Part shown: positions 1-64,000 of the stretch, in pieces | Numbering within the stretch: the stretch's first letter is position 1 | How the letters are laid out: every line of letters begins with the position of its first letter | NCBI RefSeq assembly: GCF_044324875.1 | Contig: NZ_CP172185.1 | DNA: 64,000 bases | Strand: one strand, 5' to 3' | Source: Escherichia coli | GTDB taxonomy: Bacteria > Pseudomonadota > Gammaproteobacteria > Enterobacterales > Enterobacteriaceae | Program-made: the position numbers and the translations under genes | Notes under the pieces: model-generated | Told to the model about the DNA's origin: nothing | What the model saw: only the letters and a program-made list of their open reading frames with translations | Database searches by the model: none

Positions 1-828
1 CAGGAACTGCTGGAAGAGGCCCAGAAACTCGGTCTTGGCGCGCAGTTTGGCGGTAAATACTTCGCGCACGACATTCGCGTTATCCGTCTGCCACGTCACG
101 GCGCATCCTGCCCGGTAGGCATGGGCGTCTCCTGCTCCGCTGACCGCAACATTAAAGCGAAAATCAACCGCGAAGGTATCTGGATCGAAAAACTGGAACA
201 CAATCCAGGCCAGTACATTCCACAAGAACTGCGTCAGGCCGGTGAAGGCGAAGCGGTGAAAGTCGACCTTAACCGCCCGATGAAAGAGATCCTCGCCCAG
301 CTTTCGCAATACCCGGTATCCACCCGCTTGTCGCTCACCGGCACCATTATCGTGGGTCGAGATATTGCACACGCCAAGCTGAAAGAGCTGATTGACGCCG
401 GTAAAGAACTTCCGCAGTACATCAAAGATCACCCGATCTACTACGCGGGTCCGGCGAAAACCCCTGCCGGTTATCCATCAGGTTCACTTGGCCCAACCAC
501 CGCAGGTCGTATGGACTCCTACGTGGATCTGCTGCAATCCCACGGCGGCAGCATGATCATGCTGGCGAAAGGCAACCGCAGCCAGCAGGTTACCGACGCG
601 TGCCATAAACACGGCGGCTTTTACCTCGGTAGCATCGGCGGTCCAGCGGCGGTACTGGCGCAGCAGAGCATCAAGCATCTGGAATGCGTCGCTTATCCGG
701 AGCTGGGTATGGAAGCTATCTGGAAAATCGAAGTAGAAGATTTCCCGGCGTTTATCCTGGTCGATGACAAAGGCAACGACTTCTTCCAGCAAATCGTCAA
801 CAAACAGTGCGCGAACTGCACTAAGTAA
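1..828 (+). CDS. fumB: Class I fumarate hydratase, C-terminal part; 5' end lies upstream of the window
   Basis: Reading frame is open from base 1 to the stop at 826-828; the 235 aa shown match the C-terminus of Fe-S class I fumarase (ends NKQCANCTK). Position beside yjdF-melBA points to fumB rather than fumA. Confidence 0.85.
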
Positions 829-950
829 CCTCTTCGGCCCAGCGCCTGGCAGCATGCTGCCAGGTGATCCCCCTGGGCCACCTCTTTTGCGATTGTAATT
901 TCACGCTTGCTGGTGAATAGTCAGTATTTTCCCTGACTTGCGAACTCACC

Positions 951-1580
951 ATGACCCGCACACTCAAGCCGTTAATTCTTAACACCGGCGCACTGGCGCT
1001 AACGTTAATCCTGATTTATACCGGCATTTCGGCCCATGACAAACTCACCTGGCTGATGGAAGTGACACCGGTGATTATTGTCGTGCCGCTACTGCTTGCC
1101 ACCGCCAGACGTTATCCGTTAACGCCGCTGCTCTATACGCTCATCTTCTTTCACGCCATCATCCTGATGGTCGGCGGGCAGTATACCTACGCGAAAGTGC
1201 CCATCGGTTTTGAGGTGCAAGAATGGCTGGGATTGAGCCGTAATCCGTATGACAAGCTGGGGCATTTTTTCCAGGGGCTGGTGCCTGCACTGGTGGCACG
1301 AGAAATTCTCGTTCGCGGGATGTACGTGCGCGGACGTAAAATGGTGGCGTTCCTGGTCTGCTGCGTGGCGCTGGCGATAAGCGCGATGTATGAGTTAATC
1401 GAGTGGTGGGCAGCGCTGGCAATGGGTCAGGGAGCGGATGATTTTCTCGGCACCCAGGGCGACCAGTGGGACACGCAATCCGATATGTTCTGCGCGCTGC
1501 TTGGCGCATTAACGACGGTGATATTTCTCGCTCGCTTTCATTGCCGCCAGCTACGGCGCTTTGGCTTGATAACCGGATAA
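951..1580 (+). CDS. yjdF: Inner membrane protein YjdF (DUF2238 family)
   Basis: 209 aa ORF with multiple hydrophobic helices; conserved neighbour of melB/fumB in E. coli. Confidence 0.8.
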   Translation: MTRTLKPLILNTGALALTLILIYTGISAHDKLTWLMEVTPVIIVVPLLLATARRYPLTPLLYTLIFFHAIILMVGGQYTYAKVPIGFEVQEWLGLSRNPYDKLGHFFQGLVPALVAREILVRGMYVRGRKMVAFLVCCVALAISAMYELIEWWAALAMGQGADDFLGTQGDQWDTQSDMFCALLGALTTVIFLARFHCRQLRRFGLITG

Positions 1581-1595
1581 CAACGTGCGCTTTGT

Positions 1596-1633
1596 TGACG
1601 CCGGATGCGGCGTGAATTCCTTATCCGGTCTAC
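1596..1633. repeat. REP (repetitive extragenic palindromic) element between convergent yjdF and melB
   Basis: gccggatgcggcgtgaa...ttatccggtctac motif typical of E. coli REP/PU sequences. Confidence 0.6.
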
Positions 1634-1718
1634 AAAATTTGCAAATCCAAAGCATTACATTAAGACATGGCCTGATAAACATATCGCATCAGGCCATTTT
1701 CGTTAGCTATTGTCCACG

Positions 1719-3140
1719 TCAGGCTTTCACATCACTCACTGCACCGACCGGAATATCAGCATGAACAGGCTCGGGCGGTACTTTGCGATATTTATCCAGC
1801 AGATGGATCTGGATCCTGCGCAGCGTGTCACCATTGAGGCGATAGAAACGGAAGTAGAGAATCAGCGTTACCATGAAAAACAGAGTCGGTAGAGCAATCA
1901 TAATAAACTGCATACCTAATAGGGCTTGCGTAGACTGTTCAACATTCGGTACATAGCCAATCATCCCTAACACAACCGCAATGAAAAAAGCCGCAAAGGC
2001 TGAACCGCCCTTCACCACCATAGTCTGCACGGAGTAAGCGATGCTTTCACAGCGTACGTGCAGTTTATATTCACCGTAATCAACGGTATCTGCCACCATG
2101 ATGACCTGTAATACCCAGAAAAGCGCCGTTCCCACATTCAGCAAGATACCCGCAATCACAATGAGGACGACGTTGTGATAGCTCATTAATGCCATTAACA
2201 GGAGAACACCACAGCTTAACACCGGAAGAATAGATGCTCCGGCCCATAAAATGCGTCGGGATAATGATTTAACTAAGCGTGGGAAGAATACTAACGTCAC
2301 CAGGTTAGCAGCTCCCGCATACGACAGATAATAGGGGAACAAATCCGCATCACCGATAACATATGAGAAATAATAGATAGCAAAGCCGGTAATAATATTG
2401 CTGGCTACATTATAAGCAAGAGCCATACCCAAGAGGCATGAAAGCTGATCGTTTTTATAAATAAGCGCAACGATGGCTTTAAGTGTCAGATGGCTTCCTT
2501 CAGCAGACGGTTGATTGTCTGACGAAAAGACTTCATGCACATTGCGCAGAGTGATGATGGTTGAAACAATAAAAAAGGCGATCAGTACCAGAGTGAACAT
2601 CTGAAAGCCAAATCCCCGATCGCCACCGCCGACATAATTAACAAATGGTAGCGTCACACCTGCCGTAACAAAGCCCGCCAGACTGGCAAAAAAACGCGGA
2701 TAAGGAACCAGTTGTTCGCGCTCACGTTTATCGAGCGTTATGGTTGGAACCAGCGACCAGAAGGGAATATCCATAATGGTGTAAGTCATGCCCCAGAGGA
2801 TGTAGGTCACGCAAACAAAGACAATCTGAGTAGTACCTTCAAACAGATGCGCACTAAAGAGGAGAAATAAGATTACAGAGTTTGCCAACGTACCGATCAG
2901 GATCCAGGGTTTGAACTGACCCCATCGCGATCGCGTAGCATTTACAATCCATCCCATAATCGGATCGTTAATAGCATCCCAGATCCTCGCCACCAGAAAC
3001 AAAGTACCGACCAAACCCACAGACAGCCCGACGACATCGGTGTAGTAATACATGAGGTACATATACACAATGCCGATCGCAAAATCCTTCCCGAACGCTC
3101 CAAATCCATAACTGAGTTTTGTAGTCATTGAAATGCTCAT
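1719..3140 (-). CDS. melB: Melibiose:cation symporter (GPH family)
   Basis: N-terminus [20 protein letters not shown]... recognised as MelB; start taken at the internal ATG (ORF track extends 8 codons further to 3164). Confidence 0.95.
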
Positions 3141-3242
3141 AGGGTATCGGGTCGCTGTTACCAACGCCCGCCTTCTGTTATTGGTATCGTCAGAGGTGTG
3201 CGCCGGAATAAATCCCCCGGCGCAGTAGCGTTTAGTCGCATT

Positions 3243-4598
3243 TTAACGGTGCAACCAGCCAGGCAGCCAGTCGCCGTGGGCAGCAATCAAGTCGTCAACA
3301 AGAGCATATATTTCGTCAATGCCCAGCACGGCGGCAGTATGCGGGTCCATCATCGCGGCGTGGTAAACACGGTCGCGATTTTCCGTAAGAATGGCTTCGG
3401 TCAGCAGCGTCTGTACGTTGATGTTGGTTTGCATCAGGGCGGCCAGATGCGAAGGTAGCGTACCGACTTTGGTCGGCTGAATGCCATTAGCATCAACCAG
3501 ACAGGCCACTTCCACACAACATCCTTGTGGCAGGTTATCAATCAATCCATCGTTACGGACGTTGCCGTAAATCACACTCGGCTCGCCAGTCCAGATAGCG
3601 TTCATGATTGTGCTGGCATATTCCCGTGACGGTTTAATATCAATCCAGGAGGCGTTTTTATACTCCTCCAGCTCTTTATGCCAGTTCGCCAGCTGCTCGA
3701 CGCAGCGTTTCGGGTACTCATCCAGCGGTACTTTATAACGCTCAATCAAATCCTCACGACCTGGCTTAATGAACCACGGTGTGTACTCAGCAAAATGTTC
3801 TGACGATTCCGTGACGAAGTAGCCCAGCTTTTTGAACATTTCATAGCGCACAATATTCTGGCAGCGAGTATTGCCATGAATATTCGGCTTCGGTGCCTGC
3901 CCTGCTTCATAAGCCGCCAGCAGTTCCGGGTAGAGATTCACGTAACTGCCGTCGGCGGTTTTGCGCTCCAGTTCCAGGTAAAACGCCATATGGTTGATAC
4001 CTGCGCAACGGTAACGCAGCGTAGCCGGGTCGATATTGAGGTCACGCGCCAGTTCTTCCGCCGTTCCCTGCACCGAATGGCACAGCCCTACCTGTTTGAT
4101 ATGCGGATAGCGGGCATACATCGCCCAGGTATTCATCGCCATTGGGTTAACGTAGTTGAGCATGGTGGCATCGGGGCAGACTTCCGTCATGTCCTCGCAA
4201 ATTTGCCACAGGTGCGGAATGGTACGTAGCGCGCGCATAATACCGCCCGGCCCCAACGTATCGGCAATGGTTTGTTCCAGACCATGCCGCTTACAGACCT
4301 CGAAATCAGTCACCGTGCAAGGTTCATAACCGCCAATCTGAAATGCCACCACCACAAAATCGGCATCCTGTAAGGCTTCTTTCTGTTGGGTGTGGCAGGT
4401 GATTTTGCCGCTGGCCCCTGCTGAATCCATCAGCTTACGCACCACAATGTGCGACTCTTCCAGGCGGGTGGGATCAATGTCCATCAGGGCAATATGCGCC
4501 GTTTTCAGCGCCTCGCGATGGAACACATCACCAAGAATATTTTTAACGAAAATCGTCGAACCAGCGCCGATAAATGTAATTTTGGGTGCAGACATCAT
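3243..4598 (-). CDS. melA: Alpha-galactosidase (GH4, NAD/Mn dependent)
   Basis: 451 aa; N-terminal MMSAPKITFIGAGSTIF Rossmann motif typical of GH4; immediately upstream of melB in an operon. Confidence 0.95.
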   Translation of the reverse strand: MMSAPKITFIGAGSTIFVKNILGDVFHREALKTAHIALMDIDPTRLEESHIVVRKLMDSAGASGKITCHTQQKEALQDADFVVVAFQIGGYEPCTVTDFEVCKRHGLEQTIADTLGPGGIMRALRTIPHLWQICEDMTEVCPDATMLNYVNPMAMNTWAMYARYPHIKQVGLCHSVQGTAEELARDLNIDPATLRYRCAGINHMAFYLELERKTADGSYVNLYPELLAAYEAGQAPKPNIHGNTRCQNIVRYEMFKKLGYFVTESSEHFAEYTPWFIKPGREDLIERYKVPLDEYPKRCVEQLANWHKELEEYKNASWIDIKPSREYASTIMNAIWTGEPSVIYGNVRNDGLIDNLPQGCCVEVACLVDANGIQPTKVGTLPSHLAALMQTNINVQTLLTEAILTENRDRVYHAAMMDPHTAAVLGIDEIYALVDDLIAAHGDWLPGWLHR

Positions 4599-4880
4599 GC
4601 AGATCTCCTGGCTTGCTTGAATAACTTCATCATGGCAGGCGAATCTGCAGAAAACCTCCGGCTTCCAGGTTGAGCATTCCCATAAACTCAGATCCTACGT
4701 GAAGCATCAATAAATCTGAGTTTATGGGAATAAATTACCTGAAAAGCAGAGTTTTCGGCCTCATGATGCTCGGACGCTCCCCTCGCCGCTGTGGGAAGAG
4801 GGTGAAAACCGTGCTCCCACTCGCAGTCATCCTCCCTCACTCCTGCCATAATTCTGATATTCCAGGAAAGAGAGCCATCC
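4599..4880. promoter_or_regulatory. Divergent melR / melAB control region
   Basis: Non-coding spacer between divergently transcribed melA and melR; known from literature to carry MelR and CRP sites. Individual sites not mapped here. Confidence 0.5.
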
Positions 4881-5789
4881 ATGAATACAGATACGTTTAT
4901 GTGCAGCAGCGACGAAAAACAGACCCGCAGCCCGCTGTCGCTGTATTCGGAATACCAGCGGATGGAGATTGAGTTTCGCGCACCGCATATCATGCCCACC
5001 AGCCACTGGCATGGCCAGGTCGAAGTGAATGTGCCTTTCGATGGCGATGTGGAATACCTGATCAACAATGGAAAAGTGAATATCAATCAGGGTCATATCA
5101 CGCTGTTCTGGGCCTGTACACCGCACCAACTAACAGATACAGGAACCTGTCAGAGCATGGCGATTTTTAATCTGCCGATGCATCTGTTTCTCTCCTGGCC
5201 GCTGGATAAAGACCTGATTAACCACGTCACTCACGGCATGGTGATCAAATCACTGGCCACACAGCAACTTAGCCCGTTTGAAGTGCGCCGCTGGCAGCAG
5301 GAATTGAACAGTCCGAACGAGCAAATTCGCCAGCTCGCCATTGATGAAATTGGCCTGATGCTCAAGCGATTTAGCCTCTCTGGCTGGGAACCGATTCTGG
5401 TCAATAAAACCTCGCGCACACACAAAAACAGCGTCTCGCGCCATGCGCAATTTTATGTTAGCCAGATGCTGGGCTTTATTGCCGAAAACTATGATCAGGC
5501 GCTGACCATCAACGATGTGGCTGAGCACGTCAAACTTAACGCCAACTATGCAATGGGGATATTCCAGCGGGTCATGCAATTGACGATGAAACAGTACATA
5601 ACCGCGATGCGCATCAACCACGTTCGCGCGTTACTGAGCGATACCGATAAAAGTATTCTCGATATTGCCCTGACGGCAGGCTTTCGTTCAAGTAGTCGTT
5701 TTTACAGCACGTTCGGCAAATATGTCGGCATGTCGCCGCAACAATACCGCAAACTTAGCCAACAGCGCCGCCAGACGTTTCCCGGCTAA
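4881..5789 (+). CDS. melR: AraC-family melibiose operon activator
   Basis: 302 aa; C-terminal AraC-type HTH region (…ITAMRINHVRALLSDTDKSILDIALTAGFRSSSRFYSTF…). Confidence 0.9.
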   Translation: MNTDTFMCSSDEKQTRSPLSLYSEYQRMEIEFRAPHIMPTSHWHGQVEVNVPFDGDVEYLINNGKVNINQGHITLFWACTPHQLTDTGTCQSMAIFNLPMHLFLSWPLDKDLINHVTHGMVIKSLATQQLSPFEVRRWQQELNSPNEQIRQLAIDEIGLMLKRFSLSGWEPILVNKTSRTHKNSVSRHAQFYVSQMLGFIAENYDQALTINDVAEHVKLNANYAMGIFQRVMQLTMKQYITAMRINHVRALLSDTDKSILDIALTAGFRSSSRFYSTFGKYVGMSPQQYRKLSQQRRQTFPG

Positions 5790-5984
5790 AGACGATATCA
5801 GTATCAGCCAAAAAAATAGTTTAGCCGTCGATAATAAGCAGTGAAAATAATTTAAAATAATCACATAACATATTGTTTATAAAAACAAATATTTCAAAAA
5901 TGTTTGTTTTTCACGCGCTTTACAGCCCGAAAAGGCCGGAAGATACTTGCCCGCAACGAAGATTCCTTCATAACCGGGTAAGCA

Positions 5985-8255
5985 ATGATGAAAGTATTAA
6001 TTGTTGAAAGCGAGTTTCTCCATCAAGACACCTGGGTCGGTAACGCCGTTGAGCGTCTGGCAGATGCTTTAAGCCAGCAAAATGTTACCGTGATTAAATC
6101 CACCTCCTTTGATGATGGTTTTGCCATTCTCTCTTCAAACGAAGCCATTGACTGCCTGATGTTCAGCTATCAAATGGAACATCCGGACGAACATCAAAAC
6201 GTCAGACAATTGATCGGTAAGCTTCATGAGCGCCAACAAAACGTGCCGGTCTTCCTGTTGGGCGATCGGGAAAAAGCCCTCGCCGCAATGGACCGGGATC
6301 TGCTGGAGCTTGTCGATGAATTCGCCTGGATTCTGGAAGATACCGCCGACTTTATCGCCGGACGCGCCGTTGCCGCGATGACCCGCTACCGCCAGCAACT
6401 GTTGCCGCCACTGTTCAGCGCGCTGATGAAATATAGCGACATCCATGAATATTCCTGGGCAGCGCCAGGCCACCAGGGCGGCGTTGGTTTTACCAAAACA
6501 CCCGCCGGACGTTTCTACCATGACTACTATGGTGAAAATCTGTTCCGCACCGACATGGGCATCGAACGAACTTCCCTCGGTTCTTTGCTTGACCATACTG
6601 GCGCATTTGGCGAAAGCGAAAAATATGCTGCACGCGTATTTGGTGCCGATCGCTCCTGGTCGGTAGTCGTCGGTACTTCCGGCTCTAACCGCACCATCAT
6701 GCAGGCTTGCATGACCGATAACGATATCGTGGTCGTTGACCGTAACTGCCATAAATCCATCGAACAAGGCTTGATGCTGACAGGCGCGAAACCGGTCTAC
6801 ATGGTGCCAAGCCGCAACCGCTATGGCATTATCGGGCCAATCTATCCGCAGGAAATGCAACCTGAAACCTTGCAGAAGAAAATCAGTGAAAGCCCGCTGA
6901 CTAAAGACAAAGCCGGGCAAAAACCGTCTTACTGCGTAGTGACCAACTGTACCTATGACGGCGTGTGTTATAACGCTAAAGAAGCGCAGGATCTGCTGGA
7001 AAAAACCTCCGATCGTCTGCACTTTGACGAAGCCTGGTACGGCTATGCACGTTTCAACCCGATCTATGCCGATCACTATGCCATGCGCGGCGAACCTGGC
7101 GATCACAACGGTCCTACCGTTTTCGCCACCCACTCCACCCACAAACTGCTGAATGCGCTGTCACAGGCCTCTTATATTCATGTACGTGAAGGTCGTGGGG
7201 CGATTAACTTCTCCCGCTTCAACCAGGCCTACATGATGCATGCCACCACCTCCCCGCTGTATGCCATCTGCGCATCCAACGACGTGGCGGTGTCGATGAT
7301 GGACGGCAACAGCGGCCTGTCACTGACGCAGGAAGTGATCGACGAAGCGGTTGATTTCCGTCAGGCGATGGCGCGACTGTATAAAGAGTTCACCGCTGAC
7401 GGTAGCTGGTTCTTCAAACCGTGGAACAAAGAAGTCGTCACCGACCCACAAACCGGCAAAACCTATGACTTTGCTGACGCACCAACCAAACTGCTGACCA
7501 CCGTTCAGGACTGCTGGGTCATGCATCCGGGCGAAAGCTGGCACGGCTTCAAAGATATTCCGGATAACTGGAGTATGCTCGACCCGATTAAAGTCAGCAT
7601 CCTTGCTCCGGGAATGGGTGAAGATGGTGAACTGGAAGAAACCGGCGTTCCAGCGGCGCTGGTCACTGCCTGGCTTGGTCGCCACGGCATTGTGCCTACC
7701 CGCACCACTGACTTCCAAATTATGTTCCTGTTCTCTATGGGCGTAACCCGTGGGAAATGGGGGACTCTGGTTAACACCCTTTGCTCCTTCAAACGCCACT
7801 ATGACGCCAACACACCGCTGGCGCAGGTGATGCCGGAACTTGTTGAACAATATCCTGACACTTACGCGAACATGGGGATTCACGATCTGGGTGACACCAT
7901 GTTTGCCTGGCTGAAAGAAAACAACCCTGGCGCACGGTTGAACGAAGCCTATTCCGGCCTACCGGTGGCGGAAATCACCCCGCGAGAAGCGTACAACGCG
8001 ATTGTCGACAACAATGTCGAACTGGTATCCATTGAAAACCTACCAGGACGCATCGCGGCAAACTCAGTTATCCCGTATCCGCCAGGAATCCCGATGCTGC
8101 TGTCTGGTGAAAACTTCGGCGATAAAAACAGTCCGCAAGTAAGTTATTTACGCTCGCTGCAATCCTGGGACCATCATTTCCCTGGATTTGAACACGAAAC
8201 TGAAGGGACTGAAATTATTGACGGTATTTACCACGTTATGTGTGTGAAAGCGTAA
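5985..8255 (+). CDS. adiA: Biodegradative (acid-inducible) arginine decarboxylase, PLP-dependent
   Basis: 756 aa; N-terminal wing domain MKVLIVESEF..., PLP-lysine context FATHSTHKLLNALSQAS. Start may be the second ATG at 5988. Confidence 0.95.
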   Translation: MMKVLIVESEFLHQDTWVGNAVERLADALSQQNVTVIKSTSFDDGFAILSSNEAIDCLMFSYQMEHPDEHQNVRQLIGKLHERQQNVPVFLLGDREKALAAMDRDLLELVDEFAWILEDTADFIAGRAVAAMTRYRQQLLPPLFSALMKYSDIHEYSWAAPGHQGGVGFTKTPAGRFYHDYYGENLFRTDMGIERTSLGSLLDHTGAFGESEKYAARVFGADRSWSVVVGTSGSNRTIMQACMTDNDIVVVDRNCHKSIEQGLMLTGAKPVYMVPSRNRYGIIGPIYPQEMQPETLQKKISESPLTKDKAGQKPSYCVVTNCTYDGVCYNAKEAQDLLEKTSDRLHFDEAWYGYARFNPIYADHYAMRGEPGDHNGPTVFATHSTHKLLNALSQASYIHVREGRGAINFSRFNQAYMMHATTSPLYAICASNDVAVSMMDGNSGLSLTQEVIDEAVDFRQAMARLYKEFTADGSWFFKPWNKEVVTDPQTGKTYDFADAPTKLLTTVQDCWVMHPGESWHGFKDIPDNWSMLDPIKVSILAPGMGEDGELEETGVPAALVTAWLGRHGIVPTRTTDFQIMFLFSMGVTRGKWGTLVNTLCSFKRHYDANTPLAQVMPELVEQYPDTYANMGIHDLGDTMFAWLKENNPGARLNEAYSGLPVAEITPREAYNAIVDNNVELVSIENLPGRIAANSVIPYPPGIPMLLSGENFGDKNSPQVSYLRSLQSWDHHFPGFEHETEGTEIIDGIYHVMCVKA

Positions 8256-8579
8256 CCACTATTCCGCTGAAGGCGTAATTGTTTAAATAACATTACGCCG
8301 CCTGGCCTTAGGCCTTTTGAGTATGGCAACGTTTTCATAAAAATTGCTGCAAACAAAAATGTCATACTTTTTGCGCGGCCCCATCCCGCGCTTTTTTTTG
8401 CCTGTTATTTACCCTGTAAAAAAATATGTACATGAGAAATTACTATAAAAATTTGTAATATTAGTAAAACTCGTTATTTTTATGCATGTTTATATTCATC
8501 ATACAATTATATAACCATTTCCCGGTATCGCTTTGCTTTAGCGAGAACTGGTCTTTTATTCGCACTCAGGAGTACATGT

Positions 8580-9341
8580 ATGAGGATTTGCAGCGACCAA
8601 CCTTGTATTGTTTTATTGACTGAAAAAGATGTCTGGATAAGGGTGAATGGGAAAGAACCTATTAGCCTTAAAGCTAACCATATGGCGTTATTAAATTGTG
8701 AAAATAATATTATCGACGTCTCCTCTCTTAATAACACTTTGGTTGCTCATATTAGTCACGACATCATCAAAGATTACCTCCGGTTTCTGAATAAAGATCT
8801 CTCGCAAATACCAGTATGGCAACGTAGCGCTACGCCCATCCTCACCCTGCCATGCCTGACGCCAGACGTCTTTCGCGTTGCCGCGCAACATAGCATGATG
8901 CCCGCTGAAACTGAGTCAGAAAAGGAACGAACACGTGCATTATTATTCACTGTGCTATCCCGTTTTCTCGACAGTAAAAAATTCCTTTCATTAATGATGT
9001 ATATGTTACGTAATTGTGTAAGTGACAGCGTTTATCAAATTATTGAAAGCGATATCCACAAAGACTGGAATCTTAGTATGGTAGCCAGTTGTTTATGTCT
9101 TAGCCCAAGTCTGTTAAAGAAAAAGCTGAAAAGCGAAAACACCAGTTATAGCCAAATAATCACCACCTGCCGCATGCGTTATGCCGTCAATGAATTAATG
9201 ATGGACGGTAAAAATATCTCTCAGGTATCACAATCCTGCGGCTACAACAGTACGTCGTACTTTATTTCTGTCTTTAAAGACTTCTACGGTATGACGCCTC
9301 TGCATTATGTTAGTCAGCACAGAGAACGCACTGTCGCCTGA
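8580..9341 (+). CDS. adiY: AraC-family regulator of the adi system
   Basis: 253 aa, AT-rich gene, C-terminal AraC HTH; located between adiA and adiC. Confidence 0.9.
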   Translation: MRICSDQPCIVLLTEKDVWIRVNGKEPISLKANHMALLNCENNIIDVSSLNNTLVAHISHDIIKDYLRFLNKDLSQIPVWQRSATPILTLPCLTPDVFRVAAQHSMMPAETESEKERTRALLFTVLSRFLDSKKFLSLMMYMLRNCVSDSVYQIIESDIHKDWNLSMVASCLCLSPSLLKKKLKSENTSYSQIITTCRMRYAVNELMMDGKNISQVSQSCGYNSTSYFISVFKDFYGMTPLHYVSQHRERTVA

Positions 9342-9477
9342 TTTTTAACCTTAACGAAGAGCTATATTAATAACGGCATCAGCGATAACCCGGTCGATAA
9401 TAATTCAACTATCGAATGCAGGCGTATGATATGACGTAATTTATTGTCACGAAGCTCGCCTTCGCGGGAGTTTAATT

Positions 9478-10815
9478 ATGTCTTCGGATGCTGATGCTCA
9501 CAAAGTGGGCTTAATCCCCGTCACCCTGATGGTGTCGGGGAATATTATGGGGTCAGGTGTTTTTCTGTTACCTGCAAACCTGGCCTCTACTGGCGGGATT
9601 GCCATTTATGGATGGTTGGTGACGATTATCGGTGCGCTGGGGCTCTCGATGGTATACGCCAAAATGTCGTTCCTCGACCCAAGTCCTGGTGGTTCTTACG
9701 CTTACGCCCGCCGCTGCTTTGGGCCGTTTCTCGGTTATCAAACCAACGTCCTCTACTGGCTGGCCTGCTGGATCGGCAATATCGCCATGGTGGTCATTGG
9801 CGTAGGATATTTAAGTTACTTCTTCCCGATTCTGAAAGATCCACTGGTATTAACCATCACCTGCGTCGTGGTGCTGTGGATCTTCGTCCTGCTGAACATT
9901 GTCGGTCCGAAAATGATCACCCGTGTGCAGGCCGTTGCCACCGTGCTGGCGCTGATCCCCATCGTCGGGATTGCCGTATTTGGCTGGTTCTGGTTCCGTG
10001 GTGAAACCTATATGGCGGCATGGAACGTCAGCGGCCTGGGCACCTTCGGCGCGATTCAAAGTACCCTTAACGTTACGCTGTGGTCGTTCATCGGTGTGGA
10101 AAGTGCCTCCGTTGCCGCAGGTGTGGTGAAAAACCCGAAACGCAACGTCCCTATCGCCACCATTGGTGGGGTATTGATTGCCGCCGTTTGCTATGTGCTC
10201 TCCACCACCGCGATTATGGGGATGATCCCTAATGCCGCACTGCGCGTTTCTGCCTCGCCATTCGGTGATGCCGCACGGATGGCGTTGGGTGACACCGCCG
10301 GGGCCATTGTTTCCTTCTGCGCAGCTGCGGGTTGCTTAGGTTCACTGGGCGGCTGGACGTTGCTGGCGGGTCAAACGGCGAAAGCCGCTGCCGATGACGG
10401 ACTGTTCCCACCGATTTTTGCCCGTGTAAATAAAGCGGGTACGCCAGTGGCAGGGCTGATTATCGTCGGTATTTTGATGACCATCTTCCAGCTCAGTAGC
10501 ATTTCGCCAAACGCGACCAAAGAATTCGGTCTGGTGTCTTCCGTGTCGGTCATCTTTACACTGGTGCCATATCTTTACACCTGTGCGGCATTACTGCTGC
10601 TCGGCCACGGTCACTTTGGTAAAGCACGCCCGGCATACCTGGCAGTTACTACCATTGCCTTCCTCTACTGCATCTGGGCCGTAGTAGGGTCCGGCGCAAA
10701 AGAGGTTATGTGGTCATTTGTCACTCTGATGGTAATCACCGCCATGTATGCGCTGAATTACAACCGGCTGCATAAAAACCCGTATCCCTTAGATGCACCA
10801 ATAAGCAAAGATTAA
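9478..10815 (+). CDS. adiC: Arginine:agmatine antiporter (APC superfamily)
   Basis: 445 aa polytopic membrane protein, N-terminus [36 protein letters not shown] recognised as AdiC. Confidence 0.95.
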
Positions 10816-10839
10816 TTCCCCTTAATCAAGCAAACATAA

Positions 10840-10869
10840 AAGCCAACCTTAAGAACTTAAGGTTGGCTT
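10840..10869 (+). terminator. Perfect palindrome followed by T-rich tract; likely adiC terminator
   Basis: aagccaaccttaag aa cttaaggttggctt followed by aattttgcttt. Confidence 0.55.
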
Positions 10870-10872
10870 AAT
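10856..10872 (+). promoter_or_regulatory. Candidate BasR/PmrA box upstream of eptA
   Basis: CTTAAG-gttgg-CTTAAT, two hexamers with 5-bp spacer, about 47 bp upstream of the eptA ATG; overlaps the terminator palindrome. Confidence 0.45.
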
Positions 10873-10918
10873 TTTGCTTTGCGAGCATATGCGCACTTTG
10901 TTCGATGGAAACACCGTG

Positions 10919-12562
10919 ATGTTGAAGCGCCTACTAAAAAGACCCTCTTTGAATTTACTCGCCTGGCTATTGTTGGCCGCTTTTTATATCTCTATCTGCC
11001 TGAATATTGCCTTTTTTAAACAGGTGTTGCAGGCGCTGCCGCTGGACTCGCTGCATAACGTACTGGTTTTCTTGTCGATGCCGGTCGTCGCCTTCAGCGT
11101 GATTAATATTGTCCTGACACTAAGCTCTTTCTTATGGCTTAATCGACCGCTGGCCTGCCTGTTTATTCTGGTCGGCGCGGCTGCACAATATTTCATAATG
11201 ACTTACGGCATCGTCATCGACCGCTCGATGATTGCCAATATTATTGATACCACTCCGGCAGAAAGTTATGCGTTGATGACGCCGCAAATGTTATTAACGC
11301 TGGGATTCAGCGGCGTGCTTGCTGCGCTGATTGCCTGCTGGATTAAAATCAAACCTGCCACCTCGCACCTGCGCAGTGTTCTTTTCCGTGGAGCCAATAT
11401 TCTGGTGTCTGTACTGCTGATTTTGCTGGTCGCCGCACTGTTTTATAAAGACTACGCCTCATTGTTCCGCAACAACAAAGAGCTGGTGAAGTCCTTAAGC
11501 CCCTCTAACAGCATTGTTGCCAGCTGGTCATGGTACTCCCATCAGCGACTGGCAAATCTGCCGCTGGTGCGAATTGGTGAAGATGCGCACCGCAACCCAT
11601 TAATGCAGAACGAGACACGTAAAAATTTGACCATCCTGATTGTCGGCGAAACCTCGCGGGCGGAGAACTTCTCCCTCAATGGCTATCCGCGTGAAACTAA
11701 CCCGCGGCTGGCAAAAGATAACGTGGTCTATTTCCCTAATACCGCATCTTGCGGCACGGCAACGGCAGTTTCAGTACCGTGCATGTTCTCGGATATGCCG
11801 CGTGAGCACTACAAAGAAGAGCTGGCACAGCACCAGGAAGGCGTGCTGGATATCATTCAGCGAGCGGGCATCAACGTGCTGTGGAATGACAACGATGGCG
11901 GCTGTAAAGGTGCCTGCGACCGCGTGCCTCACCAGAACGTCACCGCGCTGAATCTGCCTGGTCAGTGCATCAACGGCGAATGCTATGACGAAGTGCTGTT
12001 CCACGGGCTGGAAGAGTACATCAATAACCTGCAGGGTGATGGCGTGATTGTCTTACACACCATCGGCAGCCACGGTCCGACCTATTACAACCGCTATCCG
12101 CCGCAGTTCAGGAAATTTACCCCAACCTGCGACACTAACGAGATCCAGACCTGTACCAAAGAGCAACTGGTGAACACTTACGACAACACGCTGGTTTACG
12201 TCGACTATATTGTTGATAAAGCGATTAATCTGCTGAAAGAACATCAGGATAAATTTACCACCAGCCTGGTTTATCTTTCTGACCACGGTGAGTCGTTAGG
12301 TGAAAATGGCATCTATCTGCACGGTCTGCCTTATGCCATCGCCCCGGATAGCCAAAAACAGGTGCCAATGCTGCTGTGGCTGTCGGAGGATTATCAAAAA
12401 CGGTATCAGGTTGACCAGAACTGCCTGCAAAAACAGGCGCAAACGCAACACTATTCACAAGATAATTTATTCTCCACGCTATTGGGATTAACTGGCGTTG
12501 AGACGAAGTATTACCAGGCTGCGGATGATATTCTGCAAACTTGCAGGAGAGTGAGTGAATGA
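10919..12562 (+). CDS. eptA: Lipid A phosphoethanolamine transferase
   Basis: 547 aa; N-terminal TM helices plus sulfatase-like periplasmic domain; start chosen at ATG 10919 ([12 protein letters not shown]...), ORF track begins upstream at an alternative codon. Stop overlaps basR start. Confidence 0.9.
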
Positions 12563-13227
12563 AAATTCTGATTGTTGAAGACGATACGCTGTTATTGCAG
12601 GGATTGATTCTAGCGGCACAAACCGAAGGCTACGCGTGCGATGGCGTGACAACCGCGCGGATGGCGGAACAAAGCCTTGAGGCCGGTCATTACAGCCTGG
12701 TGGTACTGGATTTAGGGTTACCCGACGAAGATGGACTGCATTTTCTCGCCCGTATCCGGCAGAAAAAATACACCCTGCCGGTACTGATCCTCACCGCTCG
12801 CGATACGCTGACCGACAAAATCGCCGGGCTGGATGTCGGTGCCGATGACTATCTGGTGAAGCCTTTTGCGCTGGAAGAGTTACACGCCCGTATCCGCGCC
12901 CTGCTACGACGCCATAATAATCAGGGCGAAAGTGAGCTGATTGTTGGCAATCTGACGCTGAATATGGGTCGCCGTCAGGTATGGATGGGCGGTGAAGAGT
13001 TGATTCTGACGCCCAAAGAATATGCTCTGCTGTCACGGTTAATGCTCAAAGCAGGCAGTCCGGTGCATCGGGAAATTCTCTACAACGACATCTATAACTG
13101 GGACAATGAACCCTCGACCAACACCCTGGAAGTGCATATCCACAATCTGCGCGACAAAGTGGGCAAAGCCCGTATCCGCACCGTGCGCGGCTTTGGCTAT
13201 ATGCTGGTCGCGAATGAGGAAAACTAA
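12559..13227 (+). CDS. basR: Two-component response regulator (OmpR family)
   Basis: 222 aa; receiver domain MKILIVEDD...DLGLPDEDG and winged-helix C-terminus. Confidence 0.95.
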
Positions 13228-13236
13228 TTGAATCTG

Positions 13237-14328
13237 ATGCGTTTTCTGCGCCGACCAATATCGCTGCGCCAACGGCTGATATTGACCATTGGGGCCATTT
13301 TGTTGGTGTTTGAGCTGATCAGCGTCTTCTGGCTATGGCATGAAAGTACCGAGCAGATTCAGCTGTTTGAGCAGGCGCTACGCGACAATCGCAACAACGA
13401 TCGCCACATCATGCGTGAGATCCGCGAGGCGGTCGCCAGCCTGATCGTCCCCGGCGTCTTTATGGTCAGCCTGACGCTATTTATCTGCTATCAGGCGGTA
13501 CGCCGCATCACCCGGCCGCTGGCGGAGCTGCAAAAAGAGCTGGAAGCGCGCACCGCCGACAACTTAACGCCTATTGCCATTCACAGCGCCACCCTCGAAA
13601 TCGAAGCGGTGGTTTCGGCGTTGAACGATCTGGTCAGTCGCCTGACCAGCACGCTGGATAACGAAAGGTTGTTTACCGCTGACGTCGCGCACGAACTGCG
13701 AACGCCACTGGCGGGGGTGCGTTTGCATCTGGAACTGCTGGCGAAAACGCATCACATTGATGTAGCACCGTTAGTGGCTCGACTTGATCAGATGATGGAG
13801 AGTGTCTCCCAGCTGCTGCAACTGGCGCGTGCCGGACAGTCATTTTCTTCCGGGAATTATCAACATGTAAAACTGCTGGAAGATGTCATTCTCCCCTCGT
13901 ATGACGAACTCAGTACCATGCTCGACCAGCGACAGCAAACCCTGCTATTGCCAGAGAGCGCCGCCGACATCACCGTTCAGGGTGATGCAACCCTGCTGCG
14001 GATGTTATTGCGAAACCTGGTAGAAAACGCCCATCGTTACAGCCCGCAAGGCAGCAACATTATGATTAAGCTGCAAGAAGATGGCGGAGCGGTCATGGCC
14101 GTTGAAGATGAAGGACCGGGTATTGATGAGAGTAAATGCGGGGAGTTGAGTAAAGCGTTTGTACGTATGGACAGCCGTTATGGCGGGATTGGTCTGGGGT
14201 TAAGTATTGTCAGCCGCATTACACAGTTGCATCACGGGCAGTTTTTCCTGCAAAACCGGCAAGAGACTTCCGGCACGCGGGCCTGGGTACGGCTGAAGAA
14301 AGATCAGTACGTGGCAAACCAGATATAA
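13237..14328 (+). CDS. basS: Sensor histidine kinase
   Basis: H-box AHELRTPL and ATPase domain motifs; start set at ATG 13237 (MRFLRRP...); ORF track starts at TTG 13228. Confidence 0.9.
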   Translation: MRFLRRPISLRQRLILTIGAILLVFELISVFWLWHESTEQIQLFEQALRDNRNNDRHIMREIREAVASLIVPGVFMVSLTLFICYQAVRRITRPLAELQKELEARTADNLTPIAIHSATLEIEAVVSALNDLVSRLTSTLDNERLFTADVAHELRTPLAGVRLHLELLAKTHHIDVAPLVARLDQMMESVSQLLQLARAGQSFSSGNYQHVKLLEDVILPSYDELSTMLDQRQQTLLLPESAADITVQGDATLLRMLLRNLVENAHRYSPQGSNIMIKLQEDGGAVMAVEDEGPGIDESKCGELSKAFVRMDSRYGGIGLGLSIVSRITQLHHGQFFLQNRQETSGTRAWVRLKKDQYVANQI

Positions 14329-14393
14329 AGAAAGCTGCTGACCACCAGCACGCTGAACACGGTAGTTAAACTTTCATAAACACGGTTTTTCAT
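14304..14393 (-). CDS. pmrR: Small membrane protein PmrR (29 aa), overlapping the 3' end of basS on the opposite strand
   Basis: Minus-strand ATG at 14393 with GGAGGA RBS 8 bp upstream; translation MKNRVYESLTTVFSVLVVSSFLYIWFATY; absent from the ORF track because of its size. Confidence 0.75.
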   Translation of the reverse strand: MKNRVYESLTTVFSVLVVSSFLYIWFATY

Positions 14394-14437
14394 TGCACTC
14401 TCCTCCGTTAACCTGGAGGAGAGTATGCGCGTCAGAG

Positions 14438-14453
14438 ATTAAGTGAACCTTAA
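14438..14453 (-). promoter_or_regulatory. Candidate BasR/PmrA box for pmrR
   Basis: Minus-strand CTTAAG-gttca-CTTAAT about 45 bp upstream of the pmrR start. Confidence 0.45.
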
Positions 14454-14504
14454 GACTTCAATTGGCCTGATAAGACAGCGTCACATCAGGCCATCCGTTT
14501 CAGC

Positions 14505-16007
14505 TTATTCATCAATTCGCGGATGTTGCTGCACCAGGCGAGTACGTTTCGCCTGCAAATCGGCAATCTCGTGGTCAATATCATCGATTTTCTGCTCGAT
14601 ATTATCGTAATGCTCGACGAGAATTTCCTTCGCTTCCTGTATATCTGACGCCGCCGGTGTCGCACCTTTCAACGGACGATTCGCCGTCTCTTTCATGGTT
14701 ACGCCGGTGATTAAACCAACCACCGCCACTACCATCAGGTAATAGGCAGGCATCATCAAATTCTGCGAGCTTTCGACCAGCCAGGCCGCCAGCGTTGGCG
14801 TCAGACCGGCAACCAGCACCGAAATATTAAATGCCGCCGCCAGCGCGCTGTAACGGATATGCGTCGGGAACATCGCTGGCAAGGTAGAGGCCATAACGCC
14901 CGTAAAGCAGTTAAGGATCACCGCCAGCATCAGTAACCCGGCAAAAATCAGGCCGATGACGTTACTGTTAATCAGAATAAACGCCGGGATCGCCAACACA
15001 AACAGTGCAACACTACCAAGTAGCACAAACGGACGACGGCCAAAACGGTCACTCAGCAAGCCCATCACCGGCTGGACAAACAGCATACCGATCATAATGG
15101 CGATAATAATCAGCACCCCGTGGTCTTCGGAGTAATGCAGGTTATGCGACAAATAACTCGGCATATAGGTCAGCAACATGTAGTAAGTCACGTTGGTGGC
15201 AATTACCAGACCAATACATGTCAACAGGCTGCGCCAGTATTTAGTGGCAATCTCTTTAAACGAGACTTTCGGGCCATCCTGCAAACCTTCGCGGTCGCCC
15301 TGCTCCAGTTTATCAACATGCTGCTGGAACGCCGGAGTCTCTTCCAGCGCATGGCGCAGGTAAAGCCCGATAATCCCTAACGGCAGAGCAATAAAGAACG
15401 GAATACGCCAGCCCCAGTCGAGGAAGTTCGCTTCGCCGACAATGGTCGAAATTAACACCACCACGCCCGCACCCAGCACAAACCCGGCAATAGAACCGAA
15501 GTCCAGCCAGCTGCCCATAAATCCACGTTTACGGTCAGGGGAGTATTCCGCAACAAATATCGACGCCCCGGTATATTCACCGCCGACCGAGAAACCTTGT
15601 GCCATCTTACAGATCAACAGCAGAATCGGTGCCCAAATACCAATCGTGTCGTAGGACGGTATTAAGCCAATACAGAAGGTACTGATCGACATAATCACAA
15701 TAGTGATAGCGAGGATCTTCTGGCGACCATATTTATCGCCCAACATACCAAAGAAGAGTCCACCAAGCGGTCGAATCAGAAAGGGAACGGAGAAAGTGGC
15801 AAGTGCAGCAACCATCTGCACGCTGGGGTCAGCCCCCGGGAAAAAAACTTTACCTAATGCGTAAGCAACAAAACCATAAACACCAAAATCGAACCATTCC
15901 ATTGCATTACCCAGTGATGCTGCGGTAATGGCTTTACGCAATTTACCGTCATCAATAATGGTGACATCACGAAGGGTAATCGGTTTTACTTTTTTCCTTT
16001 TCAGCAT
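14505..16007 (-). CDS. proP: Proline/glycine betaine:H+ symporter (MFS) with C-terminal coiled coil
   Basis: 500 aa; MFS transporter with coiled-coil tail (…DIDHEIADLQAKRTRLVQQ…); start set at MLKRKKVKPITL. Confidence 0.95.
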   Translation of the reverse strand: MLKRKKVKPITLRDVTIIDDGKLRKAITAASLGNAMEWFDFGVYGFVAYALGKVFFPGADPSVQMVAALATFSVPFLIRPLGGLFFGMLGDKYGRQKILAITIVIMSISTFCIGLIPSYDTIGIWAPILLLICKMAQGFSVGGEYTGASIFVAEYSPDRKRGFMGSWLDFGSIAGFVLGAGVVVLISTIVGEANFLDWGWRIPFFIALPLGIIGLYLRHALEETPAFQQHVDKLEQGDREGLQDGPKVSFKEIATKYWRSLLTCIGLVIATNVTYYMLLTYMPSYLSHNLHYSEDHGVLIIIAIMIGMLFVQPVMGLLSDRFGRRPFVLLGSVALFVLAIPAFILINSNVIGLIFAGLLMLAVILNCFTGVMASTLPAMFPTHIRYSALAAAFNISVLVAGLTPTLAAWLVESSQNLMMPAYYLMVVAVVGLITGVTMKETANRPLKGATPAASDIQEAKEILVEHYDNIEQKIDDIDHEIADLQAKRTRLVQQHPRIDE

Positions 16008-16040
16008 AGCTTTCCTCGCAGAGTTGGCCCATTTCCGCAA

Positions 16041-16270
16041 ACGCCAGAAAAATCAGCGCGACGGCCGCAAAAGGGGAGCGGGAATTGCAGGATGCAATCT
16101 CTGTAACAAGCGTAGCGGGTTTGCTTACACCCTCCGGTTAAGGAATGTACAATCAAACCAGTTGACGCCTGAATTGGGCAGTTAATGACCTTTTTACCCT
16201 ACCAGTGTTTAAATTTGTGATCAACTTCACATATGGATTTCGTTTAGGACTCATTGATGTAACTGATTAT
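16041..16270. promoter_or_regulatory. proP promoter region
   Basis: Non-coding region upstream of proP on the minus strand; individual sites not mapped. Confidence 0.4.
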
Positions 16271-17149
16271 TTACACCAAATTTACAGAGAAGATTTCCTC
16301 GACCATTGCCCCCGCCAGACGCTGCGCTGAACAGAGTCGTGGCATCCCCAGCGCGACAGTTTGCCAGCGTTGGGTCACTGACCAGCAAACGGGTTGTTTA
16401 TCTACCGTGGTCCACTTTCCCAGCCAACTTAAAAAATCAGCATGATCCCCGCCCGTCGGAACGGTCGAAGAGGCAAACCACTGATGGTAATAGTGACGCG
16501 TGGTCGGGGCCGCATTGATACTCTCTGCCAGATGTTGTGTCGCTTTCACGCGCAAATCACCCAGCAACAACGCCACCGCTTGCGGGCTTCCCAGACGGCA
16601 GGCATCGCCAAATGCCCCCCAGCGCAACTCCTCCAGAACGATAAAACAGCGCCCAGGCAACGACCAGGCGTTATACGCCCCAGCACGCCAGCGGGTAAAA
16701 ATTTGCTCGCTCTGTTCACCCGCCTGCACCAGTAGGCCTCGTTGCGTTAACGCCTTTTCCTTCCAGCGACAACGGGCTGAAAACCACTCATACAAGGCGG
16801 CAATTTGCTGGGGGAGCTCCGGGAAAGCAGAGTGCTGGCGGTGATCCATTTTTTGCAGCAGCGCCAGATGCTGCGCGATCTGCGTCAGTGCCAGATGACC
16901 GGGATCCAGCATCGACGCCAGTTTTTCAACCAATGTCAGACGCAGGCTAAGCGGCGCATTTAACATCCCGCCGTTCGTCCATGCCTGAAGCTGCACACGC
17001 GCAAGAAGTTCCTGCATCAGTCGTTCACGAAACTGCTGCTGATGGGCTTGTGGATGGCGGGCATCATCGCCCTGCGCCAGATCCACTAAAAAGCGCGGAT
17101 GAACCGACTCCAGCACGCGACCGGGGCCGTCAAGTAACGTCTTGGTCAA
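16271..17149 (-). CDS. yjcZ: Uncharacterised protein YjcZ
   Basis: 292 aa ORF directly downstream of and overlapping crfC (ATGA-type overlap region), forming a two-gene operon. Confidence 0.85.
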   Translation of the reverse strand: MTKTLLDGPGRVLESVHPRFLVDLAQGDDARHPQAHQQQFRERLMQELLARVQLQAWTNGGMLNAPLSLRLTLVEKLASMLDPGHLALTQIAQHLALLQKMDHRQHSAFPELPQQIAALYEWFSARCRWKEKALTQRGLLVQAGEQSEQIFTRWRAGAYNAWSLPGRCFIVLEELRWGAFGDACRLGSPQAVALLLGDLRVKATQHLAESINAAPTTRHYYHQWFASSTVPTGGDHADFLSWLGKWTTVDKQPVCWSVTQRWQTVALGMPRLCSAQRLAGAMVEEIFSVNLV

Positions 17150-19374
17150 TATCGTTCTGCCGTGAAAAGTGTTTGAATATCATCGCGTAACAGCTGAGCG
17201 TCGGTATAAATCCAGCTGTGAGTCATCACAGTCTGCTGCAATTGCTGCTGCATCAGCCTGACCACCGATTCATTTTGTTGACGCAGAGCCAGGCTTTCGC
17301 GTAAACGCGTCTGTAATTCCGTCAAACATGAAGCGAACTCAGCGAAAAAAGTATTCATGCCTGCCGTAACAGATTCATCGACCTGCTCTGCCAGAACTTT
17401 AGCCATTTGTTGGCAATAAAGATCGACTTCTGCGCTTAATGCTCGTTGCAACACACTGTAATCAACCGTCTCTGTCGGGGATTTCTCATTTCCCCGTCCC
17501 CAGTCGGGCTGATTCAACCAGCGCGAAAAAGTCTCACGCACAACGCCTAAACGCGTGCTCTGCTCGTCCGTTGCTTCCTGGCGCGAAATGACTTCACTGA
17601 ACAGCTGGCGAGTGTTGAAGTGGGGAACTGCGCCGTGAAAAACAGGAAAATGAAACCCAGGACGAAACCCTGACTCGCTCAATTCCATTTTGATTTGTTG
17701 CTCAATGGGGCGAATAACATCGGTTAACACCCGGCAAAGGGTGGATTCCAGCTCGGCAAAACGCAGCGTAAAGTCGCGACTAATGGTGTTCTGCGCCGTC
17801 TGTAACAGTGTCTCACAGCGGGTACGAATCTCGCTTAACGGCTCCGAATCATCCTGAAACAAGGCGGCTAACTGCGCATTCAGCGCATCTTGCTGTTGAC
17901 GCAGAAAGTGGTTGGCGGAGGTCAGGGCCAGCTCGATTTCATGTTTAATCTCGCCGCTCACCTGCGCCTGATTGAGTTGCAATAGCTGCAAACTTTCTTC
18001 GATCTGATGGATATTTTGCCGCAATTGTTCACAAGCGACGTTTAACCCGTGCGCACGAAAATCCAGGTATTCCCGCGCCTGCTGCGCGTAATTCAACAGT
18101 TTATGCGCGGCAGATCGCAGAGCATACAACGAGGCGTTAGCGTAAGCGGCATGAAGCAACGCCTGAATTGGCTGGGCGAACAGCGAATCTTCCCACAACT
18201 GATCGGCAGCATGACGAATATGTTCGAGGTCAGCCAGATCGGCATGACGCCAGCGCCTGCCGAGCGCGGCATGGGCAAAATCTTCCACCCAGCGTTGTTG
18301 CTCTGGCGGTGGTAACTTACCGTTGTTGGCTAACTCATGGCGCGCCCGATTCGCCAGGTAGCCCCACATCGACGACACCGGAAATATCTGCTGTGGCGTA
18401 ATACAGCCTTTCATCAGCGTCCCGGAAATCAGTGCCCGCACCTGGTCGGCGTCGTCACTGTTACGATCCTGTTGATCGAACTTATTGACCAGCACATACA
18501 GCGGCACCGATTGCCCCACCGCCAAAATCGCCTCACGGACCTCTTCATCGGAGATCGATTTCAGTTGCGTATAATCCAGCACTGCCAGTACCGCCGAGGC
18601 GCGTGCCAGCTGCTGGTTAAGCATTTTTTGCAGATGCGGTTGCCCGGCTTCATTTGGCCCGGGGGTATCCAGTAACGTCAACTGACCGGGATAACTCTCC
18701 AGCCCCGCCAGATGGACAAACTCCACTTCAATCACGGGAATATGCTCAATGGCGGCGTAAGCAGAAAAAGGAAAATCGACGTCCAGCGCCTTCGCCAGTC
18801 GCACCAAATCATTCAAACTTTTCAGACAATGAAAAATAGGCTGGGCACCCAGATAATATTTTTCGAAAGCGACGCCATTTTCGATCCGCTGCATAAGCGC
18901 ACGCATATCTTTATCTATTTCCAGCACATCGGTCAGATGCTTAATATCGCAATCACGCAGGCGCTGTTGTAATTTTTGAATTAAACAATCGATTGGCGCG
19001 ACATGTGAAAAATGCAGTACCGGTTCCTTTTGCCCGGGCGTATGGCGAATAAGCGTCGGCAGCGCAGTCATTGGGCGATTACGATTAGGCAAAACCTCCG
19101 TACCAACAATGGCATTAATGGTGGTTGATTTCCCTGCTTTCATGGTACCGACAATCGCCAGCACCATTTCCAGTCGGGAAATTTTACGCAACTCATTATT
19201 CAGCATCGCGTGACGTTCGGCGATATTAGGCTGACTCCAGGGTAAAGCCAGTTGTGGCGCATCGTCTCCGGGGACAGAGAGAGGCATTTTTTCCAGTAAC
19301 TGCAACTGTTGGCGAGAAAGCTGTAACAGGCGTTCAGCCTCCTGACTTAACTCATACAGGGTCTGTGTGTACAT
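17146..19374 (-). CDS. crfC: Dynamin-like GTPase (CrfC/YjdA)
   Basis: 742 aa; P-loop GTMKAGKST, long coiled-coil-rich C-terminal region. Confidence 0.85.
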   Translation of the reverse strand: MYTQTLYELSQEAERLLQLSRQQLQLLEKMPLSVPGDDAPQLALPWSQPNIAERHAMLNNELRKISRLEMVLAIVGTMKAGKSTTINAIVGTEVLPNRNRPMTALPTLIRHTPGQKEPVLHFSHVAPIDCLIQKLQQRLRDCDIKHLTDVLEIDKDMRALMQRIENGVAFEKYYLGAQPIFHCLKSLNDLVRLAKALDVDFPFSAYAAIEHIPVIEVEFVHLAGLESYPGQLTLLDTPGPNEAGQPHLQKMLNQQLARASAVLAVLDYTQLKSISDEEVREAILAVGQSVPLYVLVNKFDQQDRNSDDADQVRALISGTLMKGCITPQQIFPVSSMWGYLANRARHELANNGKLPPPEQQRWVEDFAHAALGRRWRHADLADLEHIRHAADQLWEDSLFAQPIQALLHAAYANASLYALRSAAHKLLNYAQQAREYLDFRAHGLNVACEQLRQNIHQIEESLQLLQLNQAQVSGEIKHEIELALTSANHFLRQQQDALNAQLAALFQDDSEPLSEIRTRCETLLQTAQNTISRDFTLRFAELESTLCRVLTDVIRPIEQQIKMELSESGFRPGFHFPVFHGAVPHFNTRQLFSEVISRQEATDEQSTRLGVVRETFSRWLNQPDWGRGNEKSPTETVDYSVLQRALSAEVDLYCQQMAKVLAEQVDESVTAGMNTFFAEFASCLTELQTRLRESLALRQQNESVVRLMQQQLQQTVMTHSWIYTDAQLLRDDIQTLFTAERY

Positions 19375-19775
19375 AGAAAATTCTTCCTTAAAGCAAATTT
19401 TGTTACTTTTATTTAGCCAGATTGTTTTTGAGTTCTGTTTTCGGCTTTTATAATTACTGCAAGAAATAATTTTATATTTAGCGTGTTGTTTTTTATTAGA
19501 ATAAATAACGTCTTCCGATACGTTTAAAACGTCAGAAAGATAAAAATATCATTTGAATTAAAAAAAGAACAAGTAGAGCATTAACCTTATCTTAAATAAT
19601 AAATGGAGGCAAAAAGATTATTTTCTTTTTGCGTTTCCTTTCAAATGAAAACGATCGTCGTCTAAAATCAGCAGTACCCCCGACAAACTCAGGGATTTTG
19701 TGTATAATTGCGGCCTTTTTCGGCAATCTGCCGTTTTTTGGCGCTTTTGCCCTGCTGACTTTTGAGGAAATCCAC

Positions 19776-20111
19776 ATGTCATTACCACACTGCCCAAAAT
19801 GCAACTCCGAATACACCTACGAAGATAACGGCATGTACATCTGCCCGGAATGTGCCTACGAATGGAACGACGCAGAACCTGCACAGGAAAGCGACGAGCT
19901 GATCGTTAAAGATGCTAACGGCAATCTGCTGGCTGACGGCGACAGCGTTACCATCATTAAAGATCTGAAGGTGAAAGGTAGCTCTTCGATGCTGAAAATT
20001 GGCACCAAAGTGAAAAACATCCGCCTGGTTGAAGGCGACCATAACATCGATTGCAAAATCGACGGTTTTGGTCCGATGAAACTGAAATCTGAGTTTGTGA
20101 AAAAGAACTGA
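19776..20111 (+). CDS. phnA: PhnA-family zinc-ribbon protein
   Basis: 111 aa starting [30 protein letters not shown] (two CxxC pairs); ORF track's 160 aa version is an upstream extension. Confidence 0.9.
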
Positions 20112-20126
20112 TTGTATTGTGATCGG

Positions 20127-20215
20127 TAAGCCGGATAAGGCGCTCGCGCCGCATCCGGCAACGATGCCGACAGCCTGATGCGACGCTGACCGCGTCTTAT
20201 CAGGCTTCCCTCTCA
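20127..20215. repeat. BIME-type REP cluster between phnA and phnB
   Basis: Two inverted REP-like units (gccggataaggcgc… / …gcgtcttatcaggc). Confidence 0.6.
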
Positions 20216-20270
20216 TCTGTATAAATTTCGAACTACACTTAACTGGCTTCTCTTAACTGAGGTCACCATC

Positions 20271-20714
20271 ATGCCGTTAAGTCCCTACCTCTCTTTTGCC
20301 GGTAACTGTGCCGACGCAATTGCTTATTATCAACGTACGTTGGGCGCTGAACTGCTCTATAAAATCAGCTTCGGCGAAATGCCAAAATCAGCGCAGGACA
20401 GCGCCGAGAACTGCCCTTCCGGAATGCAATTTCCCGATACCGCCATCGCCCACGCCAATGTGCGCATTGCCGGAAGCGATATCATGATGAGCGATGCTAT
20501 ACCGTCAGGAAAAGCCAGCTACTCCGGCTTTACGCTGGTGCTCGATTCGCAACAGGTCGAAGAAGGAAAACGCTGGTTTGACAACCTTGCCGCTAACGGA
20601 AAAATCGAAATGGCCTGGCAGGAAACTTTCTGGGCGCATGGCTTCGGCAAAGTCACCGATAAATTTGGCGTACCGTGGATGATTAATGTCGTCAAACAAC
20701 AACCAACGCAATAA
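20271..20714 (+). CDS. phnB: PhnB, glyoxalase/VOC-fold protein
   Basis: 147 aa, recognised PhnB sequence (MPLSPYLSFAGNCADAIAYYQ…). Confidence 0.9.
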   Translation: MPLSPYLSFAGNCADAIAYYQRTLGAELLYKISFGEMPKSAQDSAENCPSGMQFPDTAIAHANVRIAGSDIMMSDAIPSGKASYSGFTLVLDSQQVEEGKRWFDNLAANGKIEMAWQETFWAHGFGKVTDKFGVPWMINVVKQQPTQ

Positions 20715-20769
20715 TCCGCCGGGAGGCCCGCCCTCCCGCACTGTCATCGAATTCCCGTTAACTCTTCAT

Positions 20770-20804
20770 CTGTTAGTCACTTTTAATTAACCAAATCGTC
20801 ACAA
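20770..20804 (+). promoter_or_regulatory. Candidate Pho box (PhoB binding) of the phnC promoter
   Basis: 11-bp periodic repeats tTAGTCAC tttt aATTAAC caaa TCGTCAC about 45-75 bp upstream of phnC, resembling the CTGTCAT-N4-CTGTCAT consensus; exact boundaries uncertain. Confidence 0.45.
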
Positions 20805-20846
20805 TAATCCGCCACGATGGAGCCACTTTTTTAGGGAGGCTGCATC

Positions 20847-21635
20847 ATGCAAACGATTATCCGTGTCGAGAAGCTCGCCAAAACCTTCAATCAGCATCAG
20901 GCGCTGCACGCGGTTGATCTGAACATTCATCACGGTGAAATGGTGGCTCTGCTTGGGCCGTCGGGTTCCGGCAAATCCACCCTTTTACGTCACTTAAGCG
21001 GTTTGATTACCGGCGATAAATCTGCCGGTAGCCATATTGAGCTGCTGGGCCGCACAGTCCAGCGCGAAGGCCGCCTGGCCCGCGATATCCGCAAAAGCCG
21101 CGCCAACACCGGCTACATCTTCCAACAATTCAACCTGGTGAATCGCCTGAGCGTACTGGAGAACGTGCTGATTGGCGCGCTCGGCAGCACGCCATTCTGG
21201 CGCACCTGTTTTAGCTACTTCACTCGCGAGCAGAAACAGCGCGCGTTACAGGCGCTGACCCGCGTTGGCATGGTGCACTTTGCCCATCAGCGCGTTTCCA
21301 CCCTCTCCGGCGGACAGCAGCAGCGTGTGGCGATTGCCCGTGCGCTGATGCAGCAGGCGAAGGTGATTCTGGCCGATGAACCCATCGCCTCGCTGGACCC
21401 GGAATCGGCGCGCATCGTGATGGACACCCTGCGCGACATTAACCAGAACGACGGCATTACCGTGGTCGTCACGCTGCATCAGGTGGATTACGCCCTGCGC
21501 TACTGCGAACGCATCGTCGCCCTGCGCCAGGGGCACGTCTTCTACGACGGCAGCAGCCAACAGTTTGATAACGAACGTTTTGACCATCTCTACCGCAGCA
21601 TCAACCGCGTCGAAGAAAACGCGAAAGCTGCCTGA
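20847..21635 (+). CDS. phnC: Phosphonate ABC transporter ATPase
   Basis: Walker [13 protein letters not shown] signature [15 protein letters not shown]. Confidence 0.95.
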
Positions 21636-21659
21636 CATCCCCATCATTGAGGAAAACGA

Positions 21660-22676
21660 ATGAACGCTAAGATAATTGCCTCGCTGGCCTTCACCAGCAT
21701 GTTCAGCCTCAGCACCCTGTTAAGCCCGGCGCACGCCGAAGAGCAGGAAAAGGCGCTGAATTTCGGCATTATTTCAACGGAATCACAGCAAAACCTGAAA
21801 CCGCAATGGACGCCGTTCTTACAGGATATGGAGAAGAAGCTGGGCGTAAAGGTCAACGCCTTCTTTGCCCCGGACTACGCGGGCATTATCCAGGGGATGC
21901 GCTTCAATAAAGTGGATATCGCCTGGTACGGCAATCTGTCGGCGATGGAAGCGGTGGATCGCGCCAACGGTCAGGTCTTCGCCCAGACGGTCGCGGCGGA
22001 TGGATCGCCGGGTTACTGGAGCGTGTTGATCGTCAACAAAGACAGTCCGATCAACAACCTGAACGATCTGCTGGCGAAGCGTAAAGATCTCACCTTCGGC
22101 AATGGCGATCCTAACTCCACCTCTGGCTTCCTCGTCCCCGACTACTACGTCTTCGCCAAAAACAATATCTCCGCCAGCGACTTCAAGCGCACCGTCAACG
22201 CCGGGCATGAAACCAACGCGCTGGCCGTCGCCAACAAGCAGGTGGATGTGGCGACCAACAACACCGAAAACCTCGACAAGCTGAAAACCTCCGCACCGGA
22301 GAAGCTCAAAGAACTGAAGGTGATCTGGAAATCGCCGCTGATCCCAGGCGATCCGATCGTCTGGCGCAAAAATCTGTCCGAAACCACCAAAGACAAGATC
22401 TACGACTTCTTTATGAACTACGGCAAGACGCCGGAAGAGAAAGCGGTGCTGGAGCGCCTGGGATGGGCCCCGTTCCGCGCCTCCAGCGACCTGCAACTGG
22501 TGCCGATTCGCCAACTCGCACTGTTTAAAGAGATGCAGGGCGTAAAAGGTAATAAAGGGCTGAATGAGCAGGACAAGCTGGCAAAAACCAGCGCCATTCA
22601 GGCGCAACTGGATGACCTGGACCGCCTGAACAACGCGTTAAGCGCGATGAGTTCGGTGAGTAAAGCGGTGCAGTAA
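21660..22676 (+). CDS. phnD: Phosphonate ABC transporter periplasmic binding protein
   Basis: 338 aa with N-terminal signal peptide; operon position. Confidence 0.95.
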   Translation: MNAKIIASLAFTSMFSLSTLLSPAHAEEQEKALNFGIISTESQQNLKPQWTPFLQDMEKKLGVKVNAFFAPDYAGIIQGMRFNKVDIAWYGNLSAMEAVDRANGQVFAQTVAADGSPGYWSVLIVNKDSPINNLNDLLAKRKDLTFGNGDPNSTSGFLVPDYYVFAKNNISASDFKRTVNAGHETNALAVANKQVDVATNNTENLDKLKTSAPEKLKELKVIWKSPLIPGDPIVWRKNLSETTKDKIYDFFMNYGKTPEEKAVLERLGWAPFRASSDLQLVPIRQLALFKEMQGVKGNKGLNEQDKLAKTSAIQAQLDDLDRLNNALSAMSSVSKAVQ

Positions 22677-22679
22677 ATC

Positions 22680-22768
22680 GTAAGTCGGATAAGACGCCAC
22701 GGCGTCGCATCCGACAATGTGCAGACGTTGATGCCGGATGCGGTGCAAGCACCTTATCCGGCCTACAG
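22680..22768. repeat. REP/BIME inside the phn operon (phnD-phnE spacer)
   Basis: gtcggataagacgc… / …gccggatgcggtg…ccttatccggcctac inverted REP units. Confidence 0.6.
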
Positions 22769-22781
22769 ACCGGAGCCAAAC

Positions 22782-23561
22782 ATGCAAACCATCACCATCG
22801 CCCCACCCAAGCGCAGCTGGTTCTCGCTTCTGAGCTGGGCCGTTGTTCTCGCCGTGCTGGTCGTCTCGTGGCAGGGCGCGGAAATGGCCCCGCTCACGCT
22901 GATTAAAGACGGCGGCAACATGGCAACCTTCGCCGCCGACTTCTTCCCGCCCGATTTCAGCCAGTGGCAGGATTACCTCACCGAAATGGCCGTCACGCTG
23001 CAAATCGCCGTCTGGGGCACCGCGCTGGCGGTGGTTCTCTCCATCCCCTTTGGCCTGATGAGCGCCGAAAACCTGGTGCCGTGGTGGGTTTACCAGCCCG
23101 TTCGCCGCCTGATGGACGCCTGCCGCGCCATTAACGAGATGGTCTTCGCCATGCTGTTCGTGGTCGCCGTCGGTCTCGGTCCGTTCGCTGGCGTACTGGC
23201 GCTGTTTATCCACACCACCGGCGTACTCTCCAAACTGCTTTCCGAAGCGGTAGAAGCAATTGAACCCGGCCCGGTGGAAGGTATTCGCGCCACCGGTGCC
23301 AACAAGCTCGAAGAGATCCTCTACGGCGTGCTGCCGCAGGTGATGCCGCTGCTGATCTCCTACTCCCTCTATCGCTTCGAATCCAACGTCCGTTCGGCCA
23401 CCGTTGTTGGCATGGTCGGCGCGGGCGGGATCGGCGTCACCCTGTGGGAAGCGATTCGCGGTTTCCAGTTCCAGCAAACCTGCGCCCTGATGGTGCTGAT
23501 TATCGTCACGGTCAGCCTGCTGGATTTCCTCTCTCAACGGTTGCGTAAGCACTTTATCTGA
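22782..23561 (+). CDS. phnE: Phosphonate ABC transporter permease, apparently intact
   Basis: Uninterrupted 259-codon frame from ATG 22782 with six predicted TM segments; ORF track's upstream extension runs into the REP element. Confidence 0.85.
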
Positions 23562-23581
23562 TAAGCGAGGCATTGATATCT

Positions 23582-24307
23582 ATGCACTTGTCTACACATC
23601 CGACCAGCTACCCAACACGCTATCAGGAGATAGCCGCAAAACTTGAGCAGGAGCTTCGTCAACACTACCGCTGCGGCGACTATCTTCCCGCCGAGCAGCA
23701 ACTGGCGGCGCGCTTTGAGGTGAACCGCCACACCCTGCGCCGCGCCATCGACCAACTGGTGGAAAAAGGCTGGGTACAGCGCCGTCAGGGCGTCGGCGTG
23801 CTGGTACTGATGCGCCCGTTCGATTACCCGCTCAACGCCCAGGCGCGTTTTAGCCAGAACCTGCTGGATCAGGGCAGCCATCCCACCAGCGAAAAACTGC
23901 TGTCGGTGCTGCGCCCGGCCTCCGGTCACGTCGCTGACGCGCTGGGGATAACCGAGGGCGAGAACGTTATCCACCTGCGCACCCTGCGTCGGGTCAACGG
24001 CGTCGCGCTCTGTTTAATCGACCACTACTTTGCGGATCTCACCCTCTGGCCGACGCTGCAACGCTTCGACAGCGGCTCGCTGCACGATTTTCTGCGCGAG
24101 CAAACGGGGATTGCGCTGCGCCGCAGCCAGACGCGGATCAGCGCCCGCCGCGCCCAGGCCAAAGAGTGCCAGCGTCTTGAAATCCCGAATATGTCGCCGC
24201 TGCTGTGCGTGCGCACCCTTAACCACCGTGACGGTGAAAGCAGCCCGGCGGAGTACTCCGTCAGCCTGACGCGCGCCGACATGATTGAATTCACTATGGA
24301 GCACTGA
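23582..24307 (+). CDS. phnF: GntR-family transcriptional repressor of the phn operon
   Basis: N-terminal GntR HTH, UTRA-like C-terminus; start set at ATG 23582. Confidence 0.9.
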   Translation: MHLSTHPTSYPTRYQEIAAKLEQELRQHYRCGDYLPAEQQLAARFEVNRHTLRRAIDQLVEKGWVQRRQGVGVLVLMRPFDYPLNAQARFSQNLLDQGSHPTSEKLLSVLRPASGHVADALGITEGENVIHLRTLRRVNGVALCLIDHYFADLTLWPTLQRFDSGSLHDFLREQTGIALRRSQTRISARRAQAKECQRLEIPNMSPLLCVRTLNHRDGESSPAEYSVSLTRADMIEFTMEH

Positions 24308-24760
24308 ATGCACGCAGATACCGCGACCCGCCAGCACTGGATGTCCATACTGGCACACAGCCAACCGGCTGAACTGGCAGCCCGCCTGAAGGCGCTGAAC
24401 ATCACTGCCGACTATGAAGTAATCCGCGCCGCTGAAACCGGCCTGGTGCAGATTCAGGCGCGGATGGGTGGCACCGGCGAACGCTTTTTTGCTGGCGACG
24501 CCACGCTCACCCGCGCCACCGTACGCCTGACTGACGGCACGCTCGGCTACAGCTGGGTGCTGGGGCGCGACAAACAGCACGCCGAACGCTGCGCGCTGAT
24601 TGACGCGCTGATGCAGCAAACCCGCCATTTTCAAAACTTATCAGAAACCCTTATTGCCCCGCTGGACGCTGACCGTATGGCACGCATTGCCGCACGCCAG
24701 GCCGAAGTGAACGCCAGCCGGGTCGACTTCTTTACGATGGTTCGCGGAGATAACGCATGA
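24308..24760 (+). CDS. phnG: C-P lyase core complex subunit
   Basis: 150 aa, operon position, translational coupling to phnF/phnH. Confidence 0.9.
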
Positions 24761-25341
24761 CCCTGGAAACCGCTTTTATGCTTCCTGTGCAGGATGCCCA
24801 GCACAGTTTTCGTCGCCTGTTAAAGGCCATGAGCGAGCCGGGCGTGATTGTCGCCCTGCATCAGCTCAAACGCGGCTGGCAGCCGCTGAATATCGCCACC
24901 ACCAGCGTGCTGCTGACGCTGGCCGATAACGACACGCCGGTGTGGCTTTCTGCGCCATTAAGTAACGATATCGTCAGCCAGAGCCTGCGTTTTCATACCA
25001 ACGCGCCGCTGGTCAATCAGCCGGAACTGGCGACCTTCGCGGTAACGGATGAGGCGATTTCCAGCGAACAGCTTAACGCCCTTTCCAGCGGCACCGCTGT
25101 TGCGCCAGAAGCGGGCGCGACGCTGATTTTACAGGTCGTCAGCCTGAGCGGCGGGCGCATGCTGCGCCTTACTGGCGCGGGTATTGCCGAAGAACGAATG
25201 ATCGCCCCGCAGCTGCCGGAGTGCATTCTGCACGAACTTACCGAGCGCCCGCACCCGTTCCCGCTCGGCATCGACCTGATCCTGACCTGCGGCGAGCGGC
25301 TGCTGGCTATCCCGCGAACCACTCATGTGGAGGTGTGCTGA
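24757..25341 (+). CDS. phnH: C-P lyase core complex subunit
   Basis: 194 aa; overlapping stops/starts with neighbours. Confidence 0.9.
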
Positions 25342-26405
25342 TGTACGTTGCCGTGAAAGGGGGCGAGAAGGCGATCGACGCCGCCCACGCCCTGCAAGAG
25401 AGCCGACGCCGGGGCAATACCGATTTGCCTGAACTGAGCGTCGCCCAGATTGAACAGCAGCTTAACCTCGCGGTAGATCGCGTGATGACCGAAGGCGGCA
25501 TTGCCGACCGCGAACTGGCGGCGCTGGCGCTGAAACAGGCCAGCGGCGATAACGTCGAAGCAATTTTCCTGCTGCGCGCCTACCGTACCACGCTGGCGAA
25601 GCTGGCGGTAAGCGAGCCGCTCGACACCACGGAGATGCGTCTCGAACGGCGTATTTCAGCGGTGTATAAAGATATTCCCGGCGGCCAGCTGCTTGGCCCA
25701 ACCTACGACTACACCCACCGCCTGCTCGATTTCACCCTGCTGGCAAACGGCGAAGCGCCGACGCTGACCACAGCCGACAGCGAACAACAGCCGTCGCCGC
25801 ACGTTTTCAGCCTGCTGGCGCGTCAGGGGCTGGCGAAGTTTGAAGAGGATAGCGGCGCACAGCCGGATGACATCACCCGCACGCCGCCGGTTTACCCCTG
25901 CTCACGCTCCTCCCGCCTGCAACAATTAATGCGCGGGGACGAAGGCTATTTGCTGGCGCTGGCCTACTCCACCCAGCGTGGTTACGGGCGCAATCACCCG
26001 TTCGCAGGCGAAATCCGCAGCGGCTATATCGACGTGTCGATTGTGCCGGAAGAGCTGGGATTTGCGGTGAACGTCGGCGAACTGCTGATGACCGAATGTG
26101 AAATGGTCAACGGTTTTATCGACCCGCCGGATGAGCCGCCGCACTTCACGCGCGGCTACGGGCTGGTGTTCGGCATGAGCGAGCGCAAAGCGATGGCGAT
26201 GGCGCTGGTTGACCGTGCGTTGCAGGCTCCGGAGTACGGCGAGCACGCGACAGGCCCGGCGCAGGATGAAGAGTTCGTGCTGGCGCATGCCGACAACGTC
26301 GAAGCCGCAGGCTTTGTCTCGCACCTCAAACTCCCCCACTACGTCGATTTCCAGGCCGAACTGGAGCTACTCAAACGTCTGCAACAGGAGCAGAACCATG
26401 GCTAA
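25341..26405 (+). CDS. phnI: C-P lyase core complex subunit (nucleosidase-like PhnI)
   Basis: 354 aa from ATG 25341 ([13 protein letters not shown]…). Confidence 0.9.
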   Translation: MYVAVKGGEKAIDAAHALQESRRRGNTDLPELSVAQIEQQLNLAVDRVMTEGGIADRELAALALKQASGDNVEAIFLLRAYRTTLAKLAVSEPLDTTEMRLERRISAVYKDIPGGQLLGPTYDYTHRLLDFTLLANGEAPTLTTADSEQQPSPHVFSLLARQGLAKFEEDSGAQPDDITRTPPVYPCSRSSRLQQLMRGDEGYLLALAYSTQRGYGRNHPFAGEIRSGYIDVSIVPEELGFAVNVGELLMTECEMVNGFIDPPDEPPHFTRGYGLVFGMSERKAMAMALVDRALQAPEYGEHATGPAQDEEFVLAHADNVEAAGFVSHLKLPHYVDFQAELELLKRLQQEQNHG

Positions 26406-27243
26406 TCTGAGCGGCTACAACTTTGCTTACCTCGACGAGCAGACCAAACGCATGATCCGCCGCGCCATCTTAAAAGCGGTGGCGATCCCCGGTTATCAGG
26501 TGCCGTTTGGCGGGCGCGAGATGCCGATGCCGTACGGCTGGGGAACCGGCGGCATACAGCTTACCGCCAGCGTGATTGGCGAAAGCGATGTGCTGAAGGT
26601 GATTGACCAGGGCGCGGATGACACCACCAACGCCGTGTCGATTCGCAACTTCTTTAAGCGCGTGACCGGGGTAAACACCACTGAACGTACGGACGATGCG
26701 ACGCTTATCCAGACGCGCCACCGCATCCCCGAAACGCCGCTGACCGAAGATCAGATCATTATTTTCCAGGTGCCGATCCCGGAACCGCTGCGCTTTATCG
26801 AGCCGCGCGAAACGGAGACCCGCACTATGCACGCGCTGGAGGAGTACGGCGTGATGCAGGTGAAACTGTATGAAGATATCGCCCGCTTCGGTCATATCGC
26901 CACCACCTATGCCTATCCGGTGAAGGTGAACGGGCGCTACGTGATGGACCCGTCGCCGATCCCGAAATTCGATAACCCAAAAATGGACATGATGCCCGCC
27001 CTGCAGCTGTTCGGCGCAGGACGCGAGAAGCGCATCTATGCGGTGCCGCCGTTTACCCGCGTGGAAAGCCTCGATTTCGACGATCACCCGTTCACCGTTC
27101 AACAGTGGGATGAGCCGTGCGCCATCTGCGGATCGACCCACAGCTATCTCGACGAAGTGGTACTGGATGACGCCGGAAACCGCATGTTTGTCTGCTCCGA
27201 TACCGATTATTGCCGCCAACAGAGCGAGGCGAAAAGCCAATGA
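26398..27243 (+). CDS. phnJ: C-P lyase catalytic subunit (radical SAM-like, Cys-rich C-terminus)
   Basis: 281 aa from ATG 26398 (MANLSGYNFAYLDEQTKR…); C-terminal CxxCxxxxxC-type cysteine cluster (CAICGSTHSYLDEVVLDDAGNRMFVCSDTDYC). Confidence 0.9.
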   Translation: MANLSGYNFAYLDEQTKRMIRRAILKAVAIPGYQVPFGGREMPMPYGWGTGGIQLTASVIGESDVLKVIDQGADDTTNAVSIRNFFKRVTGVNTTERTDDATLIQTRHRIPETPLTEDQIIIFQVPIPEPLRFIEPRETETRTMHALEEYGVMQVKLYEDIARFGHIATTYAYPVKVNGRYVMDPSPIPKFDNPKMDMMPALQLFGAGREKRIYAVPPFTRVESLDFDDHPFTVQQWDEPCAICGSTHSYLDEVVLDDAGNRMFVCSDTDYCRQQSEAKSQ

Positions 27244-27998
27244 ATCAACCGTTACTTTCGGTCAATAACCTGACCCACCTTTACGCGCCGGGCAAAGGCT
27301 TTAGCGATGTTTCTTTTGATTTATGGCCGGGGGAAGTGCTGGGCATCGTCGGGGAATCCGGCTCCGGGAAGACCACGCTGCTGAAATCAATCTCCGCGCG
27401 CCTGACGCCGCAGCAGGGGGAGATTCGCTATGAAAACCGCTCCCTCTATGGCATGAGCGAAGCCGACCGCCGCCGTTTACTGCGCACCGAATGGGGCGTG
27501 GTACATCAGCATCCGCTCGACGGCCTGCGCCGCCAGGTGTCGGCAGGCGGCAATATCGGCGAGCGGCTGATGGCGACCGGGGCGCGTCATTACGGCGACA
27601 TCCGCGCCACCGCGCAGAAGTGGCTGGAAGAGGTGGAGATTCCCGCCAACCGGATCGACGACCTGCCGACCACCTTTTCCGGCGGCATGCAGCAACGTTT
27701 GCAGATTGCCCGCAACCTGGTGACGCATCCGAAGCTGGTGTTTATGGACGAACCAACCGGCGGGCTGGATGTGTCGGTGCAGGCGCGCCTGCTCGACCTG
27801 CTGCGCGGCCTGGTGGTGGAGCTGAACCTGGCGGTGGTGATTGTCACCCACGATTTAGGCGTCGCCCGCCTGCTGGCGGACCGTTTGCTGGTGATGAAGC
27901 AGGGGCAAGTAGTGGAGAGTGGGTTAACCGACCGCGTGCTCGACGACCCTCACCATCCATATACCCAGCTGCTGGTGTCATCGGTTTTGCAGAATTGA
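27240..27998 (+). CDS. phnK: C-P lyase associated ABC-type ATPase
   Basis: Walker [10 protein letters not shown], signature FSGGMQQR; start ATG overlaps phnJ stop (ATGA). Confidence 0.9.
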
Positions 27999-28003
27999 GC
28001 CAG

Positions 28004-28088
28004 TGCCGGATACGGCGTAAACGCCTTATCCGGCCGACAAATGCGCTCCCCGTAGGTCGGATAAGACGCGTCAGCGTCGCATCCGACA
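28004..28088. repeat. REP/BIME inside the phn operon (phnK-phnL spacer)
   Basis: gccggatacggcgtaaacgccttatccggcc … gtcggataagacgcgtcagcgtcgcatccgac. Confidence 0.6.
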
Positions 28089-28108
28089 CCCGAACCACGA
28101 GGCGAAAA

Positions 28109-28789
28109 ATGATTAACGTACAAAACGTCAGTAAAACCTTCATCCTGCACCAGCAAAACGGCGTGCGCCTGCCCGTCTTACAACGTGCCTCGCTCACCGT
28201 CAACGCAGGCGAATGCGTGGTGCTTCACGGCCACTCCGGCAGCGGAAAATCAACCCTGCTGCGCTCGCTGTACGCCAACTATCTGCCCGATGAAGGTCAA
28301 ATCCAGATCAAACACGGTGATGAGTGGGTAGACCTGATCACCGCGCCAGCCCGCAAAGTGGTGGAGATCCGCAAAACCACCATCGGCTGGGTGAGCCAGT
28401 TTCTGCGCGTCATCCCGCGTATTTCGGCACTGGAAGTGGTGATGCAGCCTCTGCTCGATACCGGCGTACCGCGTGAAGCCTGCGCCGCTAAAGCCGCCCG
28501 ATTACTGACGCGCCTGAACGTGCCTGAACGCCTGTGGCACCTGGCACCATCGACCTTCTCCGGCGGCGAACAGCAGCGCGTCAACATCGCCCGTGGCTTT
28601 ATCGTCGACTATCCGATTCTGCTGCTGGATGAACCCACCGCCTCGCTGGACGCTAAAAACAGCGCCGCGGTGGTGGAACTCATTCGCGAAGCCAAAGCCC
28701 GTGGCGCGGCCATCGTCGGTATCTTCCATGACGAAGCCGTACGCAATGACGTCGCCGACCGCCTGCACCCGATGGGAGCCTCTTCATGA
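28109..28789 (+). CDS. phnL: C-P lyase associated ABC-type ATPase
   Basis: 226 aa from ATG 28109 ([11 protein letters not shown]…), Walker [10 protein letters not shown]. Confidence 0.9.
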
Positions 28790-29922
28790 TTATCAATAAC
28801 GTCAAACTGGTGCTGGAAAACGAAGTGGTGCACGGTTCACTGGAGGTGCAGGATGGCGAAATCCGCGCCTTTGCCGAAAGCCAGAGCCGCCAGCCGGAAG
28901 CGATGGACGGCGAAGGTGGCTGGCTACTGCCCGGACTGATTGAGCTGCATACCGACAACCTCGATAAATTCTTCACCCCGCGCCCGAAAGTTGACTGGCC
29001 TGCCCACTCGGCGATGAGCAGCCACGACGCGCTGATGGTGGCAAGCGGCATCACCACCGTACTGGACGCGGTGGCGATTGGCGACGTGCGCGACGGCGGC
29101 GATCGGCTGGAGAATCTGGAGAAGATGATCAACGCCATCGAAGAGACGCAGAAACGCGGCGTCAACCGCGCCGAGCACCGCCTGCACCTGCGCTGCGAAC
29201 TGCCGCACCACACCACGTTGCCGCTGTTTGAAAAACTGGTGCAGCGCGAACCTGTGACGCTGGTATCGCTGATGGACCACTCGCCAGGCCAGCGCCAGTT
29301 CGCCAATCGCGAGAAGTATCGCGAATATTATCAGGGCAAATATTCCCTCACCGATGCGCAGATGCAGCAGTACGAAGAAGAGCAATTGGCGCTCGCCGCA
29401 CGCTGGTCGCAGCCAAATCGCGAAACCATCGCCGCAATGTGCCGCGCGCGATACATTGCGCTCGCCAGCCACGATGACGCCACGCACGCCCACGTTGCCG
29501 AATCCCACCAGCTTGGCAGCGTGATTGCCGAATTTCCCACCACGTTCGAAGCGGCAGAAGCCTCGCGCAAGCATGGCATGAACGTGCTGATGGGCGCGCC
29601 GAATATCGTGCGCGGCGGTTCGCACTCCGGCAACGTGGCGGCCAGTGAACTGGCGCAGCTTGGCCTGCTGGATATCCTCTCTTCCGACTACTACCCCGCC
29701 AGCCTGCTCGATGCGGCATTTCGCGTCGCCGATGACGAGAGCAACCGCTTTACGCTGCCGCAGGCGGTGAAGCTGGTGACTAAAAATCCGGCGCAGGCGC
29801 TTAATCTTCAGGATCGCGGAGTGATTGGCGAGGGCAAACGCGCCGACCTGGTGCTGGCGCATCGCAAGGGCAACCACATTCATATCGACCACGTCTGGCG
29901 TCAGGGTAAAAGGGTGTTCTGA
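28786..29922 (+). CDS. phnM: Amidohydrolase-fold PhnM (ribosyl-triphosphate 1-phosphonate diphosphohydrolase)
   Basis: 378 aa; metal-binding HTDN motif near N-terminus. Confidence 0.9.
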
Positions 29923-30479
29923 TGACGGGAAAACTGATTTGGTTAATGGGGGCCTCTGGCTCCGGAAAAGACAGTCTGTTGACGGAACTTCGCCAGCGGG
30001 AACAAACTCAGCTACTGGTAGCGCATCGCTACATCACGCGCGCCGCCAGCGCCGGAAGTGAAAACCATATCGCCCTGAGCGAGCAGGAGTTTTTTACCCG
30101 CGCGGGGCAGAACCTTCTGGCCTTAAGCTGGCACGCTAACGGTCTGTATTATGGCGTCGGCGTCGAGATTGACCTCTGGCTGCACGCCGGATTCGACGTG
30201 CTGGTCAACGGCTCACGCGCGCATTTGCCGCAGGCACGGGCGCGCTATCAATCGGCGCTGTTGCCCGTTTGTTTACAGGTTTCGCCGGAGATCCTGCGCC
30301 AGCGCCTGGAAAACCGTGGTCGTGAAAATGCCAGTGAAATTAACGCCCGACTGGCACGCGCTGCCCGCTATACTCCTCAGGATTGTCTTACGCTCAATAA
30401 TGACGGCAGCCTGCGCCAGTCGGTCGACAAGCTGCTGACGCTGATTCATCAGAAGGAGAAACACCATGCCTGCTTGTGA
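29922..30479 (+). CDS. phnN: Ribose 1,5-bisphosphate phosphokinase
   Basis: 185 aa; P-loop GASGSGKDS. Confidence 0.9.
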
Positions 30480-30900
30480 GCTTCGCCCGGCTACGCAGTA
30501 CGACACCGACGCAGTTTACGCGCTGATTTGTGAGCTAAAACAGGCGGAGTTTGACCACCACGCGTTTCGCGTGGGCTTTAACGCCAACCTGCGCGACCCA
30601 AACATGCGCTACCATCTGGCGCTACTGGATGGCGAAGTTGTCGGCATGATCGGCCTGCATTTGCAGTTTCATCTGCATCATGTCAACTGGATCGGCGAAA
30701 TTCAGGAACTGGTGGTGATGCCGCAGGCGCGCGGTCTGAACATCGGCAGTAAATTACTGGCATGGGCAGAAGAAGAAGCCCGCCAGGCCGGGGCCGAAAT
30801 GACCGAGCTTTCGACCAACGTGAAGCGCCACGACGCGCACCGTTTCTATCTGCGCGAAGGCTACGAGCAGAGCCATTTCCGCTTCACCAAGGCGCTGTAA
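30466..30900 (+). CDS. phnO: GNAT aminoalkylphosphonate N-acetyltransferase
   Basis: 144 aa GNAT fold (…[26 protein letters not shown]…). Confidence 0.9.
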
Positions 30901-30901
30901 C

Positions 30902-31660
30902 ATGAGCCTGACCCTCACACTTACTGGCACTGGCGGCGCACAGGGCGTTCCCGCATGGGGCTGTGAGTGCGCGGCCTGCGCCAGAGCGCGGCGCTCACCG
31001 CAGTATCGCCGCCAGCCATGCAGCGGCGTCGTGAAGTTTAACGACGCGATCACCCTGATCGACGCCGGGCTGCACGATCTCGCCGATCGCTGGTCGCCCG
31101 GATCGTTCCAGCAGTTTTTGCTGACGCACTACCATATGGATCACGTGCAGGGGCTGTTTCCGCTGCGCTGGGGCGTGGGCGATTCGATCCCGGTCTACGG
31201 CCCGCCGGATGAACAGGGCTGCGACGATCTGTTTAAACATCCGGGCCTGCTTGATTTCAGCCACACGGTGGAACCGTTTGTAGTGTTTGATTTGCAGGGA
31301 TTACAGGTCACGCCGCTGCCGCTCAATCATTCGAAACTCACTTTCGGCTATTTACTGGAAACGGCACATAGCCGGGTGGCGTGGCTGTCTGACACCGCAG
31401 GCCTGCCGGAAAAAACGCTGAAATTTTTACGCAATAATCAGCCACAGGTAATGGTGATTGATTGCAGCCACCCACCGCGCGAGGATGCACCGCGTAATCA
31501 CTGTGATTTAAATACCGTGCTTGCGCTGAATCAGGTTATCCGCTCGCCACGGGTGATTCTGACCCATATCAGCCACCAGTTTGATGCGTGGCTGATGGAA
31601 AACGCACTGCCGTCGGGGTTTGAGGCGGGGTTTGATGGGATGGAGATTGGGGTGGCGTGA
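30902..31660 (+). CDS. phnP: Metallo-beta-lactamase-fold phosphodiesterase
   Basis: 252 aa; HYHMDH metal-binding motif. Confidence 0.9.
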
Positions 31661-31682
31661 TGGGAGGGAATGTGCGCGCTGG

Positions 31683-31797
31683 CCCCCTCACCCTAACCCT
31701 CTCCCCAGAGGGGCGAGGGGACCGATTGTGCTCGATATTGAATATTGCGCTGGTTTTCTCCCTCGCCCCATTGGGGAGAGGGCCGGGGTGAGAGGCG
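31683..31797. repeat. GC-rich composite inverted repeat (boxC-like) between convergent phnP and yjdP
   Basis: Arm A ccccctcaccctaaccctctccccagaggggcgagggga (31683-31721) and arm B tctccctcgccccattggggagagggccggggtgagagg (31757-31797) are near reverse complements, separated by about 35 bp containing a short AT palindrome. Confidence 0.5.
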
Positions 31798-31818
31798 ATG
31801 CCTGCTCCATACCCAACA

Positions 31819-32148
31819 TCAACGCCCATACTCATCTTCCATTCTCCGCTCTTCATCTTCTAGCTGCCGACGCTCCTGATCCAGCTGGCGCTGGCGATCG
31901 TCCAGCTGCCTGCGGCGATCTTCAAACTGGCGGCGGCGATCGTCATATTGTCTGCGCCGATCGTCGTTCACTTCACGCTGCCAGCCGTCGTCGCGCGAAT
32001 CTTCATAGTCTCGCCCACGGTCAGGGTTATAAGCGTCGTTAATCGCCTGCTGAATATTGCCAATGGTGTCGTCGATAATATCGGCCTGGGCCGGAACGGT
32101 GGACAGCGTGAGCAGGGTGAATAAAAGAAATAGCGGAAAGCGTTTCAT
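31819..32148 (-). CDS. yjdP: Small secreted protein YjdP with periodic acidic/basic repeats
   Basis: 109 aa; N-terminal signal peptide MKRFPLFLLFTLLTLSTVPAQA followed by repeats of the DDRRRQ type; degenerate 24-bp DNA periodicity visible. Confidence 0.8.
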   Translation of the reverse strand: MKRFPLFLLFTLLTLSTVPAQADIIDDTIGNIQQAINDAYNPDRGRDYEDSRDDGWQREVNDDRRRQYDDRRRQFEDRRRQLDDRQRQLDQERRQLEDEERRMEDEYGR

Positions 32149-32216
32149 TAGCCAACCTCAAAAAGAAACTCTATCCACATTAGTCATTACTCATCCATGC
32201 AAGTAGTGGATGAATC

Positions 32217-32534
32217 TCAATTTCTCCGCTGCTCTATTGCCGTAATCGCCTCCACGCGTTGTTGATGACGACCGCCTTCGTACTGCGCGCCCAGCCACGC
32301 ATCCACAATCATTTTTGCCAGTTCGAGGCCAACCACTCGTGAACCAAAAGCCAGTGCAACTTCACTGGCGTAATGCGGATAATCAGTACGCTCTGACGAC
32401 CTGGTTTCTTTATCAATCCCCTCACTCATTGACCATGAATAAAAGGCTGGCACAGCAACGCAGAATCCTGCGGTGCCAGCGACATGACCGCCCATTGCTC
32501 CGGTACGTTTTTTAATAAAAAACACCGGTTGCAT
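32217..32534 (-). pseudogene. rpiB: Truncated ribose-5-phosphate isomerase B remnant
   Basis: C-terminal ~46 residues (AFGSRVVGLELAKMIVDAWLGAQYEGGRHQQRVEAITAIEQRRN) and the SSERTDYPHYAS segment match RpiB as I recall it, but the central catalytic region (ICGTGVG… block) is missing and the N-terminal 40 residues are not recognisable. Confidence 0.6.
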
Positions 32535-32786
32535 TGATTAATTGTGCTCAGTATTTGCCGAAGTACAATATATATAATAAATATATAAAACACCTCATAT
32601 TATTTACAGAGATAATAAATTCGCGTACTTTTCCCTCTTCAGCACAAATGCCTAATAAAATGGCTCGCTCCGCTCACACTTCCACTTATTAAAGTCGCAA
32701 ATTCCCAATTATGATAACGCCAGCTTTAAATGACGTATTTTGCATGGATTACATATTTACGACACAAATGATAAATGGAGATTTAT

Positions 32787-34772
32787 ATGAATAACTCTCG
32801 GTTATTCCGTTTGAGCAGGATTGTTATTGCGTTAACTGCCGCCAGCGGCATGATGGTAAATACCGCTTACGCAACAGATGAAGCGAAAGCCGCCACTCAA
32901 TATACCCAACAGGTTAATCAGAATTACGCCAAATCATTACCGTTTAGCGATCGTCAGGATTTTGACGATGCCCAGCGTGGATTTATCGCCCCGCTGCTGG
33001 ATGAAGGTATTCTGCGTGATGCGAACGGTAAAGTTTACTACCGCGCAGACGATTACAAATTTGATATTAATGCCGCTGCGCCGGAAACCGTAAACCCCAG
33101 CCTGTGGCGTCAGTCGCAAATCAACGGTATTTCTGGCCTGTTCAAAGTCACCGATAAAATGTATCAGGTGCGCGGCCAGGATATCTCTAACATTACGTTC
33201 GTTGAGGGCGAGAAAGGCATTATTGTTATCGACCCGCTGGTGACGCCGCCTGCCGCAAAAGCCGCACTTGATCTTTACTTCCAGCATCGTCCGCAAAAAC
33301 CGATTGTTGCTGTGATTTACACCCACAGCCACGCCGACCATTATGGCGGTGTGAAAGGCATTATCTCTGAAGCGGATGTTAAATCCGGCAAAGTGCAGGT
33401 GATCGCTCCGGCAGGCTTTATGGACGAAGCCATCAGCGAAAACGTGCTGGCGGGTAACATCATGAGCCGCCGTGCGCTCTACTCTTACGGTCTGTTACTG
33501 CCGCACAACGCGCAAGGCAACGTGGGCAACGGCCTGGGCGTGACGCTGGCAACCGGCGACCCGAGCATTATTGCACCGACTAAAACTATCGTCAGAACTG
33601 GCGAGAAGATGATTATCGACGGCCTGGAATTTGACTTCCTGATGACTCCGGGTAGCGAAGCGCCAGCCGAAATGCACTTCTATATTCCGGCCCTGAAAGC
33701 CCTGTGTACCGCCGAGAACGCCACGCATACCCTGCACAACTTCTACACTCTGCGCGGCGCGAAAACCCGCGATACCAGCAAGTGGACCGAGTACCTGAAC
33801 GAAACGCTGGATATGTGGGGTAACGACGCGGAAGTACTGTTTATGCCGCACACCTGGCCGGTCTGGGGCAATAAGCATATCAATGATTATATTGGTAAAT
33901 ATCGCGATACTATCAAGTACATTCACGACCAGACCCTGCACCTGGCGAACCAGGGCTACACCATGAATGAAATCGGCGACATGATTAAGCTGCCGCCTGC
34001 GCTTGCCAATAACTGGGCCAGCCGCGGCTATTACGGTTCTGTCAGCCACAACGCCCGCGCGGTGTATAACTTCTATCTTGGCTATTACGACGGTAACCCG
34101 GCTAACCTACATCCGTATGGTCAGGTGGAGATGGGTAAACGTTACGTGAAAGCGCTGGGCGGTTCTGCCCGCGTCATCAACCTGGCGCAAGAAGCGAACA
34201 AGCAAGGTGATTACCGTTGGTCGGCAGAACTGCTGAAACAGGTGATTGCCGCCAACCCTGGTGACCAGGTCGCGAAGAATCTGCAAGCGAATAACTTTGA
34301 ACAGCTGGGCTATCAGGCCGAGTCCGCCACCTGGCGCGGTTTCTACCTGACCGGCGCGAAAGAGCTGCGCGAAGGGGTGCATAAATTCAACCACGGCACC
34401 ACCGGTTCCCCGGACACCCTTCGCGGAATGTCGGTCGAAATGCTGTTCGACTTTATGTCCGTTCGCCTCGATAGTGCGAAAGCCGCGGGTAAAAATATCA
34501 GCCTGAACTTCAATATGAGCAACGGCGATAACCTCAACCTGACGCTGAACGATAGCGTGCTTAACTACCGTAAAACGCTGCAACCGCAAGCCGACGCCTC
34601 TTTCTACATCAGCCGTGAAGATCTGCATGCCGTGCTGACCGGACAAGTCAAAATAGTGGATCTGGTAAAAGCGAAGAAAGCCAAAATTATTGGCAATGGC
34701 GCGAAACTGGAAGAAATTATTGCCTGTCTGGATAATTTCGATTTGTGGGTGAATATCGTAACCCCAAATTAA
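32787..34772 (+). CDS. yjcS: MBL-fold alkyl/aryl sulfatase (SdsA1-like)
   Basis: 661 aa; signal peptide, THSHADH zinc motif, SCP2-like C-terminus; start set at second ATG (MNNSRLFRL…). Confidence 0.9.
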
Positions 34773-34980
34773 TGCCACTCACTTTTGGGGGCGCTTAAGC
34801 CCTCAAAAGCATTTATTTTAAAAATACATACAACAAATTAATACATAAAATATATAAGTTATGAATGCGGTGGCTGAATAAAGCTATTTTTATTCATCGA
34901 GAAAATAGCCATACTGACGCCTTCAATGGATATTGATATTCACTACAGATATTGTTCGCAGCAGACAGGATGTATTTAAT

Positions 34981-35256
34981 ATGCCAACAGTTCTCTCTCG
35001 CATGGCGATGCAACTCAAAAAAACAGCCTGGATAATTCCCGTCTTCATGGTTTCGGGATGCTCATTATCTCCGGCAATCCCGGTGATCGGCGCTTATTAT
35101 CCCAGCTGGTTTTTCTGCGCCATTGCCAGCCTTATTTTGACGCTCATCACGAGGCGAATTATTCAGCGGGCACATATCAATCTGGCATTTGTCGGAATTA
35201 TTTATACCGCCCTTTTTGCTCTCTACGCCATGCTGTTCTGGTTGGCATTTTTCTAA
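34981..35256 (+). CDS. ytcA: Small lipoprotein/membrane protein YtcA
   Basis: 91 aa from ATG 34981; lipobox-like MVSGCSL followed by TM helices; immediately upstream of mdtN. Confidence 0.8.
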   Translation: MPTVLSRMAMQLKKTAWIIPVFMVSGCSLSPAIPVIGAYYPSWFFCAIASLILTLITRRIIQRAHINLAFVGIIYTALFALYAMLFWLAFF

Positions 35257-35274
35257 TCTATTTGAGACGCGCTC

Positions 35275-36306
35275 ATGGAAAGTACGCCGAAAAAAGCTCC
35301 TCGCAGTAAATTCCCTGCTCTGTTAGTGGTTGCGTTGGCGCTGGTTGCCCTTGTTTTCGTTATCTGGCGCGTAGACAGTGCGCCATCAACTAATGACGCT
35401 TACGCGTCAGCAGATACCATTGATGTGGTGCCGGAAGTCAGCGGTCGCATTGTAGAACTGGCGGTCACCGACAACCAGGCGGTGAAACAGGGCGATTTGC
35501 TGTTCCGCATCGACCCGCGCCCGTACGAAGCCAATCTGGCGAAAGCCGAAGCCTCCCTCGCGGCGCTGGATAAGCAAATTATGCTCACCCAGCGTAGCGT
35601 TGACGCACAACAGTTTGGTGCCGACTCGGTTAATGCCACGGTAGAAAAAGCCCGTGCCGCTGCAAAACAGGCCAGCGATACATTACGCCGCACCGAGCCA
35701 TTACTGAAAGAAGGTTTTGTTTCTGCGGAAGAGGTTGACCGTGCAAGAACGGCGCAGCGCGCCGCAGAAGCCGATCTTAACGCCGTTTTATTACAGGCGC
35801 AGTCAGCCGCCAGCGCCGTCAGCGGCGTGGATGCATTAGTTGCCCAGCGTGCGGCAGTGGAAGCGGATATTGCGTTGACCAAACTGCATCTGGAAATGGC
35901 GACCGTTCGCGCGCCGTTTGATGGCCGGGTCATTTCCCTCAAAACCTCCGTCGGGCAATTTGCTTCTGCCATGCGCCCTATTTTCACCCTAATCGACACT
36001 CGTCACTGGTACGTGATCGCCAATTTCCGCGAAACTGATCTGAAAAATATTCGCTCAGGTACACCCGCAACGATTCGCCTGATGAGCGACAGCGGCAAAA
36101 CCTTCGAGGGTAAAGTGGATTCGATTGGCTACGGCGTGCTACCGGATGACGGCGGTCTGGTGCTGGGCGGCCTGCCGAAAGTGTCGCGTTCTATTAACTG
36201 GGTCCGCGTTGCCCAGCGTTTTCCGGTCAAAATCATGGTTGATAAACCTGACCCGGAAATGTTCCGCATCGGCGCTTCGGCAGTCGCTAATCTTGAGCCG
36301 CAATAA
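35275..36306 (+). CDS. mdtN: Efflux pump membrane fusion protein (HlyD family)
   Basis: 343 aa; N-terminal TM anchor and coiled-coil region; first gene of mdtNOP. Confidence 0.9.
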   Translation: MESTPKKAPRSKFPALLVVALALVALVFVIWRVDSAPSTNDAYASADTIDVVPEVSGRIVELAVTDNQAVKQGDLLFRIDPRPYEANLAKAEASLAALDKQIMLTQRSVDAQQFGADSVNATVEKARAAAKQASDTLRRTEPLLKEGFVSAEEVDRARTAQRAAEADLNAVLLQAQSAASAVSGVDALVAQRAAVEADIALTKLHLEMATVRAPFDGRVISLKTSVGQFASAMRPIFTLIDTRHWYVIANFRETDLKNIRSGTPATIRLMSDSGKTFEGKVDSIGYGVLPDDGGLVLGGLPKVSRSINWVRVAQRFPVKIMVDKPDPEMFRIGASAVANLEPQ

Positions 36307-38357
36307 TGAGTGCGCTCAACTCCCTGCCATTACCGGTGGTCAGGCTGCTGGCGTTCTTTCATGAAGAGTTAAGCGAGCGGCGGCCAGGTCGTGTGCCGCA
36401 GACCGTGCAACTCTGGGTAGGCTGCCTGCTGGTGATTCTGATCTCGATGACTTTTGAGATCCCTTTTGTGGCGTTATCACTGGCAGTGCTGTTTTACGGT
36501 ATTCAGTCGAACGCGTTTTACACCAAATTTGTGGCGATCTTGTTTGTGGTCGCCACGATGCTGGAAATCGCCAGCCTGTTTTTGATCTACAAATGGTCAT
36601 ATGGCGAACCGTTGATCCGATTGATCATTGCCGGACCGATCCTGATGGGCTGTATGTTTTTGATGCGCACCCATCGGTTGGGGCTGGTCTTTTTCGCCGT
36701 CGCCATTGTCGCTATTTACGGGCAAACCTTCCCCGCCATGCTCGACTATCCGGAAGTGGTCGTGCGCTTAACCCTGTGGTGTATCGTTGTTGGCCTCTAT
36801 CCAACCTTGCTGATGACGTTAATCGGCGTGCTGTGGTTTCCCAGCCGCGCCATTACGCAAATGCATCAAGCGCTTAATGATCGGCTTGATGATGCCATTA
36901 GTCACCTGACGGACAGCCTCGCACCGCTACCCGAAACGCGGATTGAAAGAGAGGCGCTGGCGCTGCAAAAACTCAATGTCTTTTGCCTCGCGGACGATGC
37001 CAACTGGCGAACTCAGAGCGCATGGTGGCAAAGCTGCGTGGCAACGGTAACCTACATTTACTCGACGCTGAATCGCTACGATCCCACCTCTTTTGCTGAT
37101 TCTCAGGCAATTATTGAATTTCGGCAAAAATTAGCCACAGAAATCAACAAACTGCAGCATGCCATTGCCGAAGGTCAGTGCTGGCAAAGCGACTGGCGGA
37201 TCAGTGAAAGTGAAGCGATGGCGGCACGGGAATGTAACCTGGAGAATATCTGCCAGACATTGTTGCAACTGGGTCAGATGGACCCGAATACGCCGCCAAC
37301 GCCCGCCACCAAACCGCCATCAATGGTCGCCGACGCTTTTACCAATCCAGACTATATGCGCTACGCGGTAAAAACGCTGCTCGCCTGTTTGATCTGTTAC
37401 ACCTTCTACAGCGGCGTGGACTGGGAAGGCATTCACACCTGTATGCTGACCTGCGTGATCGTCGCTAACCCGAATGTTGGTTCGTCGTATCAGAAAATGG
37501 CGCTGCGTTTTGGCGGTGCCTTCTGCGGTGCAATTCTGGCGCTGTTATTCACGCTACTGGTCATGCCCTGGCTGGACAATATTGTCGAATTGCTGTTTGT
37601 GCTGGCACCGATTTTCCTGTTGGGCGCATGGATTGCCACCAGCTCTGAACGCTCTTCTTATATCGGCACACAGATGGTGGTTACCTTCGCGCTCGCCACG
37701 CTCGAAAATGTTTTTGGCCCGGTGTACGACCTGGTGGAAATTCGCGATCGCGCCCTGGGTATCATCATTGGTACCGTGGTGTCTGCGGTGATTTACACCT
37801 TTGTCTGGCCTGAAAGTGAAGCGCGCACACTGCCGCAAAAACTGGCTGGCGCGCTGGGTATGTTGAGTAAAGTAATGCGGATCCCACGCCAGCAGGAAGT
37901 CACGGCTCTGCGCACTTATCTGCAAATTCGTATAGGTCTGCATGCGGCGTTTAATGCCTGTGAAGAGATGTGCCAACGCGTGGCGCTGGAGCGTCAACTG
38001 GACAGCGAAGAACGCGCTTTACTGATTGAACGTTCGCAAACGGTTATTCGTCAGGGCCGCGATATTCTTCACGCCTGGGATGCAACCTGGAACTCGGCGC
38101 AAGCGCTGGATAACGCACTACAGCCGGACAGAGCAAATCAGTTTGCCGACGCACTGGAGAAATACGCCGCCGGTCTGGCAACCGCACTCAGCCGTTCTCC
38201 TCAAATAACGCTTGAAGAAACACCCGCCTCGCAGGCCATCCTGCCGACCTTATTAAAACAGGAGCAACACGTCTGCCAGCTTTTCGCCCGCTTGCCAGAC
38301 TGGACAGCCCCGGCATTAACGCCCGCCACGGAACAGGTACAAGGAGCCATGCAATGA
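36306..38357 (+). CDS. mdtO: Efflux pump inner membrane component (FUSC/AaeB-like)
   Basis: 683 aa polytopic membrane protein; start overlaps mdtN stop. Confidence 0.9.
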   Translation: MSALNSLPLPVVRLLAFFHEELSERRPGRVPQTVQLWVGCLLVILISMTFEIPFVALSLAVLFYGIQSNAFYTKFVAILFVVATMLEIASLFLIYKWSYGEPLIRLIIAGPILMGCMFLMRTHRLGLVFFAVAIVAIYGQTFPAMLDYPEVVVRLTLWCIVVGLYPTLLMTLIGVLWFPSRAITQMHQALNDRLDDAISHLTDSLAPLPETRIEREALALQKLNVFCLADDANWRTQSAWWQSCVATVTYIYSTLNRYDPTSFADSQAIIEFRQKLATEINKLQHAIAEGQCWQSDWRISESEAMAARECNLENICQTLLQLGQMDPNTPPTPATKPPSMVADAFTNPDYMRYAVKTLLACLICYTFYSGVDWEGIHTCMLTCVIVANPNVGSSYQKMALRFGGAFCGAILALLFTLLVMPWLDNIVELLFVLAPIFLLGAWIATSSERSSYIGTQMVVTFALATLENVFGPVYDLVEIRDRALGIIIGTVVSAVIYTFVWPESEARTLPQKLAGALGMLSKVMRIPRQQEVTALRTYLQIRIGLHAAFNACEEMCQRVALERQLDSEERALLIERSQTVIRQGRDILHAWDATWNSAQALDNALQPDRANQFADALEKYAAGLATALSRSPQITLEETPASQAILPTLLKQEQHVCQLFARLPDWTAPALTPATEQVQGAMQ

Positions 38358-39820
38358 TCAATCGTCAACTTTCACGCCTGCTGTTGTGCAGCATTCTCGG
38401 CAGCACGACGCTGATTTCCGGCTGTGCCCTGGTACGTAAGGATTCTGCACCTCATCAACAGCTCAAACCGGAACAAATCAAACTGGCCGATGATATTCAT
38501 CTTGCCAGCTCCGGCTGGCCGCAGGCGCAGTGGTGGAAACAACTCAATGACCCGCAGCTGGATGCGCTGATCCAACGGACGCTAAGTGGTTCACACACCC
38601 TCGCCGAAGCGAAACTGCGGGAAGAAAAAGCGCAGTCCCAGGCCGATTTGTTAGATGCCGGTTCACAATTACAGGTCGCAGCGTTAGGGATGCTCAACCG
38701 CCAACTTGTCTCGGCGAACGGCTTTTTAAGCCCTTATGCGATGGATGCGCCAGCACTGGGTATGGACGGGCCGTACTATACGGAAGCCACAGTAGGTTTG
38801 TTTGCCGGACTGGATCTCGATTTGTGGGGTGTGCATCGCTCAGCGGTTGCCGCTGCCATTGGCGCGCATAATGCCGCGCTGGCAGAAACCGCAGCAGTAG
38901 AGCTATCGCTGACCACGGGCGTAGCGCAGCTTTATTACAGTATGCAGGCCAGCTATCAGATGCTCGATCTGTTAGAACAAACACGCGATGTGATTGATTA
39001 CGCGGTAAAAGCGCACCAGAGTAAAGTGGCGCACGGTCTGGAAGCGCAAGTGCCTTTCCACGGCGCGCGGGCACAGATTCTGGCGGTCGATAAACAAATT
39101 GCTGCCGTTAAAGGGCAAATCACCGAAACGCGAGAATCTCTGCGTGCATTGATTGGCGCAGGAGCCAGCGATATGCCGGAGATCAGACCGGTGGCATTAC
39201 CGCAAGTCCAGACCGGCATTCCGGCGACACTCTCTTATGAGTTGCTCGCCAGACGCCCGGATCTGCAAGCGATGCGCTGGTATGTTCAGGCGTCATTAGA
39301 TCAGGTGGATTCCGCGCGGGCGTTGTTCTACCCGAGCTTTGATATCAAAGCGTTTTTCGGCCTTGATGCCATCCACCTGGATACCTTATCCAAAAAAACC
39401 AGTCGCCAGTTCAACTTTATCCCGGGTCTGAAATTGCCGCTGTTTGACGGTGGACGGTTGAATGCCAATCTCGAAGGCACTCGCGCCGCCAGCAACATGA
39501 TGATTGAACGTTACAACCAGTCAGTACTGAACGCGGTGCGCGACGTTGCCGTCAACGGCACGCGTCTGCAAACGCTTAACGACGAGCGAGAGATGCAGGC
39601 TGAACGCGTGGAAGCAACGCGCTTCACCCAGCGCGCTGCCGAGGCCGCCTATCAACGCGGCTTAACCAGCCGCTTACAGGCCACCGAAGCCCGGTTGCCA
39701 GTGCTTGCCGAGGAGATGTCATTACTGATGCTGGACAGCCGCCGGGTGATCCAAAGCATTCAGTTGATGAAATCGCTGGGCGGCGGGTATCAGGCAAGTC
39801 CCGTCGTCGAGAAAAAATAA
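38354..39820 (+). CDS. mdtP: Outer membrane efflux lipoprotein (OMF/TolC-like)
   Basis: 488 aa; lipobox LISGCAL; overlapping start with mdtO. Confidence 0.9.
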   Translation: MINRQLSRLLLCSILGSTTLISGCALVRKDSAPHQQLKPEQIKLADDIHLASSGWPQAQWWKQLNDPQLDALIQRTLSGSHTLAEAKLREEKAQSQADLLDAGSQLQVAALGMLNRQLVSANGFLSPYAMDAPALGMDGPYYTEATVGLFAGLDLDLWGVHRSAVAAAIGAHNAALAETAAVELSLTTGVAQLYYSMQASYQMLDLLEQTRDVIDYAVKAHQSKVAHGLEAQVPFHGARAQILAVDKQIAAVKGQITETRESLRALIGAGASDMPEIRPVALPQVQTGIPATLSYELLARRPDLQAMRWYVQASLDQVDSARALFYPSFDIKAFFGLDAIHLDTLSKKTSRQFNFIPGLKLPLFDGGRLNANLEGTRAASNMMIERYNQSVLNAVRDVAVNGTRLQTLNDEREMQAERVEATRFTQRAAEAAYQRGLTSRLQATEARLPVLAEEMSLLMLDSRRVIQSIQLMKSLGGGYQASPVVEKK

Positions 39821-39950
39821 AATGTCTGCCGCGTGATGGCTGTCACGCGGTATTTCGTTTCGTCACGTCAAAACTGACGACAGCCTGTTTTTCGTCAGAG
39901 TTTTGAATAAATAGTGCCCGTAATATCAGGGAATGACCCCAAATAAAATG

Positions 39951-39966
39951 TGGCATAAAAGATGCA
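39951..39966 (+). promoter_or_regulatory. Sigma-54 (-24/-12) promoter of fdhF
   Basis: TGGCAT-aaaag-ATGCA matches the TGGCAC-N5-TTGCA consensus, about 50 bp upstream of the fdhF ATG; an inverted repeat cgtcacgtcaaaactgacgacag about 80 bp further upstream is a candidate FhlA UAS. Confidence 0.55.
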
Positions 39967-40017
39967 TACTGTAGTCGAGAGCGCGTATGCGTGATTTGAT
40001 TAACTGGAGCGAGACCG

Positions 40018-42165
40018 ATGAAAAAAGTCGTCACGGTTTGCCCCTATTGCGCATCAGGTTGCAAAATCAACCTGGTCGTCGATAACGGCAAAATCGTCCG
40101 GGCGGAGGCAGCGCAGGGGAAAACCAACCAGGGTACCCTGTGTCTGAAGGGTTATTATGGCTGGGATTTCATTAACGATACCCAGATCCTGACCCCGCGC
40201 CTGAAAACCCCCATGATCCGTCGCCAGCGTGGCGGCAAACTCGAACCTGTTTCCTGGGATGAGGCACTGAATTACGTTGCCGAGCGCCTGAGCGCCATCA
40301 AAGAGAAGTACGGTCCGGATGCCATCCAGACGACCGGCTCCTCGCGTGGTACGGGTAACGAAACCAACTATGTAATGCAAAAATTTGCGCGCGCCGTTAT
40401 TGGTACCAATAACGTTGACTGCTGCGCTCGTGTCTGACACGGCCCATCGGTTGCAGGTCTGCACCAATCGGTCGGTAATGGCGCAATGAGCAATGCTATT
40501 AACGAAATTGATAATACCGATTTAGTGTTCGTTTTCGGGTACAACCCGGCGGATTCCCACCCAATCGTGGCGAATCACGTAATTAACGCTAAACGTAACG
40601 GGGCGAAAATTATCGTCTGCGATCCGCGCAAAATTGAAACCGCGCGCATTGCGGACATGCACATTGCACTGAAAAACGGCTCGAACATCGCGCTGTTGAA
40701 TGCGATGGGCCATGTCATTATTGAAGAAAATCTGTACGACAAAGCGTTCGTCGCTTCCCGCACAGAAGGCTTTGAAGAGTATCGTAAAATCGTTGAAGGC
40801 TACACGCCGGAGTCGGTTGAAGATATCACCGGCGTCAGCGCCAGTGAGATTCGTCAGGCGGCGCGGATGTATGCCCAGGCGAAAAGCGCCGCCATCCTGT
40901 GGGGCATGGGTGTAACCCAGTTCTACCAGGGCGTGGAAACCGTGCGTTCTCTGACCAGCCTCGCGATGCTGACTGGTAACCTCGGTAAGCCGCATGCGGG
41001 TGTAAACCCGGTTCGTGGTCAGAACAACGTGCAGGGTGCCTGCGATATGGGCGCGCTGCCGGATACGTATCCGGGATACCAGTACGTGAAAGATCCGGCT
41101 AACCGCGAGAAATTCGCCAAAGCCTGGGGCGTGGAAAGCCTGCCAGCGCATACCGGCTATCGCATCAGCGAGCTGCCGCACCGCGCAGCGCATGGCGAAG
41201 TGCGTGCCGCGTACATTATGGGCGAAGATCCGCTGCAAACTGACGCGGAGCTGTCGGCAGTACGTAAAGCCTTTGAAGATCTGGAACTGGTTATCGTTCA
41301 GGACATCTTTATGACCAAAACCGCGTCGGCGGCGGATGTTATTTTACCGTCAACGTCGTGGGGCGAGCATGAAGGCGTGTTTACTGCGGCTGACCGTGGT
41401 TTCCAGCGTTTCTTCAAAGCAGTTGAACCGAAATGGGATCTGAAAACGGACTGGCAAATCATCAGTGAAATTGCCACTCGTATGGGTTATCCGATGCACT
41501 ACAACAACACCCAGGAGATCTGGGATGAGTTGCGTCATCTGTGCCCGGATTTCTACGGTGCGACTTACGAAAAAATGGGCGAACTGGGCTTCATTCAGTG
41601 GCCTTGCCGCGATACTTCAGATGCCGATCAGGGGACTTCTTATCTGTTTAAAGAGAAGTTTGATACCCCGAACGGTCTGGCGCAGTTCTTCACCTGCGAC
41701 TGGGTAGCGCCAATCGACAAACTCACCGACGAGTATCCGATGGTACTGTCAACGGTGCGTGAAGTTGGTCACTACTCTTGCCGTTCGATGACCGGTAACT
41801 GTGCGGCACTGGCGGCGCTGGCTGATGAACCTGGCTACGCACAAATCAATACCGAAGACGCCAAACGTCTGGGTATTGAAGATGAGGCATTGGTTTGGGT
41901 GCACTCGCGTAAAGGCAAAATTATCACCCGTGCGCAGGTCAGCGATCGTCCGAACAAAGGGGCGATTTACATGACCTACCAGTGGTGGATTGGTGCCTGT
42001 AACGAGCTGGTTACCGAAAACTTAAGCCCGATTACGAAAACGCCGGAATACAAATACTGCGCCGTGCGCGTCGAGCCGATCGCCGATCAGCGCGCCGCCG
42101 AGCAGTACGTGATTGACGAGTACAACAAGTTGAAAACTCGCCTGCGCGAAGCGGCACTGGCGTAA
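40018..42165 (+). CDS. fdhF: Formate dehydrogenase H, selenocysteine-containing molybdoenzyme
   Basis: 715 codons in one frame with an in-frame TGA at 40435-40437 (…CCARV-U-HGPSVAGLHQ…); N-terminal CPYCASGC Fe-S motif; ORF track splits it into 40018-40437 and 40486-42165 in the same frame. Confidence 0.95.
40435..40480 (+). other. UGA selenocysteine codon plus downstream SECIS hairpin
   Basis: TGA followed immediately by cacggcccatcggttgcaggtctgcaccaatcggtcggtaatggcg, which can fold into the stem-loop (ggttgcaggtctgcacc apex) recognised by SelB. Confidence 0.85.
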
Positions 42166-42177
42166 TACAGTCCTTTC

Positions 42178-42206
42178 TACAGCCTCCTTTCGGAGGCTGT
42201 TTTTTT
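42178..42206 (+). terminator. Rho-independent terminator of fdhF
   Basis: acagcctcc tttc ggaggctgt followed by ttttttt. Confidence 0.6.
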
Positions 42207-42258
42207 ATCCATTCGAACTCTTTATACTGGTTACTCCCTACCCAATCGTATTATCAAA

Positions 42259-42948
42259 ATGAAAAAAATTATCGCATTGATGTTGTTTTTGACATTCTTT
42301 GCCCACGCGAACGACTCCGAGCCTGGCAGCCAGTATTTAAAGGCAGCAGAGGCCGGGGACCGACGCGCACAATATTTTCTTGCCGACAGCTGGTTTAGCT
42401 CCGGCGATTTGAGCAAAGCCGAATATTGGGCACAGAAAGCCGCCGACAGCGGTGATGCTGATGCCTGCGCGCTGTTGGCGCAGATCAAAATCACCAATCC
42501 GGTCAGTCTGGACTATCCACAAGCAAAAGTTCTTGCAGAGAAAGCAGCGCAAGCGGGGAGTAAAGAAGGTGAAGTAACGCTGGCGCATATTCTGGTAAAT
42601 ACGCAAGCGGGTAAACCGGATTATCCAAAGGCGATTTCGCTGTTAGAAAACGCTTCGGAAGATCTGGAGAACGACTCTGCCGTCGATGCCCAAATGCTGC
42701 TTGGTTTGATTTACGCCAACGGCGTGGGCATTAAGGCCGACGATGACAAGGCAACCTGGTATTTCAAACGCAGCTCTGCGATTTCACGAACCGGTTATTC
42801 CGAGTACTGGGCGGGAATGATGTTCTTAAACGGTGAAGAAGGTTTTATCGAGAAGAACAAACAAAAGGCGCTGCACTGGCTGAACCTGAGCTGTATGGAA
42901 GGGTTTGATACCGGGTGTGAAGAGTTTGAAAAATTAACTAACGGTTAA
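42259..42948 (+). CDS. yjcO: Sel1/TPR-like repeat protein YjcO
   Basis: 229 aa, signal peptide, repeated motifs of the Sel1 type (AQ..LA..Y..G.GV..D….A..W). Confidence 0.85.
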   Translation: MKKIIALMLFLTFFAHANDSEPGSQYLKAAEAGDRRAQYFLADSWFSSGDLSKAEYWAQKAADSGDADACALLAQIKITNPVSLDYPQAKVLAEKAAQAGSKEGEVTLAHILVNTQAGKPDYPKAISLLENASEDLENDSAVDAQMLLGLIYANGVGIKADDDKATWYFKRSSAISRTGYSEYWAGMMFLNGEEGFIEKNKQKALHWLNLSCMEGFDTGCEEFEKLTNG

Positions 42949-42952
42949 GGTA

Positions 42953-43000
42953 GGCCTGATAAGACGCGTTAAGCGTCGCATCAGGCATCCACATATTGCC
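42953..43000. repeat. REP element between convergent yjcO and gltP
   Basis: ggcctgataagacgcgttaagcgtcgcatcaggc. Confidence 0.55.
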
Positions 43001-43026
43001 GGGTGGATATCCCCGGCAATCTTCAA

Positions 43027-64000: not shown

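Follow-up and report, generated by a model that had tools for sequence, protein, structure and literature searches.

Probable Transcription Unit Boundary Between adiC and eptA

In Escherichia coli, the arginine:agmatine antiporter gene adiC is followed on the same strand by the phosphoethanolamine transferase gene eptA, and a perfect palindrome with a T-rich tract lies in the short region between them. The question raised by this junction is whether one and the same sequence ends the transcripts of the upstream gene and carries the binding site of the activator of the downstream gene, as was supposed in the initial annotation of this DNA. The activator in question is BasR, the E. coli counterpart of PmrA.

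The analyzed window is a stretch of E. coli DNA 64 kb in length, and all positions refer to it. The adiC protein encoded in the window is 100% identical to that of K-12 (b4115). The adiC–eptA intergenic region of K-12 (103 bp) differs from the window by one base, which lies outside the palindrome; the window position p corresponds to the K-12 coordinate 4335590 + (10919 − p) on the minus strand. The coordinates of the genes and other features are collected in Table 1. The stop codon of eptA and the start codon of basR overlap by 4 nt (ATGA, 12559–12562), which suggests translational coupling inside the eptA-basRS operon. In the 5′ part of the eptA CDS (10964–10979, plus strand), a terminator scan indicated a short terminator-like hairpin, TGGCTATTGTTGGCCG, followed by CTTTTTATAT.

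Table 1. Features of the adiC–eptA junction and of its surroundings in the window.
Feature	Position	Strand	Remarks
adiA	5985–8255	+	ORF list; K-12 MG1655 annotation
adiY	8580–9341	+	ORF list; K-12 MG1655 annotation
adiC CDS (arginine:agmatine antiporter)	9478–10815	+	ORF list; stop codon TAA at 10813–10815
A-rich 5′ strand of the outer helix, AAGCAAA	10828–10834	+	pairs with 10873–10879; MFE and centroid folds, inverted repeat
Left arm of the palindrome, AAGCCAACCTTAAG	10840–10853	+	5′ strand of the predicted adiC terminator stem
Third TTAA hexamer	10848–10853	−	core 10849–10852; candidate inverted PmrA half-site
PmrA/BasR box, CTTAAG-GTTGG-CTTAAT (CTTAAGGTTGGCTTAAT)	10856–10872	+	half-sites 10856–10861 and 10867–10872; exact consensus
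Right arm of the palindrome, CTTAAGGTTGGCTT	10856–10869	+	3′ strand of the stem
T-rich tract, TTAATTTTGCTTT	10868–10880	+	putative U-tract where adiC transcripts would be released; also separates the box from −10
Candidate −10 hexamer, GAGCAT (conserved nAnnAT)	10883–10888	+	10 bp past the box; inferred position
Predicted eptA transcription start, ~10895	10893–10897	+	inferred from the −10 position
eptA CDS (phosphoethanolamine transferase)	10919–12562	+	ATG at 10919; ORF list, K-12 MG1655 annotation
basR	12559–13227	+	ORF list; K-12 MG1655 annotation
basS	ends at 14328	+	ORF list; K-12 MG1655 annotation
pmrR ORF	14304–14393	−	25-nt overlap with the 3′ end of basS
−10 of pmrR, CATACT	14427–14422	−	10 bp past the box
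PmrA box of pmrR, CTTAAGGTTCACTTAAT	14454–14438	−	second exact box in the window
REP-like hairpin of proP	14464–14492	−	after the proP stop codon (14505–14507), 9 nt before the box
proP		−	convergent with the eptA-side genes; ORF list; K-12 MG1655 annotation

Structure and Conservation of the Palindrome

The palindrome occupies positions 10840–10869 and reads AAGCCAACCTTAAG-AA-CTTAAGGTTGGCTT, followed by AATTTTGCTTTG. Its left end lies 24 nt past the adiC stop codon, and its right end, 50 nt ahead of the eptA start codon. The inverted-repeat search indicated two 14-nt arms that are 100% complementary and 2 nt apart. Among the perfect close inverted repeats of the 64-kb window, it is the longest and the sole one with 14-nt arms; about 0.003 such repeats would be expected there by chance. 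Thus, the 30-bp perfect palindrome with a T-rich tract that had been described in the initial annotation was confirmed both by direct reading of the sequence and by the inverted-repeat search.

In the predicted fold of the RNA covering positions 10816–10885, a 13-bp stem closes a 4-nt loop, and an outer 7-bp helix is added (10828–10834 with 10873–10879). The energy of this fold is −23.8 kcal/mol, versus −9.6 ± 2.7 kcal/mol for shuffled sequences (z = −5.35), and none of the 200 shuffles was as good. The energy of the hairpin ranges from −17.8 to −23.8 kcal/mol. Eight A–U and five G–C pairs make up the stem. The 47 nt between positions 10836 and 10882 are identical in 5381 of the 5402 complete E. 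coli genomes, and over the surrounding 301 bp, most E. coli genomes are 95–99% identical to the window.

The PmrA Box and the eptA Promoter

PmrA binds two XTTAAY/YTTAAK hexamers 5 nt apart (PMC10570014), and its DNA-binding domains sit head-to-tail on the half-sites (PMC4660055). A search for YTTAAK-N5-YTTAAK revealed two matches in the 64-kb window, with 0.08 expected: 10856–10872 on the plus strand and 14438–14454 on the minus strand. The first of them consists of the right arm of the palindrome and the next three nucleotides. It ends 47 bp before the annotated eptA ATG (10919); the PmrA-like direct repeat, which had been noted about 47 bp upstream of eptA, is an exact consensus, and its distance was given correctly.

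To follow this site across species, 57 related eptA loci were retrieved, and 38 distinct promoters were placed in a gapless alignment. The columns TTAA (10857–10860), GTT (10862–10864), and CTTAA (10867–10871) are invariant in all 38 promoters; the flanks and the rest of the spacer vary. Ten bp past the box, the sequence nAnnAT is found in every species: GAGCAT in E. coli, CACGAT in Salmonella, GAGGAT in Citrobacter, and CACTAT or CAGCAT in Klebsiella and Kluyvera. The same offset separates the box from NAnACT in the pmrR promoters of about 50 species. The sigma-70 consensus scan detected no −35/−10 promoter in the adiC–eptA intergenic region, as expected for an activator-dependent promoter; at the promoters of pbgP, ugd, and pmrCAB, the pmra-box replaces the −35 element (PMC10570014).

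The eptA gene is a documented BasR target (PMC8151780, PMC10570014, PMC9396075), and constitutive basS/basR alleles raise the expression of an eptA-lacZ fusion 73- to 180-fold (PMC8151780). With the hexamers, the offset of the −10 element, the BasR-dependent downstream gene, and the conservation among orthologues all in agreement, the assignment of 10856–10872 as the putative BasR (PmrA) site of the eptA promoter is solid, and the BasR half of the initial annotation holds. BasR is predicted to occupy this site in the present strain. Judging from the −10 position, transcription of eptA would start near 10895; the box would then span about −39 to −23, and the palindrome, about −55 to −26.

In the literature searched, which did not extend to the key primary papers, no mapped eptA start, BasR/PmrA footprint at this site, or adiC 3′ end was found. 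A PmrA box has presumably already been described for E. coli eptA and for Salmonella pmrC. Footprints of BasR/PmrA are reportedly to be found in the papers of Wosten & Groisman (1999) and Ogasawara (2012).

Another pair of TTAA hexamers can be noted at 10811–10826. It consists of ATTAAT, which lies over the adiC stop codon, and CTTAAT (10821–10826), 10 bp apart, and resembles a PmrA box with a 4-bp spacer. Its conservation seems to be confined to Escherichia.

The Hairpin as a Probable Terminator of adiC

As in an intrinsic terminator, a stable stem-loop lies on the coding strand soon after the stop codon of adiC. The terminator scan flagged the palindrome on both strands and revealed no other hairpin between adiC and eptA. 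The quality of the U-tract depends on where the stem is considered to end. The tract UUAAUUUUGCUUU, which follows the pair G10842–C10867, has six U among its first eight nucleotides; if the terminal A–U pairs are counted as part of the stem, there are four of eight. In addition, the tract is interrupted by AA. The d'Aubenton-Carafa-type score splits in the same manner: it is +8.8 for a stem closed at the G–C pair and −12.5 when the two terminal A–U pairs are taken as stem. Given the AU-rich stem, the U-tract, and the split score, the hairpin would be a moderate terminator rather than a textbook one.

When stem pairing was compared across species, 74% of the cells were paired, versus 20–53% in slid controls and 72.6% in shuffles, and two pairs showed double changes. 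The mismatch strand test gave 12 mismatches of the G-U type versus nine of the A-C type. Formal covariation is weak since there is little variation, and this can be explained by the right arm being frozen by the BasR box. Compensated changes do occur: CTTAAG is changed to CTTAAT opposite a C-to-A substitution in the left arm in L013, L015, and L053, and GGTTGTC pairs with GACAACC in L025.

The searchable supplement text of 3′-end and full-length transcript studies (PMC7815308, PMC6061677, PMC4161252, PMC6131387) contains no adiC or eptA entries. The sequence of the palindrome, the fusion of the box with a hairpin, and the third TTAA described below were likewise not found in the literature searched, with the key primary papers lying outside its reach.

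Apparently, the palindrome is likely to fold into a terminator hairpin of adiC. The adiC terminator postulated in the initial annotation is plausible: it is supported by a stable hairpin that is the sole one in the intergenic region and by a distribution complementary to that of other hairpins, while the interrupted U-tract and the weak covariation speak against it.

Distribution of the Palindrome in Related Species

Only Escherichia, Salmonella, and most Citrobacter have adiC upstream of eptA (27 loci). In these loci, the stability of the palindrome is inversely related to that of the other upstream hairpins (Spearman −0.75, phylogeny ignored). Escherichia and C. amalonaticus have intergenic regions of 98–105 nt with the palindrome alone, whose energy is −13.5 to −20 kcal/mol. 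In Salmonella and part of the C. freundii complex, the palindrome is degenerate (−1.6 to −3.6 kcal/mol) and is always accompanied by a REP-like GC-rich hairpin (−12.7 to −28.9 kcal/mol). A junction with neither the palindrome nor another hairpin was found in 0 of the 27 loci, and the weakest "best hairpin" has an energy of −12.7 kcal/mol.

The REP-like hairpins (e.g., GGCCGGATAGCGCAGGTTATCCGGTC, or GCCCGATG...CATCGGGC) lie between the adiC stop codon and the palindrome, which is often degenerate there. They are present in L007 and L008 (Salmonella) and in L011–L015, L017, L019, and L052–L054 (Citrobacter). A T-rich tail (5–6 T in eight nucleotides) follows the palindrome in 25 of 25 sequences of the Escherichia/Citrobacter/Salmonella clade, and an A-rich run is found in 13 of 13 Klebsiella-type sequences; this contrast is a single phylogenetic split, and the cross-species correlations rest on few independent lineages.

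In three loci of C. amalonaticus and C. gillenii (L006, L009, and L018), the arms of the palindrome, located about 80–45 nt upstream of eptA, are 16–17 bp in length. As a result, a complete second PmrA-box consensus (e.g., CTTAATGTTGGCTTAAT) appears on the minus strand, directed towards adiC. A minus-strand PmrA promoter reading into adiC was also considered for E. coli and rejected: some Citrobacter have the full inverted box, but E. coli has CTTTTA as the outer hexamer, with no convincing −10 element after it.

Several peculiar loci were encountered among those retrieved. Citrobacter koseri NCTC10786 (L048) lacks the adi and mel genes, and its eptA promoter is directly preceded by fumB. The eptA gene of this locus is apparently frameshifted, as its ORF stops after 153 aa and the tblastn match resumes at residue 131; it is either a pseudogene or the result of a sequencing error. 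A contig labelled "Chryseobacterium sp. 18061" bears a typical enterobacterial locus of the ybhK-eptA type, and two short contigs labelled as Comamonadaceae (250 bp) and Methylobacterium frigidaeris (230 bp) are 99–100% identical to E. coli eptA. The assemblies of L025, L060, and L061 look mislabelled or contaminated.

The Left Arm and the Third TTAA

The left TTAA of the palindrome (10849–10852) is invariant in all 38 eptA promoters, and the core of the palindrome is TTAA-N4-TTAA. Read on the minus strand, the left hexamer agrees with YTTAAK in 32 of the 38 promoters; read on the plus strand, it does so in 16. This TTAA is retained in Klebsiella, Kluyvera, Raoultella, and Enterobacter, where a ybhK-like gene with a GC-rich hairpin of its own lies upstream in the same orientation; it is also retained beside fumB in C. 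koseri and beside a yjdF-like neighbour in Intestinirhabdus. The residual palindrome of the Klebsiella type has 6–7 AU-rich pairs and no U-tract, and termination by such a stem is impossible. Since the inner palindrome persists next to genes other than adiC and behind a separate GC-rich hairpin, the left arm does not exist solely for the adiC terminator. The conservation of the inner left arm in promoters where it is useless as a terminator, both of the Klebsiella type and in Salmonella (−1.6 kcal/mol), points to a constraint other than termination.

This constraint is not shared by the PmrA promoters in general. Neither an upstream TTAA nor a palindrome was found at the pmrR box in about 50 species, and neither is present at the E. 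coli arnB box, as printed in PMC10729948, which rules out the left TTAA as a general trait of these promoters. The TTAA-N4-TTAA core is therefore peculiar to the eptA promoter, and it antedates the adiC junction.

These observations bring forward an explanation in which the palindrome belongs to the promoter alone. The left arm would then be a third, inverted PmrA half-site or an operator of another dimeric protein, the hairpin would be a by-product, and adiC transcripts would end by the action of Rho or run into eptA. Besides the invariance of the left TTAA, its better fit on the minus strand, and its absence at pmrR and arnB, this agrees with the C-to-A substitution in Salmonella and the C. 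freundii group, which destroys the hairpin and at the same time yields CTTAAT, an allowed variant, on the minus strand. The linker of PmrA is flexible and could let the DNA-binding domain bind in either orientation (PMC4660055). However, the 8-bp offset of the left TTAA is at odds with the 11-bp head-to-tail geometry of the PmrA dimer. Three features are left unexplained by a promoter element: the extension of the arms through the free N5 spacer (GCCAAC with GTTGGC), the clade-limited T-tract accompanying this extension, and the inverse relation with other hairpins. Moreover, selection for the hairpin likewise predicts an invariant left TTAA because its partner, the TTAA of half-site 1, is invariant itself. 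We consider it unlikely that the palindrome serves the promoter alone.

A DNA-level role of the left arm as a conserved inverted third PmrA-type half-site, or as an operator of another dimeric protein, found throughout Enterobacteriaceae at the autoregulated eptA-basRS promoter only, is rated as a minority possibility due to the same offset, and we put it forward tentatively. If it is true, the third half-site might set the gain of BasSR positive feedback, e.g., by non-productive head-to-head binding that competes with the activating head-to-tail mode. In this case, the old core would later have been lengthened in Escherichia to a hairpin with a second role as the adiC terminator.

Other Explanations of the Palindrome

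The symmetry of the palindrome allows for the assumption that it is a bidirectional terminator or insulator, acting mainly against antisense or spurious transcription from eptA towards adiC in addition to adiC transcription. The minus strand indeed reads as terminator-like, with the tail TTATGTTTGC and a score slightly above that of the plus strand; this can be explained by the symmetric palindrome together with the A-rich 5′ flank. However, such symmetry is automatic in any perfect palindrome, and no convergent gene or promoter-like site is aimed into the region from the eptA side, which makes this assumption quite improbable.

Even less probable is a cruciform switch, in which the AT-centred palindrome would be extruded under negative supercoiling, removing the duplex BasR box and coupling eptA to DNA topology. 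The anatomy is suitable for it (perfect 14-bp arms, a 2-nt centre, and an AT-rich middle), but many species keep a core of 6 to 10 bp, which is too short to extrude.

The idea of a REP/BIME-like remnant or copy located beside the box by chance, suggested by the REP-like hairpins in the same intergenic region of Salmonella and Citrobacter, can practically be dismissed: elements of this type are known by many copies and a GC-rich consensus, but the E. coli palindrome is single-copy (a median of one place per genome in 5402–5412 genomes), AT-rich in its centre, includes the BasR box as its right arm, and matches no Rfam family even at permissive thresholds (the best hit has 22 bits versus a gathering score of 50).

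Proposed Mechanism and Its Evolution

We are inclined to accept, as the rather probable reading, that the palindrome has a dual use: the right arm would be the box bound by phosphorylated BasR (BasR-P), and both arms would form the terminator stem in adiC transcripts. On the DNA, a dimer of BasR-P would bind the two direct CTTAAK hexamers (10856–10872) head-to-tail. It would stand in for the missing −35 element and recruit sigma-70 RNA polymerase to the weak −10 element (10883–10888), and transcription of eptA-basRS would begin near the start predicted above. In adiC transcripts, the whole palindrome would be copied and would form the 13-bp stem with the 4-nt loop (10840–10869). Together with UUAAUUUUGCUUU, this stem may act as a moderately strong intrinsic terminator, at which polymerase would be freed at about 10873–10880, i.e., at −20 to −15 of the eptA promoter. 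Read-through would then be limited, and eptA-basRS would stay under BasSR control during heavy adi transcription.

The insulation of eptA from adi transcription, which was also supposed in the initial annotation, is acceptable with a reservation. The hairpin can block read-through into eptA, but it cannot prevent promoter occlusion during heavy adiC transcription: a polymerase finishing adiC would cross the whole BasR box before its predicted release within the eptA promoter. PmrB is a sensor of low pH, and anaerobic acid conditions induce the adi genes (PMC8147483). Since both systems are acid-responsive, interference between adiC and eptA could matter physiologically.

The evolution of the junction probably proceeded from the core to its extension with the T-tract and then to decay. 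The older TTAA-N4-TTAA core of the eptA promoter would have been lengthened to arms of 12–17 bp in the Escherichia/Citrobacter/Salmonella clade, where the T-tract would also have been added. Lineages that gained a REP-like hairpin after adiC would have let the extension decay.

Significance of the Junction

The eptA gene confers resistance to colistin, its operon confers resistance to polymyxin, and adiC is an acid-resistance gene. The exact bases of the eptA promoter, along with adi transcription that would cross this promoter and end inside it, are important for the design of reporter fusions, for reading promoter mutations in resistant isolates, and for the mutual interference of the two acid-responsive systems. 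The third TTAA, which is specific to eptA and conserved family-wide, is a candidate for an unrecognised regulatory contact.

The components of the junction, a class II promoter with a PmrA box and an intrinsic terminator, are of well-known kinds. The junction itself is compact but fairly ordinary, an example of genome compaction in which a probable terminator and an activator-dependent promoter would have a sequence in common.

Comparison with Known Systems

The promoters of pbgP/arnB, ugd, and Salmonella pmrCAB, where pmrC is the orthologue of E. coli eptA, are built likewise: two YTTAAK hexamers are 11 bp apart, the −35 element is replaced, and the −10 element is weak. Unlike other promoters with a PmrA box, that of eptA has an additional invariant TTAA 8 bp upstream, which is palindromic with half-site 1. 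A further difference is that, in Escherichia, the eptA box doubles as the 3′ strand of a 13-bp RNA stem predicted to end the upstream gene.

With canonical intrinsic terminators and with bidirectional terminators of the A-tract–U-tract type, the palindrome shares a stem-loop 24 nt past a stop codon, a U-rich run, and an A-rich flank that can pair with it. In contrast to canonical intrinsic terminators, the stem of this putative terminator is AU-rich (five G–C among 13 pairs), its U-tract is broken by AA, and its 3′ stem half and tail double as an activator site and a promoter spacer.

Promoters with a Pho box, which are activated by PhoB of the OmpR/PhoB family, have a direct-repeat activator site about 10 bp upstream of −10 that substitutes for −35, with contact to region 4 of sigma. 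The eptA box resembles the Pho box in being a direct repeat about 10 bp before −10 (PMC10570014, discussion); the regulator and the recognition sequence differ.

The closest counterpart is found in the same window, at the proP/pmrR junction (14422–14492, minus strand). The PmrA box at 14438–14454 drives the small gene pmrR, and this box and its −10 element are conserved in about 50 related loci. The box of eptA, CTTAAGGTTnnCTTAAT, is almost identical to it. As at the adiC–eptA junction, a co-oriented upstream gene is followed by a hairpin, a PmrA box, and a −10 element 10 bp further on. However, the hairpin and the box of the proP/pmrR junction are separate, with 9 nt between them, whereas between adiC and eptA they are fused in one palindrome.

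Follow-up and report, generated by a model that had tools for sequence, protein, structure and literature searches.

Within the 64,000-nucleotide stretch of Escherichia coli DNA that was analysed (the window), the end of the eptA-basRS operon is faced by a short reading frame on the opposite strand, with proP lying beyond it. The features of this region, with the Shine-Dalgarno sequence and the REP-like palindrome read directly from the letters, are:

10856-10872, plus strand: PmrA/BasR box CTTAAGGTTGGCTTAAT of the eptA promoter, the only other strict box in the window
10919-12562, plus strand: eptA, phosphoethanolamine transferase, first gene of the eptA-basRS operon (NCBIfam NF008619 EptA, 1084 bits; RefSeq CDS)
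12559-13227, plus strand: basR/pmrA, response regulator (NCBIfam NF007928 PmrA, 390 bits; RefSeq CDS)
13228-14328, plus strand: basS/pmrB, sensor kinase, its last 25 nt overlapping pmrR (NCBIfam NF008025 PmrB, 644 bits; RefSeq CDS)
14304-14393, minus strand: pmrR CDS, 29 codons and TGA, small membrane peptide, LpxT activity modulator
14397-14424, minus strand: leader hairpin, 5' arm ACTCTCCTCC at 14424-14415, loop at 14414-14407, 3' arm GGAGGAGAGT at 14406-14397
14401-14406, minus strand: Shine-Dalgarno sequence GGAGGA, 7 nt 5' of the pmrR ATG
14414-14415 (K-12 4332094-4332095), minus strand: predicted PmrA-dependent transcription start
14422-14427, minus strand: candidate -10 hexamer CATACT (family consensus nAnACT)
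14438-14454, minus strand: PmrA/BasR box of the pmrR promoter, CTTAAG-gttca-CTTAAT (CTTAAGgttcaCTTAAT), a strict pattern match
14464-14492, minus strand: REP-like palindrome GGCCTGATGTGACGCTGTCTTATCAGGCC, between proP and the PmrA box
14505-16007, minus strand: proP, co-directional with and upstream of pmrR (NCBIfam NF007927 ProP; RefSeq CDS)

The basS gene starts here at 13228, whereas the start used in the K-12 reference is the ATG at 13237.

The minus-strand frame runs from the ATG at 14393 to the TGA at 14306-14304 and, from the sequence and the list of open reading frames, encodes the 29-residue peptide MKNRVYESLTTVFSVLVVSSFLYIWFATY. The best explanation of this frame, to which we give a probability of about 0.95, is that it is the known gene pmrR, controlled by PmrA and encoding an inhibitor of LpxT. 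The peptide scores 74.2 bits (E 5e-21) on the NCBIfam equivalog NF033224 (PmrR), for which the curated cutoff is 30, its residues 1-29 aligning with profile positions 1-29 over the full length, and it is identical to UniProt PMRR_ECOLI. RefSeq places a CDS named pmrR at the same position (WP_000797657.1, 'LpxT activity modulator PmrR') and annotates the gene in all E. coli records listed, with the region found in 5412 of 5426 complete genomes. The K-12 counterpart is b4703, 'small regulatory membrane protein PmrR', and the window DNA is 99.3% identical to K-12 over a 601-nt region. The earlier note on this DNA was right in calling the frame a coding gene, in naming it pmrR and in giving it a promoter with a PmrA/BasR box, as the NCBIfam equivalog, RefSeq, K-12, UniProt and experiments in E. 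coli (PMC8129183, PMC11429745) all agree. Its description of the gene as unlisted holds for a length-thresholded list of open reading frames, but not for public annotation, where b4703 and WP_000797657.1 are present. The observation is therefore correct yet already known, with the gene, the PmrA box, the overlap with pmrB and the role of the peptide in polymyxin and bile-salt resistance through LpxT inhibition all annotated and published; the locus shows that a 29-codon gene and the site of its regulator can be recovered from raw sequence alone.

Translation signals are where they had been claimed, with the ATG at 14393 preceded at a spacing of 7 nt by GGAGGA, and a GGAGG or GAGGA core is kept at the Shine-Dalgarno position in 45 aligned loci. 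The hydrophobic 29-residue peptide of the earlier note is present in exactly that sequence, and residues 9-27 (LTTVFSVLVVSSFLYIWFA) are, on direct reading, hydrophobic and uncharged, giving the single membrane-spanning segment in a peptide of about 29 residues that characterises PmrR. That this is a small membrane peptide accords with UniProt and NCBIfam, and in E. coli PmrR-6xHis has been found in the membrane fraction (PMC11429745).

The direct repeat of the BasR/PmrA type that had been proposed upstream, CTTAAG-N5-CTTAAT, is indeed found at 14454-14438, and is both statistically unexpected and conserved in position. The strict pattern YTTAAK-N5-YTTAAK has only two matches in the 64-kb window, at the pmrR and eptA promoters, where 0.08 would be expected, and none of 100 shuffles gave two. 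The box also fits the definition CTTAAG-N5-xTTAAT, which was derived from verified Salmonella and Klebsiella boxes (PMC3973317).

The candidate -10 hexamer lies 10 nt 3' of the box, and across 45 aligned pmrR promoters it has A2 in 42, A4 in 44, C5 in 41 and T6 in all 45. In the eptA promoters box, 10-nt spacer and hexamer are arranged in the same way, and A2 and T6 are invariant; the spacer is 10-11 nt in pmrR and eptA promoters, and the -10 role of the hexamer and the placement of the box as the -35 are predictions. From this geometry transcription would begin at 14414-14415, 7-8 nt after the -10 and directly 3' of the hairpin 5' arm, and 27 of the 45 loci have an A at 7 nt past the hexamer; the exact -10 and start site are thus putative. 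A consensus scan found no canonical sigma-70 promoter at 14200-14600. Activator-dependent promoters lack a -35, and for that reason this result is not counted against the pmrR promoter.

PmrA-dependent transcription of pmrR in E. coli is supported by experiment, as deletion of the PmrA box at the pmrR promoter in pmrA-constitutive E. coli leads to polymyxin B sensitivity and deoxycholate resistance (PMC8129183), and pmrR is among the genes induced, together with eptA, arn and basR, in E. coli B selected with iron(III) (PMC13405929). On the opposing side, a pmrR promoter reporter gave no response to low Mg2+ (PMC11429745). Ribo-RET start-site reads at pmrR, in favour of the gene, were 5-fold higher in low Mg2+ (PMC11429745).

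Relatives were gathered through pmrB loci, of which 80 were listed, none from Salmonella, a genus represented here only through an Rfam consensus. The conservation that the earlier note had suggested examining is apparent in 47 loci, spread over more than 12 genera, where a frame of 29-30 codons with invariant F21 and W25 lies downstream of pmrB, with the 5' end of a PmrA box (at most one mismatch) 57-63 nt before its ATG, while peptide identity drops to 17-41%. Klebsiella and some ten further genera have divergent, unnamed PmrR-like peptides with this promoter architecture, the counterpart in Klebsiella pneumoniae being a 30-residue frame, MQKINFREYLAVATALVIIVAFFHQWVLTF. The peptides of K. 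pneumoniae and its relatives are labelled 'hypothetical', and their recognition matters for an understanding of colistin resistance in these organisms.

How pmrR works, on this explanation, can be set out in a few steps. Phosphorylated BasR/PmrA would bind the box at 14454-14438 and activate the promoter whose putative -10, CATACT, lies 10 nt downstream, giving a short mRNA translated from the ATG at 14393 by means of GGAGGA. The product, a 29-residue single-helix peptide of the inner membrane, probably inhibits LpxT, the lipid A 1-phosphotransferase, which would leave position 1 of lipid A open to EptA for the addition of phosphoethanolamine. This modification would lower the negative charge of the surface, raising polymyxin resistance and lowering deoxycholate resistance, and work in Salmonella suggests that PmrR also dampens the Fe3+ signal at PmrB, a negative feedback. 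Inhibition of LpxT is supported by genetic evidence in E. coli (PMC8129183) and by direct evidence reported from Salmonella (Kato 2012). The phenotypes of the box deletion are reversed by deletion of lpxT and complemented by ectopic pmrR in trans (PMC8129183), and complementation by pmrR is lost when the ATG is changed to TAA (PMC11429745). In the literature surveyed, no study was found that shows biochemically that E. coli PmrR inhibits LpxT directly, and we infer the direct contact between PmrR and LpxT in E. coli. Some published results stand against this scheme: the growth defects of pmrR deletion and of overexpression are independent of lpxT (PMC11429745), one type of PmrAB-dependent colistin resistance needs neither PmrR nor LpxT (PMC7790251), and the effects of the region on pmrB mRNA level do not fit a simple feedback model (PMC8004244).

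The position of pmrR invites another explanation, in which its main function is antisense, with convergent transcription or a 25-nt duplex controlling basS/pmrB and the peptide secondary. The stop codon of basS/pmrB, TAA, is at 14326-14328, and the overlap comprises the pmrR stop codon, 7 codons and 1 nt, so that the earlier claim of an overlap by the last 8 codons was close in its extent, the overlap itself being real and 25 nt by measurement. In all 47 loci pmrR lies directly downstream of pmrB and convergent with it, as it does here, which would suit an antisense role, and the function and apparent mRNA level of plasmid-borne pmrB have been found to need 103-126 nt downstream of the gene (PMC8004244), lengths that, mapped onto the window, restore the pmrR -10 first (14431) and the whole of the PmrA box next (14454). 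However, the overlap ranges from -8 to +57 nt among the 47 loci and is 0 or negative in many genera, and the reversal of the box-deletion phenotypes by loss of lpxT, like their complementation in trans by pmrR, speaks for the peptide (PMC8129183). Expression of the PmrA-dependent arnT is also unchanged in the box deletion, which indicates that pmrAB function is intact there (PMC8129183), and the basS/pmrR pair does not appear in the main text of a genome-wide study of sense/antisense duplexes cleaved by RNase III. An antisense main function is thus unlikely. By comparison of these loci, the convergent adjacency to pmrB is conserved and the overlap does not appear to be a conserved functional feature, so that the overlapping layout in itself implies little. 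As for the feedback that the earlier note had read from the layout, the feedback on BasRS described in the literature is one in which PmrR blocks LpxT, lipid A becomes less negative and PmrB receives a weaker Fe3+ signal (Kato et al. 2012, relayed in PMC8004244); this acts by way of the peptide and not through the variable antisense overlap.

It might also be argued that the locus is the non-coding sRNA STnc630 and the 29-codon frame incidental. Rfam RF02052 (STnc630, 'Enterobacterial sRNA') matches 14297-14462 on the minus strand with 181.4 bits against a gathering threshold of 55, over the full length of the model (positions 1-166 of 166). Yet the consensus of the family itself contains promoter DNA, its 5' end being upstream of the PmrA box, together with the Shine-Dalgarno sequence and the complete 29-codon frame, and this frame is translated, as seen from Ribo-RET, the tagged membrane protein and the dependence of complementation on the start codon (PMC11429745). 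The length of the frame and F21 and W25 are also conserved while the nucleotide sequence diverges. A purely non-coding sRNA is therefore very improbable, although an additional RNA-level role of the locus is possible; no description of a function for STnc630 was found in the literature surveyed. Since it spans both the promoter with its PmrA box and the translated frame, STnc630 is better described as the pmrR gene, and the Rfam entry should be relabelled as a small protein-coding gene. Finally, 29-codon frames are common, with several of equal length in the list of open reading frames, but a chance frame beside a chance PmrA-like repeat can be dismissed as next to impossible given the 0.08 strict boxes expected per window, the joint presence of frame, box and spacing in 47 loci, and the family match, annotation and published E. 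coli experiments.

With the locus taken as pmrR, a further feature of it is the leader hairpin, the 3' arm of which contains the Shine-Dalgarno sequence. Its seven-pair core has a folding energy of -12.7 kcal/mol (z -2.3), and the 39-nt leader, at -19.9 kcal/mol, ranks among the most stable 0.27% of the window's 39-mers. The hairpin was found in 46 of 47 loci, with 84.6% of cells paired against 36-52% in slid controls and a covariation score above all 500 of 500 shuffles, and the Rfam STnc630 consensus has it as a helix too. Reading the inverted repeat mainly as a palindromic protein-binding site was rejected, as the arms vary between genera yet stay complementary and the loop varies in length. 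It is less clear to which strand the hairpin belongs, because the totals of G·U and A·C wobbles are balanced (42 vs 37) and the two halves of the stem disagree, the inner stem (31 vs 5) favouring the pmrR strand and the outer stem (11 vs 32) the opposite strand, so that no firm assignment can be made. It is possible that the hairpin acts on the opposite strand, within the 3' UTR of pmrB.

On the pmrR strand, the 5' arm lies between the -10 and the predicted start site. If that start is right, transcripts begun at the PmrA promoter would be without the arm complementary to the Shine-Dalgarno sequence, and only those started further upstream could hide it. In long transcripts the Shine-Dalgarno sequence is predicted to pair with the upstream complementary arm, its probability of being unpaired falling from 0.60 in the short leader to 0.14 in the long one. 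The hairpin may thus be an insulator, with PmrA transcripts lacking the arm and being translated, and read-through transcripts carrying it with their ribosome-binding site closed; this is a tentative reading from modelling, to which we give rather less than an even chance. The source of such read-through would be the co-directional upstream gene, proP in Escherichia and uvrB in most other genera, and a co-directional gene does lie 55-293 nt upstream of pmrR in 42 of 46 loci. In the window, proP is a possible source of read-through into pmrR; no terminator-like site was found between the two, which have been treated as a possible operon (PMC11429745). The REP-like palindrome between proP and the box is a weak, sub-threshold match to naRNA4 (16.9 bits). 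The only terminator-like site, at 14350-14336 with a T-rich tail, falls inside the pmrR frame. Termination there would leave an mRNA without a stop codon, and with a chance expectation of 0.5 such sites it was taken as chance or coding constraint.

Were the hairpin an insulator, synthesis of PmrR would be strictly PmrA-dependent despite constant upstream transcription, and this would be useful since PmrR made in excess harms unstressed cells (PMC11429745). It might also account for published findings on the sequence 3' of pmrB that are hard to explain.

In comparison with known systems, the gene is the same as PmrR of Salmonella enterica and E. coli, as described by Kato, Chen, Latifi & Groisman (2012, Mol Cell 47:897) according to papers that cite them, being identical to WP_000797657.1 and PMRR_ECOLI and sharing the annotation, the PmrA box and the position antisense to the 3' end of pmrB, with no difference at the protein level. 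The PhoQP-induced MgrB and MgtS belong to the same class of peptides of fewer than 50 residues, with one transmembrane helix, induction by a two-component system and a membrane protein as target, and MgrB, like PmrR, feeds back on the sensor (PMC11429745). They differ in having the kinase PhoQ and the transporter MgtA as targets where PmrR has the enzyme LpxT, there is no sequence relation, and the feedback of PmrR on PmrB is, unlike that of MgrB, indirect, through the charge of lipid A. STnc630 covers the pmrR DNA, including the Shine-Dalgarno hairpin, and differs in being filed as a non-coding sRNA.

For the hairpin only, the likeness is to IS10 and IS50, in which fold-back inhibition is reported to shield the transposase gene from outside promoters (Davis, Simons & Kleckner 1985, Cell 43:379; Krebs & Reznikoff 1986). 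What is shared is that the arm able to pair with the ribosome-binding site precedes the point where the gene's own transcript starts, a start that for pmrR is predicted. The differences are that pmrR is a chromosomal regulon gene and not a transposase, that its 5' arm overlaps the -10 and discriminator, and that the arrangement is known here from predictions. If the hairpin does act as an insulator, pmrR would be a tidy chromosomal case of a principle known mainly from insertion sequences.

The short minus-strand frame running into the 3' end of basS (pmrB) is pmrR, a gene that is already known, annotated and experimentally characterised. Translation from its ATG, preceded by GGAGGA, gives a peptide identical to that read by the earlier note, and the overlap described with the basS 3' end is found, amounting to 25 nt in window coordinates from the stop positions of both frames. 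The elements of the locus are as follows.

14393-14304, minus: pmrR ORF of 29 codons, ATG at 14393, TGA at 14306-14304 (sequence and ORF list)
14406-14401, minus: Shine-Dalgarno (SD) sequence GGAGGA, 7 nt 5' of the pmrR ATG
13228-14328, plus: basS/pmrB ORF, TAA stop at 14326-14328
14454-14438, minus: PmrA box CTTAAG-gttca-CTTAAT (sequence)
14427-14422, minus: hexamer CATACT (nAnACT in the family), candidate -10
14415-14414, minus: pmrR transcription start as predicted from hexamer geometry

The neighbours are eptA, basR/pmrA, basS/pmrB and proP by NCBIfam equivalog matches, and the peptide is a full-length match to NCBIfam NF033224, 'LpxT activity modulator PmrR' (74.2 bits, cutoff 30). Of 5426 complete E. 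coli genomes, 5412 contain the 601-nt pmrR region, with pmrR annotated there in every E. coli record among the matches listed; a 100%-identical record and one K-12 record carry the CDS WP_000797657.1 in the same place, b4703 of the K-12 reference (4332116-4332205), 'small regulatory membrane protein PmrR', shows the same 25-nt basS overlap, and UniProt PMRR_ECOLI is the exact peptide sequence. As it is present in RefSeq, K-12 and UniProt the gene is listed in public annotation, thus the word 'unlisted' holds for a length-thresholded ORF list only and not for these records (b4703, WP_000797657.1, PMRR_ECOLI). What the earlier note observed is confirmed in every detail and its interpretation of the locus is essentially correct. 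The start of basS/pmrB itself differs between annotations within 13228-13239: PGAP uses a TTG at 13228, directly against the stop of basR, for a protein of 366 aa, and the K-12 reference an ATG at 13237 for one of 363 aa. Inside the pmrR ORF, 20 nt before its stop, lies a terminator-like stem TGCTGGTGGTCAGCA followed by GCTTTCTTTA (minus strand, 14326-14350); this is probably chance or coding constraint, as its use would yield a non-stop mRNA.

The ribosome profiling or epitope tagging and the examination of promoter dependence that had been proposed for this gene have already been done by others, with published Ribo-RET, tagging and promoter-box work. Ribo-RET start-site reads for PmrR rise 5-fold in low Mg2+, PmrR-6xHis is found in the membrane fraction, complementation of a pmrR deletion is abolished by changing ATG to TAA, pmrR has growth effects independent of lpxT, and a pmrR promoter reporter gave no response to low Mg2+ (PMC11429745). 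A published description of the E. coli locus agrees with that of the earlier note, in that pmrR overlaps the 3' end of pmrB and has a PmrA box of its own; without this box a pmrA-constitutive strain became sensitive to polymyxin B and resistant to deoxycholate. Polymyxin resistance came back when lpxT was deleted, pmrR supplied ectopically complemented, and arnT was still highly expressed, therefore PmrAB function was intact (PMC8129183). In iron(III)-selected E. coli B, pmrR is co-induced with eptA, arn and basR (PMC13405929). In the feedback model of Kato et al. 2012, as recounted in PMC8004244, PmrR inhibits LpxT, lipid A becomes less negative and less Fe3+ reaches PmrB.

The direct repeat of the BasR/PmrA type ascribed to the pmrR upstream region is present, and is one of only two matches to strict YTTAAK-N5-YTTAAK in the 64-kb window, the other (10856-10872) lying just 5' of eptA; 0.08 matches are expected per window and two or more were seen in 0/100 shuffles. 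A scan of the pmrR promoter region with the sigma-70 consensus detected no promoter, which would be expected where the activator replaces the -35. The nAnACT hexamer sits 10-11 nt 3' of the box, with A2 in 42, A4 in 44, C5 in 41 and T6 in all 45 aligned promoters. The eptA promoters at these loci are laid out alike: 10 nt separate the box from a hexamer that keeps A2 and T6 in 16/16, with an extended-10 TG before it. An A stands 7 nt past the pmrR hexamer in 27/45 loci, and from the predicted start the native leader would be about 21 nt. Between the proP stop codon and the box there is a REP-like palindrome GGCCTGATGTGACGCTGTCTTATCAGGCC (minus, 14464-14492), with a weak sub-threshold match to Rfam naRNA4 (16.9 bits).

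Beyond Escherichia the ORF is retained in a number of genera, together with its box and spacing. Eighty pmrB loci were fetched, one genome per species, and a convergent ORF of 28-33 codons directly downstream of pmrB is found in 47 sequences (the window and 46 loci) from more than 12 genera, being 29 or 30 codons long in 45. The carriers are Escherichia, Citrobacter, Klebsiella, Raoultella, Kluyvera, Kosakonia, Phytobacter, Pseudocitrobacter, Trabulsiella, Yokenella, Pluralibacter, some Enterobacter and a few unclassified genomes. Identity to E. coli PmrR drops to 17-41%, with M1, F21 and W25 invariant and W-x-x-[T/S]-[Y/F] kept at the C-terminus, and a PmrA box (at most one mismatch) starts 57-63 nt before the ATG in 47/47. 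Against NF033224 the peptides of Escherichia and Citrobacter reach 72-74 bits, and apart from a single MAG peptide at 36.5 bits no others pass the cutoff; those of Klebsiella, Raoultella, Kluyvera, Kosakonia, Phytobacter, Yokenella and Enterobacter types stay within 0-20 bits and are named just 'hypothetical' or 'uncharacterised' in public sources, and our literature search found no paper on a Klebsiella PmrR. These sub-cutoff ORFs (29-30 aa, convergent to pmrB, box 57-63 nt upstream) are at fetched loci L009-L064, for example in Klebsiella pneumoniae (L022:4050-4142) and at L023, L014, L059 and L032.

Among the fetched loci no such ORF lies beside pmrB in Pseudescherichia, Superficieibacter, Pectobacterium, Rahnella, Rouxiella, Ewingella, Chimaeribacter and a Serratia; the loci without it include L010, L013, L016, L033, L047, L048 and L063-L082. 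In several lineages that keep pmrAB the peptide gene was therefore lost or never gained. In Pseudescherichia vulneris and relatives (L010, L013, L016) the 3' end of a UvrB-like ORF directly follows pmrB. The pmrR/pmrB overlap ranges from -8 to +57 nt; adjacency is kept but overlap is not, therefore an antisense mechanism gains no support from the arrangement, which by itself implies little about the BasRS feedback that had been supposed.

Rfam RF02052, 'STnc630, Enterobacterial sRNA', matches minus 14297-14462 at full length with 181 bits. Within the family consensus lie the PmrA box, the leader hairpin described below and the complete 29-codon ORF, therefore the family is the pmrR gene and promoter rather than a non-coding RNA and the sRNA label is a mislabel; our literature search found no paper mentioning STnc630. 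The stem TGCTGGTGGTCAGCA is also a helix in this consensus.

The leader of pmrR is predicted to fold, with columns numbered in A1, an alignment of pmrR promoter and leader regions.

14397-14424, minus: leader hairpin, A1 columns 39-70 (predicted fold and covariation)
14424-14415, minus: 5' arm ACTCTCCTCC, pairing with the 3' arm
14406-14397, minus: 3' arm GGAGGAGAGT, containing the pmrR SD

In the window the folding energy is -12.7 kcal/mol for the core of seven pairs (z -2.3) and -19.9 kcal/mol for the 39-nt leader, a value reached by just 0.27% of window 39-mers. An equivalent hairpin forms in 46/47 loci of more than 12 genera (mean -17 kcal/mol), although the arms vary by genus: Klebsiella ATCTTC/GAGGAT, Phytobacter CTCCTGA/TCAGGAG, Kluyvera ATCCTTA/TTAGGGT. 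No comparable hairpin is seen in the eptA leaders at these loci (-1 to -11 kcal/mol). Across 45 aligned sequences standard pairs fill 84.6% of cells in the 12-pair stem, against 36-52% with slid partners. Compared with shuffles, which ignore phylogeny, the covariation score is 0.268 against 0.147 and both partners have changed in 40 cells against 15.8 (each 0/500), pairs with double changes being not significant (5 against 3.8); pair 44-65 is C-G in 16, A-U in 13, G-C in 6 and G-U in 4.

A plasmid-borne pmrB allele requires at least 103 nt downstream, with full effect at 126 nt and 86 nt insufficient (PMC8004244). The pmrB-proP intergenic region is 176 nt both there and in the window, therefore these thresholds can be placed on window coordinates.

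14414: +86 end, pmrR -10 and hairpin 5' arm missing
14431: +103 end, -10 and whole hairpin present, PmrA box absent
14454: +126 end, exact end of the complete PmrA box

Thus the phenotype tracks stepwise restoration of the pmrR promoter, and may be due to the peptide, to an antisense transcript or to the hairpin. The 315-fold difference in 'pmrB mRNA' of PMC8004244 might include antisense transcripts from the pmrR promoter, if the qRT-PCR was not strand-specific.

As to what the hairpin does, one alternative places its role on the plus strand, where the inverted repeat could form a stem-loop at the 3' end of the eptA-basRS mRNA (the pmrB 3' UTR). Wobble pairs do not settle the strand (42 G·U against 37 A·C across the stem); the outer five pairs, with 11 G·U against 32 A·C, favour the plus strand, although their 5' side is held fixed by the -10, whereas the inner seven, with 31 against 5, favour the pmrR strand, and by folding energy the pmrR strand is preferred in 32 loci and the other in 13. 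Alternatively, transcription could natively begin further upstream, in which case the hairpin would be a translational switch.

The reading suggested here is that the hairpin may insulate pmrR translation from read-through by proP or uvrB transcripts, which we would put at roughly one in three. The 5' arm spans the 'ACT' of the candidate -10 to the predicted start, therefore a PmrA-initiated transcript would be without it. In the short leader the SD is predicted to be unpaired with a probability of 0.60, against 0.14 in one starting 75 nt upstream (44/45 loci), a contrast that is in part built into the comparison. In 42/46 loci a co-directional gene has its end 55-293 nt upstream of pmrR. This gene is proP in Escherichia and in Citrobacter amalonaticus; most other genera have an ORF of about 672 aa, which for Klebsiella pneumoniae was confirmed to be uvrB, and no terminator-like site was found in the proP-pmrR interval of the window. 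Insulation from read-through is also the principle of fold-back inhibition in IS10 and IS50, and it is in this likeness that the pmrR hairpin is suggested to shield translation from read-through transcripts.

Follow-up and report, generated by a model that had tools for sequence, protein, structure and literature searches.

The crfC-yjcZ locus of Escherichia coli is the known rdcA-rdcB gene pair, and relatives of RdcB accompany patatin genes on mobile islands

Gene content and identity of the locus

The window analyzed here, a stretch of 64,000 nucleotides from an E. coli chromosome, carries the adjacent genes crfC and yjcZ, with proP, pmrB, yjdM and phn as neighbours (Table 1). Both products have more than one name: CrfC is also YjdA and RdcA, and YjcZ is also RdcB. 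A first-pass annotation, made from the sequence alone, had placed proteins of 742 and 292 residues at this position. Both open reading frames are exact, on the minus strand, which had been left unstated, and RefSeq gives the same two coding sequences and the same overlap as the ORF-based calls. The identities crfC and yjcZ also stand, with NCBIfam, Pfam and RefSeq in agreement. CrfC matches the NCBIfam CrfC equivalog NF007368 with 1596.4 bits (curated cut-off, 1146 bits), residues 1–742 covering a 742-position profile. RdcB matches Pfam PF13990 (YjcZ) over profile positions 1–272 of 272, with an E-value of 1e-143 and 478.1 bits (gathering score, 27 bits). Given these scores, neither gene is a chance ORF.

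The pair is present in 5416 of 5426 complete E. coli genomes, and the DNA of the locus is 95–99.6% identical to these 5416 (best, 99.6%; majority, 95–99%). The window shares with the RdcA/RdcB system of K-12 (PMC6510439) the genes, their neighbours, the 4-nt overlap, K82, T103 and the internal FliA promoter. The differences between the two are allelic only and, judged by sequence, nothing functional appears to differ. The locus is thus the RdcA/RdcB gene pair of E. coli, which is already known and was characterized previously. In the wider family, crfC and rdcB are adjacent and on the same strand in all 80 Enterobacteriaceae loci compared, and the 4-nt overlap is found in 76 of them (ATGA in 72, TTGA in three, from Escherichia, and GTGA in one). 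In this core clade the pair sits at one constant place in the chromosome, with yjdM on one side and proP on the other.

Table 1. Features of the crfC-yjcZ locus, in window coordinates.
Feature	Position	Strand	Basis or remark
rdcB-proP spacer, end of the transcription unit	16008..16270	-	weak terminator-like hairpin, 16069..16057
yjcZ / rdcB CDS, 292 aa, TTG start, RdcA partner	16271..17149	-	ORF, Pfam PF13990, RefSeq 'rdcB'
Stop/start overlap TTGA, 4 nt (crfC TGA stop, rdcB TTG start)	17146..17149	-	sequence
crfC / yjdA / rdcA CDS, 742 aa, soluble dynamin-like GTPase	17146..19374	-	ORF, NCBIfam, Pfam, RefSeq
FliA (sigma-28) promoter inside crfC, for rdcB; start 252 nt 5' of the rdcB start codon	17374..17401	-	TAAAGTTCTGGCAGAGCAGGTCGATGAA
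Catalytic G2 threonine T103 codon	19066..19068	-	invariant, 81 orthologues
P-loop/G1 GTMKAGKST codons, residues 76–84, including K82	19123..19149	-	K82 invariant, 81 orthologues
Beta-clamp-binding motif 41-QLALP codons, residues 41–45	19240..19254	-	motif defined in PMC6374313
AT-rich divergent intergenic region crfC/yjdM, with crfC ribosome-binding site and putative crfC promoter	19375..19775	.	

Transcription and translation of rdcB

The G+C content falls to 24% across positions 19375–19628, compared to 53% for the window. The crfC gene starts with ATG and has a ribosome-binding site of its own, AAGGAAG, 8–14 nt before it. A sigma-70-like match at 19644..19617 is a match to the consensus only. 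Sigma-70 and terminator scans near the operon gave background levels and carry no weight here. The transcription unit is taken to end at rdcB because the next gene is convergent in other genera.

The overlapping stop and start noted in the first pass is confirmed as four nucleotides, TTGA, read as ...CGA TAT TGA in the crfC frame and TTG ACC AAG in the yjcZ frame. No Shine-Dalgarno-like sequence was found 5' of the rdcB TTG start. With a TTG start, no Shine-Dalgarno sequence and a 4-nt overlap with the crfC stop, rdcB on the long transcript is most likely translated by termination-reinitiation.

A second source of rdcB RNA lies within crfC. The sequence TAAAGTTCTGGCAGAGCAGGTCGATGAA, located by pattern search and direct reading, is identical to the (yjdA)yjcZ FliA promoter of K-12 defined by ChIP-seq and RNA-seq, and positions 17375–17401 give a 27-nt match, with three mismatches, to a sigma-28 pattern of the type TAAAGTTT-N11-GCCGATAA. 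In K-12, yjcZ is driven by this promoter within crfC, and its RNA drops from 52 to 1 on deletion of fliA (PMC4183435). The supply of RdcB would, therefore, be tied to the flagellar regulon through the internal promoter, as shown in K-12, whose promoter sequence is repeated here. The description of the locus as a two-gene operon is correct in that the genes form an adjacent, overlapping and conserved pair, but it is incomplete, since the FliA promoter inside crfC also transcribes yjcZ. The motif is retained in Escherichia, Citrobacter, Enterobacter, Phytobacter and Lelliottia, and is eroded in those genera that diverge most. To ask whether selection on the DNA, as opposed to the protein, holds the motif, codon use was compared in 17 non-redundant orthologues: GTC is used in 10 of 15 and GAT in 13 of 17, within the 70th–74th percentile for conserved Val and Asp codons.

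The GTPase, its helical partner and DgcE

The proposal that CrfC is a dynamin-like GTPase with an N-terminal P-loop is well supported. Dynamin_N (PF00350) matches residues 72–277 with an E-value of 2.6e-18, GTMKAGKST spans residues 76–84, and the G2 threonine is followed by G3 (DTPG at 236) and G4 (NKFD at 297), so that the domain and all four G motifs of a dynamin-like GTPase are present. K82, T103, D236, N297, K298 and D300 are invariant across 81 CrfC orthologues. Residues ∼280–742 gave no Pfam or PDB sequence match, and the PDB sequence search with CrfC returned a weak match to the bacterial dynamin-like protein BDLP (2j68, 1.8e-6) over ∼50 G-domain residues, as well as 5owv. GTP hydrolysis and nucleotide-dependent oligomerization have been reported for YjdA (Ozaki 2013, as cited in PMC6510439), and CrfC is reported to be soluble, without a membrane-binding motif (PMC6510439, PMC6374313).

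Several bacterial dynamin-like proteins work in pairs, such as Nostoc BDLP, Campylobacter DLP1/2 and LeoA/LeoBC (Eleos), and share a Dynamin_N G domain with CrfC, with weak sequence matches to LeoBC and LeoA (E-values of about 5e-6 to 9e-6). Matches beyond the first ∼50 G-domain residues are weak or absent. In these pairs the partner is a second dynamin, whereas the partner of CrfC is an unrelated helical protein of 292 residues. Eleos comprises two dynamins, LeoA and LeoBC, and the window contains one dynamin gene, with PADLOC scores of 23.8 bits (LeoBC) and 23.1 bits (LeoA).

No recognizable motif had been seen in yjcZ at first. The protein, however, defines the family PF13990, with strongly conserved blocks LEELRWGxFG and GMPRLCSA, although a biochemical activity is indeed not readable from its sequence. 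RdcB is predicted to be all-helical (pLDDT 90.7, from an 86-sequence alignment); this model supersedes an earlier one with pLDDT 65, built from a 21-sequence Enterobacteriaceae alignment. The helical model has no informative structural relative, and a PDB sequence search with RdcB returned nothing meaningful (top match, a GFP chimera, E = 0.58). None of the defence-system models in PADLOC matches RdcB or its relatives. Within Enterobacteriaceae, C167, C183, C272 and H218 do not vary, which suggested a redox or metal site. This idea was dropped because none of the four reaches 90% conservation in the 86-sequence family alignment. Our best guess is that RdcB is a stoichiometric adaptor or stabilizer of the RdcA assembly and not an enzyme.

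The earlier view that the function of yjcZ is open is out of date, as YjcZ is RdcB, a co-activator of DgcE (PMC6510439), and an independent screen has since confirmed this (PMC13031359). The names rdcA and rdcB come from Pfiffer et al. (2019), who demonstrated that both genes are required for activation of the diguanylate cyclase DgcE; deleting either gene or both gave the phenotype of a dgcE knockout, with no additive effect (PMC6510439). [quoted passage not shown] Bacterial two-hybrid and deletion phenotypes, both suggested as checks in the first-pass annotation, had thus already been published. Activation of DgcE requires GTP hydrolysis: RdcA T103D, designed to bind GTP without hydrolysis, lost both DgcE binding and activation, while K82A, a dynamin-based design to abolish GTP binding, retained activation (PMC6510439). 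The c-di-GMP made by DgcE relieves the inhibition of DgcM/MlrA by PdeR, which turns on csgD, curli and pEtN-cellulose (PMC6510439). The same authors proposed that the signal is the fall in GTP on entry into stationary phase and that RdcA, as a dimer, brings two molecules of DgcE into alignment (PMC6510439). In a 2026 genome-wide transposon FRET-To-Sort screen, dgcE, rdcA and rdcB were enriched in low-c-di-GMP mutants (PMC13031359). No dgcE gene is found in 50 kb of the window annotation; it lies outside the 64-kb window.

We consider it likely that the locus encodes this system, a DgcE-activating GTPase and its partner, together with the model for rdcB expression given above. RdcA is a soluble, oligomerizing dynamin-like GTPase that contacts DgcE at its N-terminal MASE1 domain; RdcB, predicted to be all-helical, binds RdcA, and both proteins are needed to activate the membrane-bound cyclase.

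The same GTPase has been credited with beta-clamp binding as well as c-di-GMP control, and our comparative results bear on this dual assignment and on the molecular role of RdcB. The CrfC described as a nucleoid partition factor, which binds the beta clamp and ensures nucleoid equipartition (Ozaki et al. 2013; PMC6374313), is the same protein as RdcA, with both 41-QLALP and the dynamin-like G domain. It could be argued that the locus mainly serves chromosome biology, with CrfC oligomers binding the beta sliding clamp via QLALP, holding sister forks together and ensuring equipartition, and with yjcZ a mere neighbour. QLALP is present at residues 41–45 of the window protein, anucleate cells are described both when crfC is deleted and in a Q41A mutant (PMC6374313), and both RefSeq and NCBIfam use the name 'clamp-binding protein CrfC'. 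However, the pentapeptide (QL[SDA]LP/F-like, with an essential Gln) is present in the window and absent from the other 80 orthologues, so that QLALP occurs in one of 81, namely the E. coli sequence of the window itself. In two other Escherichia species this site reads PLTLP, so that the essential Q41 is missing, and in other genera it reads V(L/Q)PLH. All, by contrast, keep the GTPase residues and have rdcB as partner, so clamp binding cannot be what is conserved in the pair. Furthermore, the clamp interaction is independent of GTP and the in vivo data come mostly from plasmid expression (Pfiffer et al., PMC6510439). The published work on the clamp-binding CrfC (PMC6374313) does not consider yjcZ, a term that appears nowhere in it, and this reading leaves the constant attachment of rdcB unexplained. 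Clamp binding as the main role of the locus is, therefore, unlikely; by the orthologue alignment, it appears to have been gained recently and in E. coli only. The clamp and DgcE roles are not mutually exclusive, and CrfC may be moonlighting in E. coli.

RdcB relatives and the patatin cassette

Outside the Enterobacteriaceae core clade, RdcB relatives usually follow a CrfC-like dynamin gene, and a patatin phospholipase gene comes next downstream in 88 of the 88 loci (30 non-redundant) with room downstream. The dynamin of this three-gene cassette is 36% identical to CrfC over ∼700 residues, with identical GTMKAGKS, DTPG and NKFD motifs, and its RdcB-like protein is ∼30% identical to RdcB and belongs to PF13990. 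Gene order and 4-nt overlaps are as in the core pair. The cassette differs in having the third gene and in being accessory and located on integrase-bearing islands, and a single split in the tree separates it from the core rdcA-rdcB pair. It is found in 2613 of 5426 E. coli genomes (about 48%), at up to five places per genome. Within these islands, the Acinetobacter cassette lies next to a WYL regulator and that of E. coli Nissle next to antirestriction/RadC/CbtA modules.

These cassettes raise the question of whether the core pair retains an ancestral membrane-directed or anti-phage job, with DgcE activation as a side or secondary output. The patatins appear catalytically intact by motif (GGGxxG, GxSxG and DGG), the cassette was reported to show the strongest up-regulation of any operon in a lysogen, where a defence role was put forward for it (PMC12922286), and the dynamin pair Eleos (LeoA/LeoBC) is a described anti-phage system. 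Such a retained role is nevertheless very improbable for rdcA-rdcB: tblastn with five cassette patatins had no match within the window, where proP follows rdcB, or within 80 core loci, patatin genes are present in 0 of 83 core-clade loci, the pair sits at its fixed yjdM-proP site, defence-model libraries gave weak matches only (LeoBC, 5e-6) and none to RdcB, rdcAB itself has no known phage phenotype, and the effect on DgcE is specific and depends on the GTPase (PMC6510439). Among genes neighbouring RdcB and its relatives, PADLOC likewise gave only weak matches, to LeoBC and CBASS-phospholipase models.

We tentatively suggest, at less than even confidence, that rdcA-rdcB branched off from a mobile three-gene cassette, which circulates on genomic islands of Gammaproteobacteria, and is now a form without patatin, fixed in the chromosome. 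RdcB-type proteins would be generic couplers of a CrfC-type GTP switch to an output enzyme, with the switch rewired in Enterobacteriaceae to the MASE1 domain of DgcE. The output of the mobile form would be a membrane-degrading phospholipase, and that form possibly an abortive-infection or membrane-attack module. The homology of both proteins, the patatin linkage in 88 of 88 loci with room downstream, the single tree split and the island context are observed; that patatin was lost, that RdcB is a coupler and that defence is involved at all are what we infer.

The crfC-yjcZ finding is a rediscovery of a characterized E. coli system, and its value lies in correct annotation: yjcZ should be updated to RdcB, a co-activator without which DgcE, the master biofilm cyclase, is not switched on. 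While the rdcA-rdcB pair itself is already explained, the patatin linkage of RdcB relatives is a new lead, which ties the family outside the core clade to patatin phospholipases on mobile islands, which are also carried by about half of E. coli strains. If the coupler idea is true, a switch in biofilm signalling and a candidate module for conflict or defence would be connected.

Structure and chromosomal site of the crfC-yjcZ pair

The first-pass annotation described a two-gene operon of crfC (yjdA, rdcA) and yjcZ (rdcB) at 16271–19374. The pair is real and was correctly located and named, as judged by the open reading frames, the family matches and RefSeq, which lists crfC and rdcB with the identical overlap. 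CrfC matches Pfam Dynamin_N (2.6e-18) and the NCBIfam CrfC equivalog (1596 bits; cut-off 1146), and carries the P-loop GTMKAGKST (residues 76–84), DTPG at 236 and NKFD at 297. YjcZ matches the Pfam YjcZ family (1e-143). Both are genuine genes. Of 5426 complete E. coli genomes, 5416 contain the 3.1-kb stretch (95–99.6% identity), and the window, spanning fumB to nrfA, is unremarkable E. coli chromosome.

Features located in the window
Feature	Coordinates	Strand	Remarks
STnc630 sRNA	14297–14462	minus	Rfam, 181 bits
yjcZ CDS	16271–17149	minus	292 aa, TTG start, ORF
crfC CDS	17146–19374	minus	742 aa, ATG start, ORF
rdcB start codon	17147–17149		TTG
FliA-site 28-mer	17374–17401	minus	within crfC codons 657–667
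naRNA4 (CssrE, REP-derived)	20129–20206	plus	between yjdM and yjdN
naRNA4 (CssrE, REP-derived)	22683–22763	minus	between phnD and phnE
105-aa ORF	32217–32534	minus	C-terminal half resembles end of RpiB
Second sigma-28-like match	33029–33055	plus	TAAAGTTTACTACCGCGCAGACGATTA, 2 mismatches
SECIS element	40430–40484	plus	inside fdhF, 87 bits
sraL sRNA	60780–60920	plus	153 bits

At the junction, crfC reads ...GCA GAA CGA TAT TGA and TTG ACC AAG ACG follows in the next frame; the crfC stop therefore overlaps the yjcZ start by 4 nt (TTGA). The sequence AAGGAAG lies upstream of crfC, while the sequence read upstream of yjcZ contains no Shine-Dalgarno-like element. Relatives of YjcZ were sought in one genome for each of 100,044 species, which yielded 111, of which 80 were kept for locus analysis. 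A CrfC orthologue lies directly upstream on the same strand in all 80. The 4-nt overlap is present in 76 (ATGA in 72, TTGA in 3 from Escherichia, GTGA in 1), and the remaining four have a 2-nt gap. The TTG start, found in three Escherichia loci and replaced in other genera by ATG (76 loci) or GTG (one), is therefore specific to Escherichia in this sample. Together with the absent Shine-Dalgarno sequence, it implies that independent initiation of rdcB may be weak in Escherichia.

Enterobacteriaceae genus or family names are attached to 77 of the 80 loci; the others come from two metagenome bins labelled 'Proteobacteria' and one record labelled 'Chryseobacterium'. The latter (L069, titled Chryseobacterium sp. 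18061) has a typical Enterobacteriaceae yjdM-crfC-rdcB-proP locus, for which mislabelling or contamination of the assembly is the most likely explanation. The site is fixed, with yjdM upstream in 78/80 and proP downstream in 68/80. In other genera a convergent permease gene follows yjcZ, and the transcription unit therefore ends at yjcZ. More divergent members (31–40% identity) are also two-gene, and have the same yjdM/yjdN neighbours (Dryocola, Buttiauxella) or lie on a short contig.

Three E. coli proteins of 438–442 aa (P0019, P0021 and P0022) carry Dynamin_N and YjcZ domains on one chain, with 97–98% identity to the window RdcB across ∼70% of its length; they are probably internal deletions joining crfC to rdcB.

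Elsewhere in the window, the SECIS element and sraL are expected E. coli features, and STnc630 overlaps the small pmrR gene and the 3' end of pmrB on the opposite strand. The RefSeq counterpart of the 105-aa ORF is named 'RpiB/LacA/LacB family sugar-phosphate isomerase'. In K-12, rpiB and the als (allose) operon presumably lie between yjdP and yjcS; if so, this block is deleted here and the ORF is its remnant.

Transcription of yjcZ

A FliA binding site inside yjdA (motif TAAAGTTCTGGCAGAGCAGGTCGATGAA; fold above threshold score 19) was mapped by Fitzgerald et al. 2014 (PMC4183435) and stated to drive yjcZ. Upon fliA deletion, normalised yjcZ expression fell from 52 to 1 and that of yjdA from 111 to 11 (PMC4183435). 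In a follow-up to that study, a lacZ fusion showed the intra-yjdA promoter to be active and FliA-dependent. The 28-mer in the window is identical to the published site and begins 252 nt before the yjcZ start codon; hence, yjcZ is not solely co-transcribed with crfC. The internal FliA promoter qualifies the proposed operon without refuting it.

In most genera the sigma-28 motif is kept at an unchanged position; in the most divergent ones it is decayed. Among 17 non-redundant orthologues, its key codons are GTC in 10/15 and GAT in 13/17; as a test for DNA-level selection, this usage reaches only the 70th–74th percentile of conserved Val/Asp codons. The second sigma-28-like match, placed inside yjcS by the coordinates that RefSeq gives for a closely related strain, may be due to chance (two matches per window in 9/100 shuffles).

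RdcA, RdcB and the activation of DgcE

The first-pass annotation left the function of yjcZ open and proposed two-hybrid and deletion experiments, all of which had been overtaken by Pfiffer et al. 2019 (PMC6510439), who renamed yjdA/yjcZ as rdcA/rdcB and found RdcB to be required for activation of the diguanylate cyclase DgcE. The finding is thus already known and its earlier interpretation partly out of date. Deletion of rdcA, rdcB or both reproduces the dgcE-knockout phenotype non-additively, as read from macrocolony matrix, CsgD, csgB::lacZ and c-di-GMP (PMC6510439). In two-hybrid assays RdcA contacts itself, RdcB and the MASE1 domain of DgcE, and RdcB contacts neither itself nor DgcE (PMC6510439). 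Of two alleles designed from dynamin, K82A (abolishing GTP binding) retains activation, and T103D (binding without hydrolysing GTP) lacks activation and loses DgcE binding (PMC6510439). In the authors' model, a drop of GTP in stationary phase allows nucleotide-free RdcA/RdcB to align two DgcE molecules (PMC6510439). Low-c-di-GMP mutants in a 2026 transposon FRET-To-Sort screen were independently enriched for dgcE, rdcA and rdcB (PMC13031359). The same screen strongly associated ynjH, another FliA-regulon gene, with the RdcA/RdcB system (PMC13031359); ynjH, encoded outside the window, is a possible third component.

Under the name CrfC, the protein has also been described as a nucleoid partition factor that binds the beta clamp and carries the motif 41-QLALP (PMC6374313). 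Across 81 CrfC orthologues, K82, T103, D236, N297, K298 and D300 are invariant, while QLALP is found only in the E. coli sequence of the window; in Escherichia sp. E1V33 and E. whittamii the corresponding residues are PLTLP, without the Gln essential for clamp binding, and in other genera they are V(L/Q)PLH. What is conserved in the pair is therefore a function based on the GTPase and linked to rdcB. From this alignment, E. coli seems to have gained clamp binding recently, in line with the 'moonlighting' interpretation given by Pfiffer et al., and the role in chromosome partition is probably an additional one peculiar to E. coli. Published genetics and the conservation described here make it highly probable that the locus is RdcA/RdcB, a GTP-responsive activator of DgcE.

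The AlphaFold model of RdcB (86-sequence alignment) is all-helical and confident (pLDDT 90.7, pTM 0.91). Searches of BFVD, PDB sequences and PADLOC gave no match. The best-conserved blocks are LEELRWGxFG and GMPRLCSA; the cysteines invariant in Enterobacteriaceae are neither invariant nor nearly so in the wider family alignment, and we found no indication that RdcB is an enzyme. Our best guess is that RdcB would serve as an adaptor or regulator of the RdcA assembly.

The dynamin, RdcB-like and patatin cassette

A profile search of 1.84 billion representatives gave 262 RdcB family members. Every distant member examined lies in an array, often with overlapping genes, of a CrfC-like dynamin (723–805 aa), an RdcB-like protein (∼300 aa) and a patatin phospholipase (∼344–383 aa). 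In a sample of 90 cassette loci, 80 of them from a metagenome scan, patatin directly follows the RdcB-like gene in all 88 with room downstream, and dynamin and patatin are both present in 85. The patatin gene is absent from the window and from 83/83 core-clade (two-gene) loci. A neighbour-joining tree built from 58 non-redundant proteins of the RdcB family contains a single split dividing 25/25 two-gene from 30/30 patatin-linked members. By their motifs the cassette proteins look functional: GTMKAGKS, DTPG and NKFD are common to the dynamins and CrfC, and GGGxxG, GxSxG and DGG are retained in the patatins.

The cassette is island-borne. In E. coli, 2613/5426 complete genomes have it, at as many as 5 places each, and it has no PADLOC system match. 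E. coli Nissle 1917 (NZ_CP022686.1; L172:12001-16366) carries a paralogous operon whose three genes, for a dynamin family protein, an RdcB-family protein and a patatin-like phospholipase, overlap by 4 nt at each junction; it is adjoined by an integrase and a DUF905/DUF932/antirestriction/RadC-JAB/YeeU-CbtA block. An Acinetobacter cassette (L089/L090:2905-9976) sits between integrase genes, after a gene for a WYL-domain regulator and one for an additional dynamin of 534 aa, a layout typical of defence islands; it has no PADLOC system match. We found no functional study of the E. coli cassette in the literature, where it was strongly induced in a lysogen with a putative defence role proposed (PMC12922286) and is mentioned in passing (PMC13182975).

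A variant on a 1.44-Mb metagenome contig (L086:6001-8630) lacks the dynamin and still has patatin next, which suggests that the RdcB-like protein and patatin are the tighter pairing within the cassette. Its 532-aa protein fuses an N-terminal DUF3944 and a Ubiq_cyt_C_chap-like region to the YjcZ domain.

Since the three-gene form is broader and mobile, we infer that the core clade arose by patatin loss. The tie of the wider RdcB family to this array is a new lead. Tentatively, RdcB-type proteins might connect a GTP switch of the CrfC type with different output enzymes, in which case the core pair would have been domesticated from a mobile dynamin-RdcB-patatin module.

Follow-up and report, generated by a model that had tools for sequence, protein, structure and literature searches.

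The window analyzed here, a stretch of 64,000 nucleotides from Escherichia coli (NCBI RefSeq assembly GCF_044324875.1, contig NZ_CP172185.1), carries the phosphonate operon phnCDEFGHIJKLMNOP. As the first-pass annotation had noted, most of its gene junctions are tightly coupled: nine of the 13 overlap or abut, with gaps (negative values denoting overlaps) of 0 nt at phnF-phnG, -4 nt at phnG-phnH, -1 nt at phnH-phnI, -8 nt at phnI-phnJ, -4 nt at phnJ-phnK, -4 nt at phnL-phnM, -1 nt at phnM-phnN, -14 nt at phnN-phnO, and +1 nt at phnO-phnP. The phnC-phnD and phnE-phnF gaps measure 24 and 20 nt, respectively, and long spacers occur only at phnD-phnE (105 nt) and phnK-phnL (110 nt). The first of these (positions 22677 to 22781) separates phnD (21660 to 22676, stop codon TAA at 22674 to 22676), which encodes the periplasmic phosphonate-binding protein, from phnE (22782 to 23561), which encodes an intact permease of 259 amino acids. 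The second (27999 to 28108) lies between phnK (27240 to 27998, stop codon TGA at 27996 to 27998), encoding an ABC-type ATPase of the C-P lyase complex, and phnL (28109 to 28789), encoding a second ABC-type ATPase of 226 amino acids. All four genes and both spacers are read here on the plus strand.

Sequence scans bore out the claim that both spacers carry paired REP units. Each contains one Y-type and one Z2-type REP in mutually inverted orientation, forming a BIME-2-like pair. In the phnD-phnE spacer, a Z2 unit of 37 nt (22680 to 22716, plus strand, leader GTAA) is followed, after a 15-nt linker, by a Y unit of 35 nt (22732 to 22766), whose GTAG-leading strand is the minus strand. In the phnK-phnL spacer the order is Y, a 13-nt linker, and Z2, with a 35-nt Y unit on the minus strand (28004 to 28038, leader GTCG instead of GTAG) and a 37-nt Z2 unit on the plus strand (28052 to 28088, leader GTAG). 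Two REPs in inverse orientation joined by a linker constitute a BIME, and the lengths of 35 nt for y and 37 nt for z2, the GTAG leader, and a bulge in the stem are the described features of these types; K-12 has about 600 REP copies (PMC8266576). The four units differed from the consensus by 0 to 5 mismatches in a Hamming-distance scan. The REP core pattern matched six times in the 64-kb window, compared to 0 matches expected from 100 shuffles, and four of the six matches fell within the two phn spacers; further REP copies of the window are located at 1599, 20126, and 53420. Both phn pairs are extragenic, between annotated genes.

Folding predictions gave one separate hairpin per REP unit, at 22684 to 22715 and 22733 to 22762 in the first spacer and at 28005 to 28034 and 28056 to 28087 in the second, all on the mRNA strand and all with a mismatch inside the stem. 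The spacer fold energies were approximately -44 to -50 kcal/mol, with z scores of -3.1 to -4.8. The first hairpin starts 7 nt past the phnD stop codon and 6 nt past that of phnK, while the Shine-Dalgarno sequences of phnE (GGAG, 22772 to 22775, unpaired in the centroid fold) and phnL (GAGG, 28099 to 28102) lie 9 and 11 nt past the last hairpin, respectively. The predicted stem-loops are thus placed directly 3' of the upstream cistron on a polycistronic transcript, as in mRNA-stabilizing intercistronic REPs. They are not followed by the T runs that would supply the U-tract of an intrinsic terminator, and none of the 20 terminator-like sites detected between 20000 and 32500 fell within either spacer, nor did either spacer contain a promoter-like site.

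Knowledge of REPs between the genes of operons dates back to the 1980s, and their presence in phn was reportedly first mentioned by Chen et al. in 1990. The phnD-phnE pair is the element named REP324 in EcoCyc, the tandem phnD-to-phnE element at 4323247 to 4323333 of MG1655 (preprint supplement), and the phnK-phnL pair presumably corresponds to the preceding numbered REP of the K-12 catalogue. The RefSeq K-12 record lists no repeat features, and a literature search combining phnD/phnE with REP returned nothing relevant. The REP elements of the phn spacers are already known, and the observation is real but ordinary. In K-12 the same two units occupy the same positions with near-identical sequence, three substitutions distinguishing each of the two spacers. 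Compared to K-12, where all four units have the GTAG leader, only two do here (Y at phnD-phnE and Z2 at phnK-phnL), and the stem mismatch of the phnK-phnL Y unit is reduced. Since the REP transposase requires GTAG (PMC8266576), its loss from two of four units, as in decaying copies, is compatible with neutral or selfish occupancy, in which REP and BoxC repeats would simply sit where insertion spares coding sequence and stop/start overlaps, with no meaningful effect on phn. We regard this as the less likely situation, though one to be weighed seriously, and the variation described below bears on it from both sides.

Across species, the two spacers behaved differently and need separate readings. 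The phnD-phnE spacer measured at least 50 nt in all 29 sampled species (median, 71 nt) and was structured (z < -2) in 20 of them, its contents being REPs, BoxC repeats, or plain hairpins. It fits the classic stem-loop behind a binding-protein gene and can be read as a conserved structured slot at that place. The malE-malF and hisJ-hisQ junctions, classic sites of the "novel intercistronic regulatory element," likewise have a REP pair between the binding-protein gene and the permease gene of an ABC importer; Higgins in 1982 and Newbury in 1987 are said to have described such intercistronic REPs. In phn, unlike in these two systems, the ATPase gene phnC precedes phnD, and any stabilized fragment would therefore contain both genes.

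The phnK-phnL spacer, in contrast, had a median length of 19 nt (2 to 29 nt in 49 of 76 cases and at least 30 nt in 23 of 76), with significant structure in only 10. Because it is usually short and unstructured, and because REP-type insertions there are sporadic and lineage specific, these data suggest that phnK-phnL is a permissive site for insertion. The REPs are missing, with a spacer of 7 to 10 nt, from the close relatives Citrobacter sp. FP75, Leclercia, an Enterobacter MAG, and Cedecea neteri and are therefore dispensable. Elsewhere, in Enterobacter, Kluyvera, Citrobacter werkmanii, Cedecea, Pseudomonas, and Rhizobiales, the gap is filled by each lineage's own repeats. This independent filling of a site that in most taxa is short and unoccupied is what neutral occupancy predicts, as is the scarcity of acceptor sites in an operon with so many overlapping or abutting junctions. 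Against it, the phnD-phnE spacer is long in every species sampled, whatever the repeat family, and the phnC-phnD and phnE-phnF gaps, although equally available in Enterobacteriaceae, are seldom expanded.

Comparison of REP presence across strains, a check proposed in the first-pass annotation, showed that both sites are polymorphic within E. coli, a REP pair alternating with BoxC repeats. In a set of about 5,390 complete E. coli genomes, the phnD-phnE spacer held a REP pair in ~72% and BoxC palindromes in ~28%, the count of the double-BoxC allele being confounded by a short hairpin allele that also covers >80% of the query. The phnK-phnL spacer held a REP pair in ~90% and BoxC in ~10%, and the two classes (4841 + 546 = 5387) account for all genomes with both flanks. 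The BoxC repeats, also called PIT or TMECO (CCCTCTCCC...GGGAGAGGGTTAGGGTGAGGGG), are unrelated to REPs in sequence but, like them, form very stable predicted hairpins. It is precisely at phnD-phnE and phnK-phnL that a minority of E. coli genomes carry BoxC repeats, as do Pseudocitrobacter, Leclercia, and Kluyvera. Both phn spacers of the window lack them, and its sole BoxC pair lies after phnP, at 31684 to 31795. In one rare phnD-phnE allele, that of strain HH45, no significant hairpin was predicted (z = +0.3). The alleles at the two spacers are mutually unlinked, which, together with their polymorphism and the reported instability of BoxC sites, for which no expression role is known, favors neutral occupancy. 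No empty site was found at either spacer among the approximately 5,390 genomes, which argues the other way, although precise excision may be rare.

An open reading frame of 432 amino acids (27491 to 28789), in frame with phnL, is present in the window, and the proposal that it is an artifact held up. Its 5' extension (27491 to 28108, plus strand) is noncoding, running off frame through phnK and then through the REP pair, and adds 206 residues rich in Arg, Pro, Ala, and Gly. Upstream of phnL the frame stays open for 675 nt in this window, compared to 255 nt in K-12 and 48 nt in a strain with the BoxC allele. The extension is thus not conserved, which marks the frame as an artifact, and Pfam matches were confined to the PhnL part, with none in the extension. 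We thus rejected it as a real protein, and it should be left out of the annotation.

The REP325 array between yjdM and yjdN, which is the naRNA4 locus, consists of the same Y and Z2 types and likewise sits between tandem genes of one transcript. Its locus in the window is at 20129 to 20206, about 2.5 kb upstream. In K-12, REP325 comprises six tandem pairs (12 hairpins), and Rho dependence is seen only with the full array, whereas the phn spacers have one pair each; moreover, the mRNA order at phnD-phnE, Z2 and then Y, is opposite to that of REP325. With the Rfam naRNA4 model (RF02564; gathering score, 59.5), the phnD-phnE pair (22683 to 22763) scored 64.6 bits on the minus strand and 49.8 bits on the mRNA strand, compared to 69.1 bits for the K-12 phnD-phnE pair, and the phnK-phnL pair scored 39 to 41 bits, below the gathering score; the model in effect represents a single Y-linker-Z2 REP pair, so that a match denotes sequence membership and not function. 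The passing minus-strand score could fit a role at the DNA level or in trans, with the pairs acting as DNA gyrase (BIME-2) sites that relieve supercoiling of the induced 11-kb operon or as sources of naRNA4-like RNAs acting on the nucleoid jointly with HU. Gyrase cleavage of BIME-2 (as cited in PMC8266576) and the naRNA4/HU model (PMC4550694) lend this some background. We consider it very improbable, given that the sense-strand score is under the threshold, that neither REP325 nor naRNA4 affected the nucleoid in a 2026 preprint, and that BoxC replaces the REPs in 10 to 28% of strains.

Under phosphate starvation, phn is one transcript whose coverage falls along the operon, while transcript assemblies include the sub-transcripts phnG-K and phnL-P at low-expression conditions (Li et al. 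2013). The assembly of phnL-P at the onset of starvation and of phnG-K under heat shock could mean that phnL-P is a transcription unit of its own, beginning at the phnK-phnL spacer. RNA-seq counts in uninduced LB point the same way, with a baseMean of 118 for phnL versus 32 for phnK, opposite to an upstream bias, this being a basal signal for which strandedness is not given. Such a subdivision nevertheless appears highly improbable to us, since there is no sigma-70-like promoter in or near the spacer, the assembled phnL-P start falls inside phnL, the induced operon is one transcript, and the phnL counts could be inflated by an antisense RNA that spans both this gene and the spacer.

We favor, as a likely explanation though by no means a firm one, that these are two ordinary BIMEs on the phnC-P mRNA, acting as leaky barriers that skew mRNA abundance toward the upstream genes. 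Both are transcribed within the single Pho-induced mRNA. Their hairpins may delay the degradation of the upstream segment by 3'-to-5' exonucleases and cause a mild attenuation of transcription into the downstream genes, either of which would shift abundance to the upstream side. The phnD-phnE pair would then fill a conserved structural slot, the same one that malE-malF and hisJ-hisQ have behind their binding-protein genes, while the phnK-phnL pair, an Escherichia-lineage insertion at the one nonoverlapping junction of the phnG-P block, would provide at most modest tuning. For intercistronic REPs in general, a bias of mRNA abundance toward the upstream gene is established, and observations in other operons are in line with this. 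In a 2026 preprint, REP-separated tandem gene pairs across the genome had a median log upstream/downstream ratio of 0.96, compared to -0.09 for controls, and REP325 was shown experimentally to stabilize upstream yjdM and attenuate downstream yjdN. Attenuation associated with BIMEs has also been described (Espeli et al. 2001, as cited in PMC8266576). Speaking against the explanation, REP325 fragments of 2 to 4 hairpins lacked Rho dependence in the preprint, where the influence of REPs varied strongly with context. For phn itself, we found in the literature no 3'-end, half-life, or protein-ratio results at the REP positions.

The proximity of the first hairpins to the stop codons complicates the outcome at the protein level. 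According to the account of Liang et al. 2015, terminating ribosomes stall when a REP follows the stop codon within 15 nt, and translation of the upstream gene is lowered; the 6- and 7-nt distances found here are well inside that range. The hairpins may thus cut termination efficiency and the protein yield of PhnD and PhnK. A translational brake, in which stalled ribosomes lead to mRNA cleavage, tmRNA tagging, and less PhnD and PhnK, seems unlikely to us. It would run opposite to what the first-pass annotation expected but is compatible with leaky barriers on the mRNA. The spacing is not kept across alleles, the first strong hairpin of the phnK-phnL BoxC allele lying >20 nt from the stop codon, and braking PhnD fits poorly with the need for a binding protein in excess. 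Overall, the idea that intra-operon hairpins set differential mRNA stability remains plausible from the paired REPs, their stable predicted hairpins, and known REP behavior, but the higher expression of phnCD and phnG-K that was to follow from it is not assured, and how protein ratios would change on balance is uncertain because PhnD and PhnK yield may be lowered. The phn REPs probably only fine-tune the expression level of each gene.

A bolder possibility, which we regard as doubtful, is that phnD-phnE, and in Escherichia possibly phnK-phnL, is a selected hairpin slot in which any sufficiently stable stem-loop serves and in which E. coli lineages swap REP and BoxC modules. If this were true, BoxC/PIT elements would influence operon expression at the RNA level, a role that to our knowledge has never been assigned to them, and natural REP/BoxC allele pairs would offer a ready test of hairpin type against cistron ratios. 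The consequence of these findings for new biology is small, and their value is mainly practical: with almost identical flanking genes, the natural REP and BoxC alleles constitute a cheap natural experiment at both junctions on a matter still under debate, namely, whether in a given context repeats of this kind stabilize mRNA, terminate transcription, or brake translation.

The region encodes the E. coli phosphonate (phn) operon, in the order yjdM, yjdN, phnCDEFGHIJKLMNOP, yjdP according to the RefSeq annotation of strains JNEC-KY178 and K-12. Window 22300-28497 was 100% identical to JNEC-KY178 and 95 to 99% identical to most of the 5,399 matching E. coli genomes. Identity to JNEC-KY178 was confined to this segment, with 107 mismatches in the remainder of the phn region compared (window 18300-31660), indicating that the locus is a recombination mosaic. 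The genes are phnC (20847-21635), phnD (21660-22676), phnE (22782-23561), phnF (23582-24307), phnG (24308-24760), phnH (24757-25341), phnI (25341-26405), phnJ (26398-27243), phnK (27240-27998), phnL (28109-28789), phnM (28786-29922), phnN (29922-30479), phnO (30466-30900), and phnP (30902-31660); phnE is intact (259 aa) in the window strain and annotated as a pseudogene (phnE1) in MG1655 (K-12). Nine of the 13 phn junctions overlap or abut (F-G 0, G-H -4, H-I -1, I-J -8, J-K -4, L-M -4, M-N -1, N-O -14, and O-P +1), in agreement with the first-pass annotation, which described most other junctions as translationally coupled. The C-D and E-F spacers measure 24 and 20 nt, and the only long spacers are phnD-phnE (D-E; 105 nt, 22677-22781) and phnK-phnL (K-L; 110 nt, 27999-28108).

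The first-pass annotation placed paired REPs in both long spacers, and our scans showed one inverted Y and Z2 pair in each, namely, Z2 (22680-22716) and Y (22732-22766) at D-E and Y (28004-28038) and Z2 (28052-28088) at K-L. The REP core pattern matched six times in the 64-kb window and never in 100 shuffles. Outside the two spacers, Y-type units also lie at 1599-1633 and 53420-53446. The spacer units agree with the E. coli REP description (y of 35 nt, z2 of 37 nt, GTAG leader, stem bulge, and y-z2 BIME pairing [PMC8266576]) in size, bulge, and pairing, and two of the four also in leader. The Rfam naRNA4 model, which represents one Y-linker-Z2 pair (threshold, 59.5 bits), gave the D-E pair 64.6 bits, with the hit lying antisense to phn; the K-L pair reached 39 to 41 bits. 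In K-12, the four corresponding units differ by few substitutions and all carry GTAG, which is lost in two of the four window units (GTAA in D-E Z2, 22680-22683; GTCG in K-L Y, 28035-28038). All four K-12 units are canonical, and the stem mismatch of the K-L Y unit is reduced in the window strain. Since the REP transposase needs GTAG (PMC8266576), the D-E Z2 and K-L Y copies, judged by their sequence, are probably immobile, with their hairpins kept. The phn spacer REPs are already known: the D-E element is EcoCyc REP324, a tandem phnD->phnE REP at MG1655 4323247-4323333 (supplement of bioRxiv 10.64898/2026.03.23.713779), and the K-L element, in the spacer at MG1655 4317896-4318005, is presumably its predecessor in that numbering.

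An open reading frame at 27491-28789 shares the phnL frame and extends through the K-L REP pair into off-frame phnK, adding 206 Arg/Pro/Ala/Gly-rich residues. Pfam gave no match in this 206-residue extension, all matches falling within the PhnL part, and the open stretch upstream of phnL varied from 675 nt in the window to 255 nt in K-12, 48 nt in an alternative-spacer strain, and 9 to 354 nt in other genera. We thus rejected it as a real protein, as the first-pass annotation had done in calling it an artefact.

The comparison of REP presence across strains showed that both spacers are polymorphic within E. coli. The D-E REP pair was found in about 3,876 of 5,395 genomes, and about 1,506 (about 28% of complete genomes) harbored a BoxC-derived spacer, which was either one hairpin of 60 to 61 nt (CCCCTCTCCC...GGGAGAGGG) or an inverted pair of BoxC units spanning 125 nt. 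At K-L, 4,841 genomes had the REP pair, and in 546 (about 10%) the spacer was 176 nt long and contained two BoxC units; as these add up to all 5,387 genomes matching both flanks, none of those had an empty K-L site. These BoxC-type spacers fit the consensus published for BoxC/PIT/TMECO (PMC4666352), a family unrelated to REP, and are strongly folded (z = -3.6 and -7.3). A rare D-E allele, that of HH45, showed no significant structure (z = +0.3); the 80 to 90% identity band that includes it comprised about four genomes. Strain HS combines BoxC at D-E with REP at K-L, and 2014C-3599 has BoxC at both, indicating that the two alleles are unlinked. Replacement of REPs by BoxC in 10 to 28% of strains weakens the idea that the REP pairs act at the DNA level through gyrase or in an naRNA/HU role, the latter being further weakened by a 2026 preprint (bioRxiv 10.64898/2026.03.23.713779). 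The window also contains an inverted BoxC/PIT/TMECO pair (31684-31795) between the phnP stop codon and the convergent yjdP; its related K-12 copy is TMECO no. 22 (PMC4666352), and JNEC-KY178 retains only a GGGTGAGGGG remnant at this site.

We then compared the spacers across species in a PhnK scan of one genome per species, giving 80 loci from Enterobacteriaceae to Pseudomonas, Vibrionaceae, and Alphaproteobacteria, with gene boundaries set by tblastn and automatic start-codon choice, so that spacer lengths are good to a few nucleotides. In all 29 species whose orthologues were clear, the D-E spacer was at least 50 nt long (median, 71), and it was structured beyond dinucleotide shuffles in 20 of them (z < -2; median z over the species, -3.5). 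It contains REPs in Citrobacter, Cedecea, and an Enterobacter, BoxC in Pseudocitrobacter, Leclercia, Kluyvera, and an Enterobacter MAG, and a plain hairpin in Hafnia. In contrast, the K-L spacer had a median of 19 nt (2 to 29 nt in 49 of 76, at least 30 nt in 23 of 76), and only 10 were significantly structured. In some close relatives (Citrobacter sp. FP75, Leclercia, an Enterobacter MAG, and Cedecea neteri), it measures only 7 to 10 nt, approximately the phnL ribosome-binding site alone, while the expanded forms of E. cloacae, Kluyvera, C. werkmanii, Cedecea sulfonylureivorans, Pseudomonas, and Rhizobiales carry palindromic repeats proper to each lineage. These contrasts in length, structure, and repeat content indicate that D-E and K-L are different kinds of site: D-E is a slot, conserved and structured, that follows the binding-protein gene, and K-L is a small nonoverlapping gap in which repeat elements have settled many times. 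Neutral occupancy, in which REPs and BoxC merely sit in the few permissive junctions, is a plausible account of K-L but a less plausible one of D-E.

Yersinia thracica and Y. artesiana have K-L spacers of 58 to 76 nt with short direct repeats (e.g., CTGTCCATCAAACCC / CTGTCTATCAAACCC) and no predicted hairpin, a different type of expansion. The phn operon of Pseudocitrobacter faecalis DSM 27453 is much nearer to that of E. coli (90 to 94% DNA identity; PhnK, 98% protein identity) than are those of Citrobacter or Kluyvera, and its BoxC arrays (251 nt at D-E, 298 nt at K-L) have the flanks of the E. coli BoxC alleles, suggesting either interlineage transfer or a BoxC state that both have long shared. 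Nucleotide identity to other genera falls at the K-L boundary, from 83 to 85% over phnC-K to 78 to 79% over phnL-P (window 20700-31660), and in Pseudocitrobacter from 94% to 90%; the downstream block phnL-P evolves faster than phnC-K.

In the predicted RNA, every REP unit of both spacers forms a separate hairpin (spacer folds, about -44 to -50 kcal/mol; z, -3.1 to -4.8). The Shine-Dalgarno sequences of phnE (GGAG, 22772-22775) and phnL (GAGG, 28099-28102) lie 9 to 11 nt past the last hairpin, and the centroid folds leave them unpaired. Scans of the two spacers revealed neither U-tract terminator-like sites nor sigma-70-like promoter sites, and an independent phnL-P transcription unit thus has no promoter-like site in its support. 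Both hairpin pairs belong to a single Pho-induced phnC-P transcript, and we propose from established REP biology that they would form leaky barriers against 3'-to-5' decay as well as weak attenuators, in favor of the upstream segment. The mRNA stability interpretation of the first-pass annotation is reasonable as textbook REP biology and a candidate mechanism for phn, but it treats the two spacers too uniformly. A further complication outside it is stop codon proximity. The first hairpin begins 6 to 7 nt past the upstream stop codon in both spacers, and REPs up to 15 nt from a stop are described as stalling terminating ribosomes and lowering upstream-gene translation (Liang et al. 2015, in the account of PMC12306157), so that a gain in upstream mRNA may bring no gain in PhnD or PhnK. 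Such braking of PhnD and PhnK translation, a rival explanation, can coexist with the barrier model.

The closest experimental precedent is REP325 (the much-studied naRNA4 locus), which is built from the same Z2/Y units and sits just upstream of phn, between yjdM and yjdN. It is a single Y-Z2 unit in the window (20129-20206; Rfam RF02564, 85.5 bits); the K-12 array (K-12 locus L001, 14806-15382) comprises six such units in tandem, repeating every 100 nt. Its deletion lowered mRNA of the upstream yjdM and raised that of the downstream yjdN about tenfold; genome-wide, the median log upstream/downstream ratio was 0.96 for REP-separated tandem pairs versus -0.09 for controls. However, REP325 fragments of two to four hairpins showed no Rho dependence, and REP effects were strongly context dependent (bioRxiv 10.64898/2026.03.23.713779). 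For phn itself, the one transcript made under phosphate starvation declines in coverage along its length (Li et al. 2013). In addition, phnG-K and phnL-P subtranscripts were assembled under weakly expressing conditions (Li et al. 2013), weak evidence that fits a discontinuity at K-L. The supplement of that study also lists a 481-nt antisense RNA on the minus strand (MG1655, older coordinates, 4315582-4316062; approximately window 27965-28445) spanning 34 nt of phnK, the entire K-L spacer, and the 5' part of phnL, which the K-L REP pair might bound. In uninduced LB RNA-seq, phnL counts (118) exceeded those of phnK (32) (Harris et al. 2026, supplement).

Since elements in the phn spacers were already known, the interest of their presence is low. 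The most useful new details are the alternation of REP and BoxC modules at the two intraoperon spacers in E. coli and, across the species examined, the structured state of the D-E junction (z < -2 in 20 of 29).

Follow-up and report, generated by a model that had tools for sequence, protein, structure and literature searches.

The phnE gene at positions 22782-23561 of the window (by which we mean the whole stretch of 64,000 nucleotides of Escherichia coli DNA that was analysed) is very probably an ordinary functional allele with two copies of an eight-base repeat, lying in a complete phn operon, and judging from its sequence the strain is predicted to be phosphonate-proficient (Phn+). This prediction rests on four observations taken together: all 14 genes of the operon are intact, the PhnE protein is identical to that of K-12 once the K-12 frame is restored, loss of the same 8 bp activates the system in K-12 (PMC6469041), and the region upstream of phnC is K-12-like.

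The phnE reading frame is uninterrupted

The first-pass annotation had claimed that the phnE frame runs unbroken from the ATG at 22782 to a stop at 23559-23561. Translation of the plus strand confirmed this in full, giving 259 sense codons with no internal stop, closed by a TGA at those last three positions. In the mechanical list of open reading frames the same frame stays open further upstream, to a GTG at 22719, which would make a protein of 280 amino acids. We rejected this start, as the extension enters a REP element, and we prefer ATG 22782 also because a GGAG is found 7-10 nt ahead of it and because RefSeq uses the same ATG for phnE both in K-12 and in the 100%-identical locus of TUM1886.

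The frame is not a chance open reading frame, as can be seen from its family matches and from its base composition. The protein matches the NCBIfam equivalog model TIGR01097 for the permease PhnE at 311.5 bits (cut-off 216.7, E=4e-93) over profile positions 8-251 of 252, and the Pfam domain PF00528 (BPD_transp_1) at 91.8 bits over residues 88-258, while the GC content at the three codon positions is 62/42/79%. Moreover, the adjoining phnC (ATPase) and phnD (binding protein) both score above their own equivalog cut-offs. At the level of sequence, the gene thus has the features of the PhnE family and does not have those of the cryptic K-12 allele. Transport of phosphonates (and of Pi or phosphite) in vivo would be expected from the identity of this protein with the active PhnE of the K-12 revertant in PMC6469041.

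An ATG-initiated frame of 311 amino acids on the opposite strand (22638-23573, minus) spans all of phnE. We do not consider it a gene, since the GC3-rich sense frame (GC3 79%) most likely accounts for it.

A sequence search of a PDB copy found no structure of PhnE, and only distant matches to MetI and to amino-acid permeases were returned. The nearest was MetI (E=6e-6, residues 125-254), a weak but significant match. MetI, the permease of the type I ABC importer MetNI (PDB 3dhw/6cvl), has the BPD_transp_1 domain in common with PhnE, whereas its substrate and binding protein are different from those of PhnE.

Two octamers are present in the window and three in K-12

We aligned the window gene with the phnE locus of K-12 MG1655 (788 nt, annotated in RefSeq as a frameshifted pseudogene), and the sole length difference between the two was one 8-bp block. 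At gene positions 406-429 K-12 has three octamer copies, GCTGGCGT GCTGGCGT GCTGGCGC, whereas the window has only two, GCTGGCGT ACTGGCGC. The alignment therefore upholds the earlier claim that the 8-bp duplication of K-12 is absent here, the GCTGGCGT unit being counted three times in K-12 and twice in the window. When 8 bp are removed from the K-12 gene, the resulting protein is identical to the window PhnE at 259 of 259 residues. The two genes have a nucleotide identity of 95.7%, and the 26 base differences between them are synonymous without exception (0 non-synonymous), a pattern which indicates purifying selection. In the window haplotype the second octamer begins with A in place of G, a synonymous change (GTG>GTA, Val), and the two units agree at 6/8 positions, against 7/8 in the GCTGGCGT-GCTGGCGC arrangement.

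Read in frame, the K-12 gene gives a product of 189 residues, of which the first 140 are native. Downstream of the shift, at residues 155-185 of the intact PhnE, there is an EAA-like segment, found with a relaxed pattern only, as the strict textbook EAA pattern gave no match to PhnE. By comparison with the family, this segment probably represents the cytoplasmic EAA-type loop. In transporter permeases of this kind, such a loop couples the permease to the ATPase. The K-12 product is without this segment and without the C-terminal hydrophobic segment. It may thus be proposed that in K-12 the third octamer, by shifting the frame after residue 140, would cost the protein both the EAA-type loop (about 155-185) and the C-terminal membrane segments.

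The cryptic state of phnE in K-12 is attributed to Makino et al. 1991 and Iqbal et al. 2004, as cited in PMC6469041, and in the latter work K-12 gains an active PhnCDE when precisely GCTGGCGT (positions 407-414) is lost. The window gene and the cryptic gene have in common the gene itself, its locus, the repeat site at gene position 406 and the nucleotide identity given above, but they differ in the extra GCTGGCGT, in the frame shift and in the shortened product which lacks the EAA-type loop. Compared with phnE+ alleles of E. coli, on the other hand (E. coli B, K-12 Phn+ revertants, and WP_001193500.1 in TUM1886), no substantive difference was seen: the operon position and the neighbours are the same, the window DNA is 100% identical to that of TUM1886, and the window haplotype has GTA for Val in the second octamer. 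A two-octamer phnE is a known allele of a well-studied gene and operon, and it is the usual, ordinary state in E. coli.

The operon from phnC to phnP is complete

Gene boundaries were taken from the TUM1886 annotation and each was verified in the window (Table 1). All 14 phn genes have a start, a stop and no internal stop, their lengths are exactly those of K-12 and their order is colinear, which agrees with the earlier description of phnCDEFGHIJKLMNOP as complete (14/14 frames uninterrupted). Nucleotide identity to K-12 ranges from 93.3 to 97.3% per gene, and the 13 genes besides phnE have 352 codons with synonymous and 51 with non-synonymous differences. The junctions between genes are the usual overlaps, abutments or short gaps, and the long spacers are those after phnD (105 nt) and after phnK (110 nt). 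The latter (27999-28108) is equally long in K-12, and an Rfam search of it gave zero matches at the gathering threshold. PhnJ keeps Gly32 and Cys241/244/266/272 (5/5 residues); according to the PhnJ literature, Gly32 is the catalytic glycyl-radical site, and the four cysteines belong to the catalytic residues as well.

Table 1. Features of the phn region and their positions in the window
Feature	Coordinates	Strand	Description
yjdN-phnC intergenic region with phnC promoter	20715..20846	+	compared with K-12
phnC	20847..21635	+	importer ATP-binding subunit, 262 aa; K-12 length, 4 aa differences; NF007438 606 bits; TIGR02315 348 bits
phnD	21660..22676	+	periplasmic phosphonate-binding protein, 338 aa; 4 aa differences vs K-12; TIGR03431 376 bits
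REP-type palindromic element, phnD-phnE spacer	22683..22763	-	Rfam naRNA4 RF02564, 64.6 bits (gathering score 59.5)
phnE	22782..23561	+	membrane permease of the phosphonate ABC importer, 259 codons; DNA 100% identical to TUM1886 phnE
octamer tract GCTGGCGT-ACTGGCGC, two copies	23187..23202	+	codons 136-141 (AGVLAL); site of the third copy in K-12
phnF	23582..24307	+	GntR-type operon repressor, 241 aa; protein identical to K-12, 20 synonymous differences
phnG	24308..24760	+	C-P lyase core subunit, 150 aa; intact, K-12 length
phnH	24757..25341	+	C-P lyase core subunit, 194 aa; intact
phnI	25341..26405	+	ribosyl-methylphosphonate triphosphate synthase subunit, 354 aa; intact
phnJ	26398..27243	+	radical-SAM C-P bond-cleaving enzyme, 281 aa; intact, 2 aa differences vs K-12
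phnK	27240..27998	+	ABC-type ATPase subunit of the C-P lyase complex, 252 aa; intact
phnL	28109..28789	+	ABC-type ATPase subunit, 226 aa; intact
phnM	28786..29922	+	ribosyl-methylphosphonate triphosphate diphosphatase, 378 aa; intact
phnN	29922..30479	+	ribose 1,5-bisphosphokinase, 185 aa; intact
phnO	30466..30900	+	aminoalkylphosphonate N-acetyltransferase, 144 aa; intact
phnP	30902..31660	+	phosphoribosyl cyclic phosphodiesterase, 252 aa; intact

The phnC upstream region is K-12-like

The 147 bases upstream of phnC match K-12 but for one base, which adjoins the yjdN stop (160/161 aligned bases). They include CTGTTAGTCACTTTTAATTAACCAAATCGTCAC (about 20770-20802), which we take to be the putative PhoB-binding Pho box. 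The assignment of a Pho box upstream of phnC reportedly goes back to Makino et al. in 1991. A Pho-regulated promoter upstream of phnC is thus recognized by the match to the K-12 sequence, with PhoB binding as a prediction.

The REP-type element of the phnD-phnE spacer is found in K-12 as well, where it matches naRNA4 at 69.1 bits. Situated just upstream of phnE, it could have an effect on the stability or polarity of the operon mRNA. Another element of this type was seen in the yjdM-yjdN spacer (window 20112-20270), which has a single naRNA4/REP325-type unit (match at 20129-20206, plus strand, 85.5 bits). The corresponding K-12 spacer has six tandem naRNA4 units with a 100-bp period (positions 5314-5890 of the fetched K-12 locus), and this one-versus-six difference accounts for the length difference of ~500 bp between the window and K-12.

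The strain is predicted to use phosphonates

The roles of PhoB, PhnD, PhnCDE, the lyase, PhnO and PhnF are well established for the Pho regulon and the C-P lyase pathway, and the following course of events would be expected in the strain. Upon phosphate starvation PhoB would activate the phnC promoter, PhnD would capture alkyl- and aminoalkyl-phosphonates in the periplasm, and a PhnE dimer (PhnE2-PhnC2), energised by PhnC, would carry them across the membrane. PhnI (with PhnG, PhnH and PhnL), PhnM, PhnJ, PhnP and PhnN would then process them by way of ribosyl-phosphonate intermediates, with cleavage of the C-P bond and formation of PRPP, while PhnO would acetylate aminoalkylphosphonates and PhnF would repress the operon. 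Since phnE of the window bears no frameshift damage of the K-12 type, we predict a Phn+ phenotype for the strain. The phosphonate-proficient genotype which the first-pass annotation had foreseen therefore seems a reasonable prediction, considering that PhnE equals the frame-restored K-12 protein at 259/259 residues and that the region upstream of phnC is one base off K-12.

It could be argued that the operon is intact on paper and yet silent or defective in vivo, due to a missense difference or to a regulatory defect located outside the window. On one hand, the 51 substitutions relative to K-12 include non-conservative changes (PhnC W124Y and G127R, PhnD G161D, PhnI G98E and G264D), and the regulators phoB, phoR and pstSCAB-phoU do sit outside the window. 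On the other hand, the ratio of synonymous to non-synonymous differences (352:51 in the 13 genes, 26:0 in phnE) is what would be expected under selection, zero frameshifts or stops are present, the promoter region matches K-12, and thousands of genomes have intact annotated orthologues. We thus find a silent or defective operon very unlikely, and a functional operon remains our preferred reading.

The three-copy frameshift is a natural polymorphism

As estimated from identity-band counts and sampled rows, ~81% of the 5,394 complete E. coli records have two octamer copies in phnE, ~19% have three and a single one has four. A K-12 probe of 144 nt, with the tract in its middle, found 1,009 of these records at an identity of at least 95%, and these make up the three-copy class. 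The other records matched at 80-95%, and the rows sampled among them were 134-136 bp long (two-copy length), with the exception of one four-copy record. When a 136-nt probe was taken from the window for the converse search, 1,010 records fell in the 80-90% band, where sampled rows span 144 bp. The counts from the two probes agree (1,009 vs 1,010). In E. coli YZ22PE244 four octamer copies are present at gene position 406, and its phnE is annotated as frameshifted.

Three-copy phnE is commonly presented as a trait of K-12, which the census does not bear out, as the ~19% of complete E. coli records with three copies comprise, apart from laboratory strains, isolates from human, chicken, duck, pig, milk and river water. 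In a systematic sample, 5/5 matches spanning 909 bp (three-copy length) were 96.2-96.3% identical to the window, the same as K-12, which suggests that the three-copy form rides mainly on a K-12-like haplotype. The window haplotype itself is shared, at an identity of at least 99% over 136 nt, by ~389/5,337 records. When a third copy was added artificially to this haplotype and the resulting 144 nt served as probe, no record among the 5,337 reached at least 99%, and the best one stood at 95.1%.

These counts bear on the idea that the tract truly has three copies and was collapsed to two in sequencing or assembly, in which case the real gene would be frameshifted. Short tandem repeats are open to miscalls, and the natural copy number may be 2, 3 or 4; nevertheless, a tract of 16-24 bp is trivial for any read technology, two copies are the majority state, the three-copy form of the window haplotype is missing from the records as described above, and TUM1886 independently has the identical allele. 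The probability of such a collapse is therefore next to nil, and we continue to read the tract as a genuine two-copy one.

ON/OFF phase variation of phnE has been described for K-12. As to the features on which it would depend, the tract is present and occurs in 2, 3 or 4 copies across genomes, and in the window its units match at only 6/8 bases. One might speculate that the G>A change in the second octamer (GCTGGCGT-ACTGGCGC vs GCTGGCGT-GCTGGCGC) weakens slippage, and that the haplotype would in consequence be "locked-ON", with ON/OFF phase variation largely lost, but we consider this rather unlikely. The missing three-copy version of the window haplotype is compatible with reduced slippage, and equally with clonal inheritance and selection.

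The window does not come from K-12

Judged by sequence, the window is not K-12, as follows from the divergence of 3-7% per phn gene, the 26 synonymous differences in phnE and the absence of als. The first-pass annotation had stated that the phnE frame confirms an origin outside the K-12 laboratory lineage. The conclusion holds on account of the divergence and of als, but the state of phnE is no proof of it, as K-12 returns readily to two-copy phnE (PMC6469041). Since the three-copy allele is naturally common and K-12 reverts, the state of phnE is a poor lineage marker in both directions. The notion that the window is a K-12 derivative which became phnE+ by losing one octamer may be discarded altogether: two-copy revertants of this kind do arise easily, but none of them would explain 26 synonymous differences in phnE, an identity to K-12 of 93-97% in the other phn genes, the lack of the als operon with a truncated rpiB, and one naRNA4 unit in place of six.

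The alsRBACEK genes (the D-allose operon, located in K-12 between rpiB and yjcS) are absent, as seen at window positions 32217-32534 (minus strand) and at the junction that runs up to yjcS at 32775. The rpiB remnant in the window encodes 105 amino acids; it has lost 53 aa internally, and its N-terminus is different. This als-less junction is a common structural variant, given that it was found at a coverage of at least 80% in 1,568/5,405 complete E. coli genomes.

Relative to TUM1886, the window shows 0-4 differences per 500 bp at about 22000-25000 and 2-5% at 25500-31500. Over the full length of the 13-kb phn region (19500-32600), none of 5,426 complete E. coli genomes exceeded 98.2% identity. 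For the flanks of the region the best identity was 99.2% and 98.6% (the segments compared being 13.1-24.4 kb). From these comparisons the phn region looks mosaic; either the source lineage has no close representative among the complete genomes searched, or the phn region is recombinant.

Significance of the two-octamer allele

The phnE finding matters little beyond correct annotation. With phnE intact, the strain would be expected to import phosphonates and to use them as a phosphorus source. PhnCDE also takes up orthophosphate (PMC6469041), and the same would be expected of a strain with an intact phnE. In addition, a preprint (10.1101/2019.12.23.887760) proposes PhnCDE as a further way into the cell for fosfomycin, a phosphonate antibiotic, and if PhnCDE does admit this compound, phnE status could modestly affect fosfomycin susceptibility. 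What the survey adds is that the three-copy "K-12" frameshift is a natural polymorphism, carried by about one complete E. coli genome in five.

Follow-up and report, generated by a model that had tools for sequence, protein, structure and literature searches.

The element analysed here lies in a stretch of 64,000 nucleotides of Escherichia coli DNA, referred to below as the window, and fills the gap between phnP and yjdP (Table 1). The gap (31661–31818) comprises the whole 158 nt between the stop codons of the two genes, and the element proper spans 31672–31808. It begins 11 nt beyond the phnP stop codon (TGA, 31658–31660) and ends about 10 nt from that of yjdP. The gene assignments were made from the list of open reading frames together with annotated E. 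coli records of more than 99% identity, and they bear out the convergent arrangement of phnP and yjdP that had been given in an earlier note on this DNA.

The surroundings on the yjdP side have features of their own. Within yjdP, direct repeats with a period of 21/42 nt (ATCTTCTAGCTGCCGACG and relatives; 31855–31935) encode the DDRRRQL repeats of the YjdP protein. In strain 14EC017 yjdP is a pseudogene with an internal stop, and in strain AVS0151 its annotation is longer. Beside yjdP is a 105-codon RpiB-like open reading frame (32217–32534, − strand), which is followed directly by yjcS (32775–34772, + strand). The same arrangement of the RpiB-like frame and yjcS is present in strain CFSAN061763, while in K-12 the position is occupied by full-length rpiB and alsR. 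Judged from this gene order, the lineage of the window appears to have lost part of the rpiB–als region.

Table 1. Genes and repeat-unit components at the phnP–yjdP locus, with positions in the window
Feature	Position	Strand	Sequence	Remarks
phnP	30902–31660	+		Last gene of the phn operon; from the list of open reading frames and the annotation of near-identical E. coli records
3' flank of type-A unit	31672–31683	−	GCCAGCGCGCAC	Common to BoxC units of both types; from the alignment of 11 E. coli units
Type-A core (left arm), 36 nt	31684–31719	−	CCCTCGCCCC-TCT-GGGGAGAGGG-TTA-GGGTGAGGGG	Type 'A mm'; TTA second loop
Type-A-specific 5' flank	31720–31740	−	CAATATCGAGCACAATCGGTC	Also on other type-A units, including the solo unit at yjgR–lptG
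Type-B-specific 5' flank	31739–31759	+	TGAATATTGCGCTGGTTTTCT	T-rich run ahead of the C block; abuts the type-A 5' flank
Type-B core (right arm), 36 nt	31760–31795	+	CCCTCGCCCC-ATT-GGGGAGAGGG-CCG-GGGTGAGAGG	CCG second loop
Degenerate 3' flank of type-B unit	31796–31808	+	CGATGCCTGCTCC	Pairs partly with 31672–31683 in the predicted fold
yjdP	31819–32148	−		DDRRRQL repeat protein; from the list of open reading frames and the annotation of near-identical E. coli records

A repeat search of the window placed the arms of the inverted repeat at 31684–31719 and 31760–31795, each of 36 nt and 40 nt apart. These positions agree with the inverted repeat of about 115 bp that had been described from the sequence beforehand (arms at 31683–31721 and 31757–31797), although its description as near-perfect was slightly generous, as the complementarity of the arms is 83% (30 of 36 positions). 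Each arm had also been described as an imperfect palindrome, and this is borne out by the analysis: the left arm contains an inverted repeat of its own (13 nt, 85%), and in DNA folding both arms singly form hairpins of 9–10 bp with one mismatch each. The folding energies of the single arms are unexceptional compared with shuffled sequences (z of −0.5 to −1.8). When the 158 nt gap is folded as RNA, a single long hairpin is predicted on both strands (−93.2 and −89.7 kcal/mol, z of about −7.5), with a stem of some 30 bp or more and a loop region of 40 nt, and none of 200 shuffles was equally stable. As single-stranded DNA the gap gives −39.8 and −38.6 kcal/mol (z of about −5). The ViennaRNA folding models hairpins only.

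The arms belong to a single family of repeats that has been given several names. It was first described as BoxC (Bergler, 1992; Bachellier, 1999), later as PIT (the name used by Hoyne & Maher, 2000, 2002, as cited by Holder et al., 2015) and then as TMECO, with types A and B (Holder et al., 2015; PMC4666352); HPG1 and HPG2 are further names (Kaplan et al., 2016; PMC5100583). The consensus of the TMECO core is CCCTCNCCC-N3-6-GGGNGAGGG-N3-GGGNGAGGG (PMC4666352). The left arm (31685–31719, − strand) matches this consensus exactly, with no match in 100 shuffles of the window, and it is letter for letter the same as entry No. 22 in Table 1 of the TMECO catalogue, which is of type 'A mm' and is located at 4,314,285–4,314,320 in MG1655 (PMC4666352). 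In NC_000913.3, phnP is at 4,314,344–4,315,102 and yjdP is at 4,313,868–4,314,197; entry No. 22 adjoins phnP there and is therefore the K-12 orthologue of the left arm. The same K-12 site appears as HPGQ 51 in a second catalogue, in the gap that separates yjdP and phnP and at a distance of 24 nt from the latter (PMC5100583). The K-12 locus aligns base for base with the window except for a deletion of 12 nt.

The right arm (+ strand) matches the consensus when the last block is relaxed, the difference being a single G-to-A change in the last G block. The type-B unit of strain CFSAN061763 is without this change and is an exact match to the consensus. A query specific to the complete type-B arm found the G-to-A change in none of the complete genomes, the best identity being 98.5%. 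Each of the five pairs catalogued in K-12 joins one unit of type A to one of type B, the two being on opposite strands (Holder et al., 2015; PMC4666352). The window obeys this rule, with TTA in the left arm, CCG in the right arm and the two arms on opposite strands. The element agrees with the BoxC/PIT/TMECO family on every feature that could be tested, and comparison with the published boxC consensus, which the earlier note had proposed as a check, leaves the left arm identical to it and the right arm one base away.

The anatomy of a unit was determined from an alignment of 11 units with their flanks, taken from six E. coli loci. In this alignment the conserved stretch extends past the 36 nt core: type-A units have a common 5' flank ending in ...GAGCTCGATCGGTC, type-B units have a common 5' flank ending in ...GCGCTGGTTTTCT, and the two types have one 3' flank in common, CCAGCGCGCAC. 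The subtype-specific 5' flanks and the common 3' flank recur on units at five other loci. A T-rich stretch ahead of HPG2 motifs, comparable to that in the type-B 5' flank, has also been described by Kaplan et al. (2016; PMC5100583). The length of the repeat unit as seen here is roughly 60–70 nt, and conservation past the core fits the length of about 56 bp (51–59 bp) given for BoxC in the published annotation. In the window the two 5' flanks meet at about 31739/31740 and make up the 40 nt between the arms. The element therefore consists of two complete units that abut head to head, with no separate spacer. The 40 nt stretch was also considered as an independently conserved sequence, the body of a miniature inverted-repeat transposable element (MITE), and was rejected as such, since it is made of 5' flanks that solo units also bear.

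Of the 5426 complete E. coli genomes, 5425 contain matches to the 158 nt query; a genome has a median of 17 such places and at most 31, and nearly all are chromosomal (40 of 81,250 places are on plasmids). The suggestion in the earlier note that the element is a copy of a dispersed, boxC-like repeat is in this way confirmed, both by the identity of the two arms and by the many further copies, a search for which it had proposed. The motif has also been published as being without plasmid or phage association (PMC4666352), and the copies reported in the literature for K-12 number 23 (TMECO) and 32–33 (BoxC). Repeat and consensus searches found no other copy within the 64 kb of the window, as expected at roughly one place per 290 kb. 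The other copies that were fetched are likewise intergenic. Similar dyads occur at phnK–phnL (strain ST2747), at a hypothetical gene beside a glycosyltransferase gene (strain CB7286), at hrpB–mrcB and at lldD–trmL. In the window the phnK–phnL gap (27999–28108) contains a pair of REP-type palindromes (GCCGGATACGGCGTAAACGCCTTATCCGGCC...), whereas in ST2747 it contains a two-unit BoxC dyad instead (type B on the − strand, type A on the + strand); two unrelated repeat families occupy one intergenic slot in different strains.

The distribution of the family outside E. coli was assessed by a consensus scan of one genome per species. The matches listed include scores from Mitsuaria chitosanitabida, with others from a Methylomirabilota metagenome-assembled genome and from Contendobacter. 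Within these listed matches, 28 of the 34 close pairs in the distant bacteria have the −+ orientation of the window, and the first loop is nearly fixed (GCTTGC) while the second is variable. The spacers of the Mitsuaria pairs, again among the matches listed, are not conserved, and they are often tandem-repetitive or contain partial units. The organisation in these distant bacteria is mosaic and recalls the BIME clusters formed by REP sequences. The 3610 copies reported in 262 genomes (Holder et al., 2015; PMC4666352) accord with so wide a distribution.

The phnP–yjdP locus was located in 5239 genomes with a query composed of the gap and 300 bp of each gene, and it falls into several length classes, with gap alleles of 158 nt (the window), 146 nt (K-12), 95 nt, 76 nt (O157:H7), 42 nt, 34 nt and 27 nt. 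The intact dyad is rare: the query specific to the complete type-B arm found it in 63 of 5426 genomes (1.2%), and about 99% of strains have lost all or part of the structure by deletion. Rough shares of the alleles, from an evenly spaced sample of the locus matches, are about 56% for the K-12 type, about 8% for the O157 type, about 15% for the 42 nt and 34 nt types and about 17% for the 27 nt type. Some 60% of genomes retain an intact type-A unit at the site, and given this proportion there may be some selection for one unit here; the larger deletions, down to the 27 nt gap without structure, account for about 40%. In the K-12 allele GGGGAGAGGGCC is deleted, which is one G block of the type-B unit, and the catalogues therefore list a single unit at this site.

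Five deletions are unambiguous, and microhomology is present at the bounds of all five: four are flanked by exact repeats of 3–9 nt (GGGG, GAGGG, GAGGGGCGA and GGG), and the deletion that gave the 42 nt allele is flanked by an imperfect 6 nt repeat. The 27 nt allele is too diverged for its breakpoints to be placed and still ends in a BoxC-like 3' flank. No clean empty site was found among the short alleles at phnP–yjdP, each of which contains remnants of BoxC; from their sequences, all of the alleles look like decay products of a dyad. The predicted RNA stability falls along the series from −92 (z of −7) through −64, −56 and −26 to −5 kcal/mol (z of +0.7). The same decay has been described at 'palindromic' TMECO sites, and strain-to-strain variation at TMECO loci exceeds that at control loci (Holder et al., 2015; PMC4666352). 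The dyad is a genetically unstable structure, from which deletions between short, G-rich direct repeats remove segments. In the 27 nt allele (strains A22 and AVS0151) the deletion enters the last codons of phnP (31650–31660 in the window), and the C-terminus of PhnP and its stop codon are altered compared with the window (...GAGGTGGAGTGA in the allele, ...GGGGTGGCGTGA in the window).

The match of both arms to the consensus and the flanks identify the element as a dyad of a type-A (− strand) and a type-B (+ strand) BoxC unit arranged head to head, and the allele series makes it very probable that this unstable dyad is a dispensable by-product repeat. The long stem-loop is the mere result of two repeat copies facing in opposite directions and not a device built for this locus, and the structure is not conserved at phnP–yjdP. 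The dyad would be a selectively near-neutral dispersed repeat that can be dispensed with, and it may be tolerated here because the gap between two convergent 3' ends holds no promoter. The transcripts of both phnP and yjdP would have to enter the element, and their 3' ends would fold into a very stable hairpin that lacks a U tract. Such a hairpin would not by itself be expected to terminate RNA polymerase but could block 3' exonucleases as REPs do. During replication, slippage over the hairpin would be the most likely source of the deletions. The site itself is already known, as the family has been described since 1992 and the exact intergenic site is in two K-12 catalogues; the local particulars are only the rare allele with an intact dyad and a private point change.

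Several other functions could be envisaged for such a structure. The earlier note had proposed a bidirectional terminator, and an intrinsic terminator that stops RNA polymerase coming from phnP and from yjdP would be in keeping with the position between convergent genes and with the very stable stem on both strands; termination has been speculated for six HPG1 motifs between convergent genes (Kaplan et al., 2016; PMC5100583). We nevertheless regard this function as very unlikely. A promoter and terminator scan of 31661–31818 found no site on either strand of the element, its two terminator-like matches being inside yjdP and at chance level, and no T/U run follows the stem, after which the sequence is CGATGCCTGC on the + strand and GCCAGCGCGC on the − strand. 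PIT elements are reported to act neither as promoters nor as terminators and to leave RNA polymerase unaffected in vivo (Hoyne & Maher, 2002, in the account given by Holder et al.; PMC4666352), although these results may not carry over to the intact dyad with its −92 kcal/mol. Little or no structure remains at this site in about 40% of genomes, the dyad being intact in 1.2%, and most members of the family are located between tandem genes (PMC5100583). A literature search on functional follow-ups and on yjdP returned no transcript or termination data for the locus. A gene product is still less credible, whether it be the small structured RNA that had been suggested beforehand or one of the 44-codon open reading frames that cross the repeat (31657–31791, + strand; 31688–31822, − strand; peptides such as ...PLTLTLSPEGRGD...). 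Reading frames on both strands and the strong fold would be compatible with it, but the Rfam matches are all below threshold and are to eukaryotic miRNA hairpin models (15–29 bits compared with cut-offs of 40–168; the best at a permissive E-value was 28.8 bits against a cut-off of 100, for a plant miRNA hairpin model), there is no promoter-like site in the element, and the reading frames are eliminated by natural frame-shifting deletions, 82, 116, 124 and 131 nt long. The 44-codon frames were rejected as genes, being an expected artefact of a repeat composed of G and C blocks, and could be mis-annotated by gene callers as hypothetical proteins. A REP-like role in stabilizing mRNA 3' ends, in line with the RNA stability element that the earlier note had also suggested, is possible but rather doubtful; in it polymerase would read through, exonucleases would trim the transcript back to the hairpin and the phnP and yjdP mRNAs would be protected. 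Both stop codons are within about 11 nt of the element; no other terminator is located between them and the element, which must therefore be part of both 3' UTRs. The stem is very stable, and hairpins of REP sequences are established barriers to exonucleases. Against this, the stabilities of the natural alleles extend from −92 to −5 kcal/mol and give no hint of constraint, and an effect of this kind, if it exists, is more likely to be a side effect than the reason for the presence of the element.

The remaining possibilities concern the DNA itself and the dyad as a module. According to published hypotheses, a single-stranded unit might adopt a non-B structure, either an intrastrand purine-motif triplex or one state of a G-quadruplex/hairpin switch, causing polymerase stalling and local instability or serving as a regulatory switch; we consider such a role conceivable, if somewhat unlikely. 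By CD and NMR, triplexes form in vitro in oligonucleotides of type A mm, to which the left arm belongs, and the variability of TMECO loci relative to control loci noted above would fit (PMC4666352), as would the G-quadruplex/hairpin switch observed by CD (PMC5100583) and the rich series of deletions at phnP–yjdP. However, in vivo DMS footprinting gave no support to a stable triplex and the duplex forms when the complementary strand is present (PMC4666352), the G-to-A change in the window weakens the third block of the type-B unit, and the deletions, being microhomologous and spanning the hairpin, can be accounted for by ordinary inverted-repeat slippage without a triplex. It is improbable that the dyad is a non-autonomous mobile element resembling a MITE, whose terminal inverted repeats would be the G-rich cores that face outward. 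Similarly built dyads at unrelated loci (phnK–phnL in ST2747, the locus in CB7286, lldD–trmL), a phnK–phnL slot that is filled in one strain and not in others, and the predominance of the −+ orientation among the matches listed for Mitsuaria would suit such an element. The solo units, however, bear the same flanks, which makes the unit and not the dyad the repeat, and the spacers of the Mitsuaria pairs are not conserved. The dyad does have inverted ends, but the alternative allele at phnK–phnL is a REP pair and not an empty site, and at phnP–yjdP there is no clean empty site, as the short alleles all look like deletion remnants. We know of no target-site duplication and no partner transposase for BoxC. 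Plasmids and phages show no association with the family (40 of 81,250 places are on plasmids), and four of the five published K-12 pairs are in the opposite (+−) orientation (PMC4666352).

The exceptional degree to which the core is conserved, both inside E. coli and between phyla, is the strongest argument against pure neutrality, with which it is hard to reconcile, and it hints at an unrecognized constraint such as a binding protein or a mobilizing enzyme. In a further reading, the head-to-head A/B dyad, and not the single unit, would be a functional module, either bound by a protein (a mobilizing enzyme or a structure-specific binder) or acting as a two-way barrier at RNA 3' ends that insulates the convergent genes. 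The occurrence of the same −+ orientation in E. coli and, predominantly among the matches listed, in the betaproteobacterium Mitsuaria can be cited in its favour, but we give this reading little credence. If it were true, the alleles from 158 to 27 nt would lead to heritable differences in the expression of the tail of the phn operon and of yjdP. Under the preferred interpretation of the element as a dispensable BoxC dyad, its weight as a discovery is small and its main worth is for annotators, who should label the region as a BoxC dyad, disregard the 44-codon reading frames and the miRNA-like Rfam matches, and assume no terminator. The locus also provides a clean natural series of decay alleles that can be used to test the effect of the hairpin on both convergent transcripts.

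Comparison with known systems places the element with BoxC and sets it apart from others. Like an intrinsic terminator it is a GC-rich stem-loop between convergent genes, but it has no U tract downstream or A tract upstream and its stem is far larger than that of terminator hairpins. The ERIC/IRU and Correia MITEs resemble it in a length of about 140 bp, inverted-repeat ends, a long RNA hairpin and an intergenic location; the difference is that the element is composed of two independent repeat units that also occur singly, and MITE status is unlikely. An indirect comparison is with the RSA repeats of E. coli, six copies of a uniform 150/151 bp, which are annotated separately from BoxC, whereas the BoxC pairs of K-12 have spacers of 16 to 59 nt. 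The similarity to REP/BIME (PU) sequences is the broadest, as these too are short, GC-rich imperfect palindromes that are confined to intergenic regions, tend to cluster with alternating orientation, are transcribed as part of 3' UTRs and differ between strains. The sequences are nonetheless unrelated, and a direct reading shows no resemblance to the REP pair of the window at about 27999–28108, in line with the earlier impression that the element is not a standard REP. A REP is a simple hairpin, whereas a BoxC unit is made up of a C block and two G blocks, and a family of mobilizing enzymes (RAYT) and binding proteins are known for REP and neither is known for BoxC. REP, the intrinsic terminator and the Rfam RNA families are each excluded by a defining feature that is lacking. 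With the BoxC/PIT/TMECO/HPG family the element shares an exact left arm and a right arm with one mismatch, the TTA and CCG second loops and the inverted pairing of A and B, as well as an intergenic, dispersed, multi-copy occurrence, common flanks and an orthologous K-12 site that is in both catalogues. It differs from the K-12 pairs in orientation, four of those five being tail to tail and the window being head to head (−+), and from the K-12 catalogue site in that 12 nt of the type-B partner have been lost there, so that one unit is counted, while the window keeps both.

Follow-up and report, generated by a model that had tools for sequence, protein, structure and literature searches.

YjdP of Escherichia coli: a predicted periplasmic DDRRRQL-repeat helix and a conserved RcsB-box-like element upstream of its gene

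Charged single alpha-helix (CSAH, or ER/K) domains are found in, for example, myosin VI/X and caldesmon, and in such helices the spacing of opposite charges at i+3 and i+4 supports intra-helix salt bridges. The periplasmic coiled coil of Lpp is 56 residues long, and the LTXXQ proteins CpxP, Spy and ZraP, which are regulated by Cpx, Bae and Zra, are small, Sec-exported, all-helical proteins that form folded helical cradles. At promoters that respond to RcsB only, such as those of osmC, bdm and rprA, the RcsB box lies directly upstream of the -35 element. Here we compare with these systems the product and the upstream region of yjdP.

The DNA analyzed is a stretch of 64,000 nucleotides from an E. 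coli genome (contig NZ_CP172185.1 of assembly GCF_044324875.1), referred to below as the window. Its list of open reading frames (ORFs) contains an ATG-started ORF of 109 amino acids at exactly 31819-32148 on the minus strand. The encoded protein is identical to WP_000819739.1 of E. coli PCN033; by megablast, the DNA matches PCN033 yjdP at 100% identity and its K-12 counterpart at 97.6%. The window and K-12 proteins differ at a single residue (N61 in the window, S61 in K-12). The NCBIfam equivalog model NF041443 matches the whole protein (profile positions 1 to 101 of 101) at 147.4 bits with an E value of 1.2e-43, above the curated cutoff of 90 bits. The Pfam family PF28054, named "YjdP," is precomputed on all YjdP homologues; a local Pfam copy gave no significant match to YjdP, the family being present in a newer release.

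The ORF is E. coli yjdP, as a preliminary description of this DNA had stated, and NCBIfam and Pfam already list the gene and family together with the 7-residue repeat. That description also saw in it an unusual secreted protein; it is no unrecognized oddity, since a curated model exists in NF041443 alongside PF28054 and RefSeq labels it throughout as "DDRRRQL repeat protein YjdP." All members of the family share a four-part architecture, which is kept down to about 40% identity across genera: a signal peptide, a helix of the form ADIIDD..AINDAY, an acidic linker, and an array of 7-residue RRRQL(D/E)(D/E) units. The window protein has this identical architecture, and its gene occupies the K-12 genomic position. 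The locus differs from that of K-12 in that yjdP adjoins a decayed rpiB, without the als operon. The features of the locus are collected in Table 1.

TABLE 1 Coordinates of yjdP and of the features in and around it (positions in the 64,000-nucleotide window)
Feature	Position	Strand	Basis
yjdP coding sequence, 109 codons plus stop	31819..32148	-	ORF list, megablast, NF041443 HMM, dN/dS
Predicted signal peptide, residues 1-22 (MKRFPLFLLFTLLTLSTVPAQA; predicted cleavage after AQA, before D)	32083..32148	-	Read from sequence
Predicted N-terminal amphipathic helix, precursor residues 24-40 (IIDDTIGNIQQAINDAY)	32029..32079	-	AlphaFold2, hydrophobic moment, alignment
Acidic variable linker, precursor residues 41-53	31990..32028	-	AlphaFold2 coil, family alignment
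Predicted single continuous 55-residue alpha-helix, precursor residues 54-108	31825..31989	-	AlphaFold2, tethered-dimer model
Six in-register heptads, residues 64-105	31834..31959	-	Tandem Repeats Finder, lag-7 statistics, register
Shine-Dalgarno GAGG, 7 nt before ATG	32156..32159	-	Read from sequence
Putative -10 hexamer TAATGT	32177..32182	-	Alignments of 11 loci
RcsB-box-like element TGAGATTCATCCAC	32206..32219	-	11-locus alignment, comparison with published box
Inverted pair of 36-nt GC-rich intergenic repeats, between the convergent yjdP and phnP stop codons	31684..31795	.	

Upstream region of yjdP and its probable response to envelope stress

We aligned the 115 bp upstream of 11 yjdP loci with unrelated flanks and read the alignment as a footprint. 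Most of the aligned regions retain a purine-rich Shine-Dalgarno block, and the sequence T-A-n-n-n-T, the putative -10 element, is invariant in 11 of 11 loci. It lies 25 nt downstream of a conserved 16-nt block, TTG(A/G)GAnTnnTC(C/T) at 32205-32220, which is invariant in the 11 loci, drawn from at least six genera. The block occurs once in the window, where chance would give 0 occurrences; the box within it abuts the -35 position, and its center lies approximately 42 bp before the inferred start site.

Between the box and the -10 element the 11-locus alignment contains no conserved -35 element, and a simple sigma-70 scan returned no full -35/-10 pair for yjdP, a pattern typical of an activator-dependent promoter. 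Two other uses of the block were considered and rejected: TTGAGA as a -35 hexamer, because the alignment has no conserved -10 at 16 to 18 bp downstream, and an anti-Shine-Dalgarno hairpin involving the CCTCC of the box, because its pairing partner is not conserved.

The gene upstream of yjdP varies from locus to locus, being rpiB, a GNAT remnant, a hybrid histidine kinase, or a divergently oriented gene. Because the upstream elements are conserved despite these differing neighbors, yjdP appears to have its own promoter. The rpiB of the window is a remnant that carries an internal deletion and has no promoter, and yjdP must use a promoter of its own there. (The TGA within the box doubles as the stop codon of this rpiB remnant.) We propose that this promoter is activator dependent.

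As delimited experimentally, the box bound by the RcsB homodimer reads TN(G/A)GAN4TC(T/C)NA (PMC7913699). The yjdP box matches this consensus at seven of its eight specified positions; the exception is the final A, which is C or G in the yjdP loci and never A. Only two substitutions occur at specified positions, namely G for A at position 3 and T for C at position 12, and the consensus permits both. The consensus is itself degenerate, with one match in the window against 2.2 expected by chance. Set beside RcsB-activated promoters, the yjdP upstream region shares the TGAGA-N4-TCC core, a box directly upstream of the -35 position, and a weak -35, and differs in its last consensus base. A literature search found no paper stating RcsB control of yjdP, nor any report of RcsB binding there or of rcsB dependence.

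Expression data come from published RNA sequencing of cells treated with a LolCDE inhibitor, in which yjdP rose 9.5- and 10.6-fold alongside the Rcs regulon and in a list with wca, yjbEFG, rcsA, ivy, and osmC, and also with the Cpx genes cpxP, degP, and yncJ (PMC5105897). The gene is probably induced by envelope stress, and the RcsB-like 16-nt block fits this roughly 10-fold induction. No further yjdP entry was found in three further expression supplements or under alternative identifiers. The ChIP table of an acid-resistance paper was set aside as support for RcsB because it reports CsiR/Nac induction.

The conserved box would most likely be bound by phosphorylated RcsB, which would place YjdP in the Rcs envelope-stress response; direct control of yjdP by RcsB seems somewhat more likely than not. 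A rather unlikely but substantial alternative is that the box serves a different regulator, another NarL/FixJ-type protein or one linked to Cpx, and that induction by envelope stress is indirect. The departure from the RcsB consensus at the last position in every species, the low information content of that consensus, and the Cpx genes among those co-induced by the LolCDE inhibitor are all compatible with such a regulator, and a CsiR/Nac induction data set has a peak inside yjdP, with 3.5-fold repression. The tolerated substitutions nonetheless follow the degeneracy of the RcsB box, the position of the box matches that at RcsB-only promoters, and the 11-locus alignment contains no conserved CpxR-type GTAAA repeat.

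The PRECISE iModulons bear on the same question, for they place yjdP with rpiB in the CRP-dependent "Crp-2" module and not in RcsAB (PMC6892915). The RcsAB iModulon, however, contains only RcsA-dependent capsule genes (PMC6892915). Read-through from rpiB in K-12, which would add to the transcription of yjdP there, best accounts for the Crp-2 grouping.

Repeat unit and length variation of YjdP

Tandem Repeats Finder reports 3.9 copies of a 21-bp period, with 77% matches, at 31885-31965. At lags of 7, 14, and 21 residues the protein has self-identities of 0.57, 0.45, and 0.42, respectively, compared with 0.17 for the shuffle null; at most 1 of 2000 shuffles reaches the value at any of these lags, and lag 8 gives 0.30. 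For the DNA of yjdP, self-identity is 0.60 at lag 21 versus 0.47 at lag 24. The repeat unit is 7 residues, or 21 bp. A period of about 8 residues mirrored by a 24-bp DNA repeat, as given in the preliminary description, is rejected by these statistics; the chunks quoted there (DDRRRQYD, DRRRQFED, and RRRQLDDR) slip by one residue each, so that they too have a true period of 7. The periodicity itself, an oppositely charged repeat following a signal peptide, had been correctly recognized and lies far above chance in the shuffles.

The heptads are, in order, RRRQYDD, RRRQFED, RRRQLDD, RQRQLDQ, ERRQLED, and EERRMED, and the best-kept 21-bp copies are those at 31885-31965. In heptad register, position a is R (reading R, R, R, Q, R, E, Y along the array), b is R, c is Q, d is Y/F/L/L/L/M, e is D or E, and f is D; at position g, R occupies heptads one to four and E the final three. 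Arg, Asp, Gln, and Glu account for 82% of the C-terminal 49 residues, which carry a net charge of -1, and for 67% of the whole mature protein, whose net charge of -8 is concentrated in residues 23-61. The protein had been described as almost entirely D/E and R/Q, which holds for the tail but not for the first 38 mature residues, an Ile-rich amphipathic helix followed by an Asp-rich linker. We suggest that the long helix arose by amplification of the 21-bp unit encoding DDRRRQL.

The length of YjdP varies in whole-repeat units, with forms of 95, 102, 109, and 123 amino acids, and the helix of natural alleles has between 41 and 69 residues. In a set of 100 cluster representatives sharing 70% or more identity with the window protein, the repeat region shows 44 indels, of which 31 are exact 7-residue deletions that fall at three different heptads; one 14-residue deletion (95 amino acids) and one 14-residue insertion (123 amino acids, in E. 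albertii) also occur. Such variants are rare within E. coli, where heptad number is nearly fixed: the main 102-amino-acid allele is present in 18 of 5404 complete genomes (at least 95% identity), and a 21-bp change was seen in none of roughly 100 evenly sampled genomes.

The frequent length polymorphism of E. coli is instead a 9-bp unit, TTCACGCTG, which encodes LFT and lies in the h-region of the signal peptide. Its expansion takes the 330-bp form to 339, 357, and 366 bp. One allele (L003) carries the 9-bp repeat TTCACGCTG 5.6 times, and the 357-bp allele is found at 99% identity or more in 395 genomes, that of ZH063 among them. The earlier expectation that the repeat might vary in copy number between strains is thus borne out in that whole-heptad forms exist, but they are rare in E. 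coli, where the frequent change is in the LFT unit of the signal peptide.

Predicted export and structure of YjdP

The N terminus consists of MKR, a 15-residue hydrophobic core (FPLFLLFTLLTLSTV), and PAQA, followed by D. It has the features of a canonical Sec signal peptide cut by SPase I, namely, a charged n-region, an h-region, and small residues at -3 and -1, without a lipobox Cys; YjdP contains no Cys at all and is therefore not a lipoprotein. The A-x-A site before D is conserved across genera, and conservation of the family starts exactly at D23, the leader sequence being variable; within the leader lies an LFT/LLT tripeptide tract that is expanded in other strains. The clear signal peptide noted earlier is thereby confirmed in its sequence features. 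YjdP is predicted to be exported to the periplasm, and Sec export with cleavage after AQA would leave an 87-residue periplasmic protein.

We modeled the mature protein with AlphaFold2, using a family alignment of 15 sequences. The model has a helix at mature residues 2-18, of low confidence (pLDDT of about 56), with a hydrophobic moment of 0.52; in the family alignment, A13 of this helix is invariant and Q12 nearly so. Residues 19-31 form a coil (pLDDT below 50 at 22-27), and residues 32-86 form one unbroken helix, approximately 8 nm long if straight, for which the means of 10-residue blocks in the repeat reach pLDDT values of 86-96 (pTM, 0.40). The acidic linker is the most variable segment of the family alignment, and the near-neutral repeat is the most conserved part. 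YjdP is thus predicted to comprise a short helix of amphipathic character, a disordered linker rich in Asp, and a single helix of about 55 residues. Coiled coil and intrinsic disorder had both been raised as possible outcomes of structure prediction; the model has a long helix with a hydrophobic seam at position d only, and the linker is predicted to be disordered.

The long helix has a nonrandom arrangement of charge. Against 5000 shuffles, opposite charges are enriched at i+3 (z = +2.9) and i+4 (z = +3.5), and like charges are depleted at i+3 (z = -3.3) and i+4 (z = -3.2). Its hydrophobic residues share one heptad position, with an angular resultant of 0.95. Across 15 orthologues, down to 39% identity, Q64, L67, and L74 are invariant, and Leu and the preceding Gln are in general invariant or nearly so. 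In a tethered-dimer model, the long helix is kept and the two copies pack against each other, the linker biasing the arrangement toward an antiparallel hairpin.

These features suggest a stiff rod, in which opposite charges 3 to 4 residues apart would permit salt bridges within the helix, with a Gln-Leu seam that returns once per heptad (d being Leu, a and g Arg, and e Asp or Glu). The seam may be an interface for self-pairing of the rod or for its pairing with a partner, in which case YjdP would act structurally or by binding rather than as an enzyme. By this inference YjdP would self-associate and have a protective or structural role.

Comparison with described helical proteins places YjdP between several of them. 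It resembles CSAH/ER-K domains in the enrichment of opposite charges and depletion of like charges at i+3/i+4, in its acidic-then-basic blocks with a period of about 7, and in the long isolated helix predicted for it. Unlike them, it uses Asp, Arg, and Gln instead of Glu and Lys, is bacterial and predicted to be periplasmic, and has a regular hydrophobic seam (Y/F/L/L/L/M at d, with Leu invariant). With the leucine zipper it shares a strict heptad, Leu at d, and, through its first four heptads, e and g positions of opposite charge, but position a is Arg and not hydrophobic, so that the paired a and d positions of a zipper are lacking; Arg at a is ill suited to the core of a classical coiled coil. 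In the tethered model the arrangement is like that of antiparallel coiled-coil hairpins.

Among periplasmic helices, that of Lpp is similar in length to the approximately 55 residues of YjdP, but YjdP has neither a lipobox nor the peptidoglycan-attachment Lys and no sequence kinship to any solved coiled coil. CpxP, Spy, and ZraP are, as is predicted for YjdP, small, Sec exported, and all helical, and a LolCDE inhibitor co-induces the two types; they differ from it in being folded cradles and not a repeat rod and in answering to Cpx, Bae, or Zra and not to the proposed Rcs regulator. The LTXXQ motif is absent from YjdP, which matched no CpxP/Spy/ZraP family of Pfam or NCBIfam at an E value of 1 or less. 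A sequence search of the PDB gave only composition-driven coiled-coil matches, the best of them to M protein (E = 0.006), and Foldseek against the PDB returned nothing for the monomer or the tethered model, rods not being searchable by Foldseek.

The helix could alternatively be a monomeric ER/K-type single alpha-helix, a stiff periplasmic spacer or spring adjustable in heptad steps of 1 nm and free of self-association. The charge period of 7, the i+3/i+4 enrichment, the near-zero net charge of the repeat region, the change of length by whole heptads, and the single unbroken helix that AlphaFold2 builds without tertiary contacts (pTM, 0.40) would all suit such a spacer. We nevertheless regard it as unlikely: every orthologue keeps Leu (and Gln) strictly at a single heptad position, which is unexpected for a solvent-exposed single alpha-helix, tethered copies are modeled packed together, and length variants are rare in E. 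coli.

Improbable, in our estimate, is a role centered on the Asp-rich N-terminal half, with YjdP acting as a periplasmic cation-binding protein or polyampholyte buffer or as a decoy for cationic peptides or lysozyme. The net charge of -8 on the mature protein, concentrated in residues 23-61, would be in keeping with such a role, and the genes expressed along with yjdP include lysozyme inhibitors under Rcs control, for instance ivy. The acidic linker is, however, the least conserved part of the protein and the near-neutral repeat the most conserved, and searches of NCBIfam, Pfam, and PDB sequences recognized no metal-binding or inhibitor domain. A rod with a pairing seam remains our preferred reading of the mature protein.

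Genomic context, conservation, and significance of yjdP

In Escherichia, Citrobacter, Buttiauxella, a Klebsiella metagenome-assembled genome, Cronobacter, and three further lineages, yjdP faces the final phn gene, or what remains of phn, in convergent orientation; in Entomohabitans, phn is absent and only yjdM/phnA lies near yjdP. The preliminary description had taken the adjacency to phn as a functional lead. This would tie YjdP to phosphonate or phosphate metabolism, and the lead has in its favor that yjdP lies immediately beyond phnP or beside phn remnants in every context examined except Entomohabitans and that the stop codons overlap in some loci. It is very improbable all the same. The gene is convergent with phnP and not co-oriented, which puts it outside the phn transcript; it has its own conserved promoter block; and its known induction is by envelope stress. 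It also persists at loci in which phn is missing or reduced to phnH/phnG remnants, so that the link to phn is positional only. A Pho-box scan found none near yjdP, although it has little power, having missed the phnC promoter as well.

The two repeats between the yjdP and phnP stop codons are 83% complementary, and the corresponding RNA folds at -98 kcal/mol (z = -7.8). They are absent from alleles that have a 27-bp spacer, and the same spacer of K-12 has been listed as a hairpin/G-quadruplex element (PMC5100583). They probably act as a two-way terminator or as a stabilizer hairpin. Rfam gave only sub-threshold, microRNA-like noise on the GC-rich hairpin at this locus.

YjdP is near-universal in E. 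coli, being present in 5404 of the 5426 complete genomes. When 1.84 billion cluster representatives were scanned exhaustively with HMMER, only 51 relatives were recovered. Named members come from Escherichia, Shigella, Citrobacter, Klebsiella, Buttiauxella, Cronobacter, and Entomohabitans. One weak relative, from a soil metagenome, still has PF28054. The gene is a genuine stand-alone gene whose family comprises Enterobacteriaceae and a few environmental relatives. Names attached to relatives in JGI data ("RuvC/YqgF nuclease," "Skp chaperone," and "colicin uptake") were rejected as low-complexity COG artifacts. PADLOC and PHROGs returned nothing meaningful for YjdP, which argues that it is not a defense or phage protein, and a literature search found no experiment on the YjdP protein. 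One allele is disrupted by IS1, and the gene is accordingly dispensable in at least one strain.

Compared with other alleles and genera, yjdP has dN/dS ratios of 0.04 to 0.25; the comparison with Citrobacter gives a dS of 1.17 and a dN of 0.11. These values are strong evidence that yjdP is under purifying selection, with synonymous change saturated. The idea that the ORF is a low-complexity artifact of the DNA repeat with no functional protein, to which the composition of the sequence, the lack of a characterized function, and the IS1-disrupted allele might lend color, is already effectively refuted by this selection, the architecture held across genera, the conserved Shine-Dalgarno and promoter elements, indels that keep both the reading frame and the heptad, and the near-universal presence of the gene.

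Starting from the identity, repeat unit, selection, distribution, and predicted architecture of YjdP set out above, the reading that we favor, with slightly more confidence than doubt, is that of a periplasmic DDRRRQL rod with a pairing seam, made from its own, probably RcsB-driven promoter and acting structurally or by binding. RcsB control enters this reading by inference from the conserved box. Ion binding, a phosphate link, and a strictly monomeric spacer are the less supported alternatives. A bolder version appears to us quite improbable: that RcsB directly activates a salt-bridge-stiffened rod of about 8 nm, tuned in length by heptad steps of 1 nm, which serves as an envelope spacer, cross-brace, or polyelectrolyte shield under outer-membrane stress. 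If it were true, YjdP would be the first bacterial periplasmic mechanical element of the single-alpha-helix type.

As a sequence feature the locus adds little, since the gene, family, and repeat are curated and the protein is identical to a RefSeq entry. Its value is that of a cheap and well-defined target among the uncharacterized y-genes of E. coli: a near-universal, envelope-stress-induced protein that is predicted to be periplasmic and to have an unusual all-charged helical rod. The 16-nt upstream block is a new and directly testable lead, a footprinted promoter element that predicts direct control by RcsB and makes that prediction easy to test. If RcsB control proves true, YjdP would bring a new structural type to the Rcs regulon, and the family would offer a natural series of heptad lengths with which to probe the role of the rod.

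Length variation in the signal peptide and the charged array

The common length polymorphism of yjdP lies in a 9-bp repeat within the signal-peptide coding region and not in the charged repeat. The repeat unit, TTCACGCTG, encodes the tripeptide LFT in the signal-peptide h-region and has expanded in copy number among E. coli strains. E. coli alleles of 330, 339, 357, and 366 bp encode proteins of 109, 112, 118, and 121 amino acids, respectively, and 395 complete genomes carry the 357-bp allele (at least 99% identity). Across the signal-peptide alleles the h-region grows from approximately 15 to 24 residues, and a longer h-region could affect targeting or cleavage.

Among metagenomic and Klebsiella-like relatives (P0142, P0146, P0153, P0156, and P0160), some carry a second repeat in the linker, composed of (D)DGRY pentapeptides. 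Many database entries for these relatives are frameshifted within the Arg-codon-rich heptad array, which suggests that the 21-bp repeat readily gives rise to assembly or sequencing errors.

Coordinates of features in and around yjdP (window, unless another yjdP locus is named)
Feature	Coordinates	Strand	Remark
Signal-peptide segment with the LFT-coding 9-bp tandem repeat	32083-32148; L003 328-377; also L004	- (window)	yjdP h-region
yjdP-phnP spacer	31661-31818; arms 31684-31719 / 31760-31795		between convergent stop codons
Putative -10 element, TAnnnT	32177-32182	-	upstream of yjdP
RcsB-box-like block, 16 nt	32205-32220	-	upstream of yjdP
rpiB remnant, 105 aa	32217-32534	-	aligns to K-12 RpiB
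rpiB remnant-yjcS interval	32535-32774		240 bp
yjcS	32775-34772	+	240 bp from rpiB remnant
yjdP with MKPYSTLF... leader	L005 (E. coli O145 RM12367-C1) 285-614		EHEC O145-type
yjdP with IS1X2 insertion	L006 (E. coli FLI21) 574-1679		yjdP split
203-aa ORF	L010 (Buttiauxella) 4582-5193		yjdP-phnP gap
higB/higA-type toxin-antitoxin pair	L011 (Citrobacter metagenome scaffold) 4487-5157		between yjdP and phnP

A conserved upstream block beside variable neighbors

The RcsB-box-like block and the TAnnnT element are unchanged in 11 yjdP loci from at least six genera, with every flank diverged. Three unrelated upstream genes, namely, rpiB, a hybrid kinase gene (Citrobacter), and a GNAT remnant (O145), end at a TGA stop codon within this block. 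In the window, the rpiB remnant aligns to residues 29 to 53 and 107 to 149 of K-12 RpiB and carries an internal deletion; its 5′ end is foreign. The als operon (alsR, alsB, alsA, and beyond) of the yjcS-rpiB interval is entirely absent, which leaves yjcS 240 bp from the rpiB remnant. The OI-167 island of EHEC is located at this same yjcS-rpiB junction (PMC10128022).

The yjdP-phnP spacer

The window spacer contains two 36-nt GC-rich inverted repeats predicted to fold into a hairpin (−98 kcal/mol, z = −7.8); this element is missing from other E. coli alleles, whose spacer measures just 27 bp. The K-12 spacer appears in a published listing of hairpin/G-quadruplex elements (PMC5100583). Because the Citrobacter toxin-antitoxin pair and the Buttiauxella ORF, for which no Pfam match was found, occupy the same position, the yjdP-phnP gap is an insertion hotspot.

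Divergent and disrupted alleles

Both the leader and the promoter spacer of the EHEC O145-type yjdP are distinct, and its neighbor is a GNAT pseudogene in place of rpiB. One E. albertii allele (P0037) has the same leader. Together, these sequence features suggest that the variable region has its recombination boundary at the yjdP 5′ end. Since IS1X2 splits the gene in the clinical strain FLI21, yjdP is dispensable at least in that strain.

Follow-up and report, generated by a model that had tools for sequence, protein, structure and literature searches.

Remains of rpiB and alsK between yjdP and yjcS in Escherichia coli: a probable two-segment deletion scar of the D-allose locus

Organization of the yjdP–yjcS interval

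The window analysed here is a 64-kb stretch (64,000 nucleotides) of the Escherichia coli contig NZ_CP172185.1 (assembly GCF_044324875.1). Within it, yjdP and yjcS are separated by 638 bp (32149–32786), as against the ~7.3 kb expected with the als locus in place. The K-12 D-allose regulon comprises rpiB/alsI, alsR/rpiR and alsBACEK (Kim et al. 1997 and Poulsen et al. 1999, cited in PMC2808357). An earlier note on this DNA had given a K-12 gene order with rpiB–alsK between yjdP and yjcS, and had claimed that the als operon is absent from an interval of ~640 bp that holds a 105-codon ORF. This order is correct against the K-12 locus, and tblastn with the K-12 Als proteins finds none of alsR, alsB, alsA, alsC, alsE and alsK in the interval or anywhere in the 64-kb window, where the sole matches to the als queries are generic ABC-ATPase paralogues of 25–30% identity. 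The O157-type island that occupies this site in other strains is likewise absent from the 64-kb window. The features of the locus are as follows.

31819–32148, minus strand: yjdP (DDRRRQL-repeat protein), left flank, intact; ORF list, 99% identity to K-12 YjdP by tblastn
32149–32216, no strand: rpiB–yjdP spacer, 68 bp; site alignment of K-12, O157, CUWW06, Pluralibacter and Kluyvera
32217–32534, minus strand: 105-codon chimeric ORF, rpiB remnant; ORF list, RefSeq annotation, BLASTP, Pfam
32220–32348, minus strand: rpiB 3' segment, ORF codons 63–105; 99.2% DNA identity to K-12
32349–32354, minus strand: junction 1, single kept copy of CTGGCT, 159 bp (RpiB 54–106) lost; overlap of BLAST blocks at 32345–32354, junction alignments
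32349–32423, minus strand: rpiB middle segment, ORF codons 38–62; 92–94% DNA identity to als+ alleles
32419–32424, no strand: junction 2, rpiB codon 28–29 fused to the last ~6 alsK codons; BLAST blocks, alignments
32419–32484, plus strand: alsK 3' end remnant with the last codons, stop codon and downstream hairpin; BLAST, alignment
32485–32562, no strand: 77–78 bp specific to the compact haplotype, holding the start codon of the ORF and another hairpin; fold z-score -3.0
32563–32786, no strand: AT-rich spacer preceding yjcS; aligned at 93.4% identity with K-12 and at 93.2% with O157
32787–34772, plus strand: yjcS (alkyl sulfatase), right flank, intact; ORF list, 98.3% identity to K-12 YjcS over 661 aa

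The variable cassette has sharp edges. yjdP is annotated at the site in all related genomes compared, and the conserved motif TAGTGGATGAATCTCAA (~32205–32221) at the end of its spacer marks the left edge in all aligned states, including an empty site in Kluyvera; the same TCA serves as the stop codon of rpiB and of the kinase gene of the O157-type island. On the right, the AT-rich spacer is common to all states and the cassette edge falls at ATATATATAATAAA. The divergence of this flank (6.6%) is only mildly elevated because the whole window is 3–6% diverged from K-12, and a deep, locally divergent haplotype was rejected on the same grounds. No known RNA families were found in the interval; the RNA family search returned sub-threshold miRNA-like matches only for an inverted repeat at 31660–31816. 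In comparison locus L008, the ORF at 9178–9612 was considered as PhnO and rejected, the phnO fragment lying further right (~9640–9780).

RpiB content of the ORF and the two junctions

BLASTP aligns the ORF to K-12 RpiB with E = 2e-35. Its residues 63–105 match RpiB 107–149 at 43 of 43 positions and residues 38–62 correspond to RpiB 29–53, leaving an in-frame gap of 53 residues (RpiB 54–106). Residues 1–37 have no RpiB counterpart, and RpiB 1–28, which form the native N-terminal strand and loop, are gone. The earlier note had described just this arrangement, with an RpiB-like C-terminal half, a central catalytic block lost in frame and an N-terminus of other origin. It had also allowed that the ORF might prove to be a full-length gene of another family. 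Pfam instead matches LacAB_rpiB (PF02502) with confidence over no more than the final 37 of its 138 positions (102–138, E = 6e-9), with a weak match at positions 27–49 (E = 1.7) and none at 1–26 and 50–101, so that no complete domain is present. Cys66 is the catalytic base of RpiB, and an H99N mutant shows a 26-fold loss in kcat (PMC4783025); both Cys66 and His99 (E. coli numbering) lie within the deleted residues 54–106.

At the DNA level, four collinear BLAST blocks are found between the interval and K-12, and their order and orientation are those of the parent genes. Window positions 32100–32354 correspond to 11301–11555 of the K-12 locus (L001) at 99.2% identity, and 32345–32418 to L001 11705–11778 at 91.9%. 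The latter block, a 74-bp island within rpiB, has diverged and carries three radical non-synonymous changes, G34E, W36R and Q50E. The two blocks overlap at CTGGCT (32349–32354), so the loss at junction 1 is exactly 159 bp and in frame. In K-12 rpiB this hexamer occurs only twice, at L001 11550–11555 and 11709–11714, 159 bp apart. The lost segment is thus bounded by a short direct repeat of which one copy is kept, as had been suggested for this motif. At junction 2, ~6.56 kb is missing (L001 11779–18341), and at most 2–4 bp of overlap is possible as microhomology, blurred by divergence.

The alsK remnant and the compact-specific segment

The remainder of the ORF, residues 1–37, is read from the antisense strand of the last alsK codons, the hairpin that follows alsK and the 77 bp of unique DNA. 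The alsK remnant is collinear with K-12 (BLAST E = 7e-5) and with a divergent Escherichia (L010, E = 7e-4). Its identity to each of the als+ alleles sampled is 76–79%, though the alsK genes of E. coli share 95% identity or more. The hairpin folds at -24.1 and -21.3 kcal/mol, and a compensatory change from T·A to C·G preserves its stem. No better source for 32419–32562 was found among the als loci of Citrobacter, Enterobacter and Salmonella, and the alsK tail has no match better than 76–79% among E. coli, other Escherichia, Salmonella arizonae, Kluyvera, Citrobacter and Pluralibacter.

The adjacent 77 bp has no match in the other states or in the outgroups, including all 5,426 complete E. coli genomes. 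A resemblance to the rpiB–alsR intergenic region amounts to 13 bp of AT-rich sequence out of order, which 16 of 500 shuffles equal, and is treated as chance. Since the 77 bp has no source, either the immediate parent allele has not been sampled or a simple pair of deletions does not tell the whole history.

Distribution in E. coli and outgroups

A junction-spanning sequence of 181 bp was searched at a threshold of at least 95% identity against 5,426 complete E. coli genomes. The identical scar is present in 1,568–1,575 of them (~29%; phylogroups A, B1 and D), all with one junction sequence, and the same search did not find the junction DNA outside these genomes. The als operon, represented by alsK, is present in 3,380 of the 5,426 genomes, and 411 carry the different, O157-type sugar island at the same site. 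The check for rpiA that had been proposed finds this gene in 5,425 of the 5,426. Secondary changes at the scar are seen in strain 7CC, where an IS1 element precedes the ORF by 32 bp, and in strain BS-04, which has a further deletion.

Outside E. coli, E. whittamii and another divergent Escherichia (L010) have als at this site, as do Citrobacter and Enterobacter. In the latter two genera both islands occur in tandem, and C. freundii, C. koseri and E. soli show the arrangement yjdP–rpiB–alsRBACEK–hybrid kinase–ABC. Two Kluyvera loci (L014, L015) have a truly empty yjdP–yjcS site with neither rpiB nor alsK sequence.

A 158-aa form of the protein (P0002 cluster), which combines junction 2 with an intact central block, was considered as a deletion intermediate and rejected as a probable chimeric assembly. 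All its occurrences are in ENA metagenome assemblies, which stem from at least eight samples; none of the 5,426 complete genomes has it. Contig by contig, the upstream part matches differing scar alleles and the central block differing als+ alleles, and the switch always falls within a ~36-bp stretch that is identical in both haplotypes.

Origin of the interval

We interpret 32217–32562 as the scar, no longer functional, left when the D-allose locus (rpiB–alsRBACEK) lost two segments, and assign this reading a probability of about 0.92. An ancestor with rpiB–alsRBACEK between yjdP and yjcS would have lost ~6.56 kb, from rpiB codon 28–29 to ~6 codons before the alsK stop, probably through an illegitimate join with a few bases of microhomology at most. 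The 159 bp inside rpiB may have been removed by slippage or by microhomology-mediated deletion between the CTGGCT repeats. The leftover pieces give a 105-codon open frame by chance, its first 37 codons being the antisense of DNA that had been non-coding. The scar, with one junction sequence in its carriers, probably arose once, and homologous recombination in the conserved flanks may have carried it across phylogroups.

A variant of this history starts from a parent that carried als and the O157-type island in tandem. The 77 bp would be a leftover of the right-hand spacer of the second island, and the K-12, O157 and compact states would be three alternative deletion products of a single ancestor. 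Such tandems exist in C. freundii, C. koseri and E. soli, both boundaries are common to all E. coli states, and the right half of the 77 bp is weakly similar to the spacer that, in the O157-type island, separates the response-regulator gene from yjcS. This similarity is marginal, however, with 22 of 500 shuffles scoring equally well, and the 77 bp was accordingly rejected as a leftover of that spacer. Furthermore, the tandem loci contain no match to window positions 32419–32562, and no tandem came up in E. coli during the searches for the scar, alsK and the O157-type island. We regard a tandem parent as unlikely.

Coding potential of the ORF

A second alternative holds that the 105-aa product is a retained small protein, in which a hydrophobic N-terminus born from antisense sequence is joined to the C-terminal helices of RpiB and serves a role other than isomerization. 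The main allele classes keep an open frame of 105 codons. It occurs in ~1,570 genomes spread over several phylogroups, its main protein cluster comprises 912 sequences, and RefSeq/PGAP calls a protein CDS rather than a pseudogene. Between two scar alleles, the RpiB-derived codons show 0 non-synonymous and 3 synonymous differences, a small sample drawn from two alleles. One of the three synonymous differences is also polymorphic in intact rpiB alleles, and may therefore have been imported by recombination.

Other observations speak against a retained product. The RpiB part lacks the catalytic block and the first 28 residues. In the non-RpiB codons the same two alleles show 4 non-synonymous and 0 synonymous differences, a ratio that becomes ~4:3 when SNPs from metagenome contigs are counted, as expected without constraint. 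Length variants from 89 to 128 aa arise through many frameshifts and indels, and the IS1 insertion directly upstream is tolerated. A consensus scan of 32100–32850 finds no sigma-70 promoter, direct reading of the sequence finds no Shine-Dalgarno motif before the ATG, and the coding strand has, within the ORF, hairpins that run into U-tracts. The ORF shows no sign of function and is best read as a pseudogene, one that is probably not expressed; its retention as a small protein appears improbable.

A broader proposal joins both alternatives. It treats the yjdP/yjcS slot as a cassette site with fixed boundaries at which als, the O157-type island and the scar are alternative resolutions of an ancestral tandem that Citrobacter and Enterobacter still have, and it takes the 105-codon frame to be kept as a fusion micro-protein whose N-terminus derives from the antisense of a terminator-like hairpin. 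Such a combination likewise has little likelihood.

Discussion

The deletion scar was one of two possibilities raised in the earlier note, the other being an ancestral empty site. Under the latter, the als island was inserted later in K-12-like strains and the 105-codon ORF is the older state. A strain-variable hotspot with sharp boundaries common to all states might be read this way, and Kluyvera does show an empty yjdP–yjcS site. Yet the interval contains two separate rpiB pieces together with the alsK tail and hairpin, all in K-12 order, and insertion cannot yield such a pattern. None of these sequences occurs at the truly empty Kluyvera site, and als occupies the same slot in divergent Escherichia, Citrobacter and Enterobacter. 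Of the two possibilities, the scar is therefore upheld and the empty site is very improbable. An assembly or sequencing artefact, such as a collapsed or mis-joined contig, has nothing specific in its favor, was considered since metagenome assemblies at this locus look chimeric, and is scarcely credible given the same junctions in 1,568–1,575 independently finished genomes.

Read as a deletion scar, the compact locus shares with the K-12 regulon its position between yjdP and yjcS, rpiB codons 29–53 and 107–149, and the last alsK codons with their hairpin. It differs in lacking the six als genes, the rpiB promoter region, and rpiB codons 1–28 and 54–106. Absence of als and failure to grow on allose have been reported for EAEC 042 (PMC2808357), W / ATCC 9637 (PMC3032704) and PCN033 (PMC4578781); the loss is the same as here and the expected phenotype is likewise allose-negative. 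PCN033 matches the whole 8-kb segment of the window in one piece and thus carries the same compact haplotype. The papers on these strains speak of a "complete absence" of the locus, and the two-junction rpiB/alsK scar and its chimeric ORF are not described there. We note that the loss of als is already published, and that the anatomy of the junctions and the tandem islands of Citrobacter and Enterobacter are the only additions made here. The scar is an ordinary presence/absence polymorphism, because it is found in ~29% of genomes and the gene loss has been documented before.

The O157:H7-type island fits this slot exactly, sharing its left motif and right boundary, and can be regarded as an alternative allele of the hotspot. 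Its content is unrelated and comprises a hybrid sensor kinase, a sugar ABC transporter, a D-lyxose/D-mannose isomerase, an aldolase, a kinase and a response regulator.

Two protein records, WP_001183287.1 and WP_001183282.1 (105 aa; strains HS and 7CC), represent the same ORF at the same position. They are named "RpiB/LacA/LacB family sugar-phosphate isomerase", which implies an enzyme, whereas the catalytic residues are deleted and only Pfam positions 102–138 of 138 are matched with confidence. As ~1,570 RefSeq genomes carry this label on a dead rpiB fragment, pan-genome and metabolic-model pipelines could count an RpiB that is not there. The 158-aa "intermediate", apparently a chimera of mixed strains, is a small warning for metagenomic protein mining. 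The scar explains a documented strain-variable trait, the lack of D-allose use. Judging from the published phenotypes, strains with the scar would be unable to catabolise D-allose, and their isomerisation of ribose-5-phosphate would rely on RpiA.

Structure of the yjdP–yjcS interval

Within the window, 638 bp separate yjdP from yjcS, matching the interval of about 640 bp with a 105-codon ORF that the earlier note had described from the sequence. The genes are arranged as follows.

up to 31660: phnN, phnO and phnP, the end of the phn operon
31819–32148, minus strand: yjdP
32217–32534, minus strand: the 105-codon ORF
32787–34772, plus strand: yjcS
beyond yjcS: ytcA, then mdtN

The K-12 locus (L001) carries rpiB, alsR, alsB, alsA, alsC, alsE and alsK in this interval, the gene set that the earlier note had listed. 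A blastn search of window 32100–32850 against L001 returns four collinear blocks.

Collinear blastn blocks between the window and the K-12 locus L001
Window; L001; identity; content
32100–32354; 11301–11555; 99.2%; yjdP start, 68-bp spacer, 3′ end of rpiB
32345–32418; 11705–11778; 91.9%; rpiB codons ~29–53
32433–32484; 18342–18393; 78.8% (E = 7e-5); alsK last codon, stop, hairpin downstream
32563–32850; 18395–18683; 93.4%; alsK–yjcS spacer and yjcS start

BLASTP aligns RpiB residues 29–53 with ORF residues 38–62, and RpiB 107–149 with ORF 63–105. RpiB 54–106 is absent and ORF 1–37 has no RpiB match, so the C-terminal RpiB match, the lost central catalytic block and the foreign N-terminus all hold as originally claimed. 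Of the 138 positions of the LacAB_rpiB model, Pfam matches the ORF only to 102–138 (E = 6e-9) and, weakly, to 27–49. Structures of E. coli RpiB are on record (1NN4, 2VVR), and its catalytic base Cys66 and His99 (PMC4783025) both fall inside the deleted block. A compensatory replacement of T·A by C·G keeps the hairpin 3′ of alsK conserved between K-12 and the scar. Between this hairpin and the common right boundary lie 77–78 bp (32485–32562) that supply the ORF start codon. This segment has no match outside the compact haplotype among the E. coli genomes, other states and outgroup als loci compared, and its resemblance to the spacer of the O157-type island, an alternative sugar island, is marginal at most.

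The window diverges from K-12 by 3–6% throughout, with phn genes at 92–97% identity. Across the 5,426 complete E. coli genomes, no match to 28000–36000 exceeds 98.2% over 8 kb, and the nearest strains are 7CC, 19KM1776, the phylogroup D strain PCN033 and an O7:H15 ST70 strain. Coverage by finished genomes is poor for the source lineage or, at a minimum, for this part of it. Two GC-rich repeats of ~45 bp, inverted relative to each other (…CCCTCACCCTAACCCTCTCCCC… / …GGGGAGAGGGCCGGGGTGAGAGG…), lie between phnP and yjdP at 31660–31816. They give 44-aa ORFs on either strand and sub-threshold miRNA-like Rfam matches, and resemble a common intergenic repeat of the REP/BIME type.

Deletion junctions

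Junction 1 is a 159-bp loss inside rpiB. The als+ alleles read …GCACTGGCT|GTTGCT…(159 bp)…AACGTGCTGGCT|TTTGGT, and the window reads GCACTGGCTTTTGGT. K-12 rpiB contains exactly two copies of CTGGCT, 159 bp apart, of which the window retains one (32349–32354), a pattern typical of deletion by slippage or microhomology; the earlier guess that this motif flanks the missing block was correct. The deletion also moved a native rpiB hairpin (GCCAGUG…CACUGGC) directly before UUUUGGUU, creating the sole terminator-like site that a consensus scan detects in the interval (32350–32369, minus strand).

Junction 2, at about 32419–32424, fuses rpiB codon 28–29 with alsK at about the sixth codon from its end, with a possible overlap of only 2–4 bp and about 6.56 kb missing (L001 11779–18341). 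With the als allele of a divergent Escherichia (L010), the alsK match reaches 32419–32487.

Deletion scar or ancestral empty site

The earlier note had proposed either a deletion scar or an ancestral empty site. With YjcS as anchor, the same site was located in other taxa. Kluyvera georgiana (L014) and Kluyvera genomosp. 3 (L015) are truly empty, with the order phnP–yjdP–~300 bp–yjcS and no rpiB or alsK sequence at the site. Escherichia whittamii (L009) and L010 carry the complete als locus. In Citrobacter freundii, C. koseri and Enterobacter soli (L080, L081 and L083, ~1–10450), rpiB–alsRBACEK adjoins yjdP and a hybrid-kinase/ABC island follows in tandem, while E. coli O157:H7 has the latter island alone. 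These states indicate that rpiB has long adjoined yjdP and that the compact form is derived. The empty-site reading fails, and the interval is a deletion scar.

A Pluralibacter MAG (L028, 942–6685) carries a different, independent rpiB truncation adjoining yjdP, followed by an IS1-like transposase fragment, a 1,478-aa autotransporter-like ORF, part of the O157-type island and yjcS. Escherichia sp. MOD1-EC7003 (L008, ~9640–9780) retains only the first ~56 phnO codons, fused directly to the common right boundary before yjcS; this larger deletion took the remainder of phnO, phnP, yjdP and the cassette.

The O157-type island (L007 847–9997, a slot equivalent to window 32220–32562) encodes a hybrid sensor kinase, ABC transporter, D-lyxose/D-mannose isomerase, aldolase, kinase and response regulator; it also occurs in Escherichia sp. 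E1V33 and partially in a Citrobacter. Given the tandem in other genera, a two-cassette ancestor could have given rise to the three E. coli states through alternative deletions. A motif, TAG(C/T)GGA(G/T)GAATCTCAA, is conserved in every state ~60 bp upstream of yjdP (window ~32205–32221; L014 ~9755–9775), and its version at the empty K. georgiana site, GGAGGAATCTCAATTCCTCC, is perfectly palindromic. One TCA within the motif serves as the stop codon of both rpiB and the O157-type kinase. The motif is a possible regulatory site of yjdP, one that would fix the left edge of the slot.

Distribution in E. coli

The scar junction is present in 1,575 of the 5,426 complete genomes, in two allele classes (467 at ≥99%, 1,105 at ~97%). 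alsK is found in 3,380 and the O157-type island in 411, leaving ~60 in other states by difference. The junction DNA was found nowhere besides these 1,575 genomes, a restriction that favours a single origin. Carriers of the scar include HS (phylogroup A), O111:H8 and PCN033 (D); als carriers include K-12 (A) and Nissle 1917. We infer that recombination through the conserved flanks carries the polymorphism across phylogroups. In strain 7CC an IS1 element has entered the scar haplotype 32 bp upstream of the ORF (L070 2268–2965), and in strain BS-04 (L071 2818–3305) a further deletion has left an ORF of 99 codons and a spacer of 188 bp.

At least eight metagenome assemblies (ENA contigs L072–L079), and 0 of 5,426 complete genomes, contain a 158-aa "RpiB" in which the scar N-terminus and junction 2 are combined with an intact central block. 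This form was considered as a true intermediate and rejected. The mixture of scar-type and als-type alleles varies among contigs, and the switch always falls within a ~36-bp stretch common to both haplotypes. The form is thus probably a chimeric assembly of co-resident mixed strains, and is unusable for ordering the two deletions.

Status of the 105-codon ORF

Nothing in the sequence suggests a living ORF. Essential parts of the RpiB fold are gone (BLASTP, Pfam). Codons 1–45 differ from the HS allele by four non-synonymous and no synonymous changes, the 74-bp rpiB island shows G34E, W36R and Q50E relative to intact alleles, and frameshifted or indel forms of 89–128 aa are numerous in public protein sets. 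That 7CC tolerates its IS1 insertion, and that BS-04 has lost further DNA, also counts against a living ORF. A consensus scan finds no sigma-70 promoter in the interval, and no Shine-Dalgarno motif precedes the ATG. On the ORF's own strand, a 13-bp hairpin with CUUUUAUU behind it lies within codons ~17–31, a second hairpin covers the start codon, and another, ahead of UUUUGG, arose through junction 1. The sole counter-signal is that the RpiB-derived codons show zero non-synonymous and three synonymous differences, numbers too small for a test; one of the three is a polymorphism that intact rpiB alleles also show and may therefore have come in by recombination.

Implications

The observation is confirmed and its interpretation supported, "deletion scar" being the right alternative. 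The state is a common presence/absence polymorphism that was already known: strain W (phylogroup B1) lacks alsBACEK and does not catabolize allose (PMC3032704), and PCN033 is without alsBACEK (PMC4578781). The earlier note had asked for a check of rpiA elsewhere; the gene, whose locus lies outside the window, is present in 5,425 of 5,426 genomes, and scar carriers thus keep the main isomerase. The analysis adds modestly to this: it gives the junctions at base level, shows that the slot has fixed boundaries and that als and a second island stand in tandem in other genera, and points to the likely mis-annotation of a dead rpiB fragment as an isomerase in ~1,570 RefSeq genomes.
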